From an uncultured Methylomirabilota bacterium (GTDB lineage Bacteria; Methylomirabilota; Methylomirabilia; Methylomirabilales; 2-02-FULL-66-22): a DNA stretch of 64,000 nt. This document shows, in pieces, positions 1-64,000 of this stretch. The position numbers and the translations under genes are program-made. The stretch lies in the NCBI GenBank assembly GCA_963845565.1, contig CAWJSJ010000002.1, positions 1,600,001 to 1,664,000 on the forward strand, written 5' to 3'. The notes beneath the pieces are model-generated. The model saw only the letters and a program-made list of their open reading frames with translations. It had not been told where the DNA came from and did not search any database. Every line of letters begins with the position of its first letter. Position 1 is the stretch's first letter.

Positions 1-74
1 GTGTCGTGACTCCCGGAAGAGGGGTGACGGCGCGCGGGGAAGGCGCCGCGCGCCAGGTCGCGTACGTGGGCTAC

Positions 75-104
75 ATTATCCGTTGATCGGGCCCCGGGCG
101 TCAA
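75..104 (-). promoter_or_regulatory. Putative sigma70 promoter for a gene left of the window
   Basis: Minus strand TTGACG-N18-GATAAT. Confidence 0.45.
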
Positions 105-251
105 GGAGGTCGCATCCAGCGGTCTGCCCGGGGGCCCCGCAGCGGCATTTCCGCTTGACAGGGGGTGGCCGTTGCCAGACCATCCCGGCGGACGGGCAGT
201 TGCCGAGCGGCACGGCGCACCCCGCGAAGGCCACCCGGGGAGACGAGACCA

Positions 252-989
252 ATGGCGCGAAGAACGCACGCTACTCCCGAGGATGCCATGCGGGCCGTGA
301 CGGAGGATATCCTGCTCCGTGCGATCAGGCGGGCCCGGAAGACGGGGCGGACCGTCTCCATCAGCAAGACGGGCCGGGGGAAGGGAGTGGATGTGACCAC
401 CCTCGACCCACGGACGCCGGAAGGCCGAACGCGGCTCGAGGCGTTTCTCACCCCCATCCACCGGCACTACACCGTCTCGGGCCTGGGGGCGCCCGAGGAG
501 CGGGACGCCATCAGTTGGCGATCGCTGAACCTTCCCGTCTGGCGGCGCGCCTTGGTGGGGCTGCAGGTCGCCGTGTCCTTCCTGATGAAGGGCACGCCCC
601 GCAAGAACGCCCTCTACCGCTGGATGGGGGTGCACGTCGGCAGGAACGTCGAGATCATGCAGATGGCCTGGCTGGACCACTACCGGCCGGAGCTGATCTG
701 GATCGGCGACAACACGCTGATCGGCGCCTTCACGCGGATCACCGTCCACGCCTACGAGGGGCAGGGCCGTTTCCGCTACGGTCTGGTCACGATCGGGAAA
801 CACTGCACCATCGGGGCAGGCACCGGGATCGGCCCGATCCGGATCGAGGACGGGGTCCGCACGCTACCGGGCGCCACGCTCTCCCCCTACCTCGCGCGCA
901 TCAAGGCCGGATCGGTCGTCGGCTACGCCCCACCCCCCGTGCGACGGCCCGAGCACGAGCCGTCCGGAACCCCCGCGTCCGAATCGTGA
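252..989 (+). CDS. Hexapeptide-repeat (left-handed beta-helix) acyltransferase-like protein
   Basis: Repeats VHVGRNVEI, IWIGDNTLIG, VTIGKHCTIGAGTGIG; ATG 252 follows GGGGAG. Confidence 0.7.
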   Translation: MARRTHATPEDAMRAVTEDILLRAIRRARKTGRTVSISKTGRGKGVDVTTLDPRTPEGRTRLEAFLTPIHRHYTVSGLGAPEERDAISWRSLNLPVWRRALVGLQVAVSFLMKGTPRKNALYRWMGVHVGRNVEIMQMAWLDHYRPELIWIGDNTLIGAFTRITVHAYEGQGRFRYGLVTIGKHCTIGAGTGIGPIRIEDGVRTLPGATLSPYLARIKAGSVVGYAPPPVRRPEHEPSGTPASES

Positions 990-1029
990 GGGTGCAGTCC
1001 GGTCACGCTAGTCTGTGACAACGGCTTAA

Positions 1030-1180
1030 CAGGCTGCTGAAAACCCGTTTTCGCCCAGGCTGCTCAAGAAGGTCCAGATGCCAGGCGGAACGCGCAAGGC
1101 CGAGTGAGGCGTACTCCTGGTACGCCGCAATGAGTGCCTCAGCGTTCCAACGCCGCAGATGGGCCTCCTTGCGCAGCCTG
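1030..1180 (+). mobile_element. Family-A MITE/REP-like element, copy 1
   Basis: CAGGCTGCTGAAAA...GCAGCCTG ends, internal GGCGTAC-N5-GTACGCC hairpin, flanks TTAA/TTAG. Confidence 0.75.
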
Positions 1181-1648
1181 TTAGTGGCCGACGCGGATCG
1201 CCTCGTCGAGTTCCTTAGCGCGAGCGGCATCCAGCGGCGTGAGCCGCTCCAGGATGACGCGGGCGTCGGCCAATCGGCCCAGCTTCACGTAGGTCTCGCC
1301 CAAATATTCCAGGGCCTCCGGGAAATTCGGCCGAAGCTTGAGTGCCTGATCGTAAGCGCCGAGGGCGTCATCGTACTTCCCGGTCTGCCGGAGGGCGAAG
1401 CCAAGCTCGTTCCAGGCTTCCGGGTAATCCGGGCGGGACTCCACCGCGCGGCGGAAGCTCACGATGGCGTCAGGATAGCGCTTGGCGGCCTTGGCCTGGA
1501 GGCCGGCATTGTACTGCGCCTCGGCGGAGCGCGGAGCCGCCGGCGTCGGCGCCGGCCCGCTGCCCACCGCCGACGCCACAGCAGGCAGGGCAAGCAGGAA
1601 ACCCAAAACGAGAGACAGGGCACGCCCCGATCGGGTGCGACTGACCAT
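1181..1648 (-). CDS. Secreted tetratricopeptide-repeat protein
   Basis: Signal peptide (LVLGFLLALPAVASA); TPR motifs PDYPEAWNELGFAL and PNFPEALEYLGETY; AGGAGG RBS. Confidence 0.85.
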   Translation of the reverse strand: MVSRTRSGRALSLVLGFLLALPAVASAVGSGPAPTPAAPRSAEAQYNAGLQAKAAKRYPDAIVSFRRAVESRPDYPEAWNELGFALRQTGKYDDALGAYDQALKLRPNFPEALEYLGETYVKLGRLADARVILERLTPLDAARAKELDEAIRVGH

Positions 1649-1664
1649 GGGACACCTCCTTGGA

Positions 1665-1813
1665 AGGCTGCTGAAAAAGACCCATCTGCGGCGTTGGCCG
1701 GCCTCAGCGCTCGCTGCGGCGTACCTCCAGTACGCCTCGCTCGGCCGTCGGCCCGCCGCCTTGCATCTGGGCCCTTTTGAGCAGCCTAGGAAGAACGGGT
1801 TTTCCAGCACCCG
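1665..1813 (-). mobile_element. Family-A MITE/REP-like element, copy 2 (reverse orientation)
   Basis: AGGCTGCTGAAAAAGACCCATCTGC...GCATCTGGGCCCTTTTGAGCAGCCT. Confidence 0.75.
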
Positions 1814-1817
1814 TTTA

Positions 1818-1914
1818 GCCGTTGCGAAATACCTTGTCCATGTGTGGTAATTTCGTTACGGCTCCTGCTGCCGTTTCCGGAATTTCGCCGGTCAAGTCAT
1901 TCTTCGACAACGGC
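1818..1914. repeat. Family-B double-hairpin repeat, copy 1
   Basis: GCCGTTGCGAAAT...ATTTCGTTACGGCTC then GCCGTTTC...GACAACGGC; similar to 11749 and 39414. Confidence 0.7.
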
Positions 1915-1981
1915 TTGAGTATGGGGTTCTGCCTGTCTCAACCGGCGGGAGGTGCGAATGGTTCCCGGGGGCGGGAACGAC

Positions 1982-2762
1982 TCAGGCCGGCCCTGTCGGG
2001 GTGACCGTCCACCAGATCACCGCGCTCTGCCGCCGCATCGGTGCGATGAGGCTAGGCGCCGGCCGGGCGTAGCCTGTTCTCTAGAAACTCGACGAGCGTC
2101 CGGCGCTGGGTGGGCTCGGTGAGTTCCATCTGTTGGACCCAGAACTCCGTGGCTTCCCGCATTGTGGCGAACGGCTGATCGAATTCGTAGCCGATGATCT
2201 GGACATTGGCGTAGATGCCGAGGCTGTGGAGCAGGTTGAGAGTGTGGAGGTAATCGTCGCGGGCGGGGTAGGGTCGGCCGAGGAGCAGGGGGTACAGCTC
2301 GCCGAGGTAGAATTTCTCCGCGCCGGGGCCCACGTTCTGCACGAACGCCATCGCACGGCACGCCAGGGGCTCCGCCGCCGTCAGGAAGCCCAGCAGATCC
2401 TTGAAGATGGGGGCCACGTTGGCCACCAGGACCAGGTCGTGGGGGGCGAGTGGGGACTCGCCCCAGGCGGCCTGCAGGCAGGTCACGTTCTCGAGGTGGT
2501 TCCGAGCGAGATTTGCCTGAAGCTCCTCCATCATGGTGGGAGAAGGTTCGAGGGCCGTGACCTGTTCGACCCGTTTGGCCAGCGGCACCGTGAGCGCTCC
2601 GACGCCGGCCCCGACGTCCAGGACGCTGCGGCAGTCCGCCAAGGCGGACTCGAGCGCCTTGATCGCCCGGGCCGGGAAGTCGCTCTGCTGGATGGCCTGG
2701 CTGAAGAGTCGAGCGCGATGCGGCGTCCAGTAGTCTTGCCCGCGATCCGAGTCGGAAGTCAC
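1982..2762 (-). CDS. Class I SAM-dependent methyltransferase, probable 1-bp frameshift near 2055
   Basis: Motif I VLDVGAGVG; ORF stops at 2052, but a shifted frame continues SLIAPMRRQSAVIWWTVTPTGPA* to 1982. Confidence 0.75.
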
Positions 2763-2772
2763 CGGGAACTCC

Positions 2773-3453
2773 TTAGCAGGCGCGGACCTTCCGGGCGATG
2801 GTCAGCCATTCGCGATGGGTCACGGGGCCGCTGTCGGGTACCTCGGCCAGGTCCACGATTTCGCAGGTGAGCAGGTCGAAGCGGTCCGGCGGCAGGAGCG
2901 CCGCGATGTCGTCGGCGTCGAAGAAATGCATCCGCTTGCCCTTGGGATCGATGCGGGTGTTGGGTTCCGGGTGCGGTTCCCAGGTGGAGAATCCCGCCTC
3001 GTCCGTCGAGAAGTTGGTCATGGCAATCAGCCCGCCGTCCCGGGTGAGGCCCCAGAGGCGGTTCACCATGGCGCGCCGAACCGGCTCGGGCTGCAGGTGG
3101 ATCAGGTGCACGGCCACCGCGGCATCGAACGATCCCTGGGGGAGGTCGGCCGCCAGGAGGTCCCCGGCGATGAAGTGGACCGACAGGCCGTCGCGGACGG
3201 CCTGTTCCTCCGCCCATCGGAGCGCGTTCGCGCTCAGGTCGAGACCGGTGACGGCAAATCCCTCACGCGCGTAGAAGAGGGCGTCCCGACCGGAGCCGCA
3301 GCCGGCCTCCAGGAGTCGCACCACCTTCTCGCGCCGGAAGAGCGCGCCGAGCCGGCGGGCAACGGAGGTCGGCTCGGTCCCGTAGAGCCGCGCCTCCGCG
3401 TACCGCGCGTCCCAGAACGCCGCCGCATCCTCCGGCTCCACCGCGCGCACCAT
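2773..3453 (-). CDS. Class I SAM-dependent methyltransferase
   Basis: FWDARY, LLEAGCGSGRD, VTGLDLS; GGAG RBS 7 nt before ATG 3453. Confidence 0.85.
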   Translation of the reverse strand: MVRAVEPEDAAAFWDARYAEARLYGTEPTSVARRLGALFRREKVVRLLEAGCGSGRDALFYAREGFAVTGLDLSANALRWAEEQAVRDGLSVHFIAGDLLAADLPQGSFDAAVAVHLIHLQPEPVRRAMVNRLWGLTRDGGLIAMTNFSTDEAGFSTWEPHPEPNTRIDPKGKRMHFFDADDIAALLPPDRFDLLTCEIVDLAEVPDSGPVTHREWLTIARKVRAC

Positions 3454-3520
3454 GGGCATTCTCCAACGGCATACGACATTCATGACCAAAGGCGAATGAC
3501 CCAATCGACCAATTGACTAA

Positions 3521-3672
3521 CAGGATGCGGAAAATCCCGCTTTTCCCCAGGCTGCTCAAAAAGGTCCACATGCAAGGCGGCGAACGCAGGGCCGAGTGAG
3601 GCGTACTCCAGGTACGCCGCAATGAGCGCCCAAGTGAGCCAACGCAGCAGATGGGCCTTTTTCAGCAGCCTG
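3521..3672 (+). mobile_element. Family-A MITE/REP-like element, copy 3
   Basis: Identical CTAA flanks (3517-3520 and 3673-3676), consistent with a target-site duplication. Confidence 0.8.
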
Positions 3673-4164
3673 CTAATGCCCCTGTCTTTTCCGTGCGGCG
3701 GCCAGTGCCAGCGCCACGGCCTCTTTGGCGTCGCGGGCCTGCTGGATCGGCACCTCCTCCTGTCCGGTGCGCCGCAGGTCCCAGGTGTCGAGGCCGATCA
3801 CGGGGGTGCCCTCGATCTTGGCGAAGGCGATCTCGGACAGGGTACCGTACTTGCCCCCGACGGCGATCACGGCGTGGGCGCTGCGCGCCACCAAGAGATT
3901 CCGGGCGTGACCCAGGCCGGTCGGGATCGCATAGGTCACGTAGGGGTTGGCTTCTCCGTGGCGCGAGCCCGGCAGGATGCCGATGGTCACCCCGCCGCGG
4001 CTGTGGGCGCCACGGCAGGCGGCCTCCATGGCTCCCCCCAGCCCACCGCAGATCAGAACCGCGCCGGCCGCCGCGATCTCCGCCCCCACCGCCTCTGCGA
4101 GGGCCGCCAGGCGGGGCGACGGATCGTTCTCACCGATCACCGAGATGAAGAGAGGACGGTCCAT
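3673..4164 (-). CDS. TIGR00725-type SLOG/LOG-family nucleotide-binding protein
   Basis: CGGLGGAMEAACRGA, GILPG, TGLGHARN, GGKYGTLSEIAFA. Confidence 0.85.
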   Translation of the reverse strand: MDRPLFISVIGENDPSPRLAALAEAVGAEIAAAGAVLICGGLGGAMEAACRGAHSRGGVTIGILPGSRHGEANPYVTYAIPTGLGHARNLLVARSAHAVIAVGGKYGTLSEIAFAKIEGTPVIGLDTWDLRRTGQEEVPIQQARDAKEAVALALAAARKRQGH

Positions 4165-4202
4165 GGGTCGCCTCCACGCTCAGTTGGGTCGCCCGTTCTT
4201 AG

Positions 4203-4273
4203 CAGGATGCTGAAAAACCCGTTTTTGCCGTTTCCAGCATATCTCTGGTCAAGTCATTCTTTGACAACGGCTC
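4203..4273. repeat. Family-A left end fused to family-B right half
   Basis: TTAG-CAGGATGCTGAAAAACCCG followed by GCCGTTTCC...GGTCAAGTCATTCTTTGACAACGGCT. Confidence 0.6.
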
Positions 4274-4820
4274 ACTCCGGTCGCACCTCGACCGACGTGG
4301 GGCCCTTGGTCTTGGCCATGAAGCCGACCGCGTAGGGGCAGACCAGGGGGACGCGCGACACTGTCCCTCCGTTCTTGTGGTAGGCGGCCAGGCGGATCGA
4401 GTAGCCGTTGATGCTCCCCGAGATGAGGCCGCCCTTGACGTTTCCCCACCGCTGCTGTCGGTGCCCGTCGTTGATGGCGACGATGATGGACGTGCCGTCG
4501 TCGCGAAAGTCCTGGTGATCGGTGCGGGACAGCTTGGTGGTGGCCTTCTTTTCGCCGTACATCGGGTGGGAGTGATAGTCGCCCACCAGCTCCCAGCGGG
4601 AGGTGGCCCGCACGGCCTCGGCCACCCGCTGCCCGCGGTGCCAGTCCATGTGCACCTCCTGGAACTTCCGGACGGCCGACTGGTAGGGGACCACGAAATC
4701 CACCATGATCCGATCGGGCTCGCGGTGGCCCAGCAGGATTCCAAAGCACTCGCGCCGGTACACCTCGACCGTGGACACCAGGAGCCCGACGAAGGCGTTC
4801 TCGCTCAGGTACACTTCCAT
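4272..4820 (-). CDS. JAB/MPN+ (Mov34) metallopeptidase domain protein
   Basis: ECFGILLG ... GDYHSHP ... LSRTD JAMM-type motif. Confidence 0.8.
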   Translation of the reverse strand: MEVYLSENAFVGLLVSTVEVYRRECFGILLGHREPDRIMVDFVVPYQSAVRKFQEVHMDWHRGQRVAEAVRATSRWELVGDYHSHPMYGEKKATTKLSRTDHQDFRDDGTSIIVAINDGHRQQRWGNVKGGLISGSINGYSIRLAAYHKNGGTVSRVPLVCPYAVGFMAKTKGPTSVEVRPE

Positions 4821-4884
4821 GAATTCCGACTCCGTCGTACTATCTCACCCCGAGCCCCGGGCCCGGGAACGAAACCGATCCTAG

Positions 4885-5246
4885 CAGAATGCTGAAAACT
4901 CCTCTTTCAATCAGGCTGCTCAAGAAGAACCAGCGATCAGCACTCAGCTGGAGCCCACGCGACCGACCCTTCGCCGCTGATAGCTGAACGCGTACAACGC
5001 TCTACGTTCAGCGACCAGCCGAGACCGCACGTACTTGCTCAGGTTTCGCTGAGCGCCGCTGATAGCTAACTTCTTTTCGCCCAGGCCGTTCAATACGGTC
5101 CAGATGCCAGGCGGCGCGCCGAAGGCCGGGGTACCCAGCGGAGCTGGGTCCAGGCGTACTGGAAGTACGTCGCAACGAGTGCCGAGGCGGGCGGGGTACC
5201 CGTCCGCAGGATGGGTCGCCGCAGATGGGCCGTTTTCAGCGGCCTG
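4885..5246 (+). mobile_element. Composite family-A element containing heptamer repeats and nested hairpins
   Basis: CTAG-CAGAATGCTGAAAA at left, TTTTCAGCGGCCTG-TTAG at right; CAGCNNT-type repeats 4931-5068 inside. Confidence 0.6.
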
Positions 5247-6021
5247 TTAGGAGCGTGGTGGCCTGACTCCGGACTTCCTCCCGGCGGTCGCTGGCCGACA
5301 GGGCCCGCAAGTCCTGGCGCATGAGATACGGCAACAACCCCAGCGCGATGCGGACCGGCGTGGCCGGATTGTTGGCCAGGGCCACCTTCACCGGGTACCG
5401 CGCGATCCAGCGGTCGTCCTGTGCGACGATCGCCAGGGCCTGGGGGTCGGCCCGCCGCGAGGCGGCGAGTTTGACCACCTCGGCTTCGGTGACCCGCGGA
5501 TTGCCGAGCAGTGCTCGCACGACCCGGGGGTCGGGATCGAAGAGCAGGCGCTCTACCGCCCCCGCGATCGCGCGTCGGGCCAGCGAGATGCGGTATCCGA
5601 TGGGCTCGGTGGGTCGCGGCAGGACGCCGTCCTCCGCCTCCGGTCCGCGTCGTGGGGCATCGGCGAAGAGGGCCGCGCCCGGGTGGCCGCGCCTCCGCAG
5701 CGCCTCGGCGGCCGCCGTCAGGTGGGCCGACGACAGGACCTGTTCCAACCGGCCCCGATCCAGCAATCCGAAGCCGATCTGCCGTGCTCGGACGTCCCCC
5801 TCCGCCACCCGCGCCAGGAGGCGGGCGAATGTCCAGGCCGTCTCCTCGACGGAACGGGACCGCAGGTGCTCTCCGAACCGGTGCAGCCTGAGCGTCGGGT
5901 CCACGACCCCGACCAGGAGGTCCAGCACGCGGTCGGCCTCCCGCTCGGTCCGCAGTCGTCGGCACGCGAGCAGATAGGCCTGGAACGTCGAGTCGAGCCG
6001 GAGCCCGATGGCATGATCCAT
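5236..6021 (-). CDS. HEAT/alpha-repeat hypothetical protein
   Basis: 261 aa; LLFDPDPRVVRALLGNP and VKVALANNPATP repeat-like motifs. Confidence 0.65.
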   Translation of the reverse strand: MDHAIGLRLDSTFQAYLLACRRLRTEREADRVLDLLVGVVDPTLRLHRFGEHLRSRSVEETAWTFARLLARVAEGDVRARQIGFGLLDRGRLEQVLSSAHLTAAAEALRRRGHPGAALFADAPRRGPEAEDGVLPRPTEPIGYRISLARRAIAGAVERLLFDPDPRVVRALLGNPRVTEAEVVKLAASRRADPQALAIVAQDDRWIARYPVKVALANNPATPVRIALGLLPYLMRQDLRALSASDRREEVRSQATTLLTGR

Positions 6022-6161
6022 ACGCGGTGGTTACGAGGTGCAGCGGAGCGTGCCGTCAGACAGCGACACAGCCGAACGAGAGGGCGATTACCTCATTCCG
6101 CGCGGAGGGGTGAGGAATGTACGTCCCCCGCGAGATCAGCGATCTTGAAACCAGACACATC

Positions 6162-6237
<76 letters not shown>

Positions 6238-6419
6238 GTCCGGCTGTCCTTCCGGGGCGATGTCCGCGCCCGGTCTGGCGTCACTACCCCCTGGGTTTCA
6301 ACCGCCCCAGTGCGACCCAGCCTGCTGACTATAGACAATGCACCGTGACCTGTCCAGGGATTTTTGGGGGTTCTGGCGAATCGTTTCGACGATGTTCGGC
6401 ACGACCAAAGTGCTGTAAC

Positions 6420-6448
6420 ACTCTACGAAGAAAGGCTTCTTGAGTCAA
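6420..6448 (-). promoter_or_regulatory. Putative sigma70 promoter for the tRNA
   Basis: Minus strand TTGACT-N17-TAGAGT. Confidence 0.5.
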
Positions 6449-6531
6449 ATCTGGCAGACATGGCGAAAATGAATTTGGGACACATTGACCCAAATCAGTG
6501 TCCGCCACGAGTTGGCGGAACACTCCCAGAG

Positions 6532-7194
6532 TCAATCGTCCGCGTCCTCACCTTCTGGTCCAGCCCAGCTCATCTCGCGATTGACCGGGATCGCCTGCCG
6601 GCACATGGGGCATTCGGATGGCGTATACGTCGGGACATCCTGCGAGACGATCGTGAACACGGGATACTTGAACGGCGTCCCACGGCTCCGGCGCCAGATC
6701 GCCCCGATGCCGACCACCTGCCCCCCCATACTCTCTACCAGCCGGATGAGTTGCTGAACGGTTTCGCCGGTGGTCAGAATGTCCTCGATGATGAGCACGC
6801 GGCCGCCTTCGGCGAAGAAGACGCGGTACTCCGCGGGGAGAGAGACCTCCGTCTGGCTGCCGACGCGCTTCTCCTTGGTGGCGAAGATGGATCGGGGGCG
6901 TGCCGGATGGGCGCGGGCCACGCAATGGCCGAGGAGGCCGGCGCTGTAGCCGGTGGTCAGCACCAGGTCCACCGGGGAGCGGCTGAAGTGCGTGGCAATG
7001 ATGTCGCCCAGGCCCGCGGTGAAGGTGGGCTCGGTCGTGACCAGCGTCTTGGCGACGTACTCCGAGGTGTGGCGGCCCGATCGCAGGACGATGTGGTCGT
7101 CGGTCCGATAGGCGCCGGTGCGAAGCAGGATTCCCCGGTTGAGCCGCTCCCGGATGACATCATCGATGGGTATGGATTTGTCATGATACGGCAT
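6532..7194 (-). CDS. pyrE: Orotate phosphoribosyltransferase-like type I PRTase
   Basis: HIVLRSGRHTSEYV, PRPP loop VLIIEDILTTGET, C-terminal CPMC. Confidence 0.75.
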   Translation of the reverse strand: MPYHDKSIPIDDVIRERLNRGILLRTGAYRTDDHIVLRSGRHTSEYVAKTLVTTEPTFTAGLGDIIATHFSRSPVDLVLTTGYSAGLLGHCVARAHPARPRSIFATKEKRVGSQTEVSLPAEYRVFFAEGGRVLIIEDILTTGETVQQLIRLVESMGGQVVGIGAIWRRSRGTPFKYPVFTIVSQDVPTYTPSECPMCRQAIPVNREMSWAGPEGEDADD

Positions 7195-7216
7195 GCTGCC
7201 ACCCCTCCGACTGGTT

Positions 7217-7954
7217 TCAGGGTGAACGCTTGGACCGTCGCCGATATTCGGCGATCAGGCCGTGATCGGCGAAGCTGTAGTGGTCGCTCCGCCCGATGAT
7301 GACGTGATCCAGCAGCGGGACGTGCAGCAGGTCGCCGGCCAGGACCAGCTCCTCGGTCAGGGCCCGGTCGCCGGCGCTGGGCTGGGCATGGCCGGACGGG
7401 TGGTTATGGACCAGGATGGTCGCCGCCGCATGGTGCCGGTTGGCCAGGTCCAGGATGGTGCGCACGTAGACGGGGCTCTCCGTGAGCGAACCCTCGCTCA
7501 GCGTCTCGAGCGCCACCACGTCGTTGCCCCCGTTCAGGAAGAGCATGTCGCACCGCTCGTGCTGCAGGCCGCGCAGCCGGGGCACGCACAGGGCCAGAAC
7601 GTCCTGCGAGCTGGCGACGCGGTGATGGGTGTCCCGCTCGACCTCTGCGAGAAGTCGTCGGCCCAGCTCCAGCGCCGCCTTGACCTGGGCTACCTTGGCC
7701 GGGCCGACGCCGGGAGTTTCGGTGAGGATGTCGGGGGTGGCGGCCTCCAGCCCCGCGAGCCCGTGCTGATCCCGGAGCAGGGCGCGGGCGACGTCCACGG
7801 CACTCCGCCCCCGCGAACCCGTCCGCAGGACGATGGCCAGGAGTTCCGCGGTGGTCAGGTGGCGCGCCCCCTCGGCGAGCAGTCGCTCGCGGGGCCGTTC
7901 CCCTTCGGGCCAGTCGCGGATGGCGTACCGTTTTGGCGGGACCCCGGGTGCCAT
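7217..7954 (-). CDS. radC: RadC (UPF0758, JAB domain)
   Basis: ERPRERLL..G...LTTAELLAIVLRTG, HhH GVGPAK, HNHPSG..PS..D, LLDHVIIG. Confidence 0.92.
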   Translation of the reverse strand: MAPGVPPKRYAIRDWPEGERPRERLLAEGARHLTTAELLAIVLRTGSRGRSAVDVARALLRDQHGLAGLEAATPDILTETPGVGPAKVAQVKAALELGRRLLAEVERDTHHRVASSQDVLALCVPRLRGLQHERCDMLFLNGGNDVVALETLSEGSLTESPVYVRTILDLANRHHAAATILVHNHPSGHAQPSAGDRALTEELVLAGDLLHVPLLDHVIIGRSDHYSFADHGLIAEYRRRSKRSP

Positions 7955-7987
7955 CGGCCGCTCAATAGGTGGGGGGTTGGGGGTTTC

Positions 7988-8103
7988 GGCAACTTGGCGA
8001 CTGGGCAACTTGGCGACTGGGCAATTTGGCAATCAGGTAATTCGGCAACTCCAAATTGCCAAATCGCCTAATCACCAGATTGCCTATCTCTCCCAATTGC
8101 CAG
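7988..8103. repeat. Degenerate 8-bp tandem repeats in two inverted tracts
   Basis: GGCAACTT/GGCGACTG/GGCAATTT run followed by CCAAATTG/CCAAATCG run. Confidence 0.6.
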
Positions 8104-8171
8104 GTGGCCTGATCGCCGAAAGTCGCGGCCGAGGATACCAGGATTCCCCAGACGGGCCAACGCAATTCTCT

Positions 8172-8252
8172 TAGCAATCAGCGATCAGCTTTCAGCTCTC
8201 AGCGGTCAGAAGTCAGAGGTCAGCAATCAGAAATCAGCGATCAGCGAACAGA
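8172..8252. repeat. Degenerate 7-bp tandem repeat (TCAGCNN)
   Basis: TCAGCGA TCAGCTT TCAGCTC TCAGCGG TCAGAAG TCAGAGG TCAGCAA... Confidence 0.75.
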
Positions 8253-8395
8253 CAGACTGCTCAAAAAGGTCCATATGCAAGGCGGCGAGCGCAAGGCGGG
8301 GTACCCACCGAAGGTGGGTCAAGGCGTACTCCGGGTACGCCGCAACGAGTGCCTAAGCGAACCAACGCAGCAGATGGGCCTTTTTCAGCAGCCTG
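8253..8395 (+). mobile_element. Family-A MITE/REP-like element
   Basis: CAGACTGCTCAAAAAGGTCC...TTTTTCAGCAGCCTG, abutting the Nramp stop codon. Confidence 0.75.
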
Positions 8396-9634
8396 TCACA
8401 CGACGCTGGTGATCAGCAGGAGAACGCTCAGCGCCGTCATGACGGCCGCGGTGCCCCAGGCGACGAGATTGAACGGCACCGTATTCACGTGGCGTCCCAT
8501 CAGGCCGGGGTCGTTGATCAGCTTCAGCATGACCATCAGGACCAACGGGAGAAGGACGCCGTTGAGGGTTTGCGACCAGAACATGATCGCGACGAGCGGT
8601 GCGCGAGGGAGGAGGATCGGGATCGCCCCCACCAGGATCATCAGGGTGAAGATGGTGAAGAAGCCGGGCGCCTCCTTGGGGCGGCGGTCCACGCCGGTCT
8701 CCCAGCCGAGCGCCTCGCAGACGGCGTAGGCGGTGGACAGAGGAAGGATGGCGGCGGAAAAGATCGAGGCGTTGAGCAGGCCAAAGGCGAACAGGATCGT
8801 GGCGTACCGGCCGGCGAACGGCTCCAGGGCGAGCGCGGCGTCCTTGGCGCTCTCGACCCGGATCCCGTTCGGATACAGGGTGGCGCCGCAGGCGACGATG
8901 ATGAAGAAGGCGATCAGGCCGGCCGCGACGCTGCCGATGTAGGCGTCCAGCCTGGCCCAGCGGAGGTCGCGCAACCGGATGCCCTTGTCCACGATGGCGG
9001 ACTGCAGGTAGAACTGCATCCAGGGGGCGATGGTGGTTCCGACGATGGTGATCAGCGTGGTGAGGTAGCCGCCTTGGAGCGAGAAGGTCGGCCGGACGGT
9101 CTGACGCAGGATCGTCGCCCACGGCGGATCGGCCAGGAAGGCGGAGAGGAAGTACACCGCGTAGACCGCGCTGGCCACCAGGAAGATCCGCTCGATGGCC
9201 TTGTAGGTGCCTTGCGCGACCAGGCAAAAGACCAAGACCGCGGCGAACGGGACCGACCAGAGACGGCTGATGCCGAAGATCTCAAGGCTGGCGGCGACGC
9301 CCGCGAACTCGGAGGCGGTGTTGGCCACGTTCGCCAGCACCAGGATCGCCATGGCGATCAAGGTGAACCGAACCCCAAATCGCTCGCGGATGAGATCGGC
9401 CAGTCCCCGGCCGGTTACCACGCCCATCCGGGTGCCCATCTCCTGGACCACGGCCAGGGCCAGGATGATGAGCGGCAGCGACCAGAGGTGCGTGTAGCCG
9501 AACTGCGCCCCGGCCACCGAGTAGGTGGTGATCCCGCCGGCGTCCTGGTCCACGCTGGCGGTGATGATCCCCGGCCCCATCACCGCGAGGAAGAGGAGGA
9601 TCCGGCGTCGGATGCGAGTCATTCGGACCGGCAT
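8396..9634 (-). CDS. Nramp-related divalent cation transporter (NRMT/Mg-type)
   Basis: MGPGIITASVDQDAGGITTYS (DAGG where MntH has DPGN), GTTIAPWMQF, multiple TM helices. Confidence 0.85.
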   Translation of the reverse strand: MPVRMTRIRRRILLFLAVMGPGIITASVDQDAGGITTYSVAGAQFGYTHLWSLPLIILALAVVQEMGTRMGVVTGRGLADLIRERFGVRFTLIAMAILVLANVANTASEFAGVAASLEIFGISRLWSVPFAAVLVFCLVAQGTYKAIERIFLVASAVYAVYFLSAFLADPPWATILRQTVRPTFSLQGGYLTTLITIVGTTIAPWMQFYLQSAIVDKGIRLRDLRWARLDAYIGSVAAGLIAFFIIVACGATLYPNGIRVESAKDAALALEPFAGRYATILFAFGLLNASIFSAAILPLSTAYAVCEALGWETGVDRRPKEAPGFFTIFTLMILVGAIPILLPRAPLVAIMFWSQTLNGVLLPLVLMVMLKLINDPGLMGRHVNTVPFNLVAWGTAAVMTALSVLLLITSVV

Positions 9635-9739
9635 GGCGTACCGCGCACTCCCGACGCCCGGCAACCGAACGCCAACGAGGCCGCGCCCTGAACGCTCGGG
9701 GCGGCCGCGGCCGCGAATCGACGAGCGACCCCGCGACCG

Positions 9740-11011
9740 CTAGATGAATTTTCGTACTGCCCGCTTCTTCCATATCATCGGCAGGATGAGGTTCAGGACA
9801 TCGTCCACGGTGATGATCCCGAGCAACTCACCCTCGCCGCCCACCACCGGCAGGGCCAACAGGTTGTACTTGGTCTGAAGCTCCGCGACCTCGCGCAGTG
9901 CGGTGTCCGGTCGGACGCTGACCACCTCGGCGTGCATGAGCTGCTCCAGGCGCTGGCCCGGATCGGCCAAGATCAGCTCGCGAAGGCTGAACACGCCCAG
10001 CAAGCGTTCCTGATGGTCCGTCACGTACAGGTAGTAGATGGTCTCGGCGTCCTTGGCCTCCTCGCGGATCCGCTTGATCGCCTCACCCGCCGTGAGCGCC
10101 GGGCGGAAGGCCACGTGTTCTGTGGTCATCAGGCCGCCGGCGGTGTCCTCCTCGTGTTCGAGGAGCTCCTCGACCTCCTGGGCCTCGGCCGGTTCCATGG
10201 TCTCGAGCAGCTCCTCGGCCTTGGCCTCTGGCAGGTCGCTCAGGATGTCCGCCGCCTCGTCCGGCTCCATCTCCTCCAGGATGTCCGCCGCCTTTTCCGG
10301 CTCCATCATCTGGACCATGGAGGCCTGGACCTCGGGCTGGGCCTCGGTGATGGTCTCGGCCGCGGTGGCTTCGTCCAGCGTCGCCAGCACGGCGGCTCGC
10401 TCGCCGGGCGTCAGCTCTTCCATGATGTCGGCGATGTCGGCGGGGTGAAGCTTGGCCAGCTTGGTGTACACCGCGTGCCGCTTGGCCCGGCTGAGCTCGG
10501 TCTCGATCGGGTCCACCACCTCCCAGGGGACCACGTCGTGGGGGAGGGGCTTCCCGAACAGGCCGGCCAACCGTTCGGCGAATCCCTCGGAGCGGAGGTG
10601 CCGCAGGATGCCCCGCAGACCCCCTTCGATCCCCGTGACCTGGAGGCCGCCCTCGAATTCGGCGAGCTCGATGTCGTTGACCCGGACCACCTTCTTTCGC
10701 GCCGTGTCCACGACCTTCTTGTCCAGGACGGTCTTTCCCAGGGGAACCTCCTCGGCCCGGAGTGCCACGGGGCTGAGGCCTGCGAGGGGATTCCGCAACC
10801 GGACGGGCCGGTCGGTGGTCTCGGGCACCTCGGCGACGCTGGCCCAGGGGAGAATCCACTCGTCGCGATCCGGCCGGCGGAGGCTGAATTTGGTCACCTG
10901 CGGCCGGGTCCCGAGCGGGAGGACAAAGAGATCCTCGAGGCGCCCGATCTCGGTCCCCTCGGAATCGTGGACGGGGCGGTGCCGGAGCTGGGTGAAGGAC
11001 AGGGAAGGCAT
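9740..11011 (-). CDS. Soluble MgtE-like protein: PRC barrels, MgtE N-domain and CBS pair, no membrane domain
   Basis: LAKLHPADIADIMEEL, EDTAGGLMT, IYYLYVTD, LLGIITVDDVL. Confidence 0.85.
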   Translation of the reverse strand: MPSLSFTQLRHRPVHDSEGTEIGRLEDLFVLPLGTRPQVTKFSLRRPDRDEWILPWASVAEVPETTDRPVRLRNPLAGLSPVALRAEEVPLGKTVLDKKVVDTARKKVVRVNDIELAEFEGGLQVTGIEGGLRGILRHLRSEGFAERLAGLFGKPLPHDVVPWEVVDPIETELSRAKRHAVYTKLAKLHPADIADIMEELTPGERAAVLATLDEATAAETITEAQPEVQASMVQMMEPEKAADILEEMEPDEAADILSDLPEAKAEELLETMEPAEAQEVEELLEHEEDTAGGLMTTEHVAFRPALTAGEAIKRIREEAKDAETIYYLYVTDHQERLLGVFSLRELILADPGQRLEQLMHAEVVSVRPDTALREVAELQTKYNLLALPVVGGEGELLGIITVDDVLNLILPMIWKKRAVRKFI

Positions 11012-11022
11012 GGCGGTCCGAT

Positions 11023-11661
11023 CTATGCGTCCGGTGGTTGAGAGGCGTGACGGTCGGTGGACTGAATCTCGTCCCAGGAGACTCGCAGGCGAATCCAGCC
11101 GCGGGCCGGCTCGACCCGGTCCACACACTCCCACCGGATCACGTGGTGGTGGAGCCGCGTGTGCAGCGGCCGCAGCAGAGCCAAGAGGCCCCAGTGAAAA
11201 CCGAGGCGGGTCAGGAATCCGCGGATGCCGGTGTCCATCCCCCAGAGGCACAGCGTCCCGTCGGAGAACGCCATGGTGATGTCGTTCACCCGCTGGAGTT
11301 TGGACCCGCGGCAATCCACGATCTGCTGGTCCAGGATGTGTTTGTGGAGCAGGACCTCGGTACCGCCCAGGGTGGCCGGGCCAAGATCCTGGCTGGTCTG
11401 CCGCAGGCGGATGGAACGGGGCTCCAGCGAGGCGACCAGCGCCCAGGGGACGACAAGTGGCTTCCCGGTACCATTGGCCGGAACCTGTCGTCCGAATCGG
11501 TGGGGCCGGACGACCAAATGCCGAACGCAGGCGTGTTCTGGGGTGGGGTTGACCGGGTCGGTGGACAGATCCAGCAGGGCGCCGATCGGAAAGCCGTCGC
11601 AATCCACCACTGGCTTGTGGAGAAGATCTCGATAGAAACTGACGTCGCGGCGGCTGGCCAT
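11023..11661 (-). CDS. Tandem PRC-barrel protein
   Basis: VVDCDGFPIGALLDL and ILDQQIVDCRGSKLQRVNDI parallel the N-terminus of the downstream gene. Confidence 0.75.
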   Translation of the reverse strand: MASRRDVSFYRDLLHKPVVDCDGFPIGALLDLSTDPVNPTPEHACVRHLVVRPHRFGRQVPANGTGKPLVVPWALVASLEPRSIRLRQTSQDLGPATLGGTEVLLHKHILDQQIVDCRGSKLQRVNDITMAFSDGTLCLWGMDTGIRGFLTRLGFHWGLLALLRPLHTRLHHHVIRWECVDRVEPARGWIRLRVSWDEIQSTDRHASQPPDA

Positions 11662-11748
11662 GCCGTTGACAACCCTTCCGATGCATCGGCCCCGGGAAAC
11701 GTGCCCAGGGCAGGCGATTTTACATGCCGGGATCACCCATGCGATTAG

Positions 11749-11848
11749 GAGCCGTTACGAAATACCTTGTCCATTTTTTGGAATTTCGTTACGGCTCCTT
11801 ATGCCGTTTCGAAATTTCTCCGGTCAAATTATTCTTTGGCAACGGCTC
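11749..11848. repeat. Family-B double-hairpin repeat
   Basis: GAGCCGTTACGAAAT...ATTTCGTTACGGCTC-CTTATGCCGTTTCG...GGCAACGGCTC. Confidence 0.75.
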
Positions 11849-12187
11849 AGGAAGGCGAGATGCCCTCCGATTGGTCCCTTGTACCGCCCCACTTCAGACC
11901 TGTCAACCCCCATTCTGGCCGTTTCCGGCCCGATGCGAGAATTCTCTCGGGCCCCGTGGCCTGAAAGCTGGCGCACTGAGATCCAACAAGGCGTCACCAC
12001 TGTTCACGAGAATCCGAGCGTACGACTGAAGCACAGAAGGTGTCGGAAACTTTCATCGCAAGGTCGGGACCGTCCGTCGAGTTTACACCTCCTGTTTTTA
12101 CGACGCGCCTAACGCGCAACGAATCATCAAGATTGCGTTCCACGTCAGTAGATGGGCGCGAAGGCGTCTCGGGTCGTCAGAGACGGC

Positions 12188-12203
12188 GTCGGGTTTTCTT
12201 ACA
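12188..12203. promoter_or_regulatory. Candidate enhancer box upstream of the PEP-CTERM gene
   Basis: GTCGGGTTTTCTTACA resembles the ...TTACA enhancer motif reported before PEP-CTERM genes. Confidence 0.35.
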
Positions 12204-12451
12204 TTTCTGGAATCATACGGAAACCAGGCCTCGTGCGCTGCGCATCGAGAAAATCCAGATAACACGTATAGTTGCATCACGCCAGAAGCGTCCCTGAACG
12301 CTATCGCATGAAATATGCATAACGAATGGTTGATTTCTCGTCAACGGACGACAGATGGTGGAGCGTTCGTAACTATAGGTCTTTGAGGTTATCAAGAAGA
12401 TTGGGGAACCGAAAAAAGGCATGGACGGATAGCCGCGAAGAGGAGAACGCC

Positions 12452-13093
12452 ATGAGACGGGCCCTGACGGCGGCCATGTTCGTGTCGTTGATGCTGGCTA
12501 TTGCGGCGCCTTGGGCGGAAGCGCTCTTCTCATGCGAACCGTATATTGCAATCAACTTTGTGCCCTCGTCGCAGACTGTTAACGTCGGCGACCCCCTCAG
12601 CGTTGCACTGCAGATATCCGGATTATCATCTCGACTATGGGGGACCGGCGCCCCATCACTCGGCGGGTTTGACCTCGACGTCACGTTCGACCCAAGCATC
12701 TTGAAGTTGAGCAATGTTGTATTCGGCGACCCCAAACGTGGAGATCAACTCGATCTCTTCGGGTTGGGGAGTATCAAGCTTACCGATCTCGGCGTTGGCA
12801 CCGTGAACCTCTTCGAGCTCTCCGTGAACTCGGCGTCAGTTCTGAATTGGCTTCAGGCCCCAAAGTTCACATTGGCCACGCTCTACTTCGATCCCATCTC
12901 GGTTGGATACAGCCCGCTTGAGTTCTCCGATTTTCTATTCGCCGACGCCCAAGGCTCGAAACTCGTCCCCGACCATGTGGGCCACGGGTCTGTCAATGTC
13001 GCCCCCGTCCCCGAGCCCGCCACGCTCCTGTTGCTCTCATCCGGACTCGCGGGATTAGGCCTCGCGGCCTGGAAGCGTCGTCGCCAGGGCTGA
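12452..13093 (+). CDS. PEP-CTERM-sorted cohesin-like domain protein
   Basis: Signal peptide; cohesin-like pattern VNVGDPLSVALQIS..LGGFDLDVTFDPSILKL..TLATLYF; C-terminus VPEPATLLLLSSGLAGLGLAAWKRRRQG. Confidence 0.85.
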   Translation: MRRALTAAMFVSLMLAIAAPWAEALFSCEPYIAINFVPSSQTVNVGDPLSVALQISGLSSRLWGTGAPSLGGFDLDVTFDPSILKLSNVVFGDPKRGDQLDLFGLGSIKLTDLGVGTVNLFELSVNSASVLNWLQAPKFTLATLYFDPISVGYSPLEFSDFLFADAQGSKLVPDHVGHGSVNVAPVPEPATLLLLSSGLAGLGLAAWKRRRQG

Positions 13094-13487
13094 GGCCCTG
13101 GTTTTTCGTACCCCAAGGGAATGATCGAAACTGCCGGTTCCGCCGCCCAGCGTTCGTGCTGCTGCACGGCAGGCGGGAATGGGGTGCGTGTGTGTCTTCG
13201 CGGTGTTCGTGCCGCGTGGCGCAAGCCCTTGAAGACAGCTGGCGGCTGGTAGGGCGAGTTTTTTCTTCTTCACGCAGTTCCTCGGAAGGTCCTTCCCCTC
13301 ACCATTACTCCCATTCCACGGACCGTTTTCCGATCGGCGCACACCCCTTTGGGCTAGGGCAATCTCATACACGTCGCCACGTGGGTGCCTTGTTCTCCAG
13401 GCTCGTCAGGAATAGGTGTGGCATGAACGGATGAAGCCTGTCGACCATTTCATCATTGGCCGAACAGCGTTGTAAGGGGAGACGGCA

Positions 13488-16400
13488 ATGGATACCACCG
13501 GGAAATTCAGCTTGCGCGTCATTCTCTTGGTCATGCTACTGGGGCTGTTCGGTCAAGCTGCCCACGCGGCGGTCGTCTGCGACGTCAATAACGACGGCGT
13601 CATCAACCTCACCGACATCAATCTTATCATCGCGGCTCGCAATAAGCCCGCAACGGGTCCGAACGATCCGCGCGATGCCGATCACGATGGGACAATCACG
13701 GTGCTGGACGCCCGTATCTGCGTGACCAGGTGCACCCTCCCCGGGTGCGCCGTCAGTGGGAATAGCCCGCCAACAGCAAATGCGGGCCCGGACCAGACGG
13801 TCGCATTGGGAGCGACCGTTACCCTGAACGGCTCCGGTTCGAGCGACCCGGATGGCAACTCGCTGGTCTATTCGTGGTCCTTCGTTTCCACGCCTGCCGG
13901 GAGCTCCACCTCGCTCCAGAACCCCACTTCAATCAACCCCCGCTTTGTCGTTGACGTTGCCGGCCCGTATGTTGTGCGACTCATCGTCAATGATGGAACT
14001 GTCGACAGCGCGCCCGATGATGTCCAGATCTCGACGATCAACTCGCGGCCGATCGCGAACGCCGGACCACATCAGACCGTGTTCGTCGAGACGACCGTGA
14101 CCTTGGACGGCTCGGGTTCGAGTGATCCCGACGGCGACCCACTCACGTTCACATGGTCGCTGGACAGCCTGCCGCTGGAGAGTACGACGACACTTCAGAA
14201 TATCCACAGCGTCAACCCGACGTTCGTTGCCGATACGCCGGGCACGTATATCGCCCAACTGATCGTCAACGACGGCAAGGTCGATAGTGCCCCGGCAACG
14301 GTCACCATTGATACGCAGAACTCTGCCCCGGTCGCCAATGCCGGGCCGAACCAGACGGTCGCGGTGGGCGCGACCGTGCAATTGAACGGCGCGAACTCCA
14401 CGGACGTCGACGGCGACCCGCTCACCTACAAGTGGTCGCTCACCACCAAGCCGACCGGAAGCACGGCGGCGCTGTCGGCGACCAGCATCGTCAACCCGAC
14501 GTTCGTTGCCGATACGCCGGGCACGTATATCGCCCAACTGATCGTCAACGACGGCAAGGTCGATAGTGCCCCGGCAACGGTCACCACCACGACACTCAAC
14601 ACCCCGCCGGTCGCCAATGCCGGGCCGAACCAGACGGTCGCGGTGGGCGCGACCGTGCAATTGAACGGCGCGAACTCCACGGACGTCGACGGCGACCCGC
14701 TCACCTACAAGTGGTCGCTCACCACCAAGCCGACCGGAAGCACGGCGGCGCTGTCGGCGACCAGCATCGTCAACCCGACGTTCGTTGCCGATACGCCGGG
14801 CACGTATATCGCCCAACTGATCGTCAACGACGGCAAGGTCGATAGTGCCCCGGCAACGGTCACCACCACGACACTCAACACCCCGCCGGTCGCCAATGCC
14901 GGGCCGAACCAGACGGTCTTCACGGGTAACATAGTCCAACTCAACGCCAGCGCCTCCGCCGATGCGGATGGCAATCCGCTGACCTACCAGTGGTCCTTCG
15001 CCAGCGCGCCAACAGGCAGCACGGCTATCCTGTCCAATCCGACCACGATCAGCCCGACCTTCACGGCCGACGTCTTCGGTACATACGTTGTCCAGTTGAT
15101 TGTGAACGACGGGTTCGTCAATAGCGCCCCCGTGACGGTCACGATCTCCACCCAGAACTCCGCCCCCGTCGCGAACGCAGGACCAAACCAGACGGTCGCA
15201 GCCGGCGGCACCGTCCAACTTGACGGCAGTGCCTCCTCGGACGTGGATGGCAACGCACTCCGCTTCAGATGGTCTCTACTCAGCACGCCGGCTGGAAGTT
15301 CGGCCACGCTGTCTGCGACCAATCTCGTCAACCCAACCTTTGTCACCGATCTAACTGGAACCTACGTCGCGCAACTGATCGTCAACGACGGGTTTGTCGA
15401 AAGCATCCCGGCGACCGTGACGGTTACGGTGACGGCGGGCACGCCGCCCCTGGCCGCCACGCTAGTGAGTCCGAACGGGACCGTGAGTACGGCCACCCCG
15501 ACCTACACCTGGAACGCCGTATCCGGCGCCACCTGGTATGAACTCTGGGTGACCGACAGCGCCCAGGCGGGGAAGGTCAAGCAGTGGGTGACCGCCGCCC
15601 AGGCGGGGTGCGCGGCCGGCACAGGGGCCTGCAGTTATACGCCCAGCACGGCCCTCGCGACCGGCGCGGCGACGTGGTGGATCCAGACGTGGAACAGTCT
15701 GGGCTACGGGCCGTGGAGTACCGGGATGGCCTTCACGGTGACGGCGGGCACGCCGCCCCTGGCCGCCACGCTAGTGAGTCCGAACGGGGCCGTGAGTACG
15801 GCCACCCCGACCTACACCTGGAACGCCGTATCCGGCGCCACCTGGTATGAACTCTGGGTGACCGACAGCGCCCAGGCGGGGAAGGTCAAGCAGTGGGTGA
15901 CCGCCGCCCAGGCGGGGTGCGCGGCCGGCACAGGGGCCTGCAGTTATACGCCCAGCACGGCCCTCGCGACCGGCGCGGCGACGTGGTGGATCCAGACGTG
16001 GAACAGTCTGGGCTACGGGCCGTGGAGTACCGGGATGGCCTTCACGGTGACGGCGGGCGCCCCCGTTATCACCCTCGTGAATCCCAACACCGGTCCGCAG
16101 GGCGCGACCAACCTCAACGTGGCCGTCACCGGCCAGAACACCAACTGGGTCCAGAATACCACCACGGCGAGCGTCGGCGCCGGGATCACGGTGAACAGCG
16201 TCACGGTGGCTAGCGTCACCAGCCTGACGGCCAACCTCACCATCGCGGCCGACGCGGCGACGGGTGCCCGCAGTCTCACCGTCACCACCAACGCCGAAAT
16301 CGTCACCCTGGCCAACGCCTTCACGGTGACGGCGGGGCCATCCGACCTCACAATCACCAAGACCCACACCGGCACCTTTTCCCAAGGCCAGGACGGAGCG

Positions 16401-19400
16401 ACATACAGCATCACGGTGAGCAACATCGGCCCCGGCCCCACGGCTGGAACCGTGACGGTGACCGAGACCGTGCCGACCGGTTTGACCGCGACGGGCATCG
16501 CGGGCACCGGCTGGACCTGTGCGCAGCCGGCGGGCCCCTGCACCCGAAGCGACCTCCTGGCCAGTGGCGGCAACTATCCCCCGATCAATCTGACGGTGAA
16601 TGTGGCCAATAGTGCGCCGGCCAGCGTGACCAACACGGCGACGGTGGCGGGAGGCGGGGAACTCAACACTGCCAACAACGCGGCGAGTGATGTGACGACG
16701 ATCGGAAGCGGGCCCGATCTCACGATCGCAAAGACCCACACTGGGAACTTCACGCAGGGCCAGACTGGGGCAACTTACGCCATCACCGTGAGAAACGTCG
16801 GCGCAGGTCCGACCGCCGGAACCGTGACGGTGACCGACACACTCCCGACCGGCCTCACGGCGACCGCCTTCGGCGCCGGCCCCACCGACGGCTGGAACTG
16901 CACCCTGACGCCGCTGTCCTGTGAGCGGAGCGGCGCCCTGGCCGCGGGGCAGAGCTATCCCGCGATCACCCTCACCGTCACCGTCGCCAGCAACGCCCCG
17001 GCCAACGAGACCAACACGGCAACCGTGGCGGGCGGCGGAGACGTGAACCCGAATAACAATACGGCCACGGACCCAACGACGATTCTTCCGGCGGCCAACC
17101 TGGCGCCCACCCTCGACCTGATCGCCGACCGGTCGATCCTCGAGGATGCCGGTCCGCAGACCGTCAACCTCACCGGCATCAGCGCGGGTCCGAACGAGAC
17201 CCAGGTTCTGACGGTGAGTGCCACTTCGAACAACCTGGCGCTGATCCCAAATCCCACGGTGACCTACACGAGTCCGAATGCCACGGGCAGCCTCGCCTTC
17301 ACCCCGGTGGCGAACGCCAGTGGGGCGGCTACGATCACGGTAACTGTCCAGGATAACGGCGGGACCGCCAACGGCGGCGTGGACACGTTCGTCCGCACCT
17401 TCACCGTGACCGTCACCGCGGTCAACGACGCCCCGACCCTCGACGCGATCGGCAACCTGAGCATCGCCGAGAACGCCGGCCCACAGACGGTCAACCTCAC
17501 CGGCATCAGGGCGGGCCCGAGGGAGACCCAGTCCTGACGGTGACCGCGACCTCGAACAACCTGGCGCTGATCCCCGATCCCACGGTGACCTACACCAGCC
17601 CGAACGCCACCGGCAGCCTCGCCTTCACCCCGGGGGCGGGGCAGAGCGGCAGGGCCACCATCACGGTGACGGTGCGACGACGGCGGCACGGCCAACGGGG
17701 GCGTGAACACCGTCACCCGCACCTTCACGGTGAGCGCGGTGCGGTCAACGATCCGCCGATCCTCGACCTGATCGCCGACCGGACGGTCATCGAGGACGCC
17801 GGCCCGCAGACGGTCACCCTCACCGGCATCAGCGCGGGCCCGAACGAGACCCAGGTTCTGACGGTGACGGCGACTTCGAACAACCTGGCGCTGATCCCGG
17901 ATCCCACGGTGACCTACACCAGTCCGAACGCCACGGGCAGCCTCGCCTTCACCCCGGTGGCGAACGCCAGTGGGGCGGCTACGATTACGGTGACTGTCCA
18001 GGATGACGGTGGCACGGCCAACGGCGGGGTGGACACGTCGTGCGGACGTTCACGGTGACGGTGACTGCGGTCAACGATCCGCCGACGCTGGATCTCGTCG
18101 GGCCCCTGACCGTCAACGAGGACGCCGGCCCGCAGACGGTGACCCTCACGGGCATCAGCGCCGGGTCCGCAACGAGAGCCAGACGCTGACCGTGACGGCG
18201 ACGTCCGAGCAACCCGGCGCTGATCCCGAACCCGACGGTGACCTACACCAGCCCGAACGCGACCGGCACCCTGACCTTCACCCCGGTGGCGAACGCCATT
18301 CGGGGCGGCGACGATCACGGTGACGGTCACCGATGACGGCGGAACGGCCAACGGCGGCGTGAACACGGTCGTCCGCACCTTCACGGTGACGGTGACGGCG
18401 GTCAACGACGCCGCCGACGCTGGATGCGATCGGCAACCTGAGCATCGCCGAGAATGCCGGCCCGCAGACGGTCAACCTCACCGGCATCAGCGCGGGCCCG
18501 AACGAGACCCAGGTCGCTGACCGTGACCGCGACCTCGAACAACCTGGCGCTGATCCCCAACCCCACCGTGACCTACACCAGCCCGAACGCGACCGGCAGC
18601 CTCACCTTCACCCCGGTGGCGGGCCAGAGCGGTAGTGCCACCGTGACGGTGACCGTGCAGGATAATGGCGGCACGGCCAACGGGGGCGTGAACACTGTCA
18701 CCCGGACGTTCACGGTGACGGTGACGGCGCTGCCCGTCGTCACGATCACCGCCACGGACGCCAACGCCGCGGAGACCAATTTGGATCCGGGGGTGTTCAC
18801 GGTGAGTCGAACTGGCTCGACGACGAGCGCTCTTACCGTAAGCTACACGATCGGGGGCATGGCGACTAACAGCACCGACTATCAGAACCTGACAGGGACC
18901 GTTACCATCGCTGCCGGACAGGCTTCCAATACCATCACGATCACGCCAATCGACGACAGCGTCTTCGAAGGTCCGGAAACCGCCATTCTCACCCTTGCCG
19001 CGAACGCGGCGTACACTATTGGCGCACCGAGTGCTGCGACCGTGACGATCGCAGACAACGATACGCTGGGGACCATCACGTTGCCGACCCTGCCAACCGA
19101 CGTCGGGGCGGGGCTCCAGCGCGGTGCCTTCACGGGGGACCTGGGCGCGCCGGCCCCAACTGGAGGGGTGACCGTCCGAATCCAGAGCAGTAACGCCGCC
19201 GTGGTCCTGGTTTCACCCAACGCCACCACCGCGGGCACGGCCTTCATCGACATCGCGAGGACCGCAGGGCAACAGAGCTTCACCTACTACGTCCAGGGAG
19301 TGGAGGGGCAGGCGGGGAACGCCGCGACGCTCACCGCGTCGGCCACGAACTTCACGAGTGGCACCGGTGGCGTGAACGTGCGCCAGCCAGGGGTGGATAT

Positions 19401-22400
19401 CCTTGACCTGTCGGAAACCCCGACCACGCTCTCCGCCGATGACCCGTTCTACGTGCGCCTCGGTTGGGCCGAGCCAGGCGATACCACGGTGCGCAACGTC
19501 CAGGAAATCCGCGCCGGCGGGGTGCCCATCACGGCGAACCTGAGTCTCATCAACAGCAACCCGGCCGGGGTAGCCCAGCTCACGACCTTGGCCGGCTCCG
19601 CCCAGACGCGCACCGTCACCATCGCCGTCGGGTCGGCGACGTCTCCCGGCACCGTGGCTGACGGCGGTGTAGCCTTCGACGCGCTCCTTCCCGGAACCGT
19701 CCAGGTCCAGGCCACCATCCCAGGTTTCGTGACCACCGGTGTGGGGACGAGAAGTATCACGGTGACTGGCCCCGACCTGGCGATCTCCAAGGCCCACACC
19801 GGCAACTTCACTCAGGGCCAGACGGGGGCCACGTACACGATTACGGTCTCCAACAGCGGGAGTGCTGCCACGAGCGGAACAGTAACCGTGACCGATACGC
19901 TGCCGACGGGCCTGACCGCAACGGCTATCGCAGGAACGGGTTGGAGTTGTACGCTCGGCACGCTCACCTGTACCCGCAGCGACGCCTTGGCGGTCGGCGG
20001 GAGCTATCCGGCCCTCACCCTCACCGTGAATGTGGCGGCCAACGCTCCGGCCAGTGTGACGAACACGGCGACTGTTTCGGGGAACGGCGACACCAACGCG
20101 GCCAACAACACCGCCAGTGACGTGACGGCGATCACGCCAGTTGCCGACCTGACGATCACCAAGACCCACACGGGCAGCTTCACGCAGGGCCAGACTGGGG
20201 CGACGTACACGATCACCGTGGGGAACGCCGGCCCCGGCCCGACAAGCGGGACCGTGACCGTGACCGATACTCTTCCGACGGGACTCACGGCCACGAACAT
20301 CAGCGGCGGATCCGGCTGGAACTGCACCCTCGGGACCCTGACATGCACTCGTAGCGACGTTCTGCAGCCGGGTACCAATTACTCGCAGATTCTTCTAACG
20401 GTGAACGTCGCCAGCAACGCCCCGGCCAGCGTGACCAACACGTGCGACCGTGGCGGGCGGCGGGGAAGCCAACACCGCAAACAACACGGCCACGGATCCA
20501 ACAACGGTGACGCCGGTCGCCACGGCCGACCTGGCGGTGACCAAGACCGCGAGCACCCTGACCCCCTCGGTGGGGCAGAACGTCACCTTCACCGTGACCG
20601 TGACGAATAGTGGCCCCGCCAACGCCACCGGGGTTGCGGTGACGGATTTGCTCCCGTCTGGGTACACCTTCGTTGGGGTCGCCCCCAGCGTAGGGACTTA
20701 CAACAGCACCACCGGGTTCTGGAGCCTGGGGTCTCTGGCCAACGCCGCGAGCGCCACGCTCGGGCTCACCGGCACGGTCCTCGCCACGGGCACCTACATC
20801 AACACGGCCACCATCACCGCGTCGACCCCCACGGACCCGAACGCGGCGAACAACAGCGCCACCGTGACGGTAACGCCGGTCGCCCAGGCCGACCTCACGA
20901 TCTCGAAGACCCACACCGGTAACTTCACCCAGGGCCAGATCGGGGCCACCTACACGCTCGCCGTGTCCAACATCGGCTCCGGCCCGACCACCGCACCCGT
21001 GACGGTGACCGACACCGTGCCGACCGGCCTGACGGCGACCGCCCTCGCGGGCACCGGTTGGACCTGCACGCAGCCGGCGGGTCCCTGCACCCGGAGCGAC
21101 GCCCTCGCTGCCAGCGCCAGCTATCCGGCGATCACGTTGACGGTCAACGTGGCGGCCAACGCTCCGGCCAATGTAACCAACACGGCAACCGTGGCGGGCG
21201 GCGGGGACGCGACTCCCGGCAACAACACGGCGAGCAACCCGACGACGATCCTTGCGTCGTCCGCCGATATCGCCGTGACCAAGACGGTCAACAATCCCGT
21301 TCCCGTAGTCGGAACGAACGTCACGTTCACTATCACAGTCACCAACACCGGTCCGTCGAACGCCACGGGAGTGCAGATCACCGATCAGCTTCCGAACGGT
21401 TATCTGTTTGCCTCATCGACCGCGAGTCAGGGCGCGTACACCAATACCACCGGGATTTGGAGTGTCGGGAATCTGAACGCCGCACAAAGCGCATCGCTGC
21501 AGGTTGTGGCGACGGTCGTAGCCGGTGGGACGTACACGAATACAGCAACCAGGACCGCATCTTCTCCGACGGATACCAACGCCGGAAACGACGTTGCGAC
21601 GGCAACCGTCGCTCCGTCGTATCGCGGGCCCACGGCTGTCCCCGGCTCGAACCAGACCGCTAACGAGGGTGCGCAGGTTTGCTTTAACGGGAGTGGGTCA
21701 ATACCTGGCGATTGGCCGATCACGACATACTCCTGGAGCTTCGGCGACGGCGGCACCGCTTTCGGGTTAACTCCGTGCCACATCTATGCGGATAATGGCG
21801 TCTACACCGTCACCCTCACGGTGACCGACTCCATCGGGGCCATCAACAGCGCCGGACTTACGGTTACGGTCAATAATGCCGTACCGACCGTCAATGCCGG
21901 ACAAGATCGGGTGGTTGCGGTGGAGACCCCTCAACTTTAACGGCACCTTCACCGATCTCGGAACGAACGACGGCCCGTATACCGTTAGCTGGGATTTCGG
22001 CGACGGCACTGCGCCGGTCACCGGAACGCTCACCCCAACGCACGAGTTCGAGACAGGCGGCACGTACACGGTGACCTTGTCAGTCACCGACAAGGACGGC
22101 GGCGTCGGAACCGATACAGCCACAGTCAAGGTCATGAACACCGGTCCCCAGTTCTTCTTCTCCGGCCAGGCGGGCACCTACACCACGCCGCTCAACGCCG
22201 GGACCGGGACCCGGGTCCAGGGCTACGTACAGCTCGCGGCCAACCCCACCGCCCCGGTAAACGTCACCCTCACCTCGGCGAACCCGGCGGTGCTGACGCT
22301 GGCCCCCTCCAACACCACCACGGCCGGGACCGGGAGCCTCACCGTCACCATCCCGACGAATAGCAACTACGTCCTCTTCGACCTCGTCGGCGGCCCCACC

Positions 22401-25400
22401 GCCGCGGAGCCCCCGAAGTTGCACGGGCCCACGGCCGTCGCCCGCGATACGGCCGGGAACCTCTACATCGCCGACCGCGACGGCTACCGGGTCCGCAAGG
22501 TCACCGCCGCCGGCATCCTCTCCACCATCGCCGGCACCGGCACGGCGGGCTACAGCGGCGACGGCGGCCTCGCCACCGCCGCGCAGTTCCAGTACCCGAT
22601 GGGCATAGCGGTGGACGGGAGCGGCAACGTCTACATCGCCGACTACAACGACCACCGGGTCCGGAAGATCACTGCGGCCACCGGGATCATCTCCACCATC
22701 GCCGGCACCGGCACGGCGGGCTACAGCGGCGACGGTGGCCAAGCCACCAGCGCCCGGCTCTACAGCCCCAACGGGGTCCGCGTCGCCGCCAGCGCCCTCT
22801 ACATCGCCGACTCCAACAACGACCGGATCCGGAAGGTGGACCTCGCCACCGGGATCATCACCACCGTGGCCGGCACCGGCACGGCCGGCTACAGCGGCGA
22901 CGGCGGCCTCGCCACCGCCGCCCAGCTCTACACCCCGTACAATGTCGCCCTGGATGCGGCGAACAACCTGTACATCGCGGACTACGGCAACCAGCGGATC
23001 CGCAAGGTCGACGCCGCCACCGGGATCATCACCACCATCGCCGGCACCGGCACGGCGGGCACCACGGGGGACGGCGGCCCGGCCACCAGCGCCCAGATCT
23101 ACTACCCGACCGGGGTGGCGGTAGCCGAGGGCGGCACCGTCGTCTACCTCGCCGACTACTACAACGACCGGATCCGGAAGGTGGATGCCACCGGCACCAT
23201 CACCACCTATGCCGGCGGCGGCAACAAGCTGGGGGACGAGGGGCCGGCCACCGAGGCGTACGTCAACGGCCCCTACAGCCTCAGCGCGGATACCGCCGGC
23301 AACCTCTACATCGCCGCATACGGCGAATCCCGCATCCGCCAGATCGACACCGGCGGCTTCATCCACACCCTGGCCGGCACCGGGGAGGCGGGCTTCAGCG
23401 GGGACGGCAGCGTCGCCACGGGGGTGACGCTCACCGCCACGGCGGGCGGCTTCACCGACGCGATCATCCCGGTCCGGGTGGGGCAGACCACGTGGACGAT
23501 CAGCGTCGCCACCGACCTCACGACCTTGACCACCACCACGCCCGTCACCGTCCAGGCGTCGATCCCCAACGTCGGCAGCGGGCAGCGGCTGGCGGCTGCC
23601 ACCACCGTTACGCTCGGCAGCACCAACGCGGCGGTCCTGACGGTGCCGACCAGCGTGGCCATCGCCAATAACGCGACCTCCGGGGCGGTCACCGCCAGCA
23701 CGCACAACGTCACCGGCACGGCCCAGATCACCGCCGGTGCCGCCAACGGGATCGCCGCCGGCATCTCGCCCGTCGTCAACGTGCGGGGTCCCCAGTTCTT
23801 CTTCTCCGGCCAGGCGGGCACCTACACCACGCCGCTCAACGCCGGGACCGGGACCCGGGTCCAGGGCTACGTACAGCTCGCGGCCAACCCCACCGCCCCG
23901 GTAAACGTCACCCTCACCTCGGCGAACCCGGCGGTGCTGACGCTGGCCCCCTCCAACACCACCACGGCCGGGACCGGGAGCCTCACCGTCACCATCCCGA
24001 CGAATAGCAACTACGTCCTCTTCGACCTCGTCGGCGGCCCCACCGCCGCGGAGCCCCCGAAGTTGCACGGGCCCACGGCCGTCGCCCGCGATACGGCCGG
24101 GAACCTCTACATCGCCGACCGCGACGGCTACCGGGTCCGCAAGGTCACCGCCGCCGGCATCCTCTCCACCATCGCCGGCACCGGCACGGCGGGCTACAGC
24201 GGCGACGGCGGCCTCGCCACCGCCGCGCAGTTCCAGTACCCGATGGGCATAGCGGTGGACGGGAGCGGCAACGTCTACATCGCCGACTACAACGACCACC
24301 GGGTCCGGAAGATCACTGCGGCCACCGGGATCATCTCCACCATCGCCGGCACCGGCACGGCGGGCTACAGCGGCGACGGTGGCCAAGCCACCAGCGCCCG
24401 GCTCTACAGCCCCAACGGGGTCCGCGTCGCCGCCAGCGCCCTCTACATCGCCGACTCCAACAACGACCGGATCCGGAAGGTGGACCTCGCCACCGGGATC
24501 ATCACCACCGTGGCCGGCACCGGCACGGCCGGCTACAGCGGCGACGGCGGCCTCGCCACCGCCGCCCAGCTCTACACCCCGTACAATGTCGCCCTGGATG
24601 CGGCGAACAACCTGTACATCGCGGACTACGGCAACCAGCGGATCCGCAAGGTCGACGCCGCCACCGGGATCATCACCACCATCGCCGGCACCGGCACGGC
24701 GGGCACCACGGGGGACGGCGGCCCGGCCACCAGCGCCCAGATCTACTACCCGACCGGGGTGGCGGTAGCCGAGGGCGGCACCGTCGTCTACCTCGCCGAC
24801 TACTACAACGACCGGATCCGGAAGGTGGATGCCACCGGCACCATCACCACCTATGCCGGCGGCGGCAACAAGCTGGGGGACGAGGGGCCGGCCACCGAGG
24901 CGTACGTCAACGGCCCCTACAGCCTCAGCGCGGATACCGCCGGCAACCTCTACATCGCCGCATACGGCGAATCCCGCATCCGCCAGATCGACACCGGCGG
25001 CTTCATCCACACCCTGGCCGGCACCGGGGAGGCGGGCTTCAGCGGGGACGGCAGCGTCGCCACGGGGGTGACGCTCACCGCCACGGCGGGCGGCTTCACC
25101 GACGCGATCATCCCGGTCCGGGTGGGGCAGACCACGTGGACGATCAGCGTCGCCACCGACCTCACGACCTTGACCACCACCACGCCCGTCACCGTCCAGG
25201 CGTCGATCCCCAACGTCGGCAGCGGGCAGCGGCTGGCGGCTGCCACCACCGTTACGCTCGGCAGCACCAACGCGGCGGTCCTGACGGTGCCGACCAGCGT
25301 GGCCATCGCCAATAACGCGACCTCCGGGGCGGTCACCGCCAGCACGCACAACGTCACCGGCACGGCCCAGATCACCGCCGGTGCCGCCAACGGGATCGCC

Positions 25401-27074
25401 GCCGGCATCTCGCCCGTCGTCAACGTGCGGGGTCCCCAGTTCTTCTTCTCCGGCCAGGCGGGCACCTACACCACGCCGCTCAACGCCGGGACCGGGACCC
25501 GGGTCCAGGGCTACGTACAGCTCGCGGCCAACCCCACCGCCCCGGTAAACGTCACCCTCACCTCGGCGAACCCGGCGGTGCTGACGCTGGCCCCCTCCAA
25601 CACCACCACGGCCGGGACCGGGAGCCTCACCGTCACCATCCCGACGAATAGCAACTACGTCCTCTTCGACCTCGTCGGCGGCCCCACCGCCGCGGAGCCC
25701 CCGAAGTTGCACGGGCCCACGGCCGTCGCCCGCGATACGGCCGGGAACCTCTACATCGCCGACCGCGACGGCTACCGGGTCCGCAAGGTCACCGCCGCCG
25801 GCATCCTCTCCACCATCGCCGGCACCGGCACGGCGGGCTACAGCGGCGACGGCGGCCTCGCCACCGCCGCGCAGTTCCAGTACCCGATGGGCATAGCGGT
25901 GGACGGGAGCGGCAACGTCTACATCGCCGACTACAACGACCACCGGGTCCGGAAGATCACTGCGGCCACCGGGATCATCTCCACCATCGCCGGCACCGGC
26001 ACGGCGGGCTACAGCGGCGACGGTGGCCAAGCCACCAGCGCCCGGCTCTACAGCCCCAACGGGGTCCGCGTCGCCGCCAGCGCCCTCTACATCGCCGACT
26101 CCAACAACGACCGGATCCGGAAGGTGGACCTCGCCACCGGGATCATCACCACCGTGGCCGGCACCGGCACGGCCGGCTACAGCGGCGACGGCGGCCTCGC
26201 CACCGCCGCCCAGCTCTACACCCCGTACAATGTCGCCCTGGATGCGGCGAACAACCTGTACATCGCGGACTACGGCAACCAGCGGATCCGCAAGGTCGAC
26301 GCCGCCACCGGGATCATCACCACCATCGCCGGCACCGGCACGGCGGGCACCACGGGGGACGGCGGCCCGGCCACCAGCGCCCAGATCTACTACCCGACCG
26401 GGGTGGCGGTAGCCGAGGGCGGCACCGTCGTCTACCTCGCCGACTACTACAACGACCGGATCCGGAAGGTGGATGCCACCGGCACCATCACCACCTATGC
26501 CGGCGGCGGCAACAAGCTGGGGGACGAGGGGCCGGCCACCGAGGCGTACGTCAACGGCCCCTACAGCCTCAGCGCGGATACCGCCGGCAACCTCTACATC
26601 GCCGCATACGGCGAATCCCGCATCCGCCAGATCGACACCGGCGGCTTCATCCACACCCTGGCCGGCACCGGGGAGGCGGGCTTCAGCGGGGACGGCAGCG
26701 TCGCCACGGGGGTGACGCTCACCGCCACGGCGGGCGGCTTCGTCACCGGTGTCATCCCGGTGAGGGTGAATCAAACACAATTTGTCTTCTCGGGGTTGAG
26801 TACGACGATAAACAACGGGGTCACCGACACTTTCAATATCTATATCAATCACCCCAACATCGGGAATGTGCGAGCCGCAGCGACAACCGGTGTGGCCTTG
26901 ACGAGCAGCAATACCTCGGTTCTTGCCGACCCCGTGGCTGTGACCATCGCAAACAATACCACCAATGTGGCGGCATCGGTGACGGCAGCCGGACCAGGAA
27001 CGGCGACGCTGACGGCAAGCTCACCCGGCTCGGGGATCAATGCCGCCGGTTCGGCGACCATCACGGTGCCGTAA
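13488..27074 (+). CDS. Giant (~4,500 aa) secreted adhesin: dockerin-like, 6 PKD-like, 2 Fn3-like, IPT-like, DUF11, cadherin/Big-like, Calx-beta, PKD and 3 NHL propellers; split by several frameshifts
   Basis: ORFs 13488-17537, 17540-18058, 18454-20610, 20450-21940 and 21876-27074 join through 1-bp indels inside repeated domains; signal peptide at the N-terminus. Confidence 0.85.
14207..14917 (+). repeat. Near-exact 279-bp tandem repeat (PKD-like domains)
   Basis: CGTCAACCCGACGTTCGTTGCCGATACGCCGGG recurs with a 279-bp period. Confidence 0.9.
15426..16058 (+). repeat. 309-bp tandem duplication (Fn3-like domain)
   Basis: Two copies; the only difference seen is NGTVS versus NGAVS. Confidence 0.9.
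22143..26741 (+). repeat. 1644-bp tandem repeat, about 2.8 copies
   Basis: Units start at 22143, 23787 and 25431; identical shadow ORFs at 22735, 24379 and 26023. Confidence 0.95.
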
Positions 27075-27110
27075 CAGGCAACCGTCACGCGAAGGGCTCA
27101 ATGCAAAGAA

Positions 27111-27149
27111 AGACACGAAAGGCCTCCGTTACGGAGGTCTTTCGTGTCT
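27111..27149. terminator. Strong hairpin after the adhesin gene, probable terminator
   Basis: AGACACGAAAGGCCTCCG-TTA-CGGAGGTCTTTCGTGTCT. Confidence 0.75.
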
Positions 27150-27246
27150 AGTGATCTTCGACAAAAGGAGTTGACAGTCCGGGCGCGTGGGGGCTAGCGT
27201 GCCGTCTGCCGCTCCGGGCTATTCCCGGGGGTCGGAGGAGCGCAAC

Positions 27247-27615
27247 GTGGAGATCGTCAATCGAAGAGACAGCGCGCCGTTCGTCACCAAGGACGGGTCG
27301 GAGATCCGCTCGATTTTGGATCGGACCAATTCGAGCGCGGTCCACCAGAGCCTGGCGGAAGCCACGCTCCCGCCCGGCGCCGCCACGGAGGCGCACCGGC
27401 ATCCCCACACCGAGGAGATTTACTATATCCTGCGGGGCGCCGGCCAGATGACACTTGGGGCCGAGCAGCGAGAGGTCGGGCCGGGCGACGGCATCTTGAT
27501 CCCGCCGGGCACCCGCCACACGATCCAGAACGTCGGTCAGGAGCCACTGACGTTCCTCTGCTGCTGCGCACCGCCTTATGCGGATGAGGATACGGTGATG
27601 GGGCGTGAGGCGTGA
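27247..27615 (+). CDS. Cupin domain protein
   Basis: HRHPHTEEIYYILRGAG and GDGILIPPGTRH cupin motifs; GGAGGAG RBS. Confidence 0.88.
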   Translation: MEIVNRRDSAPFVTKDGSEIRSILDRTNSSAVHQSLAEATLPPGAATEAHRHPHTEEIYYILRGAGQMTLGAEQREVGPGDGILIPPGTRHTIQNVGQEPLTFLCCCAPPYADEDTVMGREA

Positions 27616-27665
27616 GAGCGTGAAGGGTGAGGCGTGAAACGTGAGGTGGGAGGCGAGAAGGCGTT
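27602..27665. repeat. Degenerate 7-bp tandem repeat (GCGTGAG)
   Basis: GGCGTGA GGCGTGA GAGCGTGA AGGGTGA GGCGTGA AACGTGA. Confidence 0.65.
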
Positions 27666-27688
27666 AGGAGCAAGGATCCTGACTTCCA

Positions 27689-27919
27689 TCAGGTTGCGCC
27701 CTGTTCGATGCGCGCGAAGACATCCATGACCGATCTCGCCGCGACCTCACCCCGATCATACGCGTCGATCCGGTCTTCCGCCTCGGCGGACCAGTGTTCG
27801 TCGATCGCCTTGCGTTCCGGGAGCAAGAACGTATCCAGGATTCGTTCGACCAGTTCGGCTTTCTCAAGGGGGGACAATTTCAACGCCTGAGCGAGAACCT
27901 CATGGGCCTGGGGTGACAT
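27689..27919 (-). CDS. Putative addiction-module antitoxin (TIGR02574-like)
   Basis: ALKLSPLEKAELVERIL...IDEHWSAEAEDRIDAYDRGE pattern. Confidence 0.75.
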   Translation of the reverse strand: MSPQAHEVLAQALKLSPLEKAELVERILDTFLLPERKAIDEHWSAEAEDRIDAYDRGEVAARSVMDVFARIEQGAT

Positions 27920-28002
27920 TTGCGCTCCCTTGTCCTCCGACGCCGCTCAAGGATGCGCGCCCAATTTCGCAACGCCATCCAACCGCGCCTGTCGGAACCT
28001 AG

Positions 28003-28154
28003 CAGGATGCGGAAAACCTCGCTTTTCCCCAGGCTGCTCAAAAGGGCCCAGATGCAAGGCGGAGTGCCGATGGCCGAGCGAGGCGTACTGGAAGTACGCC
28101 GCAGCGAGCGGCAAGGCGCTCCAACGTCGCAGATGGGCCTTTTTCAGCAGCCTG
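28003..28154 (+). mobile_element. Family-A MITE/REP-like element
   Basis: CTAG-CAGGATGCGGAAAA...TTTTTCAGCAGCCTG-CTAA. Confidence 0.8.
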
Positions 28155-28323
28155 CTAAACGGCGCCTTCATGGTACGGGCAGCGCCGGCAATTGTCCAGT
28201 GTCTTGCGGAGAGAGGCCCCCGCAAGTGGGAGACCGGGAGATCGGGTAATTGGGGAGCTTAGCAATCTGGCGATTGGGCGATGCAGCCTCTGCCAGTCCG
28301 GGCCGCATGTCGTGCTTCTCGCG

Positions 28324-29709
28324 TTATCGCTGCTTCAAGAGCCAATCGATGATTTCGGAGCCATCCCGTGGCCCCCTCTTCGTCCCGGGCGCGACGTCTT
28401 GCGGGGGCGCGGGAGGTCGGGTCCTCCGGGAGGATTTGACCTTCCCTTCCGTCGGGGGGGACGTGGGTTTCGTCTCTCCCAGCCCCTCCCTCTCCTTGGG
28501 CGGAGGTTCCGGAAGCACCCGTTCCGGACGCGGCTGTGCCTGCGAAGGTGGAGCCGGCAGCTCCGGCGCCCTCTTTTCGGATTCTTCCGCAGGCGCCGGT
28601 TCAGGGATCACCGTCTGACGTGGTTGCGGTTGGGGCGGCGGCTGGTACGTGTCCTCCGGGGCCCACCGAGGGTAGAGCACCCAGAATGACGCGGCGGCGA
28701 GCACGAGGAGCACGCCGACGATCGCGGTGACGATCCACCGCGTGCCCACCCGCGGACGCTGCGAGGGTTGTCCCCCGGCCTTGGCCGCCGTGGCCACGGG
28801 CCGACGTCCGCTGGTTGGCTTCCCCACTCGCCCCGCCCCTACCCGTTGCAGGAACTCGTGGACCACCTCGTTCGCGCTGTTCTGGCGCCATTTCGGCGCT
28901 TTCTCCAGCGCCCGCAGGATCTGGGCCTCGATCTCGACCGGGATCTCCGCCCGCAATGCCTTGGGTGGAGTCGGCGCGACCGAGAGGTGCATGGCCAGGA
29001 CGGCCTCGGACGTGGACCCGCGGAAGGGGACGACGCCTGTCAGCATTTGGTAGAGGACGATCCCGAAGGCATAGATGTCCGTCTGTTTGGTGATCTCCCG
29101 TCGTTGGATCTGCTCCGGAGCCGCATACGCCGGCGTGCGCGTGAGTTGCGTCGCGGGAACGAGGTGATCCATGGCCCCCGCGTTCTTCAACCGCGCCCGC
29201 TCGAAGCCGATGAGCTTCACGGTGTCCTTGTCCCCCAGGACCAGGACGTTCTTCGGGTGCACGTCCGTGTGGACAAGACTCGCATCATGGGCCGCGGTCA
29301 ATCCCTCGGCCATCTGGACGGCCACGGACAAGGCGCGGTCGATCTGGAGGACCCCTTTCTCCTGCCGCAGCACGTCGTGCAGGGTCCGTCCCTCGATCTG
29401 CTCCATCACGATGAAGAGGCTGCCATCGTCCGCTTGGTCGCAGTCGTACACTCTGACGATATGGGGTTGCGTCTTCGAGAGGGCTGCGACGGCCATCATC
29501 TGTCGATGGAGCCTCTCCACAAACTCCTTTCCCTTCGTAAACTCGCCCCGGAACAGCTTCACGACGAGCCCGGCCCCCGTCCCGTGCTGCTGGGCAAGGT
29601 ACGTCACCCCCAGGCTGCCCGTCGCGAGCCGGCGCGTCACGTGGTACTTGCCCTTGATCACCTGGCCGACCAAGGGGTCCGCGGCTCCCCCATCCCCCGT
29701 CCGCTCCAC
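28324..29709 (-). CDS. Membrane-anchored Hanks-type Ser/Thr kinase-like protein, probable pseudokinase
   Basis: Kinase subdomains VVKLF, HTDVHPKNVLV, YAAPEQ, DIYAFGIVLYQMLTG; one TM helix; Pro-rich tail; GTG after GGAGGAG. Confidence 0.8.
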   Translation of the reverse strand: MERTGDGGAADPLVGQVIKGKYHVTRRLATGSLGVTYLAQQHGTGAGLVVKLFRGEFTKGKEFVERLHRQMMAVAALSKTQPHIVRVYDCDQADDGSLFIVMEQIEGRTLHDVLRQEKGVLQIDRALSVAVQMAEGLTAAHDASLVHTDVHPKNVLVLGDKDTVKLIGFERARLKNAGAMDHLVPATQLTRTPAYAAPEQIQRREITKQTDIYAFGIVLYQMLTGVVPFRGSTSEAVLAMHLSVAPTPPKALRAEIPVEIEAQILRALEKAPKWRQNSANEVVHEFLQRVGAGRVGKPTSGRRPVATAAKAGGQPSQRPRVGTRWIVTAIVGVLLVLAAASFWVLYPRWAPEDTYQPPPQPQPRQTVIPEPAPAEESEKRAPELPAPPSQAQPRPERVLPEPPPKEREGLGETKPTSPPTEGKVKSSRRTRPPAPPQDVAPGTKRGPRDGSEIIDWLLKQR

Positions 29710-29903
29710 GGTGCTCCTCCTCTTCTCACACCGGTGCGTCGGGGCCGCCGGGCACTGTGTGTCTTGCCCCGACCCGGCGGTCCGGGAATATACTACCTCA
29801 CCCCCTTCCATAACTCCAGTGGACGCACCGGGGACGGGAGGCGGGAGAGCGTGAGGCGAGCGAGCAGAGGACAGTGCGGCAGCGGGACAGGGGAGGGGTG
29901 GGG

Positions 29904-31106
29904 CTAGGTCAGCGTGAGGAGCACGACCTCGGGCGGGGCGTTCAGGCGAATCGGGGTCCAGGCGGTGCCGATGCCGCGGGTCCCGTACGCGTGGGAGGCG
30001 TTGAGGCGATAGAGGCCCCCAGGGTACGGGCTCAGGAGGTGGGCCACGCTCAGCTCCAGGCCGGGGAGGTTCACCCGGATCTGGCCGCCATGCCAGTGAC
30101 CGGCGAGCGTCAGGGGAACCCCGTGACAGGCCGCATCCGGGAAGATCTCGGGGTAATGCGATAAGAGGAGCGTCGGGGTGGACGGATCGAGTCCGTGCAA
30201 CGCCGCTCCAAGATCCGGCCGCCCGCTCTCGAGGTCGTCTATCCCGGCAACGGCGAACGGCCCCTGGTCCGTCTGGATGACGCGATGGGCATTGTTCAGC
30301 AGCGCGATCTGCTGCGCGCGAAAGACGGCCTCGATCTCGCGCGGGTTCCCGTACCAGTGCTCGTGGTTTCCCAGGACGGCAAAGGTGCCGTAGCGGGAGC
30401 GCACCCGCGCCAGCTCCTCGGCGCACCCGTACAGGAACGACATCGCGTTGGAGATGAAATCCCCGGTGAGGACGAACAGGTCCGGCTGGAGGGTATTCGC
30501 CAGGTCGGCATAGTCTTTCACTGCATCGCGCGTCATGTACAATCCGGCGTGGATGTCGCTGAGGTGGACCACGCGCAGCGAGCGGCCGAACGGCACGGAG
30601 AGCTCGGTGACCCGATACGCCCTGGTGGCGTATGCCGAACGGTATCCCACAAACACGAAAGGGGCCGAGGCGAGGCCGGCCAAGCCGGCCTGGAGCAACC
30701 GACGCCGGTGGATGTCTCTCGGCGCCGGCGGCGCGGCCCCCGCCGCACGCCTCGAGAGCCGGGAGGCGAGATGGCGCAGGCGGCTGGCGGCTCGAAGCAG
30801 GCACAGCACCACGGCGGAGAGTATTGACCCGTAGTTCCACACCACCGCCGGAAACAGCAGGCCGACCTGGGCGGCGAACGGGGGCTCCACCCAGGGCAGG
30901 CGGGCGAGCACGACGTAGGCGTGGAGCACCCACAGGCACGCGATGGCGGCGCCGACGTACCACGTCGCCCGCGACCGGAATCGCGCGGACCACGCCGAGG
31001 CCCGGAGGGCCCGGCGGACCTGGAGGAAGAGGTAGATTTACGCCAGGGCCCCGACCAGCAGGATGGCCGGGCGAAAGAGCAAGAGAGCGGCACCAAGCGC
31101 GTGCAT
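29904..31106 (-). pseudogene. Membrane metallophosphoesterase (YkuE-like) with an in-frame TAA at codon 23
   Basis: SDIH, TGDF, GNHE and GHWHGGQ motifs; in-frame N-terminus MHALG...GALA*IYLFLQ with TAA at 31038-31040. Confidence 0.7.
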
Positions 31107-31207
31107 GCGGCGGACTCCGGTTCAAATGCTTGCTGCGACCCGGAAGATATGAGAACCTCCGGGCATGCGCAAGCGCCTCTGTCTGGAAGCCATGCGAAGG
31201 AACGGAT

Positions 31208-31663
31208 ATGCAACCGGAACCGGATGTGAGCAAGGCCAGGCAGCTCCGCCCATCGGTGGCGGCGATCATCCCCAACGACGACGGGCACGTCCTGTTGCAG
31301 CGCCGATCGGATAACGGCCTGTGGGGCCTCCCCGGCGGCGGGGTGGAGATCGGGGAATCCGTCTCGACCGCCATCGTCCGGGAGGTCCAGGAAGAGACGG
31401 GGCTGACCGTGATGATCGAACGCCTGGTGGGGGTGTATTCCGACCCGCGGTTTCAGGTGGTCCGGTACGCGGATGGGAATGTCGTGCACTACATCAATAC
31501 CCTCTTCGTCTGTCGCATCGCGGGAGGGACGCTCCAGACCTGCGAGGAGACCCTGGATCTCCAGTTCTTCGACCCGGCGCACCTCCCCGAAGGAATGCTT
31601 CTCTCGCACCGGATCCGGGTCCAGGACGCCGTGGCCAACCGCCCCGAGGGGTTTATCCGGTGA
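31208..31663 (+). CDS. NUDIX hydrolase
   Basis: Nudix box GGGVEIGESVSTAIVREVQEETG. Confidence 0.92.
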   Translation: MQPEPDVSKARQLRPSVAAIIPNDDGHVLLQRRSDNGLWGLPGGGVEIGESVSTAIVREVQEETGLTVMIERLVGVYSDPRFQVVRYADGNVVHYINTLFVCRIAGGTLQTCEETLDLQFFDPAHLPEGMLLSHRIRVQDAVANRPEGFIR

Positions 31664-31670
31664 ATCCGGT

Positions 31671-31808
31671 AGCCCGCATCATTCGCGAACACAACTCGAG
31701 AACAATGCGGGCTTAATAAGAACCCTGCATCCTCCCGCTGCAGGCGGGAATGGCTGCTCGTCCGGTAAGCCCGGATTATTCACGACGGAGTCGTGAATAA
31801 TCCGGGCT
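31671..31808. repeat. Two related palindromes (family C)
   Basis: AGCCCGCATCATTCGCGA..TCGAGAACAATGCGGGCT (31671-31713) and perfect AGCCCGGATTATTCACGAC-GGA-GTCGTGAATAATCCGGGCT (31768-31808). Confidence 0.7.
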
Positions 31809-32037
31809 GGGCAGTTAGGCCGGTTTCGAGCCGGCGGGCTTGCCCGCTGACACCGCACGGTCCGCGCGGTCTCTGGCGATCCCGATTCCTCTCGTTGCTT
31901 CCTGTCCCCCCTCGCCCTTTTGGTTTTGACAGACCATTTCCGCTATGGTATCTAATTGCCTCGTTTGTTTATCCTGATAACCATACAGGACCGCCGCGGG
32001 GCTATTCTCTGCACTCTAAACCAACAGGACCCCACCC

Positions 32038-33729
32038 ATGACCGACGATCTATCGCTCAGAAGCCGCGACCTTCACGAGTCCCTGGAGCGCACCGCGCAC
32101 CGGGCGCTCCTGCACTGCATCGGCATACCCCATGCCGAGATGGCGAAGCCCCTGGTGGCCATCGTGAATTCCTGGACCGAGGTGGTGCCGGGGCACATGC
32201 ACCTGCGCGCGCTGGGCGAGCTGGTGAAACAGGGGGTGCGGGAGGCCGGCGGCAACCCGCTGGAGTTCGACACCATCGCCGTCTGCGACGGGATGGCCCA
32301 GGGGCACATCGGGATGAGCTATTCCCTCCCCAGCCGGGAGGCCATCGCCGACACGGTCGAGATCATGCTGGAGGGGCATCGCTTCGACGCCGCGGTGATG
32401 ATCTCCAGTTGCGACAAGATCGAGCCGGGCCAGCTGCTCGCGGCGCTCCGCGTCAACATCCCCACCATTTTCCTGACGGGCGGCCCGATGGAGGGGGGGA
32501 CGTACAAGGAGCACACCGATATCACCCTTTCCACCATTCGGGAGTTCGCCGGCCAGGTGAAGGTCGGCAAGCTCAGCCGGGAGGAACTGACCGAGATCGA
32601 GAAGGCGGCGCTGCCCGGGCCAGGCTCGTGCTCCATGATGGGCACGGCCAACACCATGGCCTGCCTCCTGGAAGCGCTGGGGATGTCCCCCACCGGCTGC
32701 GCCACCATGCTGGCGGTGGACCCCCTGCGGCCGGCCCTGGCCCGCGAGGCGGGCCGGCTGGTGATGGACTGCGTTCGACAGCATCTCACGCCCCGGCGCA
32801 TCGTGACCCGGCAGGCGATCGAGAACGCCATGGCGGTGGACATGGCCCTGGGCGGCTCCACCAACAGCGTGCTCCATCTCCTGGCCATCGCCTACGAGGC
32901 CGGCATCCCCCTGGCGCTGGACGAGTTCGACACCATGGCCCGGCGGGTGCCGCACCTGTGCAACATCAAACCGTCCGGCAAGTATGCCGTCGGTCGGATG
33001 GACGAGGCGGGCGGCGTTCCCGCGCTCATGCACGAGCTCCGGTCGGTACTCCACCTGGATGTCCCCACGGTCACCGGGAAGACGCTGGGAGAAAACATCG
33101 CCGGGGCGGCGGTGACGAACCGGGAGATGATCCGGCCGCTGTCCGATCCGCTCTACCGCGAGGGCGGCCTGGCCATCCTGCGCGGCAGCCTGGCACCCGA
33201 GGGCGCCGTGGTGAAGCAGACCGGGATCCGGTTCAAGGCCATGCTCCGCCACCGGGGGCCGGCCCGCGTCTTCGAGAGCATGGAAGACGCGGTCACGGGG
33301 TTCATGGGGGATGCGGTCAAGCCGGGGGAGATCGTGGTCGTGCGCTACGAGGGCCCCAAGGGCGGGCCCGGCATGCGGGAGATGCACCAGATCACCTCGG
33401 TGATGGTCGGCATGGGCCTCGACGAGCATTGCGGCCTGGTGACCGACGGCCGCTTCTCCGGCTCCACGCGAGGCCCCTGTATCGGCCACGTCTCCCCGGA
33501 GGCCGCCGAGGGAGGCCCGATGGCCTTGGTCCGGGACGGCGACCTGATCGAGTACGATATTCCGAACCGCCGCCTGGACCTCCTGGTGGCGGCGGACGAA
33601 CTGGCGCGGCGGCGCGCCGACTGGCAGCCGCGCACGCGGAAGCTGCGGGGCATCCTGGCCCGCTATGCCGCGCTGGCCGAGTCGGCATCGAGGGGCGCGG
33701 TCCTGCGTGACACGACAACAGGCTGCTGA
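32038..33729 (+). CDS. ilvD: Dihydroxy-acid dehydratase (IlvD/Edd family)
   Basis: VCDGMAQGH, SCDKIEPG, GSCSMMGTANTM, GGSTN, RYEGPKGGPGMREM, TDGRFSG, GHVSPEAA. Confidence 0.9.
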   Translation: MTDDLSLRSRDLHESLERTAHRALLHCIGIPHAEMAKPLVAIVNSWTEVVPGHMHLRALGELVKQGVREAGGNPLEFDTIAVCDGMAQGHIGMSYSLPSREAIADTVEIMLEGHRFDAAVMISSCDKIEPGQLLAALRVNIPTIFLTGGPMEGGTYKEHTDITLSTIREFAGQVKVGKLSREELTEIEKAALPGPGSCSMMGTANTMACLLEALGMSPTGCATMLAVDPLRPALAREAGRLVMDCVRQHLTPRRIVTRQAIENAMAVDMALGGSTNSVLHLLAIAYEAGIPLALDEFDTMARRVPHLCNIKPSGKYAVGRMDEAGGVPALMHELRSVLHLDVPTVTGKTLGENIAGAAVTNREMIRPLSDPLYREGGLAILRGSLAPEGAVVKQTGIRFKAMLRHRGPARVFESMEDAVTGFMGDAVKPGEIVVVRYEGPKGGPGMREMHQITSVMVGMGLDEHCGLVTDGRFSGSTRGPCIGHVSPEAAEGGPMALVRDGDLIEYDIPNRRLDLLVAADELARRRADWQPRTRKLRGILARYAALAESASRGAVLRDTTTGC

Positions 33730-33803
33730 AAAAGGCCCATCTGCTGCGTTGGTCCGCCTTGCATCTGGACCTTTTTGAGCAGCCTGGCGAAAACGGGTAT
33801 TTT
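33719..33803 (-). mobile_element. Internally deleted family-A element
   Basis: CAGGCTGCTGAAAAAGGCCCATCTGCTGCGTTGG-TCCGCCTTGCATCTGGACCTTTTTGAGCAGCCTG; supplies the ilvD TGA. Confidence 0.75.
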
Positions 33804-33831
33804 TGGCATCTCGATACGCGGGTGAGGGGAC

Positions 33832-34650
33832 ATGGGAAAAAGCAACGAGGGCGGAAGTCGCGAGGGGCGGAGCGGGCGGCATTCGGCGAGCACGTTCCCG
33901 AACCGGTTCATCCCGCTGTACTACCAGCTGGAGAACATCCTGCGCTCCAAGATCGAAGGGGGCGAAGTTCTGCCCAACAACAAACTTCCGACGGAGCAGG
34001 AGCTGTCGAAGGAATACAAGATCAGCCGGGCGACGGTCCGGCAGGCGCTGGCGGCGCTCGTCTCGGAGGGGCTGCTCTACCGGAAGCAGGGAAAGGGCAC
34101 CTTCGTCACGGAGAAGGCCGGCCAGACCAAGACGGTGAAGCTGACCGGGTTCACCGAGGACCTCTTCTCCGAAGGGCACCAGGCCGAAGTGAAGATCATG
34201 GAGATTCGGTCGGTCCCGGCGCCGGAGCGCATCGCGTCCGTGCTGCGCGTCCCCGTCGGGGAAGAGGTGACCCGTTTCAAGCGGCTGCGGTCGCTGGATG
34301 GGGCGCCGTTCTCGTACGTGCTGAACTACCTGACGCCCGAGATCGGCGAGAAGATCAGCGAACGGGACCTGCAGCACCACACCATGCTCCACCTCCTGGA
34401 AGAGAAGCTGGGAATCGCGCTGGGAACGATCCGTCACGCGGTGGAGTCCGTCAAGGCGGACGTCGAAGTGGCCTCGCTTCTCGGTATCAGCGTCTTCGAG
34501 CCGGTCCTCTTCATGGAGACGGCCGTGTATTCCGCCGACGGACAGCCCGTTGAGACGGTGGATTCCTTCTTCCGCTCCGACCGGTACCGGTACACGGTGG
34601 AACTGATCCGCAGCCAGCAACTGCGAAAGGATCGGGCGAAGCGAAGGTAG
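33832..34650 (+). CDS. GntR-family (HutC/UTRA) transcriptional regulator
   Basis: PLYYQLE..LPTEQEL..ISRATVRQAL..QGKGTFV; C-terminal FRSDRYRY. Confidence 0.92.
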   Translation: MGKSNEGGSREGRSGRHSASTFPNRFIPLYYQLENILRSKIEGGEVLPNNKLPTEQELSKEYKISRATVRQALAALVSEGLLYRKQGKGTFVTEKAGQTKTVKLTGFTEDLFSEGHQAEVKIMEIRSVPAPERIASVLRVPVGEEVTRFKRLRSLDGAPFSYVLNYLTPEIGEKISERDLQHHTMLHLLEEKLGIALGTIRHAVESVKADVEVASLLGISVFEPVLFMETAVYSADGQPVETVDSFFRSDRYRYTVELIRSQQLRKDRAKRR

Positions 34651-34658
34651 GGAAGAGA

Positions 34659-34792
34659 CAGCGCTCAGCTTTCAGCGGTCAGCTATCAGCTATCGGAATG
34701 GGAACCTATACAGCGAACCGGGGGAGTGTCTTGACTCCCCCGGTTTCGTTCTTGGCTGATCGCTGAAAGCTGAGCGCTGACCGCTGATCGCT
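34659..34792. repeat. Inverted pair of 7-bp tandem repeat tracts with a central hairpin
   Basis: (TCAGCNN)n ... GAACCGGGGGAGT-GTCTTG-ACTCCCCCGGTT ... (NNGCTGA)n. Confidence 0.7.
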
Positions 34793-35735
34793 ACAGGTAC
34801 TGCCCGTAGCGGATCTTCTCGATGATTTCCTTGGTCTTCCGATAATCCTCGACCGCGCGCTGCATGTCCTCGGTGACCACCGGACCGGGCTGGGCGCCGG
34901 CCCCTTCCTGGCGGACCTTCTCCTCCAGCGACTTCTGCACGATCTCGGCCAGGTCTGCGCTGTTCAACTTGACCGTGCGGGCCAGGATGGCGTCCAGATC
35001 CAGCTCCCCGAACAGGCGGCGTCCCGCCAGGGCCTCGGCCTTGGCCATGTGGATCCGCAGGATCTCTCGCTTGCCCTCGGTTTCCGGGAGGGGCACCTCG
35101 ATGAGCTGGTCCAGCCGGCCGGCCCGGATCAGCGTGGGATCCACCGCGTCGGCCCGATTGGTGGAGGCAACGGCCAAGATGTCTCCGGACCGGCCGATGT
35201 CGTCCAGTTGCTCTGCCACGCTGTTGACCAGGCGACGGCTGGCGGTGCGCATTTCCTCGGGGGCCGCCCGGTCGAAGACCAGATCGTCGATCTCGTCCAG
35301 AAAGAGGACGGCGCGGCCGCTCTCCTTGACCTGGCTGAAGACCTCCTGCAGCACGTCGAAGGAATCGGCGTACCACTTGGTCACCACGTTGGTCACCCGC
35401 ACGTGGAAGAACACCGCCTCGGCTTCCCGGGCCAACGCCATGGCGAGGAGGGTCTTGCCCGTGCCCGGTGGGCCATACAGCAAGACCCCGTTCGGGGGCT
35501 GGGTCCCCCATTTCTTGTGCAGGTCCGGGCTCTTCAGCGCGAAGACCAGCCCGGCGATCTCGTGCTTGGCGCGGACGAGGTCCCCGATATCCGCGAAGGC
35601 GACCTCGGGCCTCATGCTGACTTCGATCTTGCCCTTCATGTCCCCGAAACGCTTGGCCAGCCGCGCCACGAAATCCTCGAGTTTGCGCCGCAGGACCTCC
35701 GGGGTATGGCCCGTCAGCATCTTTCGTTCGGTCAT
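34791..35735 (-). CDS. Single-domain AAA+ ATPase of PAN/ARC type with C-terminal GQYL
   Basis: PEVAFADIGDL, Walker A GPPGTGKT, Walker B LFLDEID, SRH TNRADAVDPTLIRAGRLD, ends IRYGQYL. Confidence 0.88.
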   Translation of the reverse strand: MTERKMLTGHTPEVLRRKLEDFVARLAKRFGDMKGKIEVSMRPEVAFADIGDLVRAKHEIAGLVFALKSPDLHKKWGTQPPNGVLLYGPPGTGKTLLAMALAREAEAVFFHVRVTNVVTKWYADSFDVLQEVFSQVKESGRAVLFLDEIDDLVFDRAAPEEMRTASRRLVNSVAEQLDDIGRSGDILAVASTNRADAVDPTLIRAGRLDQLIEVPLPETEGKREILRIHMAKAEALAGRRLFGELDLDAILARTVKLNSADLAEIVQKSLEEKVRQEGAGAQPGPVVTEDMQRAVEDYRKTKEIIEKIRYGQYL

Positions 35736-35788
35736 GGGTTGCGCTCCATTCGACGCGTCGAGGACGTGGCCTCGACCGCGGGCGTCGC

Positions 35789-36388
35789 TCAGCCGTCCAG
35801 CGAACCTGCGGCCTGAAAGAAGGTCTCCTCGAGTTTCTGCATCAGGGCCGGGATGTCGGTGCTGAGTACCAGCAGATCATGCCTTCGCCCCTGCACATCC
35901 ACGATCTGACCGGCCAGGCGCGCCTCCCGACGGAACCCCAGCTTTTCGAAGACCTTGGCGGCCGGAAGCTGGTCCGCGGCCACCTCCGCCACCATCTTGT
36001 CCAGACCGGCCTGCAGTGCCAGATAGAAGATCTCCCTTGCCAACGCCGAGGCGAGACCGCGACGCCGGACAAACGGATCGGTGGTGACGCGAATCTCCCC
36101 GAGATGGCGCATCCAGCCTACCGGATGGCGATGGAGCGTGGCGTCCCCGACGATCTGCCCATCCTGCTCGGCGAGGATGGGCAACACCCGGTCGAAATCC
36201 GGCTCCCGACACCAGGCACGGACGAGGTCCGCCCGCGTCACGTCGTCCCGGAGGAACTGGCGATCCTCCGGGGACAAGCGGCGAAAGAAATCCAGGAGCG
36301 CTCGCTCGTCTGCCGCTACCAGCGGACGCAGGACGACCGGCGTGCCGTCCCGCAAGGCGATCTGTTTCGGGAACTCCCTGAGCGGCAC
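35789..36388 (-). CDS. GNAT-family acetyltransferase
   Basis: LRDGTPVVLRPL, RRRGLASAL, FEKLGFRRE. Confidence 0.85.
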   Translation of the reverse strand: MPLREFPKQIALRDGTPVVLRPLVAADERALLDFFRRLSPEDRQFLRDDVTRADLVRAWCREPDFDRVLPILAEQDGQIVGDATLHRHPVGWMRHLGEIRVTTDPFVRRRGLASALAREIFYLALQAGLDKMVAEVAADQLPAAKVFEKLGFRREARLAGQIVDVQGRRHDLLVLSTDIPALMQKLEETFFQAAGSLDG

Positions 36389-36537
36389 GATACACCTCCG
36401 GATCAGAAACGGGGACGCCCCGTGGTGCTGGAGGCAGAATATACGCTACCAGACCTTTCGGTTCGGGACAAGGAGTGGCTCCCGGCGGCTCCCGCATGGA
36501 ACATGGAAGTGGCGGGGCGGTGCGGCCTCTCGACGGT

Positions 36538-37356
36538 CTAGCCCAGCGCGACGTCCAGCGTCATCATGATCGCGAACCCCAGCATGGCGCCGATGGTGGC
36601 GACGTCCGTGTTCTGTTCCTGCTGCGCTTCAGGGATGAGCTCTTCCACCACGACGAAGATCATGGCCCCGGCCGCGAAAGCCAGGGCGTAAGGCAGGATG
36701 GGCCGCATGAGGAGGACCGCGGCCGCCCCGATGACGCCGGCGACCGGCTCGACCGTCGCGGAGAGTTGGCCGTACCAGAACGCCCGCAGCCGCGACATTC
36801 CCTCTCGCCGGAGCGGCACGGAGACCGCCGTGCCTTCGGGGAAATTCTGGATGCCGATGCCGATGGCGAGCGCCACGGCGCCGGCGAGCGTGGCCGAGGG
36901 GAACCCGGCAGCCACCGCGCCGAAGGCGACGCCGACCGCAAGCCCCTCGGGGATGTTGTGCAGTGTGATGGCCAGGACCAGCAGGATGCTCCGCTGCCAG
37001 CCCGTCCGGACCCCCTCGGCGCGGTCGGTCGGCAGGCCGAGGTGCAGGTGCGGGAGGATCTTATCCACCAGCCAGAGGAACGCCCCGCCGGCCAGGAATC
37101 CGACGGTTGCCGGCACCCACGCCGGGCCGCCCGCGGCCTCGGCCATCTCGATGGCCGGGTTGAGCAGCGACCAGAAGCTGGCGGCGATCATGACCCCGGC
37201 GGCGAAGCCGAGCATCCCGTCCAGCACCTGCCGGCGGATCTCCCGACAGAAAAAGACGGCGGCGGCGCCCAGCGCGGTGAGGAACCAAGTGAAGCCGGTC
37301 GCGAGCAGGGCCTGCCAGATCGGATGCAGCTCCGTGAACCAGTTAACCATGTCCAT
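36538..37356 (-). CDS. ZIP-family metal transporter (ZupT/GufA-like)
   Basis: [29 protein letters not shown]. Confidence 0.92.
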
Positions 37357-37560
37357 CGTCCCTCCTGGACTGGGACCGAGATACCGCGCGCTACTGCAGC
37401 AAGAGCGCCGGAAGGAACGTGGAAAGCGTCGGGAAAAAGAGCAACAGGTACAACACCACTGTCACCACTTTCGAGCAAAACCGGGAGCCCATCGTCGCTC
37501 GCGACCTTGGCCTCCGGTCCAGGTGGGCGGCGCGAGGCCGCCCGGCTGACGGCGTCATGC

Positions 37561-38835
37561 TCACCGGAGCAGCAGGCCAGGAAGAAACGTCGAGATCTGG
37601 GGGAATACGGTCAGAAGCAGCAGCACGACCCCCAGGATCGCCAGGAACGGAAGGTACGCCCGGACGATCTTCTCCATGGGTAGCTTGGCGATCGCCGATA
37701 CGCCGAACAGGCAGACGCCCACCGGCGGAGTCGTCAGGCCGATCATGGTGTTTACCGAGATCAGAATGCCGAAGTAGACCATGTCCACGTCGAGCGCCTT
37801 CAGTAGGGGCATCAGGATCGGGACCATGATCAGGACAATCGGCGTGGCGTCCAGAAAACAGCCCTCGATCAGGATGATGACGTTGATGAGCAGCAGGATG
37901 AGCAGGCGATCCTGGGTCAGGCTGTAGATGAAATTGGTGAAGAGCTGCGGGATCTTCTCCAGCGACAACCACCAGCCGAAGGCGCCGGTGATCCCGATGA
38001 TGAACATGATCACCCCGACGGTCACCGAGGTATTGCAGAGGCTTCGCCAGATGGACGCCCAGGTGATCTCCCGGTACATGAAGCCGAGGACGATGGCGTA
38101 CACGACGGCGATCATGGCCGCCTCGGTGGGCGTGAAGAAGCCGGAATAGATCCCCCCGATGATGATGACCGGGGTGAGGAGGACGGGCAACGCTTCGACG
38201 GTGGCCTTGATGAGCTGTCGAAAGCTCGGTCGGGGATAGCTGGGGTAGTTCCGCTTCTTGCTGATGACATAGACGCCGACCATCAGGCCCAACCCCATGA
38301 TCACGCCGGGGATGATCCCGGCGATGAACAGGGCGCCGACCGAGACCCCGGCCACCACGCCGTAGATGACCATGATGATGCTGGGCGGGATGATGGGGCC
38401 GATGGTGGAGGCCCCCAACACGATTGCCGCGCTGAATTCCTTGTCGTACCCCTCCTTCTCCATGGCGGGAATCTCGATGCTGCCGAGCCCCACCGCGTCC
38501 GCCGTGGCCGACCCGGACATCCCGGCGAAGATCATGGAGGCCACCACGCAGACGTGGCCGAGGCCGCCGGTGATATGCCCCACGCAGGTCCGGGCGAAGT
38601 TGAAGAGCCGCCGGGTGATGCCGCCGGTGTTCATGATCTCGCCGGCCAAGATGAAGAGCGGGACGGCCAACAGGGTGAAGTTGTCCACCGTGGTGAACAT
38701 CTTCTGCGGGATCATCATGATGGGCTTGGCGGAGGCGAGGAAGTAGAAGACCGACCCGAGGCCGATGCTGAAGGCGATCGGCACCCCGACGATCATGCAG
38801 GCGGCGATGATGCCGCAGGCGACGAGGACATCCAT
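37561..38835 (-). CDS. dctM: TRAP transporter large permease
   Basis: FAGMSGSATAD, GPIIPPS, FTPTEAA, TPPVG. Confidence 0.93.
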   Translation of the reverse strand: MDVLVACGIIAACMIVGVPIAFSIGLGSVFYFLASAKPIMMIPQKMFTTVDNFTLLAVPLFILAGEIMNTGGITRRLFNFARTCVGHITGGLGHVCVVASMIFAGMSGSATADAVGLGSIEIPAMEKEGYDKEFSAAIVLGASTIGPIIPPSIIMVIYGVVAGVSVGALFIAGIIPGVIMGLGLMVGVYVISKKRNYPSYPRPSFRQLIKATVEALPVLLTPVIIIGGIYSGFFTPTEAAMIAVVYAIVLGFMYREITWASIWRSLCNTSVTVGVIMFIIGITGAFGWWLSLEKIPQLFTNFIYSLTQDRLLILLLINVIILIEGCFLDATPIVLIMVPILMPLLKALDVDMVYFGILISVNTMIGLTTPPVGVCLFGVSAIAKLPMEKIVRAYLPFLAILGVVLLLLTVFPQISTFLPGLLLR

Positions 38836-38839
38836 GACG

Positions 38840-39352
38840 TCACGCCTCCTGGGCCGCGGGGGAAACCCGACCGTACCGGTTCCACATGTTGCCCGCCAGG
38901 TGAATGGCCATCAGCGCGGCTCCCACGGGAACCGAGGCATAGACGTAGGCATATCGCAAGCCGAGCGCCGGGGAGATCTGCCCCCAGACCATCTCGGACA
39001 TGAGGTAGCCGTACCGGATCAGGAAACCGATGAAGACAAACTCCATGAGGTAGACGAGCAGCTCGCACCACCAACGGAGGGCGGGCGAGAGCAGATCCGT
39101 GAACAACGTCAGCGAGAAGTGCTCTTGCTTGTAGAGCCCGACGGAGGCGCCCAGCATGAGGAGCCACACGAAGGCGAAACGGGATAGTTCCTCGGTCCAG
39201 GGGAGCGAGATGACGGCCGCGTCGCCGAAGAACTTGGGGAGGAGGCGGGTGAACACCTGGAGAAAAATACTGATCATCACCGCGGCGAAGAACGCGCCTG
39301 CGACGCCCTTTTCGATGGCGATGAGCCACGGGTCCGGTTTCCGGTCGGTCAT
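38840..39352 (-). CDS. dctQ: TRAP transporter small permease
   Basis: PWTEELSRFAFVW, four TM helices. Confidence 0.88.
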   Translation of the reverse strand: MTDRKPDPWLIAIEKGVAGAFFAAVMISIFLQVFTRLLPKFFGDAAVISLPWTEELSRFAFVWLLMLGASVGLYKQEHFSLTLFTDLLSPALRWWCELLVYLMEFVFIGFLIRYGYLMSEMVWGQISPALGLRYAYVYASVPVGAALMAIHLAGNMWNRYGRVSPAAQEA

Positions 39353-39368
39353 GCGCGGACTCCCGCGT

Positions 39369-39404
39369 GTGCGCCGGGGGCCGAACCGCCGGCCCCCGGC
39401 GCAC
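39369..39404. terminator. GC-rich intercistronic hairpin between dctP and dctQ
   Basis: GTGCGCCGGGGGCCG-AACCGC-CGGCCCCCGGCGCAC. Confidence 0.55.
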
Positions 39405-39413
39405 CGCAGTTAG

Positions 39414-39511
39414 GAGCCGTTACGAAATAACCTATACATCTCTTTCTATTTCGTTACGGCTCCTTATGCCGTTTCGGAATGTCTCCGCTCAACTAATTCT
39501 TTGACAACGGC
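39414..39511. repeat. Family-B double-hairpin repeat
   Basis: GAGCCGTTACGAAAT...ATTTCGTTACGGCTC...TTGACAACGGC, abutting the dctP stop. Confidence 0.75.
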
Positions 39512-40495
39512 TTACTTCGTTGCCACCGCTTGATTAATCAGATCCTGACCGATCTTGGGCGCGTACTTGTCCCAGAGCGGCTTGACCTTGGCCTGGAAGG
39601 CGGACAGGTCCTTCACCTCGTTGACCTGGACCTTGTTGGCCTTCATCCACTCGATGTCTTTTTGCTGTTTCTCGGCGTACCGCTTCCGCTGCCAGTCGCG
39701 GGTCTCGAGGGTGACCTGATCGAAGAGCGGGCGCAGGTCGGCCGGGATCTTGCTCAGGAAGGCCGGGTTCGCCAGCGCGATTTTCACCGCCACCACGTGG
39801 CTCGTCATGGAGAAATACTTGGCCGGCTCGTAGAACTTCATGGCGAGATACCCGGCGGTGTCGTTCTCGGCCGCGTCGATCACGCCGGTGGACAGAGCCG
39901 TGTACACCTCGCCGTAGGCCATCGGGGTGGGCATGGCGCCCAGAGCGTTGAAGAGGCCGATGTAGACCTCGTTGTTCATGACCCGCACTTTGACGCCCTT
40001 GAAGTCGTCGGGGGTGTTGATCGCCTTCTTGGGCAGGAACATGTGTCGAACGCCGTTGGCCCAGTATGCCGCGAGCTTGATGTTGGTGGCTTTCTGGAAG
40101 TCCTCGGCGAGCTTCTGCCCCACCGGCCCGTCCGCGAAGCGCTGGAGCTGCGGCTCGTCCCTGAAGAGGTACGGGAGGACGAACAGGTCGAACTTCGGGA
40201 AGTGCAGGGAGAGCGGGGCGCTGTTGACGGTGACGAGATCCACCGAGCCCATCTTCACCTGCTCGATCAGCTCCCGCTCCTCACCCAACTGGCCGGCCGG
40301 GTAGAGATCCACCTTGAACTTGCCGCCACTCTTCTCCTCCAGGGTCTTCTTGAAAAACTCCCAGGCGTCGTGCGACGGGTCGCCGGGCGGGTTCACATGG
40401 CCGACCTTGACGGCGATCGGCGCCCCGGCCGCGGCAGGGGCCGCCCCGACGGCAAGGGCCAAGACAACCGCGAACACCACCAGCACGTTTTTCAT
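39512..40495 (-). CDS. dctP: TRAP substrate-binding protein
   Basis: Signal peptide, YPAGQLG, DFKGVKVRV, PMAYGEVYTAL..GVIDAAEN. Confidence 0.93.
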   Translation of the reverse strand: MKNVLVVFAVVLALAVGAAPAAAGAPIAVKVGHVNPPGDPSHDAWEFFKKTLEEKSGGKFKVDLYPAGQLGEERELIEQVKMGSVDLVTVNSAPLSLHFPKFDLFVLPYLFRDEPQLQRFADGPVGQKLAEDFQKATNIKLAAYWANGVRHMFLPKKAINTPDDFKGVKVRVMNNEVYIGLFNALGAMPTPMAYGEVYTALSTGVIDAAENDTAGYLAMKFYEPAKYFSMTSHVVAVKIALANPAFLSKIPADLRPLFDQVTLETRDWQRKRYAEKQQKDIEWMKANKVQVNEVKDLSAFQAKVKPLWDKYAPKIGQDLINQAVATK

Positions 40496-40592
40496 GGCCA
40501 GCCTCCTTGTTCGGGTGAGTACGAGCGCGCGCCACGCGCGAGGATCAGGGGCATCCGACGTTCCGTCGGCGCTCTATCCGGGTGCCGGCTCA

Positions 40593-40803
40593 CAGGATGC
40601 GGAGAAACCCGCCTTTCCCCAGGCTGCTCAAAAAGGTCCAGATGCCAGGCGGCGTTACCCATCCTCCAGATGGGTACCCGGGGCGGGGTACCCACCGCAG
40701 GTGGGTCAAGGCGTACTCCAGGTACGCCGCAGCGAGCGCCCGAGCACGCGGGGTACCCGTCCGCAGGATGGGTCCCCGCAGGTGCGCCTTTTTCAGCAGC
40801 CTG
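40593..40803 (+). mobile_element. Family-A element with three nested hairpin modules
   Basis: CAGGATGCGGAGAAA...TTTTTCAGCAGCCTG-CTAA. Confidence 0.78.
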
Positions 40804-41133
40804 CTAATCCACGATGAACAGCGTCGCCCCGGCCGACGTGTGCGATCGATGCGGCGCCGTGTCGTCGGCCACCTGGTAGCTCACGCCGGCCGTGAGGACG
40901 TGCGTGCTCCCGTCGGCCAGCTCGGTGATGAGCTCGCCTTTCAGGACCAGCAGGACGTGGCCGCGGGAGCACCAGTGGTCGGCGCGGTAGCCGGCGGTGT
41001 ACTCCACCATCCGGACCCGGATGTTTCCGACCTCGACCGTCCGCCAGAGCGCCTGGCCGGTCTCGCCGGGATGCACCGAGACGGGGAGGCGGCTCCAGTC
41101 GACCGTGGAAAAGGGCACGGCCTCGATGCGCAT
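40804..41133 (-). CDS. DHCW-motif cupin-fold protein
   Basis: HPGETGQALWR, GYRADHWCSRGH. Confidence 0.85.
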   Translation of the reverse strand: MRIEAVPFSTVDWSRLPVSVHPGETGQALWRTVEVGNIRVRMVEYTAGYRADHWCSRGHVLLVLKGELITELADGSTHVLTAGVSYQVADDTAPHRSHTSAGATLFIVD

Positions 41134-41160
41134 GGATCACCTCCGAGTGCGTGCGGGTTC

Positions 41161-42201
41161 CTACGCGCGCGGGTAGTCCCGGCACTCGCGCCAGGTCTCG
41201 ATCATGGCCATGAAGTTCTCGGGCTTGACCGAGGAGTGGATACTGTTGCTGCTGGAGAGGCAAAAGCCGCCGCCCGGCATGGCGACCCGCATCGTCTCCC
41301 GCGTGACCTGTCGCACCTCGGCGACCGGCGCCTGGCTGAGCAGATACCCGCAGTCGATATTCCCGATCAGAGCAAGCCGCTTCCCGTACCGCTGCTTGAT
41401 CGCACCGATGTCCATCCCGGCCACCGGTTCCAGGGGGTTCAGGCCGTCGATGCCGGTGTCCACGATCATGTCGAGGATCGGCATGATGTTGCCGTCGGTG
41501 TGCTTGATCACGTACGCGCCCGCCTCGTGGGCGGCCTTCACGCAGCGCGTCAGGCCCGGCAGGATGAACTCTTTGAAATGCCGCGGCGACATCAGGGGCG
41601 AGTTCTTGTCGGCGTAGTCATCGCCGAAGATGATCACGTCCACGCCGGCCTGGATGACCCGCTGCATGGCCCGGATGTCGTGGGCGAGGGTGATCTCGAT
41701 CAGTTGGTGGACGAGGTCGGGATTCTCGATCATGTCGATGAGGAACTGTTCCATCCCGCGCAGAAAGGCCGGATTGAAGAACGCGTCACGGCCGAGGGCG
41801 GTGATGGCCTTCTTCCCCTTGTAGTGCGCGACGATCTCGGGGATCGTTCCCAGGACGTCCGGCGCCTCGGGATCGGGCGGGGTGTACGTCTTGAGGTCCT
41901 CGGGCCGCTTGATCGGCCCCTCGACCGGCGCCGGGGTGCTTTCTGGGCCGAACGCCCGGATCACGCCCCACTTGTCGCGGAAGAGCCCTTTCTCTTTGTT
42001 CACGTACTGGACGTTATCCCGACTCCACGAACTGCGGTTCTGGCCGACGCTGTCCATCCCCAGCCAGTCGTTGAACTGGTAGTAGTCACAGCCGGGCACC
42101 AGGGCCTGCATCAGGTTGAGATCGATCACGCTCTCGATGTACGGCACGCGATCCGGTTGGCGATGTTCCAGGGCCGCGATGACACGCTCGTAAGAGTTCA
42201 T
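41161..42201 (-). CDS. Uroporphyrinogen decarboxylase / MtaA-CmuA family protein
   Basis: MNSYERV..QPDRVP, GDDYA, HTDGN, LIGNIDC, GGGFCLSSSNSI. Confidence 0.85.
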   Translation of the reverse strand: MNSYERVIAALEHRQPDRVPYIESVIDLNLMQALVPGCDYYQFNDWLGMDSVGQNRSSWSRDNVQYVNKEKGLFRDKWGVIRAFGPESTPAPVEGPIKRPEDLKTYTPPDPEAPDVLGTIPEIVAHYKGKKAITALGRDAFFNPAFLRGMEQFLIDMIENPDLVHQLIEITLAHDIRAMQRVIQAGVDVIIFGDDYADKNSPLMSPRHFKEFILPGLTRCVKAAHEAGAYVIKHTDGNIMPILDMIVDTGIDGLNPLEPVAGMDIGAIKQRYGKRLALIGNIDCGYLLSQAPVAEVRQVTRETMRVAMPGGGFCLSSSNSIHSSVKPENFMAMIETWRECRDYPRA

Positions 42202-42364
42202 GAGATCCTCCGGTCCGTGACGAGGGAAACGCAAACATACCGGCTGGCCCCGTCAAAGGGGTCCGGCTGTATCGAGTTTAGCCTGCTATCGCGCCGACCC
42301 TAGCAAGGCCGTCGGTGACTTGTCAAACGAGATATGCGGGTGGTCTGGAGGAGGAGCGGGGTCG

Positions 42365-42727
42365 CTAGAATTGACCGGTGGCAAGCAGCACGAGGGTGCA
42401 TGCCTCGACTGTCGCGATGCCGTGTCGCGTGAGGACGTCCGCGGCCTCGGGATTCTCGGCGCCGGGGTTGAAGATCACCCGGTGTGGCCGGACGGCGAGG
42501 ATGTCTTGCACGACGGGCGCCTGTTTTTCGGGGGATAGATAAACGGTGACGGTATCAATGGGAACCGGCACGGCGGTAAGCGAGGCGTATCCCGTGAGGC
42601 CCAGGATGTCCGTGCCCGACCGGGAGATGGGAATCGGCGCGAAGCCGTGGGACAGGAGCATCCGAAGAGCGCGATGGGCGTAGCGTTCCGGTTTGGCGCT
42701 GGCCCCGACGACGGCGACGGTCTTCAT
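42365..42727 (-). CDS. CoA-binding protein (YccU-like)
   Basis: VAVVGASAKPERY, IDTVTVY, VIFNPGAEN, EACTLV. Confidence 0.88.
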   Translation of the reverse strand: MKTVAVVGASAKPERYAHRALRMLLSHGFAPIPISRSGTDILGLTGYASLTAVPVPIDTVTVYLSPEKQAPVVQDILAVRPHRVIFNPGAENPEAADVLTRHGIATVEACTLVLLATGQF

Positions 42728-42767
42728 CGCGGGTCGCGCGACTCGGGCGCCACCGGGGCGGCGAGCG

Positions 42768-42986
42768 TCATGGGTAAGGTAGCGAGTCGTGGGCCCGCGT
42801 CGGCGACGAATCCTTGAAGAAGGTCTGCCCGGGCAGCCGGCCGCACAGGATGAGACCCGCGACGATCACCGCGAGCGTCGCCGCGCCACCGAGCACCAGA
42901 GAGAACCCGCGGACCGCGATACCCCCGAGCGCGATCACACCGACAAGCAGCGCCGCGACCATCACCGCCCACCGCACCCGCCCCAT
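42768..42986 (-). CDS. Small two-TM membrane protein
   Basis: GGAGGAG RBS and two hydrophobic segments. Confidence 0.55.
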   Translation of the reverse strand: MGRVRWAVMVAALLVGVIALGGIAVRGFSLVLGGAATLAVIVAGLILCGRLPGQTFFKDSSPTRAHDSLPYP

Positions 42987-43134
42987 GGTCACTCCTCCCA
43001 GGGTTGCGCTGCCTGCGTCACCGCCAGATCGGCCAGGGTCCGCAGCCGGGACCGACCAAGGCTACGATACCACCAAACGGCGTCGTCCGGAAGGGGTGTG
43101 CATTCCGACCACCGGGCCGCGGCGGACGACAGGC

Positions 43135-43558
43135 TCACTCGGCGCCCGCCGCGGAACGCCGCTCGCGCTTGGCGGCGCCGCGGTGTTTCTTGGCGTCCAG
43201 GCGCCGCTCTTTCGCGGCCTTGGTCGGCCTGGTGGCGCGTCGCCGCCGGGGCGCTTCCCAGGCCTTGGCGATCCATCCCATCAACCGCTCGACCGCATCG
43301 TCCCGATTGCGCTCCTGCGTGCGAAAGCGTCGTGCCTCGATCATCAGGACGCCGTCATCGGTGAGTCGGTTGGCCGCGAGCCGGAGCAGTCGGTCCCTGA
43401 CCATCGGCGGGCAGCGAGAGGGAGTTCCGGACATCGAAGCGGAGCCGCACTGCCGTGGAAACCTTGTTGACGTTCTGCCCGCCCGGCCCGGACGACCGGA
43501 AGAACTCAAAGTGGAGCTCGTTCGCCGGGATATGGGGGAGCGGTCCTGAAGGACTCAT
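43135..43558 (-). CDS. arfB: Alternative ribosome-rescue peptidyl-tRNA hydrolase ArfB, frameshifted near 43401
   Basis: [17 protein letters not shown] in one frame; RTQERNR and the basic tail [15 protein letters not shown] in the next. Confidence 0.85.
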
Positions 43559-43592
43559 GCTGGAGTTCCTGGGGAAGGGAGCATGGCATTCT

Positions 43593-43625
43593 GCCGAACG
43601 GGGCGCCTGGGAAGGCTTGTTACAC
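43593..43625 (-). mobile_element. Truncated attC site
   Basis: GTGTAAC (overlapping the HEPN stop)-19 nt-GTTCGGC; central L boxes missing. Confidence 0.55.
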
Positions 43626-43982
43626 CGCCCCGCCTTCAGCCTCGATGCCCCTCATCAGAGCCGAGCATTCATCTCGCAGCACGGGGACGTCGCGGTCTGC
43701 TATCGCCCACACCAGGGCGTCGTCAACGGTCGGATACTCGTGCGTGAGCTGGTTACGGAAGGCGACGATGCGTCGAGCGCGCGTGATGGCGACGAAGGCA
43801 TCGGGCGCGACACGCGACAGCGCTGAGACGGCTTCGCCGATGATGATGAACTCGCGCTCCACCGACGAGCGCACCAGCCGGTTGCGCTTGTACTCGTCCA
43901 GGTCCAGACCGAGAAGCGCCACGGTGATCGCATCGCATGACTCGATCACGTCGGAGAGATAGGCGAGCGCGTCACGCGGCAT
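43620..43982 (-). CDS. HEPN (DUF86/HepT-like) ribonuclease toxin
   Basis: [11 protein letters not shown] and the RX4H motif FRNQLTHEY. Confidence 0.9.
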
Positions 43983-44280
43983 AGAGCGCCTGTTTCGTCC
44001 GTTCGATGTCGGCTGCGATGTAGCGGTTCTTGACCGCGTCCACCATCACGAGGTCAACCTCCGTGCCGAGGATGCCTCTGAACTCATCGAGCAGGTCGAA
44101 GTAGGCGTCGACACGAGCGTAGACGTCCATCGGGCCGAACTCGACCAAAAGGTCGACGTCGCTGTCGCCCGGGCGGAAATCCCCACGGACCGCGGATCCG
44201 AACGCGTCGAGGCGCAGCACCCCGTGGCGCGCGCATGCCGCTGCGATCTGTTCCCGCTTGCCCTCGAGGATTCCGACCAC
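43972..44280 (-). CDS. MNT minimal nucleotidyltransferase antitoxin
   Basis: FGSAVRGDFRPGDSDVDLLVEF; overlaps the HEPN gene. Confidence 0.9.
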   Translation of the reverse strand: MVGILEGKREQIAAACARHGVLRLDAFGSAVRGDFRPGDSDVDLLVEFGPMDVYARVDAYFDLLDEFRGILGTEVDLVMVDAVKNRYIAADIERTKQALYAA

Positions 44281-44355
44281 GACGCACCTCCCATCTCATC
44301 GTACCCGCGTCAGGCACGACACGTCAAGACGACCGTCGGCACTCGCATGCCTGAA

Positions 44356-44416
44356 GACGAACGGAGCGGCGGCTCAGCCGCACCCCGCCGCGGGAGTCGC
44401 CAGAACTGGGTTCGCT
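44356..44416 (-). mobile_element. Degenerate attC site
   Basis: AGCGAAC...GCGGCTGAGCCGCCGCTCC-GTTCGTC; right half attC-like, left half decayed. Confidence 0.45.
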
Positions 44417-44470
44417 CTTCGAGGCCGCATCAGCGGGCCAGATCTCCCAAGCGACCTGCGTGCCGAGCCC

Positions 44471-44531
44471 GCGCAACGCCCCGGTTCAGCGGCGGGGCGT
44501 CAGACTCGTCCGCTGCAACCGGTTGTTGGGC
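44471..44531 (-). mobile_element. attC site
   Basis: GCCCAAC AACCGG TTGCAGCGG...CCGCTGAA CCGGGGC GTTGCGC. Confidence 0.85.
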
Positions 44532-44571
44532 CGCTCATTGAGCGCTGCCACGCATGCGCGCCGCTGGCGAG

Positions 44572-46111
44572 TTACCGCTGAAGCTCGATCTCGCCAGGCT
44601 GCCAGGTCTTGTCGAACCACGGTTCGAGCGGACCGTAGAGGCGCAGGATCATGAACCACCCTTTGCCGGGAATCGTCTGCACCCAGTTGTTCTCAAGCCC
44701 TTTCGGCGGGCGCGGGCCAAAATAGACATCCACTGACCCGTCTGCGTTCGTCTTCAGCGCTTTGCTCTGGCTGCTTACGCCCGGGGACTTCTGATCCGTC
44801 TGGACCATCGAGCGCGTCTGGTTGTCATACACGATGACCGACCAGAAATCCTTCACCGGTACGTTGGGCGGCAGGCGCATCTTGTAGGTCCTTCCGCCGT
44901 CGAACGGGTTGCCCTTCGAGTCCTGAACTGCCCATGGATACTGCGACCCCCTGCCGACCATCTTCATCTCCATGGCAGGAGTAACGCCGGTGGCAAAGTA
45001 GTAGTAGAAGATGTAGCCGTCCATGTTCGTCACGCCGGGCGCGCTCTCGAACTTATAGCCGCCAAAGAACGGCAGGCGCCACGCGCTGTTCGGGAAGAAG
45101 TAGGCGTCTTTCGAGCGCACCTTGAAGGCGATGGTGCGCGCCGTGACGGCGCCGATGTTTGCCGCATCCGTGAGGATCTTCTTCATCCGTTGGTCGGGCG
45201 AGAAAGGTTGCCCTTTGACAATGCCGATGGAGGCAAAGAGGCCAAGCGTCGTCGGATCGCTTCCTTCCGAGGGCTCTTCCTGGATAACGTCGTTCAAGAG
45301 CTCCCAGAACGCGTAGTCGCCGGGTGCGACAAAGTTCGCGGGAACGCCCGAGGCATTGATGAACTTGACCGATGGAGGATTCGCGGCCTCCGAAAGCTGA
45401 TAGATCTTCAGGTGCGTCTTTACCGACTCGACGCCGGGCTTCGTGGAGCCATCGACGAGGAAGGCGCGAAAGAAAAGCCAGTTGCCGAACGTGCTCGGCC
45501 GCAGGACCACATAACCCGCCGGGACCTCGCCCTTGTAGCCGGGCGGTAGAACGAGGTACTTGCCGCCTTTGCCCCGATCCTCGCCGGTAATGCCCACATC
45601 GGCGACCCAGCGATACCAGAAATCGTTCACGCCGCCCAGGACCTCGGGCGGAATCTCCACGACCAGCGGACCTTTCTTCGTGTCGAGCCAGATGAAGTTG
45701 TAGATGGTGTTGTCGTTCGCCGTGAGCTCCACCGTCCGAGCATCGACGAGGTCTTCCCAGATGACATCGGTCTGGTTGTCCGGCCCGAACTTGCGGAGCG
45801 AGTCGCGCATGCCGGCCTGATTCACGATCGGGATCGCCATGAGGTAAGCCTGCAGGGCGCGCGAACGATCAAGATTGTCGTAGATTTTCCTGACGGTGTC
45901 TGCCTTGGGATAGCCGTGGCTCAGATTCAGGGTGCCGATGGAGCTTTCGATCTTGTCCGGCACGGCGACCCCCGGGGCGATGGGCGTCGAGAACTTGAAC
46001 TGAGGATTCGCCGGCGCTCGAACAGGCGCCTGCGCGAAGGTCCCACTTGGGGCGAATAGACCGCATGGCAGCCACCGCCGCCCAGATGTAAATCCGACTC
46101 GTTGCCTGCAC
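44572..46111 (-). CDS. DUF1254/DUF1214 exported protein in an integron cassette, frameshift near 46065
   Basis: LTANDNTIY, GKGGKYLVLPPGY, PVKDFWSVIVYDNQTRS, ILRLYGPLEPWFDKTW; signal peptide from GTG 46111 (AAGGAG RBS) lies in another frame. Confidence 0.8.
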
Positions 46112-46177
46112 GTTCTTTCTCCTTTCGTGGTGTGAATTCGGAATTACTTCCTGTGCTTCCGCGTTCCGATTGGTGCG

Positions 46178-46241
46178 ACCCAACGGGGCCCGCGGCTGAG
46201 CGGCGGGCCACAGGCCCGCCCGTTCCAGCCGCGTGTTCGGC
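46178..46241 (-). mobile_element. attC site
   Basis: GCCGAAC ACGCGG CTGGAACGG...CGCTCAG CCGCGGGCCCC GTTGGGT. Confidence 0.75.
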
Positions 46242-46306
46242 CGCCGCAGGCGAACGAACAGGTGGCGCTCAGCCGCGGGCCCCGTTCGGACGACCGTCCG
46301 CGGTCG

Positions 46307-46470
46307 GCCGAACAATGATTAGACCGATCCGCATAAGATGCGGAGGGCCGGGTTCCTGTCCGCATAAGACGCCATGAGATCTGTTGGCGACGACGCCTTA
46401 ATCCGTTTGTTTTCAATTGCATACTGCTTGTCCAGCGATTTAACACGGCATCTTAGGCGGATCGGCATAA
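46307..46470 (-). mobile_element. Putative attI region downstream of the intI 3' end
   Basis: GTCTAAT-CATT-GTTCGGC core at 46307-46324; repeated CCGATCCGCATAAGA-type motifs at 46324, 46359 and inverted at 46448. Confidence 0.55.
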
Positions 46471-46484
46471 CATCCTCGATTCGT

Positions 46485-47675
46485 TCACAGTCCGTCCACC
46501 GGACTGCGAACACCGGCCGGCCCACGATTGAGAACATGAGTATAGATCATTGTGGTCTTGACGTCACTGTGGCCCAGGAGTTCTTGTACCGTTCGAATAT
46601 CGTAGCCGCCCTCGAGCAGGTGCGTGGCGAAGGAATGCCGGAAGGTGTGGCAGGTGGCCCGCTTCGTCAGTCCCGCTTGCGCAACGGCATCGCGGACGGC
46701 TTTCTGAACCAGGGATTCGTCGACGTGATGCCGGCCTTGCTCCGTGGTCGTGGGATTGATCCACCGGTGGTCTTGGGGAAAGACCCACTGCCAGCGCCAG
46801 TCCTTCGGCGCATTCGGGTACTTGCGATCCAGCGCCGTCGGCATCTGCACTCGGCCCCACCCCTCGGCCACATCCCGTTCGTGGATTGCCTTGACCTGCT
46901 TGAGGTGCGCCTGAAGCAGGATCGTGAGCGACGCGGGCAGCATGGTGATCCGGTCTTTAGCGCCCTTGCCGTCGCGGACGAGAATCTCGTGGCGGGAGAA
47001 ATCGATGTCCTGCACCCGCAGCCGCAGGCATTCCATCAGGCGCAACCCTGCGCCGTACATGAGGGAGGCCATGAGCCGCTTATCGCCGGTCATGCTCGCC
47101 AGCACGGCCTTCACTTCCTCGCGGGTCATCACGACGGGCAGGCGCGTCGGCTTGCGCGCGCGGATGACTTTGCCCAGATCGCCCAGGTTGCGCCTGATCA
47201 CGTGGCGATAGAGAAACAGCAGCGCCGACAGCGCCTGGTTCTGGGTCGAGGCGCTGACCTTCTCCTTGACGGCCAGGTGTGTCAAGAAGGCGTTGATCTC
47301 GGGCTCGGCCATTTCGCCGGGGTGGCGCACGTTGTGGAAGAAGATGAAGCGCTTGACCCAGTGGCAATAGGCCTGCTCGGTCCGTCGGCTGTAATGGCGA
47401 GCGTGCAGGGCCTCGCCCAGGCGGTCTAGCAGCTTGGGGTGTCGGCCCGCGGGATGGAGGGTGTCGGAACCAGACGGATGGCCAGGGAGGGAAACAGGGA
47501 CCGGGTTGCGGTTTGGGATTGTCCCATGGGAAAGCGGGGCGGCGCCTGTCGATTCCGGGAGCGTTGCTGGCGGCGGGAGTGTGCCGGCCGGGCGGCTCGC
47601 ACGATTCGGCGGGAACGGACGCGTCGGCTCCGAGGCGCGATTTGTGGCGGGGAAATCACTGTGGGTCGAGCCCAT
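46485..47675 (-). CDS. intI: Integron integrase
   Basis: [36 protein letters not shown], IntI patch [40 protein letters not shown]; start uncertain. Confidence 0.95.
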
Positions 47676-47722
47676 CCGCCCACCTCCGTCGCCCGTTCCA
47701 AGATGCTGAGTACCGCCGCAAG

Positions 47723-48160
47723 CTATTGCAGGTTTTCCAAATCCGCCAAGTCCTGGTGCCGACCGGACGCTTGTTTGTTCTTCTTGAGGTTGTCCAGGTC
47801 GATGAAGTTCACGCGCACTCCATCAACTTCGACCTCGATCCGCGAGGCGTAGCAGCTTGCGAAGTCAACACCGGGAAGGGTGGTCAGTATGTCTATGCGA
47901 CTTGGCGGATATCCCAGCTGGATGATCTGATCGGCCACAAGAAAATCCGACGCCAGCAGCCCGAGGGATCCGAATCCGAATTGATCGAGCGCCTTGACGA
48001 CGCTGGCGGCATTGTCCGGCTCTAGAGCGACCCAGACCTCCATGTCCTTGGTGTAGCGGGGATGGCCATGGAGCGCAACGGCATACCCGCCGACGACCAG
48101 GTACAGAACGCGGTTATCGTTGAACGATTGAATAAACTCTCTGAAGTCCGGGTTCAGCAC
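47723..48160 (-). CDS. Nucleotidyltransferase-fold protein
   Basis: [36 protein letters not shown]. Confidence 0.8.
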
Positions 48161-48323
48161 CGTACCTCCAGCGATGGTATTCTTGCCGAATCTCCTCCAA
48201 TGCAGCCAACCGTACATGATAGGGCTGGGTCCGCCAGTAGGCGAGGTCGCTGCTGTGCTCGCGAAGGCCGACCTTCGCGTACACCTTCTCGATACGCCGA
48301 GTCTTCTCCATGTCCGATTTCAT
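48114..48323 (-). CDS. Small partner protein of the nucleotidyltransferase
   Basis: SDLAYWRTQPYHVRLAALEEIR; overlaps the NTase start. Confidence 0.65.
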   Translation of the reverse strand: MKSDMEKTRRIEKVYAKVGLREHSSDLAYWRTQPYHVRLAALEEIRQEYHRWRYGAEPGLQRVYSIVQR

Positions 48324-48410
48324 CACCCGTCCGCGTGCGGCCCCTGATCTGTGCACATCGTCTCACTCAGCGGCGCGAAATGATCTCTGCTTGCACCTCT
48401 CCATGCCGGT

Positions 48411-49079
48411 TCACAACTTCCGCAAGATGCCGACGACCTTCCCGACGATCTGGAAGCTCTTCTCGTTCTTCTTCACCTGGATCGGCGCCATGGCAGGGTT
48501 TTCCGGCTGAAGGACGATGCCGTCCGGGCGGAAGAGGATGCGCTTGATGGTGGCCTCGTCGTTCAGCAGGGCGACGACGATGTCGCCGGTCTCGGCGGTG
48601 GACTGCCGACGGACGAGGGCCTGGTCGCCGGGGCAGATGTGGGCGCCGATCATGCTGTCGCCCTGCACCTTCAAGAGGAATGCCTCGTCACCGTTCACCC
48701 AGTCCTGCGGGACCACGGAGGTCCCTTCGAGGTTCTGGTCCGACAGCAGGGGTTGGCCGGCGGCGACGCGGCCCAGGATAGGGAGTTCGCGGTACGACGG
48801 TGAGCCGAGAGCCGAGAGCCGAGAGCCGAGAGCCGAGCGCGGAGACTCGGGGCCTACAATGGGTGCGGGATCGAGGATCTGGAGCGAGCGCGACTTGGAT
48901 GCGGTGCGCCGCAGGTAACCCTTGCGCTCCAGCGCCTTGAGGTGGTCGAAGATGCTCCGTGGCACGAAGCCGAAATGCGCGCCGATCTCCCGCACGGTGG
49001 GCGGGTAGCCGGCCTTCGCCAGGAACTGCCGGATGAACTCCAGGACCTCGCCTTGCCGGGCCGTGAGCGGTGGGAGCAT
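48411..49079 (-). CDS. lexA: LexA SOS repressor
   Basis: LTARQGEVLEFI..GYPPTVREIG, cleavage site VAAG, catalytic GDSM and EATIK. Confidence 0.95.
   Translation of the reverse strand: MLPPLTARQGEVLEFIRQFLAKAGYPPTVREIGAHFGFVPRSIFDHLKALERKGYLRRTASKSRSLQILDPAPIVGPESPRSALGSRLSALGSPSYRELPILGRVAAGQPLLSDQNLEGTSVVPQDWVNGDEAFLLKVQGDSMIGAHICPGDQALVRRQSTAETGDIVVALLNDEATIKRILFRPDGIVLQPENPAMAPIQVKKNEKSFQIVGKVVGILRKL
48802..48836. repeat. (GAGCCGA)5 tandem repeat inside the lexA linker
   Basis: Five perfect 7-mers encoding most of SALGSRLSALGS. Confidence 0.9.
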
Positions 49080-49107
49080 GGACTGTCTCCTAATGAGAAT
49101 CACATTT

Positions 49108-49125
49108 ACCATACGGGTGTATGGT
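49108..49125. promoter_or_regulatory. Candidate LexA operator
   Basis: ACCATAC-GGGT-GTATGGT between a minus-strand TTGACC and GTAAAT. Confidence 0.55.
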
Positions 49126-49161
49126 CGGTCAAGGAGTTTGCGCGGGAGGAGAGAGGAATAG

Positions 49162-49345
49162 CTGGCAGCGGGGCAGTTGGCAGTTGGCAGAGGACTGACC
49201 AGGGACAGGGAAAAACAGCAGGCAGGTGGCAGCGGGCAGCTGGCAGAGAACAAAGAACAGCGGGCAGCGAACGAGGAGCGGCTGGACGCGGGCGGCGGCG
49301 CAAAGGGCAAACACCGAACGCTATGCGCCACGCGCCACGCGCTTA
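49162..49345. repeat. Degenerate 7-bp repeat tracts (GGCAGNN; CGCCACG)
   Basis: GGCAGCG GGGCAGTT GGCAGTT GGCAGAG...; GCGCCAC GCGCCAC. Confidence 0.55.
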
Positions 49346-49424
49346 GCGCAGAACGCCGAACCCTATGCTCCATGCGCACAACGTCGTGCGCTGACTGCTG
49401 ATCGCAGACCGCTGTCCCATGGAA

Positions 49425-49585
49425 CTGAAACGTTTCAGATTTCGCTTGACACCGACAAGGCGTCTTGACTATGTTCTCGGCACCCTGTGGGAGACCATCT
49501 CCAGGGTGCCCGCCGCGGTCCTCCAGCGTTCTCCGGTGCACGGCCGACCGGGGCGGATGTTGTCCGCGGGATTGAAACGTTTCAA
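49425..49585 (+). promoter_or_regulatory. Two LacI-type operators flanking a sigma70 promoter
   Basis: CTGAAACGTTTCAG (49425) and TTGAAACGTTTCAA (49572); TTGACA-N18-TATGTT at 49446-49475. Confidence 0.8.
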
Positions 49586-49603
49586 GGTGAGGAGCGGGCG
49601 CGG

Positions 49604-50671
49604 GTGGTCACGATCAAGGACGTCGCGCGGGAGGCTGGGGTGTCGGTCGGCACCGCCTCGCAGGCGCTGCGGGAAAGCCCCGCGGTCCGGGACGCGACGC
49701 GACGCCGGGTCCAGGTGGTCGCCAAGCGCCTCCGCTACCAACCCAGCGCCCTGGCCCGGGGCCTGGTGACCCGCCGCACCCACACCGTCGGCCTGCTCAT
49801 CTCCGACATTGCCAACCCGTTCTTCATCCGGGCGGTCCGCGCCATCGAAGACGTGGCGCAGGGGAACGGCTACAACGTCATCCTGTGCAACACCGACGAG
49901 GACGCGGCCAAGGAAACCCAGTATCTCCGGGTCCTCATGGAGAAGCGGGTGGACGGGATCATCCTGGCCACCACGGCCGGCAGCCGCCAGATGGTGCGGG
50001 ATGTCCGCTGGCGGCGGATTCCGCTGGTCCTCTTCGACCGCGAGCTTCCCGGCGTTGCCACCGATCTCGTCAAGGTGGACGGGGTGACCGGCGGACGCCT
50101 GGCCACCGAGCACCTCCTCCACCTCGGCCACCACCGGATCGCCATCATCCATGGCCCGGTGGTGCGATCCACCGGCGCGGAGCGTCTCCAGGGGTACCTG
50201 GATGCGCTGCGGGCCGCCGGGCTGCAACCCGACCCGGCCCTGATCCGGGAAGGCAACTTCAAGCAGGACAGTGGGCGGGAATTGGCCCGGCAACTGCTGG
50301 AGGTGTCCCCGCCGCCTACGGCGCTGTTTTGCACCAACAACCTGATGACGGTCGGCGCGCTGCAGACCCTGGGAGAGCGGGGGGTCCGGATGCCGGCGGA
50401 CCTATCCTTGATCGGCTATGACGACATGGAGTGGTGGACGCTGACCCATCCGCCGCTCACGACCGTGGGGCAGCCGGTGTACGAGCTGGGACGCGAAGCG
50501 ATGCGCCTCCTGCTCGCCCAGATCGAGGCGCCCGGCCGCCGGCGCCCGCAGCGGGTGGTGCTGAAGCCGGAGCTCCTCACCCGCGCCTCGTGCGGCCCGC
50601 CCCGCGCATCCACTTCCAACGCGCCGCGCCGGGGCTCCGGCCTCCCGCGGCAGACGAGGGCATCCCGATGA
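49604..50671 (+). CDS. LacI-family transcriptional regulator
   Basis: TIKDVAREAGVSVGTAS, PTALFCTNN, IGYDD, LTTVGQP. Confidence 0.95.
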   Translation: MVTIKDVAREAGVSVGTASQALRESPAVRDATRRRVQVVAKRLRYQPSALARGLVTRRTHTVGLLISDIANPFFIRAVRAIEDVAQGNGYNVILCNTDEDAAKETQYLRVLMEKRVDGIILATTAGSRQMVRDVRWRRIPLVLFDRELPGVATDLVKVDGVTGGRLATEHLLHLGHHRIAIIHGPVVRSTGAERLQGYLDALRAAGLQPDPALIREGNFKQDSGRELARQLLEVSPPPTALFCTNNLMTVGALQTLGERGVRMPADLSLIGYDDMEWWTLTHPPLTTVGQPVYELGREAMRLLLAQIEAPGRRRPQRVVLKPELLTRASCGPPRASTSNAPRRGSGLPRQTRASR

Positions 50672-52197
50672 CCTACCTGATCGGCGTGGACGTCGGCACG
50701 CAGAGCGTCCGGAGTTGTCTCTTTGACCTGAAGGGCACGGTGGTGGCCTCCGCCACCCGGCCGCTCGCCACCACCTATCCCAAGCCCGCGTGGGCCGAGC
50801 AGGACCCGGAGGCGTGGTGGCGGGGGGCGGTGGAGACGCTGCAAGAGATCATGCAGGCGTCCCGCGTGAACCCGAAGGACGTGGCGGGGTTGTCCTATGA
50901 CTGCACCGCCTGCACGGTCGTGGCCCTGGCGGAGGACGGGACGCCGCTCCGGCCCGCGCTGCTCTGGATGGACGAGCGCGCGGTCGCCGAGGCGGACGAG
51001 GTGTCGGCGACCGGACACGAGGTCCTCCGGTACTGCGGGGGCAAGGTCTCGCCGCAGTGGATGATCCCCAAGGGGCGCTGGCTGGAGCGACACGACCCGG
51101 CGCTGTTCGCCGGGGCCCGCTGGATCGTGGACGAGGCGGACTTCTTTACGTTCCGGCTCACGGGTCGGATGACCGCCAGCCTGAACACGGCGACGGCCAA
51201 GTGGAACTACGTGCGGCCGCTGGGCGGGTGGCCACCGGCGTTCCTGCGCGCGGCCCGGGCCGAGCGACTGGCGGCCAAGTGGCCGACCGAGGTCCTGCCG
51301 GTGGGCCGCCCGCTGGGACGGCTGCGCGAGGCGGTGGCGCGCGAGGTCGGGCTTTCTCCCGAGACGATCGTGGCGCAGGGCGGGATCGACGCCCATGCCG
51401 GCGAGATCGCGCTCGGCGCGGTCGGTGCAGGGGATCTGGCGCTCATCCTCGGCAGCTCGACCTGCCACATGGCCCAGTCGCCCACCCCGGTGTTCGCCAA
51501 CATCTGGGGGCCGTATCCTGACGCCTTGGTGGACGGCATGTACACCCTGGAGGGCGGGCAGACCGCCACCGGCAGTATCCTCCAGTGGTTGGTGGAGCGG
51601 TTCGGGGGCGACGCCGTCGTTCAGGCCAAGAGCCGGGGCCAGGAGGTGTTCGCCTACCTGGATGGCCTGGCCGACGCCATTCCCGCCGGAAGCGAGGGCC
51701 TGCTGGTTCTCGACTATTTCCAAGGGAACCGGACCCCGCACAAGGATCCGCTGGCGCGGGGCACCGTGGTCGGGCTCACGCTCAAGCATACCCTGGCCCA
51801 CCTCTACCGGGCGGTGGTCGAAGGGATCTGCTTCGGCACGCGGCAGATCCTGGACGATATGGCCACCCATGGCTTCGCCCTCGAACGAATCGTGGCCGGC
51901 GGCGGCGGGGCCAAGAGCCGCCTCTGGACCCAGATCCAGGCCGACGTCCTGGGCCGCCCGATCCATCTGCCCCGCGACAAGGAGACCATGGCGCTGGGCG
52001 CCGCCATCTGGGCCGGTCTGGGCGCCGGAGTCTTCAAGTCGTATGCGGACGCGATCGCGTGCATGATGCACATCGAAGGGGTGGTGACGCCGGATGCCTC
52101 GCGTCGCGATACGTACGACGCACTGTACCGGCTGTACACGGAGCTGTATCCGGCGGCGAAAGCGACGATGCACAGCCTGGCGACGACGACGGCATAG
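50668..52197 (+). CDS. FGGY-family carbohydrate kinase (ribulokinase-like)
   Basis: GVDVGTQS, EQDPEAWW, LLWMDERA, GSSTCH, YFQGNRTP, GGGAKS. Confidence 0.92.
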   Translation: MTYLIGVDVGTQSVRSCLFDLKGTVVASATRPLATTYPKPAWAEQDPEAWWRGAVETLQEIMQASRVNPKDVAGLSYDCTACTVVALAEDGTPLRPALLWMDERAVAEADEVSATGHEVLRYCGGKVSPQWMIPKGRWLERHDPALFAGARWIVDEADFFTFRLTGRMTASLNTATAKWNYVRPLGGWPPAFLRAARAERLAAKWPTEVLPVGRPLGRLREAVAREVGLSPETIVAQGGIDAHAGEIALGAVGAGDLALILGSSTCHMAQSPTPVFANIWGPYPDALVDGMYTLEGGQTATGSILQWLVERFGGDAVVQAKSRGQEVFAYLDGLADAIPAGSEGLLVLDYFQGNRTPHKDPLARGTVVGLTLKHTLAHLYRAVVEGICFGTRQILDDMATHGFALERIVAGGGGAKSRLWTQIQADVLGRPIHLPRDKETMALGAAIWAGLGAGVFKSYADAIACMMHIEGVVTPDASRRDTYDALYRLYTELYPAAKATMHSLATTTA

Positions 52198-52373
52198 CGC
52201 ATAGCGCATGGCGCGGAGGGTGGAGCAGGGGCCGTGCCCGAAGGGAAATCGGAAATCGCTCTTGGAAGGCGCAAGATGGAAAGGGCAAGGCACACACAGG
52301 GGCAGAGTGTTGAACGCCATGCGCCATGCCCTATGCGCTTTGCTGGTTCTTGACAAGGCACAAGGAGGCGACG

Positions 52374-53790
52374 ATGCAGAAACGCAAGATCGGAATCCTG
52401 ACCTTCTCGGACGGGCGGAAGTTTGCCCACGACTTGCAGTACAAGATGAACAAGGGCTTCCAGGACAAGCTGGTCAAGGTCCTGGAGAAGACCGGCGAGA
52501 TCGAATGCGTTCCGTGCGAGATCATCTGGACGCCGGAGCTGGCCCGATCCGAGTCGAAGAAGCTGGCGGCGGCCGGGGTGGAGGCCACGATTCTCAACTT
52601 CGCCATCTGGGCCTTCCCGCACCTGCCGGCCATCGCCACCGAGTTCGCGCCGGGCCCGTTCCTCTGCCTGTCCAACGTGAACCCCCAGGCGCCCGGCCTG
52701 GTGGCCATGCTGGCGGCGGCGGGTAGCCTGAACCAGATCGGGGTGTTCCACGGCCGGGTCTCCGGGGACGTGGAGGATCCCAAGGTCCTCAAGCAGGTGA
52801 TGGCGTTCCTGCGGGCGGCCTCGGCCGTGAACCGGCTGCGCGGCAAGACCTATGGCCTGTTCGGCGGCCGCTCCATGGGCATGTACACCGCCGTCCCCGC
52901 CCTGGATCAGTGGCGGCGGGAGTTCGGGGTGGACATCGAGCACATCGACCAGTGGGAGATCGTCCGGCGCTCGGAGACGATCGAGCAGAAGCGGGTGACC
53001 AAGGCCCGCCAGTGGTTGGAGAAGCACTGCGGCGAGGTGGCCTACGACGGCAAGGCGCTCACGCCCGAGACGCTGGAGCGGCAGATTCGAAGCTACCATG
53101 CCGTGCGCGAACTGATCGCCGAGTGGGACCTGGACTTCGTGGGGATCAAGGGCCAGCCGGAGTTGACCAACTCCTTCTGCACCATGGATCTCACCGAGGC
53201 GTTCCTGAACGACCCGTACGACTGGGAGGGACCGCACGAGCCGATCGTGTGCGCCACCGAGGCGGACTCGGACGGCGCGCTGACCATGGAGATCTTCAAG
53301 GATATCGCCGGGACGCCCGTCCTCTTCGCGGACGTCCGGCACTACGACGCCGAGGGAGATTTCTGGGACATGGTGAACTCGGGCGAGCACGCGACCTACT
53401 TCGCGGGACGCTCCTTCGACCCCAAGGTGAACCTCCCCAAGGTGAAGCTGGTGCCAGAAATCTTCTACTTTCCGGCGGGCGGCGCCGCCGTGCATCACAT
53501 CGCCGCCCCGGGCGAGGTCACACTGGGCCGACTCACCCGAAAGAACGGCAAGTATTGGATGGCCATCTTGCCGGCGGACTTCGTGACCTTCCCGGAGAAG
53601 AAGGCGAAGAGCCAAGGCGCAGGCGACCACGGGGGAATGGCCGCACGCGTTCACCAAATTGCGCGTCCCGCCCGAGCGGTTCATCGCCACCTATAGCTCG
53701 AATCACATCCACGGTGTCTACGGCGACTACGTGGAAGAACTCAAATGGGTCTGCAAGATCCTGAACATGGAGGCCGAGGTCTATGTCTAA
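52374..53790 (+). CDS. L-fucose/D-arabinose isomerase family protein, frameshift near 53610
   Basis: GGRSMGMYT, EAFLNDPYDW, CATEADSDGALTM, FADVRHY; C-terminus WPHAF..SNHIHGVYGD in a shifted frame ending TAA 53790. Confidence 0.85.
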
Positions 53791-54694
53791 CACCGAACCG
53801 ACCCGCGCGCCCCGGCTGCGCGGCGTCATCGCGGCCATGCTCACCCCGATGCGGGACAGGGGCACGCACGTGGACCTGGACGCCACAAAGCACTTGGCGG
53901 GCTGGCTGGTGGAGCGGGGCGTGCATGGGTTGTACATCGCCGGGACCACGGGCGAGGGCCTCTACCTGAGCCCGGAGGAGCATCGAGAGCTGGTCCGGGC
54001 GGTGGTGCACGCGGCCAAGGGTATCCCCGTGGTGGCGCACGTGGGAGCGCTGACGACGGCCCAGGCCGTTGGCCTGGCACGGCAGGCGGTCCAGGCCGGG
54101 GCCACCGCGGTGGCGGCCATCCCGCCCCCGTACTACAGCCTGAGTCGAGAGGAACTCCTCACCTATTTCACCGCGATTGCCCAGGCCGCGGCACCGCTGT
54201 CGCTGTATCTCTATAACATCCCGAGCCACGCGCGGAATGAGCTGCCACCCAGCTTCGTGGCGGATCTCAGGCGGGCAATTCCGAGCATCGCGGGCATCAA
54301 GGACAGCAGCGGGGCCGCCGGGCGCATCCCCGAGCTCGTCAAGACCCTGGGGTCGAGCTGCGACGTCGTCTGCGGGAACGACGACAAGATCCTCCAGGCG
54401 TTTCAGGTCGGCGCCGCCGGGATCGTGGCCTCGGGAGCCAGTGTCTTTCCAGAGATGTATCTGGGGCTACACACGGCCTGGCAGGCCGGGCGAGTGGCGG
54501 AGGCGGAGGAGGCGCAGGCCAAGATCGTCGCCATGCAACAGGCGCTGGGCAACGGGAAGCGGCTGGGATGGTACAAGTACGTCCTGGCGCAGCGGGGGGT
54601 TCCGGTCGGCGGGGTGCGTGGGCCGCTCGCGGATGCCACCCCGGCCGAGCAGGAGGCGATTCAGAGGAGCCTGAAGGAGCTGCAGTTGCTGTAG
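53783..54694 (+). CDS. DHDPS/NAL-family class I aldolase or dehydratase
   Basis: GTTGE, PPPYY, YLYNIP, GIKDSSG. Confidence 0.9.
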   Translation: MSNTEPTRAPRLRGVIAAMLTPMRDRGTHVDLDATKHLAGWLVERGVHGLYIAGTTGEGLYLSPEEHRELVRAVVHAAKGIPVVAHVGALTTAQAVGLARQAVQAGATAVAAIPPPYYSLSREELLTYFTAIAQAAAPLSLYLYNIPSHARNELPPSFVADLRRAIPSIAGIKDSSGAAGRIPELVKTLGSSCDVVCGNDDKILQAFQVGAAGIVASGASVFPEMYLGLHTAWQAGRVAEAEEAQAKIVAMQQALGNGKRLGWYKYVLAQRGVPVGGVRGPLADATPAEQEAIQRSLKELQLL

Positions 54695-54775
54695 GGCGGA
54701 GAGCCGAGAGCCGAGAGCGGAGGGCCGAGCCGGACGAGCCGAAGTGCGGTCCGACTCACAGAGGAGGAGGTCGTC

Positions 54776-55753
54776 ATGAAGAAGTGGCTGGGTGTGCTGG
54801 CGAGTGTCGGGCTGTTGTGCGTGTTGGCGACGGCGGTCGAGGCGGGCACGGTGATCCGCTGGGGCGAGACGCAGGCGCCGGATCACATCGCCCTGAAGAT
54901 GATCGAGCGGGTCGCCAAGAAGGTGAGCGATGCCACGCAGGGGCGAATCCAAATCCAGGGCTATCCCTCCAGCCAGCTTGGCAGCTCCAAGGAGATGATC
55001 GAAGCGGTCGTCCTGGGTACCCAGCAGGCGGTGACCGATGGGACGGCGAACTTCGCGCAGTGGGTGCCGAGCATCGGGGTCACCGAGGCGCCCTATGTCT
55101 GGCGCGACGCCGCGCATCTCGCCAAGGTCATGGCAGGCCCCATCGGTGAGGATCTCAACAGGCAGCTCATCGAGAAGCGGGGTGTCCGCATCCTGGGGAC
55201 GACCTACTACGGGGTCCGGCAGCTCACCACCACCAACAAGGCGGTCCGGACCGTCGCGGACATGAAGGAGTTCAAGCTCCGCGTGCCGGAGAACGAGATC
55301 TTCCTGGCCATGGCCCGCTCGTGGGGGGCGAAGCCGACGCCCATGACCTTTGGCGAGCTCTACCTCGCGCTCCGGCAGAATGTGGTGGACGGTCAGGAGA
55401 ACCCGCTGCCCACCATCGACTCCGGGAAGTTCTTCGAGGTGCAGAAGTACCTCGTCCTCACCGCACATATCCTGACGCCCCGGATCGTGGCGATGAACGA
55501 GAAGTTCTGGCAGGGGCTCCCGGCGGCCGATCGCCAGGTGATCAGCGAAGCACTGGCGGAGGGGATCGCCTGGAACAATCAGCAAACCGTGGCGGCGGAG
55601 CAGACGTTGGTGGACAAGTTCAAGAAGGCGGGGATGGAAGTGATCCAGCCGGACTACGAATCGTTCCGCAAGCCGGTGCTGGACACGGTGCCCAAGATGT
55701 TCGAGTCGCGGTGGGGCAAGGGCCTGTTCGAGCGGATCGTGGACACCAAATGA
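54776..55753 (+). CDS. dctP: TRAP substrate-binding protein
   Basis: YPSSQLGS, KLRVP, PMTFGELYLAL..VVDGQENP. Confidence 0.93.
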   Translation: MKKWLGVLASVGLLCVLATAVEAGTVIRWGETQAPDHIALKMIERVAKKVSDATQGRIQIQGYPSSQLGSSKEMIEAVVLGTQQAVTDGTANFAQWVPSIGVTEAPYVWRDAAHLAKVMAGPIGEDLNRQLIEKRGVRILGTTYYGVRQLTTTNKAVRTVADMKEFKLRVPENEIFLAMARSWGAKPTPMTFGELYLALRQNVVDGQENPLPTIDSGKFFEVQKYLVLTAHILTPRIVAMNEKFWQGLPAADRQVISEALAEGIAWNNQQTVAAEQTLVDKFKKAGMEVIQPDYESFRKPVLDTVPKMFESRWGKGLFERIVDTK

Positions 55754-56274
55754 TCTCGACCACGCAACAGGACCGCGCGCCGTCAGCCGCCTTCGCGCGG
55801 CTGACGGCCGCGCTCGACCGAGGGGCGTGTTGGGCCTGCATCGGGCTCTTCGCCGCCATCCTGGGGATCATGGTGCTCCAGGTGGCGTTCCGGTACGTGT
55901 TGAATTCTCCCTTAGTCTGGACCGAAGAGTTGGCCAGGATTCTCTACATCTGGGCCTGCTACCTGGGGGCGCCGGTGGCCCTGCGACGCGGCAATCACGT
56001 CACGATCCTGTTTGTCCTGGACCGGTTGCCCCAGGGTGTGGGCCGCCTCGTGGCGTTGGGAATCCAGGGCATCTCGCTGGTGTTCTTCGTAGGGCTCGCG
56101 GTGCTCGGGACCAGCCTCATGATCCGGTCGCACACGGTTGACGCCATCACGCTCCCGATTCCCTGGTCGGCGATTTACCTGGCCGTGCCGCTGTCGGCCG
56201 TCTTGATGATTCTCCAGACCCTCGCGGGCGGGTGGCGCCTGGTCCAGGGCGGGGGCGAGGAGGCGCGCGCATGA
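55750..56274 (+). CDS. dctQ: TRAP small permease
   Basis: FRYVLNSPLVWTEELAR; ATGA overlap with dctP. Confidence 0.88.
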   Translation: MISTTQQDRAPSAAFARLTAALDRGACWACIGLFAAILGIMVLQVAFRYVLNSPLVWTEELARILYIWACYLGAPVALRRGNHVTILFVLDRLPQGVGRLVALGIQGISLVFFVGLAVLGTSLMIRSHTVDAITLPIPWSAIYLAVPLSAVLMILQTLAGGWRLVQGGGEEARA

Positions 56275-57548
56275 CCGTCGGGCCGCTGATCTGGATCTGG
56301 CTGGGGCTGATGGTCATCGGCACGCCCCTTTTCATCAGCATGGGGTTTTCCTGCTTGGTCTATCTCTGGGCCAACGGCGAGGTGCTCCTCTCCGTTCCGC
56401 AACGGCTGACGGCTGCCGCCAACTCGTTTCCCCTGCTGGCCGCTCCCTTCTTCATGCTGACCGGGATGGCCATGAACACCGCGGGCGTCACGAGTCGCAT
56501 CTACGATTTCTGCGAGTGCCTGGCGGGGCGATTCCGGGGCGGGCTGGCCCACGTCAACGTCATCGGCAGCGTGATCTTCGCCGGGATGTCCGGCTCCGCG
56601 GTGGCCGACGCGGCGGGCCTCGGGACCATCGAGATCAAGGCCATGACCGACGAGGGGTATCCCTTGCCCTTTGCGGCCGCCGTCACGGCGGCGTCGGCCA
56701 CGATCGGTCCCATCATTCCCCCCAGCGTTCCGCTCCTGATTTACGGAGTCGTTGCGGACGTGTCCATCGGTCGGCTCTTCGCCGGGGGATTCATTCCAGG
56801 GTTGCTCATGGCCGCGGCGCTCATGGTCCAGATCCGTTTCATGGCCAAGAAGCGCGGCTTCGGCGCCCACCGCGCGCCCACCTGGCCGGAGTTTCGCACC
56901 AAAAGCGGGAAAGCTTTTCTGTCGCTCATGACACCCGTCATTCTGTTCGGCGGGATGATGATGGGCGTGTTCACGCCCACCGAGGCGGCGTTCGCGGCGG
57001 CCACCTACGCGCTGATCCTGGGACTGCTGGTGTATCGGGAAATCAAGTGGCGCGATCTGCCCAAGCTGTTCCTGGATACCGTGGAAACCAATGCCGTCGT
57101 CCTGATGCTGGTCATGACGGCGTCCCTGCTCGGGTGGGTGCTGGCTCGCGCGCAGGTTCCCCAGATGCTCGGGGAGTGGATTCTCGGGACGACGCGCAGT
57201 CCGCTCCTGATTCTCCTGCTGATCAACGTGTTCCTGATCATCGTCGGCTGCTTCATGGAGACGCTGGCGGCCTTGCTCATTTTGACACCGGTGTTCATGC
57301 CGGTGATCAAGGCGGTCGGCATTGACCCGGTGCATTTCGGGTTGGTCATGGTCCTGAATCTGATGATCGGGACGCTCACGCCGCCCGTCGGAATCGTCCT
57401 GTTCGTCGTGGCGCGCGTGGCCAAGCTCCCCTTCGAGGAGGTGACGCGAGCGACGGCGCCGTTCTTGGTTCCCTTGATCGTGGTGCTGCTCTTGATCACG
57501 GTGTTTCCGGAGTTGGTTCTATGGCTACCGCGCTTGGTTTTTGGCTGA
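56271..57548 (+). CDS. dctM: TRAP large permease
   Basis: FAGMSGSAVADAAG, GPIIPPS, FTPTEAA, TPPVG. Confidence 0.93.
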   Translation: MTVGPLIWIWLGLMVIGTPLFISMGFSCLVYLWANGEVLLSVPQRLTAAANSFPLLAAPFFMLTGMAMNTAGVTSRIYDFCECLAGRFRGGLAHVNVIGSVIFAGMSGSAVADAAGLGTIEIKAMTDEGYPLPFAAAVTAASATIGPIIPPSVPLLIYGVVADVSIGRLFAGGFIPGLLMAAALMVQIRFMAKKRGFGAHRAPTWPEFRTKSGKAFLSLMTPVILFGGMMMGVFTPTEAAFAAATYALILGLLVYREIKWRDLPKLFLDTVETNAVVLMLVMTASLLGWVLARAQVPQMLGEWILGTTRSPLLILLLINVFLIIVGCFMETLAALLILTPVFMPVIKAVGIDPVHFGLVMVLNLMIGTLTPPVGIVLFVVARVAKLPFEEVTRATAPFLVPLIVVLLLITVFPELVLWLPRLVFG

Positions 57549-57800
57549 CGAATCGGCCACTGCGAGATGGCAACGGCCGGAAGGTGCGAATAGTGAGGTA
57601 GCCCCACGCGTCTGTTCTGGCAGGCGTCGAGCGGCCCGCATGGTGCGGCGTCATGTGGGCGTGCGACGAATCATCCTCTTTTCTGATTCTCTGACGGATA
57701 GAAAAGTCCGTTGACAGGCATCCTCGGCTTTGGGTAGGGTGGGAGCCAGAACAGGCTGGCGGACGTCAACTTTCGGCCTTTCGGGGGATAGGAGGTTTTC

Positions 57801-59159
57801 ATGAAGACGCGGAAGCAGAATCCACAGGGTTCTCGGGGGATCACTCGCCGGGACGTGCTTCGTCTGGGTGCCGGGGTGGCTGCCGGAGCGGCGGTCGGGC
57901 CGTTCGTCCTGCGGGTGGCGGGCGCGGGCGAAGCGTTCAACTGGCAGCGCTTCAAGGGGAGCAAGATCTTCATCCAGTTCACCAAGAACCCCTGGGCCGA
58001 CACCATGGAGAAGTTGCTTCCGGACTTCGAGAAGCAGACCGGCATCAAGGCCGAGTTCGCCACGCTGCCGGAGATCCAGGCGCGCCAGAAACTGACGGTG
58101 GAGTTCACCGCCGGCTCCGGCGGCATCGACGTCTGGTACACCAGCATGCACGTGGAGAAGCGGCGCTTCTGGAGGTCGGGCTGGTACTATGACGTCAGCA
58201 AGTTCCTCAAGGATCCGACGATGACCGCGCCGGATTATGACTGGAACGACATGGCCGCGGGGGCCAAGGCGATCGCCACCCAGTCGGACGGGAGCATTTC
58301 CGGACTGCCGGCCTTCGTGGATCCCTGGATCCTGTTTTACCGGAAGGATCTGTTCGCGCAGAAGGGGCTGAAGCCGCCCAAGACCCTGGCCGAGATGGAG
58401 GAGTTCGCCCAGAAGTTTCACGATGCCCCCAAGTTCTATGGGTTTGTGGCCCGCGGGCTGAAGAACGCCAACGCGCCGGCCTGGGACTGGGTGCTCTTCA
58501 GCATGGGGGGGAATTTCCAGACGAAGGACGGCAAGGCATCCGTCAACACGCCCGAGGCGGTGAAGGCGATGGACTACTACGCCGGGATGCTGAGGCGCTT
58601 CGCCCCGCCCGGCGTGGTCAACTTCAACTGGTACGAGTGCAGCAGCGCCTTCATGCAGGACCAGGTGGCCCAGTACTTCGACGGGGTCAACTTCGCCAGC
58701 CAGTTCGAGGACAAGGAAAAGTCCAAGGTCGCCGGCAAGGTCGGCTACGCGGTGCTCCCCGCCGGGCCGGGCGGCCACTTCTCGCCGATCTTCGGCAACG
58801 CGGTGGCGGTCAGTTCCCAGAGCAAGGTCCCGGGGCCGGCCTACTTCTTCGCCCAGTGGGCCACCTCCAAGCAGAGTGCGGTCAAGGAGTTGCTGGCGGG
58901 CACCGGCAGCGCCCGGACGTCGGTCTGGAACGACCCCGAGGTCAAGGCCAAGGCCAAGATGCCGGCCGACTGGTCGCAGGCCTACGTGGACAGCCTGAAG
59001 ATCGGCCGGCTGGGACTGCCCGAGATCGTGGCCGTCACCGAGTACCGGGACATCATCGGTGTGGCCATCCAGAAGGCCATCGAGGGCGCGAAGTCGGCCG
59101 ACGTGCTCGCGGCCGCCCAGAAGGAGTTCCAGGAGGTGCTGGACAAGACCGAGAAATAG
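57801..59159 (+). CDS. ABC sugar-binding protein with Tat signal
   Basis: TRRDVL twin-arginine motif, LFYRKDLF, SKVAGKVGYA. Confidence 0.9.
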   Translation: MKTRKQNPQGSRGITRRDVLRLGAGVAAGAAVGPFVLRVAGAGEAFNWQRFKGSKIFIQFTKNPWADTMEKLLPDFEKQTGIKAEFATLPEIQARQKLTVEFTAGSGGIDVWYTSMHVEKRRFWRSGWYYDVSKFLKDPTMTAPDYDWNDMAAGAKAIATQSDGSISGLPAFVDPWILFYRKDLFAQKGLKPPKTLAEMEEFAQKFHDAPKFYGFVARGLKNANAPAWDWVLFSMGGNFQTKDGKASVNTPEAVKAMDYYAGMLRRFAPPGVVNFNWYECSSAFMQDQVAQYFDGVNFASQFEDKEKSKVAGKVGYAVLPAGPGGHFSPIFGNAVAVSSQSKVPGPAYFFAQWATSKQSAVKELLAGTGSARTSVWNDPEVKAKAKMPADWSQAYVDSLKIGRLGLPEIVAVTEYRDIIGVAIQKAIEGAKSADVLAAAQKEFQEVLDKTEK

Positions 59160-59271
59160 CGGCAGGAGATTGCACGGTCCGTGGCGCTCGGGAATCCGGG
59201 CGCCTGGGCCGCGCCGGCGGGGGCGCTGTGCCCCCATCCGTCTAACGCGCCACGGCAGCGAGGAGGTCGCG

Positions 59272-60630
59272 ATGAAGAAGGGGACACGCCAAACAGTCGG
59301 TTCTCGGGGAATGACGCGCCGAGACGTGCTGCGCCTGGGGGCCACGGTGGCCGCCGGGGCCGCGGTCGGTCCGTTCATTCACACGCCGGGGCATGGCCAG
59401 ACCTTCAACTGGCAGCGATTCAAAGGGAAGGAGCTGTACCTGCTCCTCTACAAGCACCCCTTCGTGGACGAGATGGTGAAGCATATCCCTGAGTTCGAGT
59501 CGCTCACGGGTATCAAGGCGAAGTACGAGGTGCTGCCCGAGGTGCAGGGCCGGCAGAAGTTCACGGTGGAGATGACCGCCGGAAGCGGCGGGGTTGACGC
59601 CTGGCATGCCAGCATGCACGTCGAGAAGCGGCGGGCCTGGAAATCGGGCTGGTTCCAGCCACTCAACACGTTCCTGGAGGACAAGAGCCTGACGGCCCCC
59701 GACTTCGACTGGAACGACTTCACTGAGGGGGCCCGGAGCGATGTCACCCAGCCCGACAAGACCATCAGTGCGCTGCCGACGTTCGTGGATCCCTTCGTCA
59801 TGTTCTACCGGAAGGACCTCTTCCAGCAGAAGGGGTTCAAGCCGCCGAAGACCATGGCCGAGTGGGAAGAGCAGGCCAAGGCGTTCCAGAATCCGCCAAA
59901 CATGTACGGGTTCGTGGCGCGCGGCCTGAAGAACGCCAATGCGACTCCCTGGGCCTACGTGATCTTCAACTTCGGCGGCAAGTACATCAGCCCGGCCAAC
60001 GACTCCCTCCTCAATACCCCCGAGTGGGTGAAGGCCATGGACTGGTACGCCGGGATGCTGAAGCGGTTCGCGCCTCCCGGCGTGGTGAACTTCAACTGGT
60101 ACGAGTGTAGCTCGGCGTTCATGCAGGGCCAGGTGGCCACGTACTACGATGGTGTGAACTTCGCCAGCCAGTTCGAGGACCCCGCCAAGTCCAAGATCGC
60201 GGGGAAGGTCGGTTACGCGGTCTTGCCCGCCGGCCCCGCCGGCCCCGCCACCCCGACGTTCACCAATGCCATGGCCGTCAGCGCCCAGAGCCGGAACAAG
60301 GAAGCCGCCTACTTCTTCATCCAGTGGGCGACGAATAAGAAGAATTTCATCCGGGAACTCCTGGCGGGCGTCGGCGTGGGCCGGGTCTCGACCTGGAGCG
60401 AGCCCGAGGTGAAGGCCAAGCCCAAGATGCCGGCCGACTGGTACGACGCTTACCTGGCCAGCTTGAAGATCGGGCGCGCCGGCCTGCCCGAGATCGTGGA
60501 CGTGACCCAGTACCGGGACATCATCGGCGTGGGGATCCAGAAGGCCATCGAGGGGGCCAAGTCAGCCGACGTGATGGCCCAGGCCCACAAGGAGTTCCAG
60601 GAATTGCTGGAGCGGACCGAGAAGAAGTAG
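59272..60630 (+). CDS. ABC sugar-binding protein with Tat signal (tandem paralog)
   Basis: Same length and motifs as the preceding gene. Confidence 0.9.
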   Translation: MKKGTRQTVGSRGMTRRDVLRLGATVAAGAAVGPFIHTPGHGQTFNWQRFKGKELYLLLYKHPFVDEMVKHIPEFESLTGIKAKYEVLPEVQGRQKFTVEMTAGSGGVDAWHASMHVEKRRAWKSGWFQPLNTFLEDKSLTAPDFDWNDFTEGARSDVTQPDKTISALPTFVDPFVMFYRKDLFQQKGFKPPKTMAEWEEQAKAFQNPPNMYGFVARGLKNANATPWAYVIFNFGGKYISPANDSLLNTPEWVKAMDWYAGMLKRFAPPGVVNFNWYECSSAFMQGQVATYYDGVNFASQFEDPAKSKIAGKVGYAVLPAGPAGPATPTFTNAMAVSAQSRNKEAAYFFIQWATNKKNFIRELLAGVGVGRVSTWSEPEVKAKPKMPADWYDAYLASLKIGRAGLPEIVDVTQYRDIIGVGIQKAIEGAKSADVMAQAHKEFQELLERTEKK

Positions 60631-60647
60631 GTCCGCCGGATTCGAAC

Positions 60648-60698
60648 GAAACGCCTGGCTCCTCCGCCCGAGGGCGGGGCGGAGGGGCCAGGCGTTTC
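60648..60698. terminator. Intercistronic hairpin after the binding-protein genes
   Basis: GAAACGCCTGGCTCCTCCGCCC...GGGCGGAGGGGCCAGGCGTTTC. Confidence 0.6.
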
Positions 60699-60725
60699 AT
60701 CCACAGGGCAAGGTAGGGTGACAGG

Positions 60726-61664
60726 ATGGCAGAGCACGCATCGCTGACCCCGTTCGCCCCCGACGTCCGTGCGGGGGGATTCGGCCTCCGGCTCTCTCGC
60801 TTCATCCACCGAAACGCCCGCTACATCTTCCCGGCGCCCGCCTTTCTGGTGGTGGGCCTCATCATCGTCTACCCGGTCATCTACACGGGCTGGATGAGCC
60901 TGCAGGAATGGTTCGCCTCCAGCCTGACGCTGCCCAAGTTCATCGGCATGGACAACTACCAGAAGATCCTGACCGCCGATCCCCGGTTCCGGGAGGCCTT
61001 CTTCCGGACGCTCTACTTCACGCTCATCGCCGTCACGGTGGAGACGGCGCTGGGTGTCACGATGGCCGTCGTCTTCAACCGAGAGTTCTGGGGCAAGGGG
61101 CTCGTCCGCACGCTCTCCATCCTGCCCATGATGGCCACGCCGACCGCCATCTCGCTGGTCTTCGTCATGATGTACCACCCGACGCTGGGCGTGCTGAATT
61201 ACCTGGTGACACGGCTCGGGCTGCCGCTCTTCACCTGGACCTACAGCAGCAAGACGGCGCTCTACGCCATCGCCCTGGTAGACGTCTGGGAGTGGACGCC
61301 GCTCATCATGCTCATCGCCATGGCGGGCCTGGCGTCGTTGCCCAAGGAGCCGTACGAGTCGGCGAAGATCGACGGGGCCAGCGCGTTCCAGTGCTTCTAT
61401 CTGATCACGCTGCCCCTGCTCCGCCCGACGCTGGTGGTGGCCATCCTCTTCCGCGCCATCGACGCCCTCAAGACCTTCGACATCATCTTCGTCATGACCC
61501 AGGGCGGGCCGTCCAACGCCTCGGAGACGATCAACATCCTGCTGTTCAACCAGGCGTTCTCCTATTTCAACATGGGCTACGCCTCGTCCATGGCCGTGGC
61601 GCTGTTCGCGATCATCATGGGGATCTGCCTGATCCTGATGAAGGTGCGGAGGGTGGGATGGTAG
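60726..61664 (+). CDS. ABC sugar permease (MalF-like)
   Basis: EAA loop YESAKIDGAS, ITLPLLRP. Confidence 0.92.
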   Translation: MAEHASLTPFAPDVRAGGFGLRLSRFIHRNARYIFPAPAFLVVGLIIVYPVIYTGWMSLQEWFASSLTLPKFIGMDNYQKILTADPRFREAFFRTLYFTLIAVTVETALGVTMAVVFNREFWGKGLVRTLSILPMMATPTAISLVFVMMYHPTLGVLNYLVTRLGLPLFTWTYSSKTALYAIALVDVWEWTPLIMLIAMAGLASLPKEPYESAKIDGASAFQCFYLITLPLLRPTLVVAILFRAIDALKTFDIIFVMTQGGPSNASETINILLFNQAFSYFNMGYASSMAVALFAIIMGICLILMKVRRVGW

Positions 61665-62491
61665 GCAACACACGCGCGCAGAAGCTCCTCAAGACCATCG
61701 GCTTTTACGGGCTGGTGACGTTCTTCATGCTGCCGACGGTCTTTGTCTTCTACTGGATGGTCACGCTGTCCTTGAAGCCGCAGATCGAGGCCGCGGCATA
61801 CCCCCCCATCTTTTTCAACTTCAGCATCACCTTCAAGGGATACCTCGAGGTGTTCGCCAAGCACCCGTTCCTGCTCTACACCTGGAACAGCTTGGTGGTT
61901 GCCGCCGGGACCACGCTGCTGGGGCTCATCGTCGGGCTGCCCGCCGCCTACAGCATCGCCCAGTGGCGGCAGCACAAGTTCGCCCTGACCATCCTGGTGG
62001 CCCGCATCATCCCCGGGATCAGCTACCTCATCCCCTGGTACATCCTGTTCCGGAACCTGAAGATGGTGGACACCTACCCGGCGCTCATCCTGACCCACCT
62101 GGTCGTGGGGCTGCCCATCACGATCTGGGTCATGATCGGCTTCTTCGAAGATGTTCCATCCGAGTTGCGCGAGGCGGCCCTCATCGACGGCTGCACCGAC
62201 TACGGGGCCTTCTGGCGGGTGGCGGTTCCCCTGGTCAAGCCGGGGATCGTGGCCACGGCCATCCTGGCCTTCATCTTCTCCTGGAATAATTTCCTCTTCT
62301 CGGTGATCCTGGCCGGTCGGAACACCCGGACGCTGCCCATCGCCGTCTTCAACATGATCGGCTACGAGGAGATCAACTGGGCCCCCCTGGCCGCCGCGGC
62401 GACGCTGATCACGCTGCCGGTCATCATCCTCACGCTCATCATCCAGCGCCACATCGTCACCGGGCTGACCTTCGGGGCGGTGAAAGGGTGA
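61658..62491 (+). CDS. ABC sugar permease (MalG-like)
   Basis: EAALIDGC, FIFSWNNF, GLTFGAVKG. Confidence 0.92.
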   Translation: MVGNTRAQKLLKTIGFYGLVTFFMLPTVFVFYWMVTLSLKPQIEAAAYPPIFFNFSITFKGYLEVFAKHPFLLYTWNSLVVAAGTTLLGLIVGLPAAYSIAQWRQHKFALTILVARIIPGISYLIPWYILFRNLKMVDTYPALILTHLVVGLPITIWVMIGFFEDVPSELREAALIDGCTDYGAFWRVAVPLVKPGIVATAILAFIFSWNNFLFSVILAGRNTRTLPIAVFNMIGYEEINWAPLAAAATLITLPVIILTLIIQRHIVTGLTFGAVKG

Positions 62492-62497
62492 CGGAAG

Positions 62498-62619
62498 CTT
62501 TCAGCTGTCAGCGGTCAGCAGTCAGCCGGGGGGCCTGGGTTGCGCCCGCGGGGCTTCCCGTGTACGATCTGCACGGGCCGTTTCTGTGCTGGTAGCTGAT
62601 TGCTGACCGCTGAAAGCTG
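62498..62619. repeat. Inverted pair of 7-bp repeat tracts
   Basis: AGCTTTCAGCTGTCAGCGGTCAGCAGTCAGC ... AGCTGATTGCTGACCGCTGAAAGCT. Confidence 0.7.
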
Positions 62620-62623
62620 TCTC

Positions 62624-62899
62624 ATGACCTTTCGCGAGTGGCTCGGGAGTTGGCGGGATTGGTTCCGGGGCGTGCTGTTCGGCATGGCCGCATACGACGC
62701 GGTCATGATGTTCCGGAAGCAGCGCGCCGACATGGAGCATCTGTTCGTGCTGATCGTGTTTGGCGACCTCGTCGGCGTGCCGATCCTCCCCCCGTTCTAC
62801 ACGCTACGCCTCTTGCCGTACATCATTCCCGAGGTCAACAACTGGAAGCGCCGGATGCTGCGCGAGAAAGATCTCACCGACCTCGCCGGAGCGGGCTGA
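62624..62899 (+). CDS. Small conserved hypothetical protein resembling CstA/ArsA-associated proteins
   Basis: LFVLIVFGDLVGVPILPPFYTLRLLPY motif. Confidence 0.6.
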   Translation: MTFREWLGSWRDWFRGVLFGMAAYDAVMMFRKQRADMEHLFVLIVFGDLVGVPILPPFYTLRLLPYIIPEVNNWKRRMLREKDLTDLAGAG

Positions 62900-62905
62900 T
62901 GCCGA

Positions 62906-63577
62906 ATGACTGAGTGGACCGCAGGAACCAACCTCGCCATCGCGCTGGCGGCCTTCCTGCTTGGCTGGTATGTCATCGGATTGTATATCAATCGGCGGCG
63001 GGCCGGGCAGCTGGTCCGGCAGGTCCGGGATTCCATACAGCAGTTCGGGGGTGCGGCGACGATCCGGTGGATCGGACGCAGCGCCTTCCGGATCGAGGCC
63101 GACAAGCTCCAGGCACCGGTCGCCGCCCTAGGGGTCAGTCTGCTTCTCGAGCCGCGCGAGACCTTCCTGCTCTGGATCGCCGGCCGCTGGTCCGGGCGGC
63201 GGGATTGGCTGATGCTGAGCGTCTCGCTGACCGGAGTGGTGCGCGGAGCCTTTGAGGTCTATCACCCCAAACGCCGCGGGGCCATGGACAGCGCTCGGGA
63301 AGTACGGGAGCTCGGGTGGCAAACGGCGCCGCTTCCCGGCCGATCGGAATTGCTGTGCGCGGCGCCCGGCGCGGACGGTCGGGCTCTGGCGCAGGAGGTC
63401 CTGAGCACGCTTCGAGGGGTGGACGTGTGGCGAGTGCGCGTCCGGAACAAAGCGCCGCAGTTGACCATCAGCCTTCCCATTCCGACAACCGAAACCCGGG
63501 TGCCCTTGCCGGTGTTCCCGCTGATTCCCCAACTCGCCGCCAGCATCCTCGCAAGGGGTGTCTCTGAACCCTCGTAA
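62906..63577 (+). CDS. Hypothetical protein with N-terminal TM anchor
   Basis: 223 aa ORF 6 nt after the previous stop, hydrophobic N-terminus. Confidence 0.6.
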   Translation: MTEWTAGTNLAIALAAFLLGWYVIGLYINRRRAGQLVRQVRDSIQQFGGAATIRWIGRSAFRIEADKLQAPVAALGVSLLLEPRETFLLWIAGRWSGRRDWLMLSVSLTGVVRGAFEVYHPKRRGAMDSAREVRELGWQTAPLPGRSELLCAAPGADGRALAQEVLSTLRGVDVWRVRVRNKAPQLTISLPIPTTETRVPLPVFPLIPQLAASILARGVSEPS

Positions 63578-63669
63578 CCAGCTAACGTGTGGACTTGGGC
63601 CGCGCCAAAAAAAACGATCGCGGTCGGTTGGCATGCGGGCGGCCATGACTATGATAGGAGCCGAGTGAG

Positions 63670-64000
63670 ATGAACGGAGATGCGTTTCGCCTGGACGGGC
63701 AACTGGCACTGGTTACCGGGGGAGGGACCGGCTTGGGGTTCGGGATTTGCCAAGCCATGGTGGAGGCGGGCGCCCGCGTGGTGATGACGGGCCGCCGCGA
63801 AGATGTCCTGCACGACGCGTGCGTGCAACTCAAGGGCGGCGCGCAGTATCTGCCGCACGATGTCACCGACCTGCGCTCGGTCCCGGCACTTGTCGAGGAG
63901 GCGGAGGAACGGTTCGGCCCGGTGCACATCCTGGTGAACAACGCGGGCAATCACCTGAAGAAACCGGCCGTCGAAACCACGGACGACGAGTTCGCCACGG
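63670..64000 (+). CDS. Short-chain dehydrogenase/reductase (5' part only)
   Basis: ALVTGGGTGLGFG, ILVNNAG; runs off the window. Confidence 0.85.
   Translation, partial: MNGDAFRLDGQLALVTGGGTGLGFGICQAMVEAGARVVMTGRREDVLHDACVQLKGGAQYLPHDVTDLRSVPALVEEAEERFGPVHILVNNAGNHLKKPAVETTDDEFAT

Follow-up and report, generated by a model that had tools for sequence, protein, structure and literature searches.

Single-cohesin proteins that hold a dockerin-bearing partner at the cell envelope are well described. OlpA and OlpC are anchored by SLH domains, and ScaE by an LPXTG signal. Clostridium thermocellum OlpA and OlpC (PDB 3ul4, 4dh2) and Ruminococcus flavefaciens ScaE (PDB 2zf9) each combine one cohesin with a C-terminal envelope anchor, and the available text of PMC11557425 speaks of a 'nonSLH-anchoring' class of single-cohesin anchoring proteins. 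Non-cellulosomal cohesin-dockerin pairs are also already known, among them adjacent genes read as adhesins in the diderm HotSeep-1, Seep-SRB1g and Seep-SRB2 (Murali et al. 2023, PMC10553843, in its available text). A link between cohesin-dockerin pairs and PEP-CTERM was not found in the literature searched.

The locus described here lies in a window of 64,000 nucleotides, the whole stretch of DNA analysed, and comprises two genes on the same strand, separated by 394 bases and not tightly coupled (Table 1). We propose that a single-cohesin PEP-CTERM protein (the socket) probably tethers its giant adhesin-like neighbour to the envelope, gripping it by an N-terminal dockerin plug; both partners are predicted to be surface-located. 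The socket gene was read from the ATG at 12452, which is preceded by a GAGGAG ribosome site; an alternative upstream start at 12326 was dropped on the basis of this site and the family alignment. A 13-base word found just upstream of both start codons occurs twice in the window where 0.31 matches would be expected, the word being defined from those two places; outside this genome it has only scattered one-mismatch matches (6 of 155 loci), and it was not used as evidence. No site with fewer than four mismatches to the sigma-54 consensus of the PrsR regulon occurs on the plus strand of 11700-13490.

Table 1. Features of the socket and adhesin genes, in positions of the window.
Feature	Position	Strand	Basis
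Socket protein gene, 213 aa: signal peptide, one cohesin, PEP-CTERM tail	12452..13093	+	Sequence, Pfam/NCBIfam, AlphaFold model
13-base word, just upstream of socket and adhesin start codons	12418..12430 and 13420-13432	+	Sequence
Socket signal peptide, residues 1-24	12452..12523	+	Inferred from sequence; A24 nearly invariant across family
Socket cohesin domain, residues about 30-185	12539..13006	+	Foldseek, VIA, profile match
Socket PEP-CTERM tail: VPEP, TM helix, basic end	13007..13090	+	Pfam, TIGR02595
Gene of the giant adhesin-like protein; spans 4,529 codons, with frame-breaking indels in the assembly	13488..27074	+	ORFs, repeat comparison
Adhesin signal peptide, residues 1-27, ends AHA	13488..13568	+	Inferred from sequence; hydropathy peak 2.13
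Cys-capped family dockerin with its Ca-loop motif present twice; Cys pairs Cys31/Cys78, Cys82/Cys87 (putative disulfides)	13569..13754	+	Pfam, family alignment
Six PKD-like Ig domains	13761..15440	+	Pfam
103-aa repeat in two near-identical copies; an unnamed Ig-like domain; two DUF11	15441..17096	+	Pfam, repeats
Five 109-aa cadherin-like/Big_9 repeats; 14 indels relative to intact first repeat	17097..18729	+	Pfam, repeats
Calx-beta, two unnamed Ig-like, five DUF11 and two PKD domains; frame lost near 20443-20545 and near 21929-21935	18730..22142	+	Pfam
Three tandem 1,644-base units, 99.3-99.7% identical, one NHL beta-propeller each	22143..26768	+	Pfam, repeats
NHL beta-propellers of the three tandem units	22410-23393, 24054-25037, 25698-26681	+	Pfam
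Last beta-rich domain (putatively Ig-like), ends GSATITVP, no anchor found	26763..27071	+	Pfam/NCBIfam, hydropathy
18-bp hairpin past adhesin stop, likely terminator	27111..27149	+	Sequence

The original prediction of a small secreted protein with a cohesin-like domain and a PEP-CTERM tail was borne out. Signal peptide, PEP motif, TM helix and basic tail are all present, and the tail scores above the cut-offs of both Pfam (27.2 bits against 20.7) and TIGR02595 (25.4 against 16). The single socket sequence falls below threshold for the Pfam cohesin model PF00963 (E = 0.084, 13.5 bits, cut-off 24.1); 31 of 92 socket family members match Pfam Cohesin at E ≤ 0.01, and the family profile matches scaffoldin cohesins, including that of the A. 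cellulolyticus scaffoldin (3l8q) at E = 7e-7. The AlphaFold model (pLDDT 92.4) is a nine-stranded jelly-roll beta-sandwich that matches solved cohesins: in Foldseek the best match was 2vn5 (E = 7e-11) and all matches listed were cohesin entries, and in VIA the best 20 rows were all cohesins (Z 16.7-11.4; rmsd 2.0 over 137 for the top one), the next fold following at Z 10.3. As modelled, the domain has the cohesin fold. The PepA model NF033554 matches residues 45-209 weakly (32.5 bits against an equivalog cut-off of 80), so the socket is not PepA.

Both Ca-binding loop strings originally quoted for the adhesin were found at its N-terminus, where the Pfam Dockerin_1 match lies barely above the cut-off (23.0 against 22.9) and is the sole dockerin match of the genome. 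In an alignment of 147 rows, the loop aspartates of the dockerin family (D/N at positions 1, 3, 5, 9 and 12) are 80-100% conserved or D/N, and the family profile finds its best PDB match in the cellulosomal dockerin 2y3n (E = 7.7e-9), with calmodulins ranking lower. A thrombospondin-type reading of the Ca loops, raised by a match to an MtsC model, was ruled out because PDB dockerins rank first. The Cys pairs covary (both in 107 rows, neither in 39, mixed in 1). By these sequence comparisons the N-terminal domain of the adhesin is a dockerin. The domain is terminal in 134 of 146 relatives, most cargo bear it at the C-terminus and include globular enzymes, and 41 dockerin ORFs fall into 24 unrelated groups; the Cys-capped dockerin is an N- or C-terminal tag of many unrelated proteins beyond this one adhesin.

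The span of the adhesin gene agrees with the roughly 4,500 residues originally predicted, but the assembly holds it in several pieces (13488-17537, 17540-18058, 18454-20610, 20450-21940 and 21876-27074) and not as one ORF. Contigs of related strains stay in frame at the three breaks that were compared, and the frame breaks are therefore likely to be assembly errors. Each tandem unit encodes 548 aa, in which the NHL propeller is followed by further Ig-like sequence; the placement of the propellers at the distal tip thus holds insofar as all three lie in the last third of the protein, but not in the sense of its very end. Insertion of a propeller within an Ig loop (E = 7e-4 and 0.35) was not taken up. 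As predicted, the C-terminus carries no recognisable anchor: the last ORF contains no TM helix (best 19-residue hydropathy 1.48), and its Pfam and NCBIfam matches include no sorting family among those shown and no C-terminal barrel or sorting domain of autotransporter, T9SS or T1SS/RTX type. The signal is Sec-type, and the first and last ORFs together hold one GGxGxD. The adhesin thus appears to lack the self-anchoring and self-secreting features of those three adhesin classes.

Type I cohesin-dockerin pairs have a two-fold symmetric, dual binding mode. The two halves of the adhesin dockerin differ at recognition positions, and the complex model mainly uses the second, whose Ca-loop and helix (V72, L73, R76) contact a cohesin face with D74, S124 and D165. 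In agreement with the original prediction, socket cohesin and adhesin dockerin are predicted to bind, with a complex score of 0.90 against 0.00 for the best of three controls; the mark was reached by 116 of 157 solved pairs and by 2 of 215 mismatched pairs, although the score may mirror likeness only, because solved cohesin-dockerin complexes exist. The runs share at least 98% of contacts, with partner pLDDT of at least 93. Overall, cohesin residues at the interface show no higher conservation than the remaining ones (0.57 against 0.54, p = 0.31).

The adjacency of the two families is conserved among relatives, as had been anticipated. Starting from the cohesin, a dockerin was found at 36 of 49 loci (within 1.5 kb at 32); starting from the dockerin, a cohesin was found at 45 of 75 distinct loci (within 1.5 kb at 42), with varied cargo, and none was seen in the locus DNA examined at the other 30. 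Thirteen relatives that match by the PEP tail only gave no dockerin match. The cohesin family matches only 2 and the dockerin family 5 of 251 genomes of the phylum, so that the presence of single copies of both, 569 bases apart, in the present genome is not due to chance. Judged from these surveys, the pair recurs in many double-membraned bacteria, across phyla, which together with the predicted binding suggests a likely role in keeping secreted proteins attached to the cell. Dockerin and cohesin DNA probably travel together as a single block that gains new cargo. Within the genus, the cassette was found in one of 21 genomes; another (G004; completeness about 100%, contamination 10%, with exosortase) encodes a 2,092-aa protein that begins with a dockerin, and a search of it for the socket-family cohesin gave no match.

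A rule relating dockerin side to gene order (C-terminal dockerin with the cohesin downstream, 47; N-terminal with it upstream, 16; exceptions, 2; unclassified, 8; n = 73) is a tendency only, because the 1.5-kb cut partly forces it and loci beyond the cut (L018, L032, L043, L106, L136) break it. The detection of a dockerin in 40 of 46 cohesin genomes is circular, alignment A4 having been built from those loci, and no support was drawn from it. At six cohesin-negative loci the dockerin is directly followed by a member of another PEP-CTERM family, modelled as a jelly roll that is not a cohesin. This family was rejected as a remote cohesin (hhalign probability 0.2%; best Z 9.5, to Bd1399, with no cohesin among the matches listed) and was not found in five dockerin-related genomes, in a search without positive control.

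The proposed exosortase processing finds no support in this genome, since neither exosortase nor EpsI nor a TIGR03016 partner was found. The assembly (98.72% complete, 6 contigs) was searched for exosortase with Pfam PF09721, with TIGR04178 up to E = 1, by tblastn and with an unfiltered HMM built from the exosortases of four relatives; the EpsI search gave no match in any control either. Exosortase is present in 39 of 46 other cohesin-bearing genomes and unevenly distributed in the genus (6 of 12 genomes of at least 90% completeness), and 'exosortase-anchored' fits the cohesin family, not the copy in this genome. The available text of PMC11980579 proposes that MYXO-CTERM proteins may still partly reach the surface without their sortase. 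In the tethering that we favour, both proteins would enter the periplasm by Sec, the dockerin would acquire two disulfides and Ca, and both would exit through a secretin, for which a T2SS-like cluster present in this genome, with genes scoring under the curated Gsp cut-offs, is a candidate. The socket cohesin would grip the dockerin mainly by its second Ca-loop and helix. In most carriers exosortase would then cut the PEP-CTERM tail and re-anchor the socket; here, because no exosortase was found, the TM helix would remain part of the socket unless an unassembled or unknown enzyme serves in its stead. The cargo would be an adhesin with an Ig stalk, its three NHL propellers lying well away from the tether.

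The lack of an exosortase in this genome and its patchiness in the genus could also mean that the tether works elsewhere and that the cassette came or stayed here after exosortase loss, leaving a socket trapped in the inner membrane and an adhesin that is released or a pseudogene. The rarity of the cassette in the genus, the GC3 of the cohesin gene (0.70 against 0.83-0.94 in neighbouring genes) and the adhesin frameshifts point the same way, as does the available text of PMC1569441, where a genome with few PEP-CTERM proteins and no EpsH is read as a loss state. Such decay nevertheless seems unlikely, given that the genome has five PEP-CTERM tails, every one of them intact and similar to the others, that close socket homologues (82-94% identity) are present in other samples, that related-strain contigs keep the frame at three breaks, and that 7 of the 46 other carriers, in genomes of unstated completeness, likewise show no exosortase. 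Still less probable is that an uncut socket holds the dockerin on the periplasmic side, either acting as a chaperone in export or forming a stopper as the remaining adhesin chain passes out through the secretin, by analogy with LapA-type retention. Without exosortase, the periplasmic face of the inner membrane would be the default place of the cohesin, and the dockerin of this adhesin is N-terminal; yet most carriers do have an exosortase, and the globular, C-terminally tagged cargo could not span the outer membrane in this manner.

We likewise give little chance to a cross-link in the biofilm matrix, in which a shed or exopolysaccharide-linked socket would fix the adhesin away from the producing cell. 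Floc formation requires PEP-CTERM proteins, PepA among them, according to the available text of 10.1101/2023.06.07.544157, which nonetheless favours surface anchoring over release; the weak PepA-model match of the socket would fit a matrix role, as would the high expression of cohesin and dockerin proteins in syntrophic aggregates in the available text of PMC10553843, where PXF55063.1 is among the highly expressed proteins. That the partners do not bind, the dockerin being a Ca-stabilised cap placed beside the cohesin only by shared regulation of PEP-CTERM genes, would agree with the six loci bearing the non-cohesin PEP-CTERM family and with dockerins that have no neighbouring socket. It is very improbable in view of the cognate folds, the complex prediction against null controls, the linkage in both directions over many phyla and the absence of a dockerin near any of the four remaining PEP-CTERM genes in the genome.

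A broader and rather speculative extension of the socket-and-plug reading, which we regard as possible though doubtful, is a display system of diderms in many phyla, in which the Cys-capped dockerin would be a portable surface-retention tag, read by a PEP-CTERM single cohesin and able to retain, by the N-terminus, an adhesin as long as 4,500 residues; some hosts, as here, would do without exosortase and use the uncut tail as anchor, and the second, non-cohesin PEP-CTERM family may be an alternative socket. The function of PEP-CTERM proteins is largely open, and one widespread family would gain a concrete job, the binding of a named 60-residue partner. Gram-negative cells would thereby have a means of retaining large secreted proteins without barrel or lipid anchor. 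By record title, Methylovulum psychrotolerans and Methylomonas rivi are cultured carriers of the family. The present genome offers a natural test of the need for exosortase, and surface display would gain a new component in a cohesin-dockerin pair that is native to diderms and stabilised by disulfides.

With the PEP-CTERM/exosortase system and PepA (PMC1569441, in its available text; NF033554) the locus shares the N-terminal signal, the tripartite C-terminal tail, diderm hosts and, in most carriers, the exosortase; it differs in that the socket passenger shows a known fold for protein binding and has its partner linked to it, and that no exosortase was found in this genome. The cohesin fold outside cellulosomes is shared with Archaeoglobus fulgidus (PDB 2xdh) and Clostridium perfringens hydrolases (2jh2, 2vo8), where hosts, anchors and cargo differ. 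The Planctosome of Nemodlikiaceae is likewise a hypothetical non-cellulosomal assembly on a diderm surface, but as described in the available text of PMC6461901 it involves a 2,210-aa anchor with a lamin-tail domain, an adaptor and peptidases, and no PEP-CTERM. One family member is listed among the adhesins of PMC10553843: its supplement assigns PQXE01000085.1:4871-5368 to type II cohesins (cd08547), and this sequence is a member of the socket family (locus L002) with a dockerin gene just upstream. The supplement, as far as available, reports no homologues in non-syntrophic SRB, and the available text is silent on the PEP-CTERM tail, on the route of sorting and on how widely the family is spread. 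As originally predicted, the assembly is non-cellulosomal: with one cohesin, one dockerin and Ig/NHL cargo, the genome has neither the multi-cohesin scaffoldin nor the many dockerin-bearing glycoside hydrolases of a cellulosome. Compared with cellulosome anchoring proteins, there is one socket with mostly one to four plugs per genome, and in contrast to cellulosome dockerins the plug family has conserved Cys pairs. The socket thus resembles OlpA, OlpC and ScaE in its fold and in the union of one cohesin with a C-terminal envelope anchor for a dockerin partner, but its anchor is a PEP-CTERM tail in a diderm host, and its partner is an adhesin or another non-cellulolytic protein.

The cohesin-dockerin feature of the window is real. 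The tail of the socket, the small cohesin protein, lies above the PEP-CTERM thresholds of Pfam and NCBIfam. Its predicted structure (pLDDT 92.4) matched a cohesin entry in every listed Foldseek row (best E 7e-11), and cohesins filled the first 20 rows of VIA (top Z 16.7, rmsd 2.0 over 137 residues; next fold, Z 10.3). In line with the original prediction of a small secreted cohesin with a PEP-CTERM tail, the family profile (102 homologues found, 91 aligned with the query) matched Acetivibrio scaffoldin cohesins by sequence (E 7e-7). Pfam Cohesin was matched by 31 of 92 family members and PEP-CTERM by 87. Under a strict rule, 70 of 101 cohesin-matching frames have a PEP-like tail and 2 are cut; the remaining 29, judged by eye, mostly carry variant motifs, a hydrophobic stretch and a basic end, a few being fragments. 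Two PRC-barrel proteins, one of them of PRC-barrel/MgtE-N/CBS type, are encoded divergently from the cohesin gene (window 9740-11736, minus strand).

The N-terminal dockerin of the giant adhesin passed Dockerin_1 narrowly (23.0 against the Pfam cut-off of 22.9), and for its family profile the best-ranked PDB entries are cellulosomal dockerins (E 7.7e-9). Among 50% representatives, 2,118 relatives of the 63-residue domain lie at E<=0.001, and 475 remain at 1e-10. Among 146 aligned from the best 150, it is N-terminal in 56, C-terminal in 63, internal in 12 and on small proteins in 15. It forms a subfamily of its own, marked by a conserved linker and by two Cys pairs: Cys82/Cys87 is present in 140 of 147 rows, and Cys31/Cys78 is complete in 107, absent in 39 and mixed in 1. 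The pairs would form disulfides, in which case the dockerin would fold outside the cytoplasm. Cargo is diverse (41 dockerin frames, 24 groups), including, in 34 scanned frames (best five families per protein), multicopper oxidase, tyrosinase, arylsulfotransferase, nuclease/phosphatase, BNR and FG-GAP propellers, Ig/cadherin stalks and a prepilin-type protein. One protein (L030:8885-9976), 25 bases from a cohesin match, joins a prepilin-type N-terminus to a C-terminal dockerin; a locus labelled Nitrospirales (L043) holds two cohesins and four dockerin frames, tyrosinase and multicopper oxidase among them. Two proteins with no cohesin nearby (L110:5477-6769, L140:5914-7146) have an N-terminal dockerin and, by sequence, an aromatic outer-membrane-barrel-like C-terminal tail.

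The two families are linked, as the proposed survey of gene co-occurrence revealed. With a dockerin HMM built from the dockerin homologues, the dockerin family was found in 36 of 49 cohesin loci (46 genomes), within 1.5 kb in 32; 4 of the 13 negative loci offer <300 bases of upstream sequence, and in 2 the adjacent gene carries a different dockerin-like motif. Conversely, among 75 dockerin loci (the best 80 of 149 stretches gave 77, less 2 duplicates), many on short contigs, 45 contain a cohesin, 42 within 1.5 kb. The background in the host phylum is 2 of 251 genomes for cohesin and 5 of 251 for dockerin, and both cohesin-bearing genomes have the dockerin adjoining. By unchecked bin labels from record titles, roughly a dozen higher taxa are represented among the positive loci (Gammaproteobacteria, Desulfobacterota-type deltas, Binatia, Acidobacteriota, Nitrospirota, Verrucomicrobiota, Planctomycetota, Myxococcota, Spirochaetales, Methylomirabilota, a Deferribacteres and a Chloroflexia). 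Another genome (G031) carries a more distant cohesin-PEP-CTERM immediately 5' of an atypical N-terminal dockerin; the 13 of 40 relatives matching through the PEP tail only gave no dockerin match. Counting against linkage, a genome of the same genus (G004) has the dockerin and lacks the family cohesin. Its 2,092-aa dockerin protein (L068:2494-8769; N-terminal dockerin, PKD, TSP3 and propeller repeats) is encoded downstream of a sigma-54-type activator-like gene.

A secreted protein of about 4,500 residues with two dockerin loops had been proposed: the span (4,529 codons), leader and both loop strings stood, but the frame is broken many times in the window sequence. Relative to the intact first repeat, 17424-18729 has 14 indels, and further breaks fall at about 20443-20545 and 21929-21935. 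In contigs from related strains (four runs, two studies; among the matches listed, 12 of 23), the differences run in the frame-keeping direction at three places: two extra bases at 21929-21935 (4/4 runs), one base fewer at 18513-18516 (3/4) and 99 letters against 103 at 20443-20545 (2/4). The breaks are likely assembly error, likely rather than proven because these contigs belong to other strains. A single contig from elsewhere spans the junction of NHL units one and two, and the tandem arrangement therefore exists outside the window assembly. The C-terminus is without an anchor, as predicted: hydropathy gave no hydrophobic helix, and the Pfam/NCBIfam matches include no sorting family. The same 13-base word, one position different, stands shortly 5' of both genes (window 12418-12430 and 13420-13432); in the whole genome the exact pattern is confined to two sites. 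Close to the cassette is a Ser/Thr kinase domain with a TM segment and Pro-rich tail (window 28324-31374, minus strand).

Coordinates of the cassette and related features
Feature	Location	Strand	Remarks
Socket gene	12452-13093	+	213 aa; ATG preceded by GAGGAG
Adhesin-like gene	13488-27074	+	signal-type leader, two Ca-loop strings, C-terminus GSATITVP
Hairpin, 18 bp	directly 3' of adhesin stop		
Other PEP-CTERM gene, host genome	C1:293050-293700		tail nearly as cohesin's
Other PEP-CTERM gene, host genome	C2:1925620-1926300		tail nearly as cohesin's
Other PEP-CTERM gene, host genome	C3:27043-27378		tail nearly as cohesin's
Other PEP-CTERM gene, host genome	C5:615913-616716		tail nearly as cohesin's
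T2SS-like cluster, host genome (L074)	C2:2675000-2684300		compact: GspF, E, PilM-like, M, C, D, two pseudopilins
Second PEP-CTERM family	L105:5355-6176		
Second PEP-CTERM family	L118:6246-6998		
Second PEP-CTERM family	L137:6224-6967		
Second PEP-CTERM family	L138:2838-3653		
Second PEP-CTERM family	L138:6190-7017		
Second PEP-CTERM family	L142:466-1203		
Second PEP-CTERM family	L146:3403-4042		

Predicted with two Ca ions, the complex scored 0.90 in three runs, against 0.00 for the best of 3 controls; the runs share at least 98% of contacts, with partner pLDDT of at least 93. Among solved pairs 116 of 157 come up to this mark, among mismatched pairs 2 of 215; for our own alignments with ligands these counts are only approximate. 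Because similar complexes have already been solved, the predicted pass reflects likeness to them and is not proof that this pair binds. The predicted interface includes the conserved cohesin D74, S124 and D165 and dockerin R76; its mean conservation is not above that of the rest of the cohesin (p 0.31). That the two domains do not bind at all strikes us as very improbable, and the socket probably tethers the adhesin through its N-terminal dockerin.

The proposed processing by exosortase fared worse: PF09721, TIGR04178, tblastn and a custom HMM found none in the host genome, nor did EpsI or TIGR03016 match, and the genome encodes five PEP-CTERM proteins in all. The enzyme may lie in an assembly gap, since the assembly is 98.72% complete in six contigs. 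Exosortase was matched in 39 of 46 cohesin-bearing genomes, in 70 of 135 well-completed genomes of the phylum and in 6 of 12 of the genus. The cassette could also be an orphan copy, which we consider unlikely. If tethering holds, both proteins would be exported via Sec, the dockerin would acquire disulfides, and exit through a secretin would bring them to the surface, where the giant protein may serve adhesion. The genome has two secretins, one inside a pilMNOPQ-like run and one inside a GspE/F/M/C/G-like cluster; the genes of the T2SS-like cluster all score under curated Gsp cut-offs. Retention of the adhesin in the periplasm by the socket appears improbable, and a socket that cross-links a matrix equally so.

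In 6 cohesin-negative loci a C-terminal dockerin is directly followed by a member of a second PEP-CTERM family, which has no name and 399 homologues. Its jelly-roll model (pLDDT 92.6) gave Bd1399 as the best structural match (Z 9.5). No member was found in the 49 cohesin loci. The family is possibly an alternative socket or a co-regulated neighbour.

In the literature searched, with subscription journals mostly outside its scope, PEP-CTERM was not found paired with cohesin or dockerin; exosortase with cohesin and dockerin gave matches headed by an unrelated review. The available parts of PMC12484212 and 10.1101/2023.11.21.568195 add nothing to the comparison; those of PMC1569441, PMC11980579 and 10.1101/2023.06.07.544157 supply background on PEP-CTERM. 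What sets the window copy apart is that its cargo of 4,500 residues would be tethered by the N-terminus and that its genome gave no exosortase match. Cohesins and dockerins outside cellulosomes occur across life without assigned roles (PMC5244752, citing Peer 2009), anchors with a single cohesin form an established class (PMC11557425), and a supplement lists a member of the family from locus L002 as a type II cohesin (PMC10553843). The planctosome (PMC6461901) and the cohesin/dockerin adhesins of syntrophic SRB (PMC10553843) offer diderm precedents for the pair in the window.

Follow-up and report, generated by a model that had tools for sequence, protein, structure and literature searches.

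A short AAA ATPase with an invariant GQYL tail is a candidate Pup-independent second proteasome cap in Methylomirabilota

We found that a short AAA ATPase encoded in a Methylomirabilota genome ends in GQYL, that this tail is kept in all 68 orthologs compared, and that the same genome holds a complete proteasome operon. The protein, hereafter the short AAA, lies in a window of 64,000 nucleotides, meaning the whole stretch of DNA analyzed (C2:1600001-1664000 of genome G000, which spans 5.36 Mb in six contigs). Our best explanation, for which we consider the chances evenly balanced, is that the short AAA is a stand-alone PAN-like ATPase that docks on its own 20S via GQYL and acts as a Pup-independent second cap. 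It likely represents an undescribed minimal class of 20S-docking AAA regulator, and literature searches, assessed on listings and abstracts, returned no description of a short, single-module AAA protein with a GQYL end. An earlier note on this DNA had interpreted the protein as a proteasome cap or competitor, and our results support that interpretation in part, every computational check that it had suggested proving either favorable or uninformative. An entire phylum outside the Actinobacteria conserves the short AAA, which would set an essential docking tail on the smallest possible ATPase body.

The architecture described in the earlier note was borne out in all respects by the ORF list, Pfam, and NCBIfam: 314 residues, one AAA module (PF00004, residues 84-216, E 2.9e-30 by Pfam), ~40 residues ahead of that module, and a C-terminus that reads EKIRYGQYL (Table 1). 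The same note had claimed that the Pup-binding N-terminal region is missing, and this held as well. Pfam gave no coiled-coil or OB match ahead of the AAA module, and instead of an N-terminal coiled coil and OB-fold ring, the ~40 residues before the module comprise one helix and one strand. Between its flanking stops the reading frame spans only 361 codons, and the ORF begins at the first start codon in it; therefore, a longer N-terminus is impossible. Among NCBIfam models, the protein scored 183 bits for PAN, 174 for CDC48, 147 for FtsH, and 95 for ARC/Mpa, all far under the respective cut-offs. Alignment with the PAN and CDC48 models begins at residues 26-42, and for PAN it pairs residues 26-301 with model positions 92-358 of 362.

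Table 1. Coordinates of the short AAA gene, its sequence and structural features, its neighbors, and proteasome genes named in the text. Positions are those of the window unless a contig is given.
Feature	Coordinates	Strand	Basis or remark
Short AAA gene, 314 aa, ATG start	34791..35735	(-)	ORF list; Pfam AAA; stop codon 34791-34793
Walker A GPPGTGKT, residues 88-95	35451..35474	(-)	Near-invariant across 68 orthologs
Pore loop 1 TKWYADS, residues 119-125	35361..35381	(-)	Ortholog alignment, n = 68
Walker B LFLDEID, residues 144-150	35286..35306	(-)	Ortholog alignment, n = 68
SRH arginines R204 and R207	35115..35126	(-)	Both present in the short AAA of the window
N-terminal helix, residues 12-30	35646..35702	(-)	AlphaFold2 model
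Four-helix lid domain, residues 219-309, bearing the tail	34809..35081	(-)	AlphaFold2 model
C-terminal tail codons R309-Y-G-Q-Y-L314, predicted 20S alpha-ring docking motif	34794..34811	(-)	Ortholog invariance
GNAT acetyltransferase gene, upstream, 54 bp from AAA start	35789..36388	(-)	Acetyltransf_1, E 9.5e-14
GntR/UTRA regulator gene, convergent, downstream	33832..34650	(+)	Pfam GntR and UTRA
Pup-like gene	C4:139186-139383		Product ends GGE
arc	C4:139867-141702		725 bits, over cut-off; product ends TGHYL

The last residues vary hardly at all across the family. We compared 68 orthologs from 68 loci (setting aside one truncated locus and two others whose genomes are unpublished), which share 40-100% pairwise identity with a median of 52%. 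RYGQYL is the C-terminal end in all 68, and although only 31 of the 314 columns are invariant, residues 309-314 form the sole invariant run of more than two residues. The codons of the tail vary synonymously, with four codons used for Gly, six for Leu, TAC in 42 and TAT in 26 orthologs for Y313, and all three stop codons seen; therefore, selection acts on the peptide. Among the 120 closest database clusters listed, which are 80-96% identical to the short AAA and nearly all exactly 314 aa, 119 end in GQYL and the remaining one in GHYL. At 50% clustering, only three short clusters appeared among the best 150 matches listed, and two distant cluster representatives (308 and 314 aa, 42-43% identity) retain EKIRYGQYL. 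The earlier note had offered conservation of GQYL among orthologs as a check on its reading, and these counts confirm it. Within G000, a mechanical six-frame scan of the ends of ORFs of at least 80 aa (n = 24,322) found only two that end in G[QH]YL, namely the short AAA (GQYL) and ARC (GHYL), while a 244-aa ORF ending in NWQYL had no Pfam match. The GQYL end of the short AAA exceeds chance and, with Tyr as the penultimate residue, fits the C-terminal docking motif (HbYX or GQYL) of 20S-docking AAA activators of the PAN, Rpt, and Mpa/ARC type.

Across the same orthologs, the tail is better preserved than the catalytic features. The protein in the window has the complete canonical set of catalytic residues (Walker A and B, the pore-loop aromatic, and the SRH arginines), and G88, P90, G91, G93, and K94 of Walker A are invariant in a 61-row alignment (A2) with sister proteins included. 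The canonical form of the pore loop is K-aromatic-hydrophobic-G; TKWYADS departs from this form yet retains the aromatic residue, so the divergence remarked on in the earlier note is real. In the 68 orthologs, K120 is found in 65 and F or W at position 121 in 61, with G at position 122 in 39 and Y in 21. Walker B retains D147 in 64/68 and E148 in 61/68 (3 Q, 4 D). At sensor-1, Asn is present in 30/68 and Ser or Thr in 33, and the first SRH arginine, R204, is kept in just 17/68 (Ala in 34) compared to 67/68 for the second, R207. Such partly degenerate residues call into question whether orthologs outside the window's clade would be robust unfoldases.

Family matches at E <= 1e-60 occurred in 200 of 251 genomes of the phylum, at a fixed length of ~308-315 aa. 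The 251-genome tallies take in the unpublished genomes G033, G043, G075, G216, and G217, without which 195 of 246 carry the short AAA. The names of family members point to Methylomirabilota/Rokubacteria, and one source puts a close homolog in Acidobacteriota. A scan of contigs with a generic Walker A pattern returned a single family locus (L043, Candidatus Rokuibacteriota) alongside 79 unrelated AAA loci; because it covered only 1/64 parts and was swamped by generic Walker A matches, it says little on occurrence outside the phylum. In a quick maximum-likelihood tree of 84 AAA modules, midpoint-rooted and with SH-aLRT support only, the family formed one clade (100) that grouped with unnamed proteins of 376-561 aa (support 100, stem length 0.91). 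Outside it fell ARC (100), PAN-length archaeal proteins (99), Cdc48 D1/D2, and FtsH-like modules. The sister proteins of 376-561 aa have an N-terminal domain and no GQYL, and in nine of them Pfam recognized the AAA module alone. The short form, therefore, looks like a derived one that lost the N domain and gained the tail, with this polarity inferred from a midpoint-rooted tree.

A candidate 20S partner is encoded in the same genome. Contig C4 of G000 carries a complete pup-arc-dop-prcB-prcA-pafA operon, so that the genome search proposed in the earlier note, for 20S subunits, pup, pafA/dop, and a full-length arc, recovered every component; the short AAA gene, on C2, lies outside this operon, as had been stated. 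PrcA is highly conserved in the phylum, and its K52, which we take to be the alpha-ring pocket lysine, is invariant in 16/16 sequences. The third proteasome-family match in G000, on C5, is HslV, which is an unlikely docking target because HslU (672 bits) adjoins it.

Across the phylum, the 20S alpha subunit (TIGR03691) was detected in 194 of 251 genomes. The short AAA and 20S alpha were both present in 157 genomes, the short AAA only in 43, 20S only in 37, and neither in 14 (odds ratio ~1.4). This is no association, and we judge the comparison to be uninformative, not negative: almost every genome carries each of the two genes, and short-read MAGs tend to be broken within the operon. Those breaks are explained by an identical 509-bp block, one copy in dop and one in pafA, on either side of prcBA (C4:142468-142976 and 145575-146083). 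Of 12 high-completeness genomes scored as carrying the short AAA alone, 10 retain parts of the operon, mostly at the ends of contigs. Pieces of prcB or of a Pup ligase lie at contig edges in four, a C-terminal Pup-ligase fragment is present in G042, a sub-threshold Pup-ligase trace is all that G153 shows, G135 encodes a complete ARC, and three have N-terminal ARC fragments. The other two, G218 (93% complete) and G003 (93%), have the short AAA and gave no operon trace with the families searched. Among these 12, none is a robust case of a carrier that lacks a proteasome system. In the other direction, 18/20 genomes of family f7 have 20S and 2/20 have the short AAA; therefore, 20S does not need it. 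The short AAA is also absent from the closed genome G052, and it is accessory to the 20S.

To place the tail in three dimensions, we used an AlphaFold2 model built on the 61-row alignment (pLDDT 91, pTM 0.88). The model consists of a helix at residues 12-30, a strand at 37-40, the AAA core, and a lid of four helices (219-237, 247-251, 259-278, and 288-309), after which YGQYL is modeled as non-helical at low confidence, leaving the tail exposed and flexible. The nearest solved chains are the PAN AAA domains 3whk and 3h4m (TM 0.91, rmsd 2.2-2.5 Å, 31-34% identity), with FtsH, p97 D2, and Rpt subunits next. Predicted docking of residues 218-314 with two PrcA copies scored 0.58 (runs of 0.56, 0.58, and 0.59) compared to 0.00, 0.31, and 0.00 in three controls, and the runs share at least 66% of contacts with a partner pLDDT of at least 78. 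The docking mark was reached by 116/157 solved complexes and 2/215 mismatched pairs, and scores of 0.60 or below comprised just 18 of the 157 solved complexes together with both mismatches. The prediction weakly favors contact between the tail and the 20S, and the score may reflect model memory of GQYL-20S complexes that have already been solved.

In the mechanism that we propose, the short AAA would assemble into a ring and its GQYL tails would insert into the pockets between alpha subunits, where the invariant K52 lies, after which the gate would open. The ring would then use ATP to thread non-pupylated substrates; the short AAA has no coiled coil or OB ring with which to bind Pup. It would serve in this way as a second cap beside the canonical ARC. 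In Rokubacteria, the translationally coupled BFN-domain (DUF151) protein is a candidate adaptor or substrate. We put forward more tentatively the broader idea that a short AAA ring without an N domain is a fourth kind of bacterial activator, one that could carry out Pup-independent, ATP-dependent degradation of clients brought in by the N-terminal helix or by the BFN/DUF151 protein. Several points speak against the cap reading: the absence of operon linkage, the uninformative co-occurrence within the phylum, the first SRH arginine and sensor-1 Asn, both degenerate in most orthologs, the lack of an N-terminal ring that would stabilize a hexamer, and a docking score in the weak range.

The gene's surroundings bear on these partners. 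The GNAT gene lies upstream in 12/69 family loci, all within the window's genus, where it is a probable operon partner, and the GntR/UTRA gene is syntenic in 10/69. In 39 of ~41 Rokubacteria loci, the short AAA gene is preceded on its own strand by a BFN_dom gene (PF02577/DUF151), whose stop overlaps the start of the short AAA gene in the loci inspected. A 4HBT thioesterase gene follows 30 bp downstream in 33 Rokubacteria loci, and an ABC transporter is also a conserved neighbor. BFN coupling is absent from the window's order, and the tail is equally invariant there. No proteasome gene adjoins the short AAA in 67/69 family loci. In two species of the genus (G020 and G012), an arc copy ending in TGHYL is convergent to the short AAA gene at a distance of 117-125 bp, and in G020 the arc gene of the operon is itself fragmented; this adjacency is probably a single evolutionary event and hence anecdotal. 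In a chloroplast study, DUF151 proteins ranked near the top of the proteins enriched on a trapped AAA+ unfoldase (PMC8889267), which by analogy provides a lead for a candidate adaptor or substrate role of the BFN protein. An anti-phage reading (Iet, PADLOC) was also considered and rejected, as the IetA score of 84 bits is generic AAA similarity and the GNAT neighbor had no PADLOC match.

The tail could be invariant for reasons other than the proteasome. p97 engages adaptor domains with its C-terminal tail, and by the same token the tail of the short AAA might contact another partner (e.g., the co-transcribed BFN protein or a cofactor) or pack within or between subunits so as to stabilize the AAA ring, with the match to GQYL being convergent. 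We regard this as unlikely, although several observations favor it: the neighborhood is conserved and non-proteasomal (BFN_dom in 39 of ~41 loci, thioesterase in 33), the conserved EKIRYGQYL exceeds a minimal docking motif, the 20S co-occurrence is uninformative, and DUF151 proteins were enriched on the trapped unfoldase in the chloroplast study (PMC8889267). Yet the tail is just as invariant where BFN coupling is absent, as in the window's order, and the model leaves it exposed and flexible instead of packing it. Its last four residues are also those with which the cognate ARC of these genomes ends, it is one of just two G[QH]YL ORF ends in G000, and its docking prediction lies above all three controls.

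If the tail does bind the 20S, the protein need not be an unfoldase. It might occupy the alpha-ring pockets to open or block the gate or to displace ARC, with nucleotide used mainly for assembly, a reading that we consider somewhat less likely still. Walker A, the Walker B D/E, R207, and the pore-loop aromatic are retained in the great majority of orthologs, and the full catalytic set of the window's protein points to a working motor, in this clade at least. What keeps such a regulator under consideration is that the tail is better conserved than the catalytic machinery (R204 in 17/68, sensor-1 Asn in 30/68, E148Q in 3/68), that no substrate-recognition domain precedes the AAA module, and that, according to a 2025 review, the regulation of activator association with the 20S is not understood (PMC12288473). 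By contrast, we give hardly any probability to the idea that the gene is a functionless remnant, whether arc or another proteasomal ATPase cut short at its 5' end or a paralogue of one in decay; conservation and phylogeny refute it. The protein is short and has no coiled-coil and OB region, as such a fragment would be, and the closed genome G017 of the genus has a copy with its middle third out of frame. However, the short AAA scores 95.2 bits against the ARC cut-off of 504.75, shares 33% identity with the ARC of G000, and belongs to its own clade apart from ARC, PAN, Cdc48, and FtsH (SH-aLRT 100). A truncated arc fragment, one of three outcomes that the earlier note had named as overturning its reading, is ruled out on these grounds; the other two, a genome without 20S subunits and orthologs that do not keep GQYL, do not apply either. 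Moreover, its length is fixed at ~308-315 aa in 200/251 genomes, its tail varies only synonymously, and contigs matching the gene exactly occur in RNA libraries of three studies, where DNA carry-over is possible.

Docking of a PAN-like ATPase on its own 20S remains our preferred reading. If bound to the 20S, the short AAA would offer a naturally minimal case in which to study the requirements for an AAA cap to open and feed the 20S, and it would provide a Pup-independent, ATP-dependent route, which is not known in bacteria. It could also be a competitor that regulates the access of ARC. Should it prove to be a fourth kind of activator, a bare AAA module with a four-residue tail would suffice as a proteasome cap. 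The short AAA is open to direct test with recombinant proteins, and the lineage that they would come from is environmental and non-pathogenic.

Comparison with known systems sets out what is shared and what is new. According to the 2025 review (PMC12288473), work in Actinobacteria has established three bacterial proteasome interactors, Mpa/ARC, Bpa/PafE, and Cpa. The same review states that Mpa and PafE cannot open the proteasome without GQYL, although its Gln is dispensable. Like Mpa/ARC (TIGR03689), the short AAA has a classical AAA module, matching last four residues, and a 20S in the same genome. In ten complete ARCs sampled from separate lineages within the phylum, the C-terminus reads TGQYL (seven) or TGHYL (three), and in Rokubacteria, ARC and the short AAA are identical in their last four residues. 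However, Mpa/ARC has a Pup-binding N-terminal coiled coil and double OB ring, both of which the short AAA is without, and the beta-grasp domain that the review ascribes to Mpa (PMC12288473) has no counterpart, as there is no extra domain between the lid and tail of the short AAA. Its bit score, separate clade, and position outside the operon likewise place it outside ARC.

PAN (TIGR01242) is the best match among sequence models (183 bits), with colinearity that stops just 13 residues short of the C-terminus. It is also the nearest fold among solved structures (PDB 3h4m, 3whk), and the docking tail comes directly after the lid in both. Still, the short AAA falls outside PAN at 183 and 182 bits (TIGR01242 and NF003069) against 500, and the PAN clade is separate (99). 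Unlike PAN, it is bacterial, has no coiled coil or OB domain, and ends in GQYL rather than the archaeal HbYX. Bpa/PafE shares the C-terminal GQYL and provides a Pup-independent 20S route, which the short AAA would also offer. The gene for Bpa/PafE lies outside the core proteasome operon in actinobacteria, as the short AAA gene does here. In contrast to the short AAA, Bpa is a helical dodecamer and no ATPase, and no Bpa-like protein was detected in G000 by a G[QH]YL end among ORFs of at least 80 aa. Finally, the D2 modules of VAT, Cdc48, and p97 are the closest solved proteins by sequence, and many archaeal Cdc48 proteins in the loci examined carry HbYX-like tails. Yet Cpa and archaeal Cdc48/VAT are 20S-interacting, double-ring AAA proteins, whereas the short AAA has a single AAA module, no N domain, no D1 ring, and a clade of its own.

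The short AAA gene of Rokubacteria lies in a conserved gene order: BFN_dom (PF02577/DUF151), short AAA, 4HBT thioesterase, and ABC transporter. In 39 of ~41 Rokubacteria loci, the BFN and short AAA genes are apparently translationally coupled. The two BFN genes of the source genome lie away from the short AAA gene. Metatranscriptomic contigs from three studies matched the AAA gene and a GNAT gene in the window exactly, which is compatible with expression of both genes, and DNA carry-over could also account for these matches. Elsewhere in the window, a long ORF appeared by eye to have a C-terminal half that resembles a Ser/Thr protein kinase and leads into a Pro-rich tail. The full-length call is probably over-extended, because a metallophosphoesterase-like ORF overlaps it on the same strand in a different frame.

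Within the window's genus, two species (G020 and G012) carry a copy of arc, complete or partial and with a TGHYL tail, beside the short AAA gene. The copy is convergent to the short AAA gene and inserted 117-125 bp away from it. The G020 operon's own arc and dop appear to be broken up among several ORFs. G017, a closed genome from this genus, has retained both the synteny and the EKIRYGQYL tail. Two compensating shifts put the middle third of its short AAA gene out of frame, indicating a pseudogene or else an indel error in the long reads.

Coordinates of the features discussed (G000, source genome)
Feature	Genome or locus	Position
Long ORF	window	28324-31374 (-)
Metallophosphoesterase-like ORF	window	29904-30929 (-)
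RNA match, AAA gene	window	34726-35530
RNA match, GNAT gene	window	36049-36395
Gene string, Rokubacteria	L124	3332-6596
Gene string, Rokubacteria	L133	2546-5600
Gene string, Rokubacteria	L142	3496-5507
BFN gene	G000	C1:996374
BFN gene	G000	C2:639585
Locus bearing on arc copies	L188, G020	C1:198000-217000
Locus bearing on arc copies	L189, G020	C3
Locus bearing on arc copies	L019, G012	C115:1-2753
Closed-genome locus	L213, G017	C1:2488500-2494500
Frame-shifted short AAA	L213	~2442-3383
Repeat block, dop/pafA	G000	C4:142468-142976
Repeat block, dop/pafA	G000	C4:145575-146083
NWQYL ORF	L212, G000	C2:2528179-2528913

An identical 509-bp stretch occurs in both dop and pafA of the source genome's proteasome operon, which lies outside the window; the two copies are 3.1 kb apart, with prcB-prcA between them. 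Because this repeat brackets prcB-prcA, it probably causes the operon to break in the phylum's short-read MAGs, which then seem to lack 20S genes.

Besides the short AAA and ARC, the only source-genome ORF of at least 80 aa ending in QYL or HYL was a 244-aa ORF with the terminus NWQYL, for which a Pfam search returned no match. An unnamed sister AAA family (P0139, P0147, P0151, P0159, P0160, P0168, P0181, P0182, and P0245) comprises proteins of 376-561 aa with 41-45% identity to the window protein in our 61-row alignment. These proteins have an additional N-terminal domain of 130-270 aa without family assignment, and most carry a G-F motif close to the C-terminus in place of GQYL.
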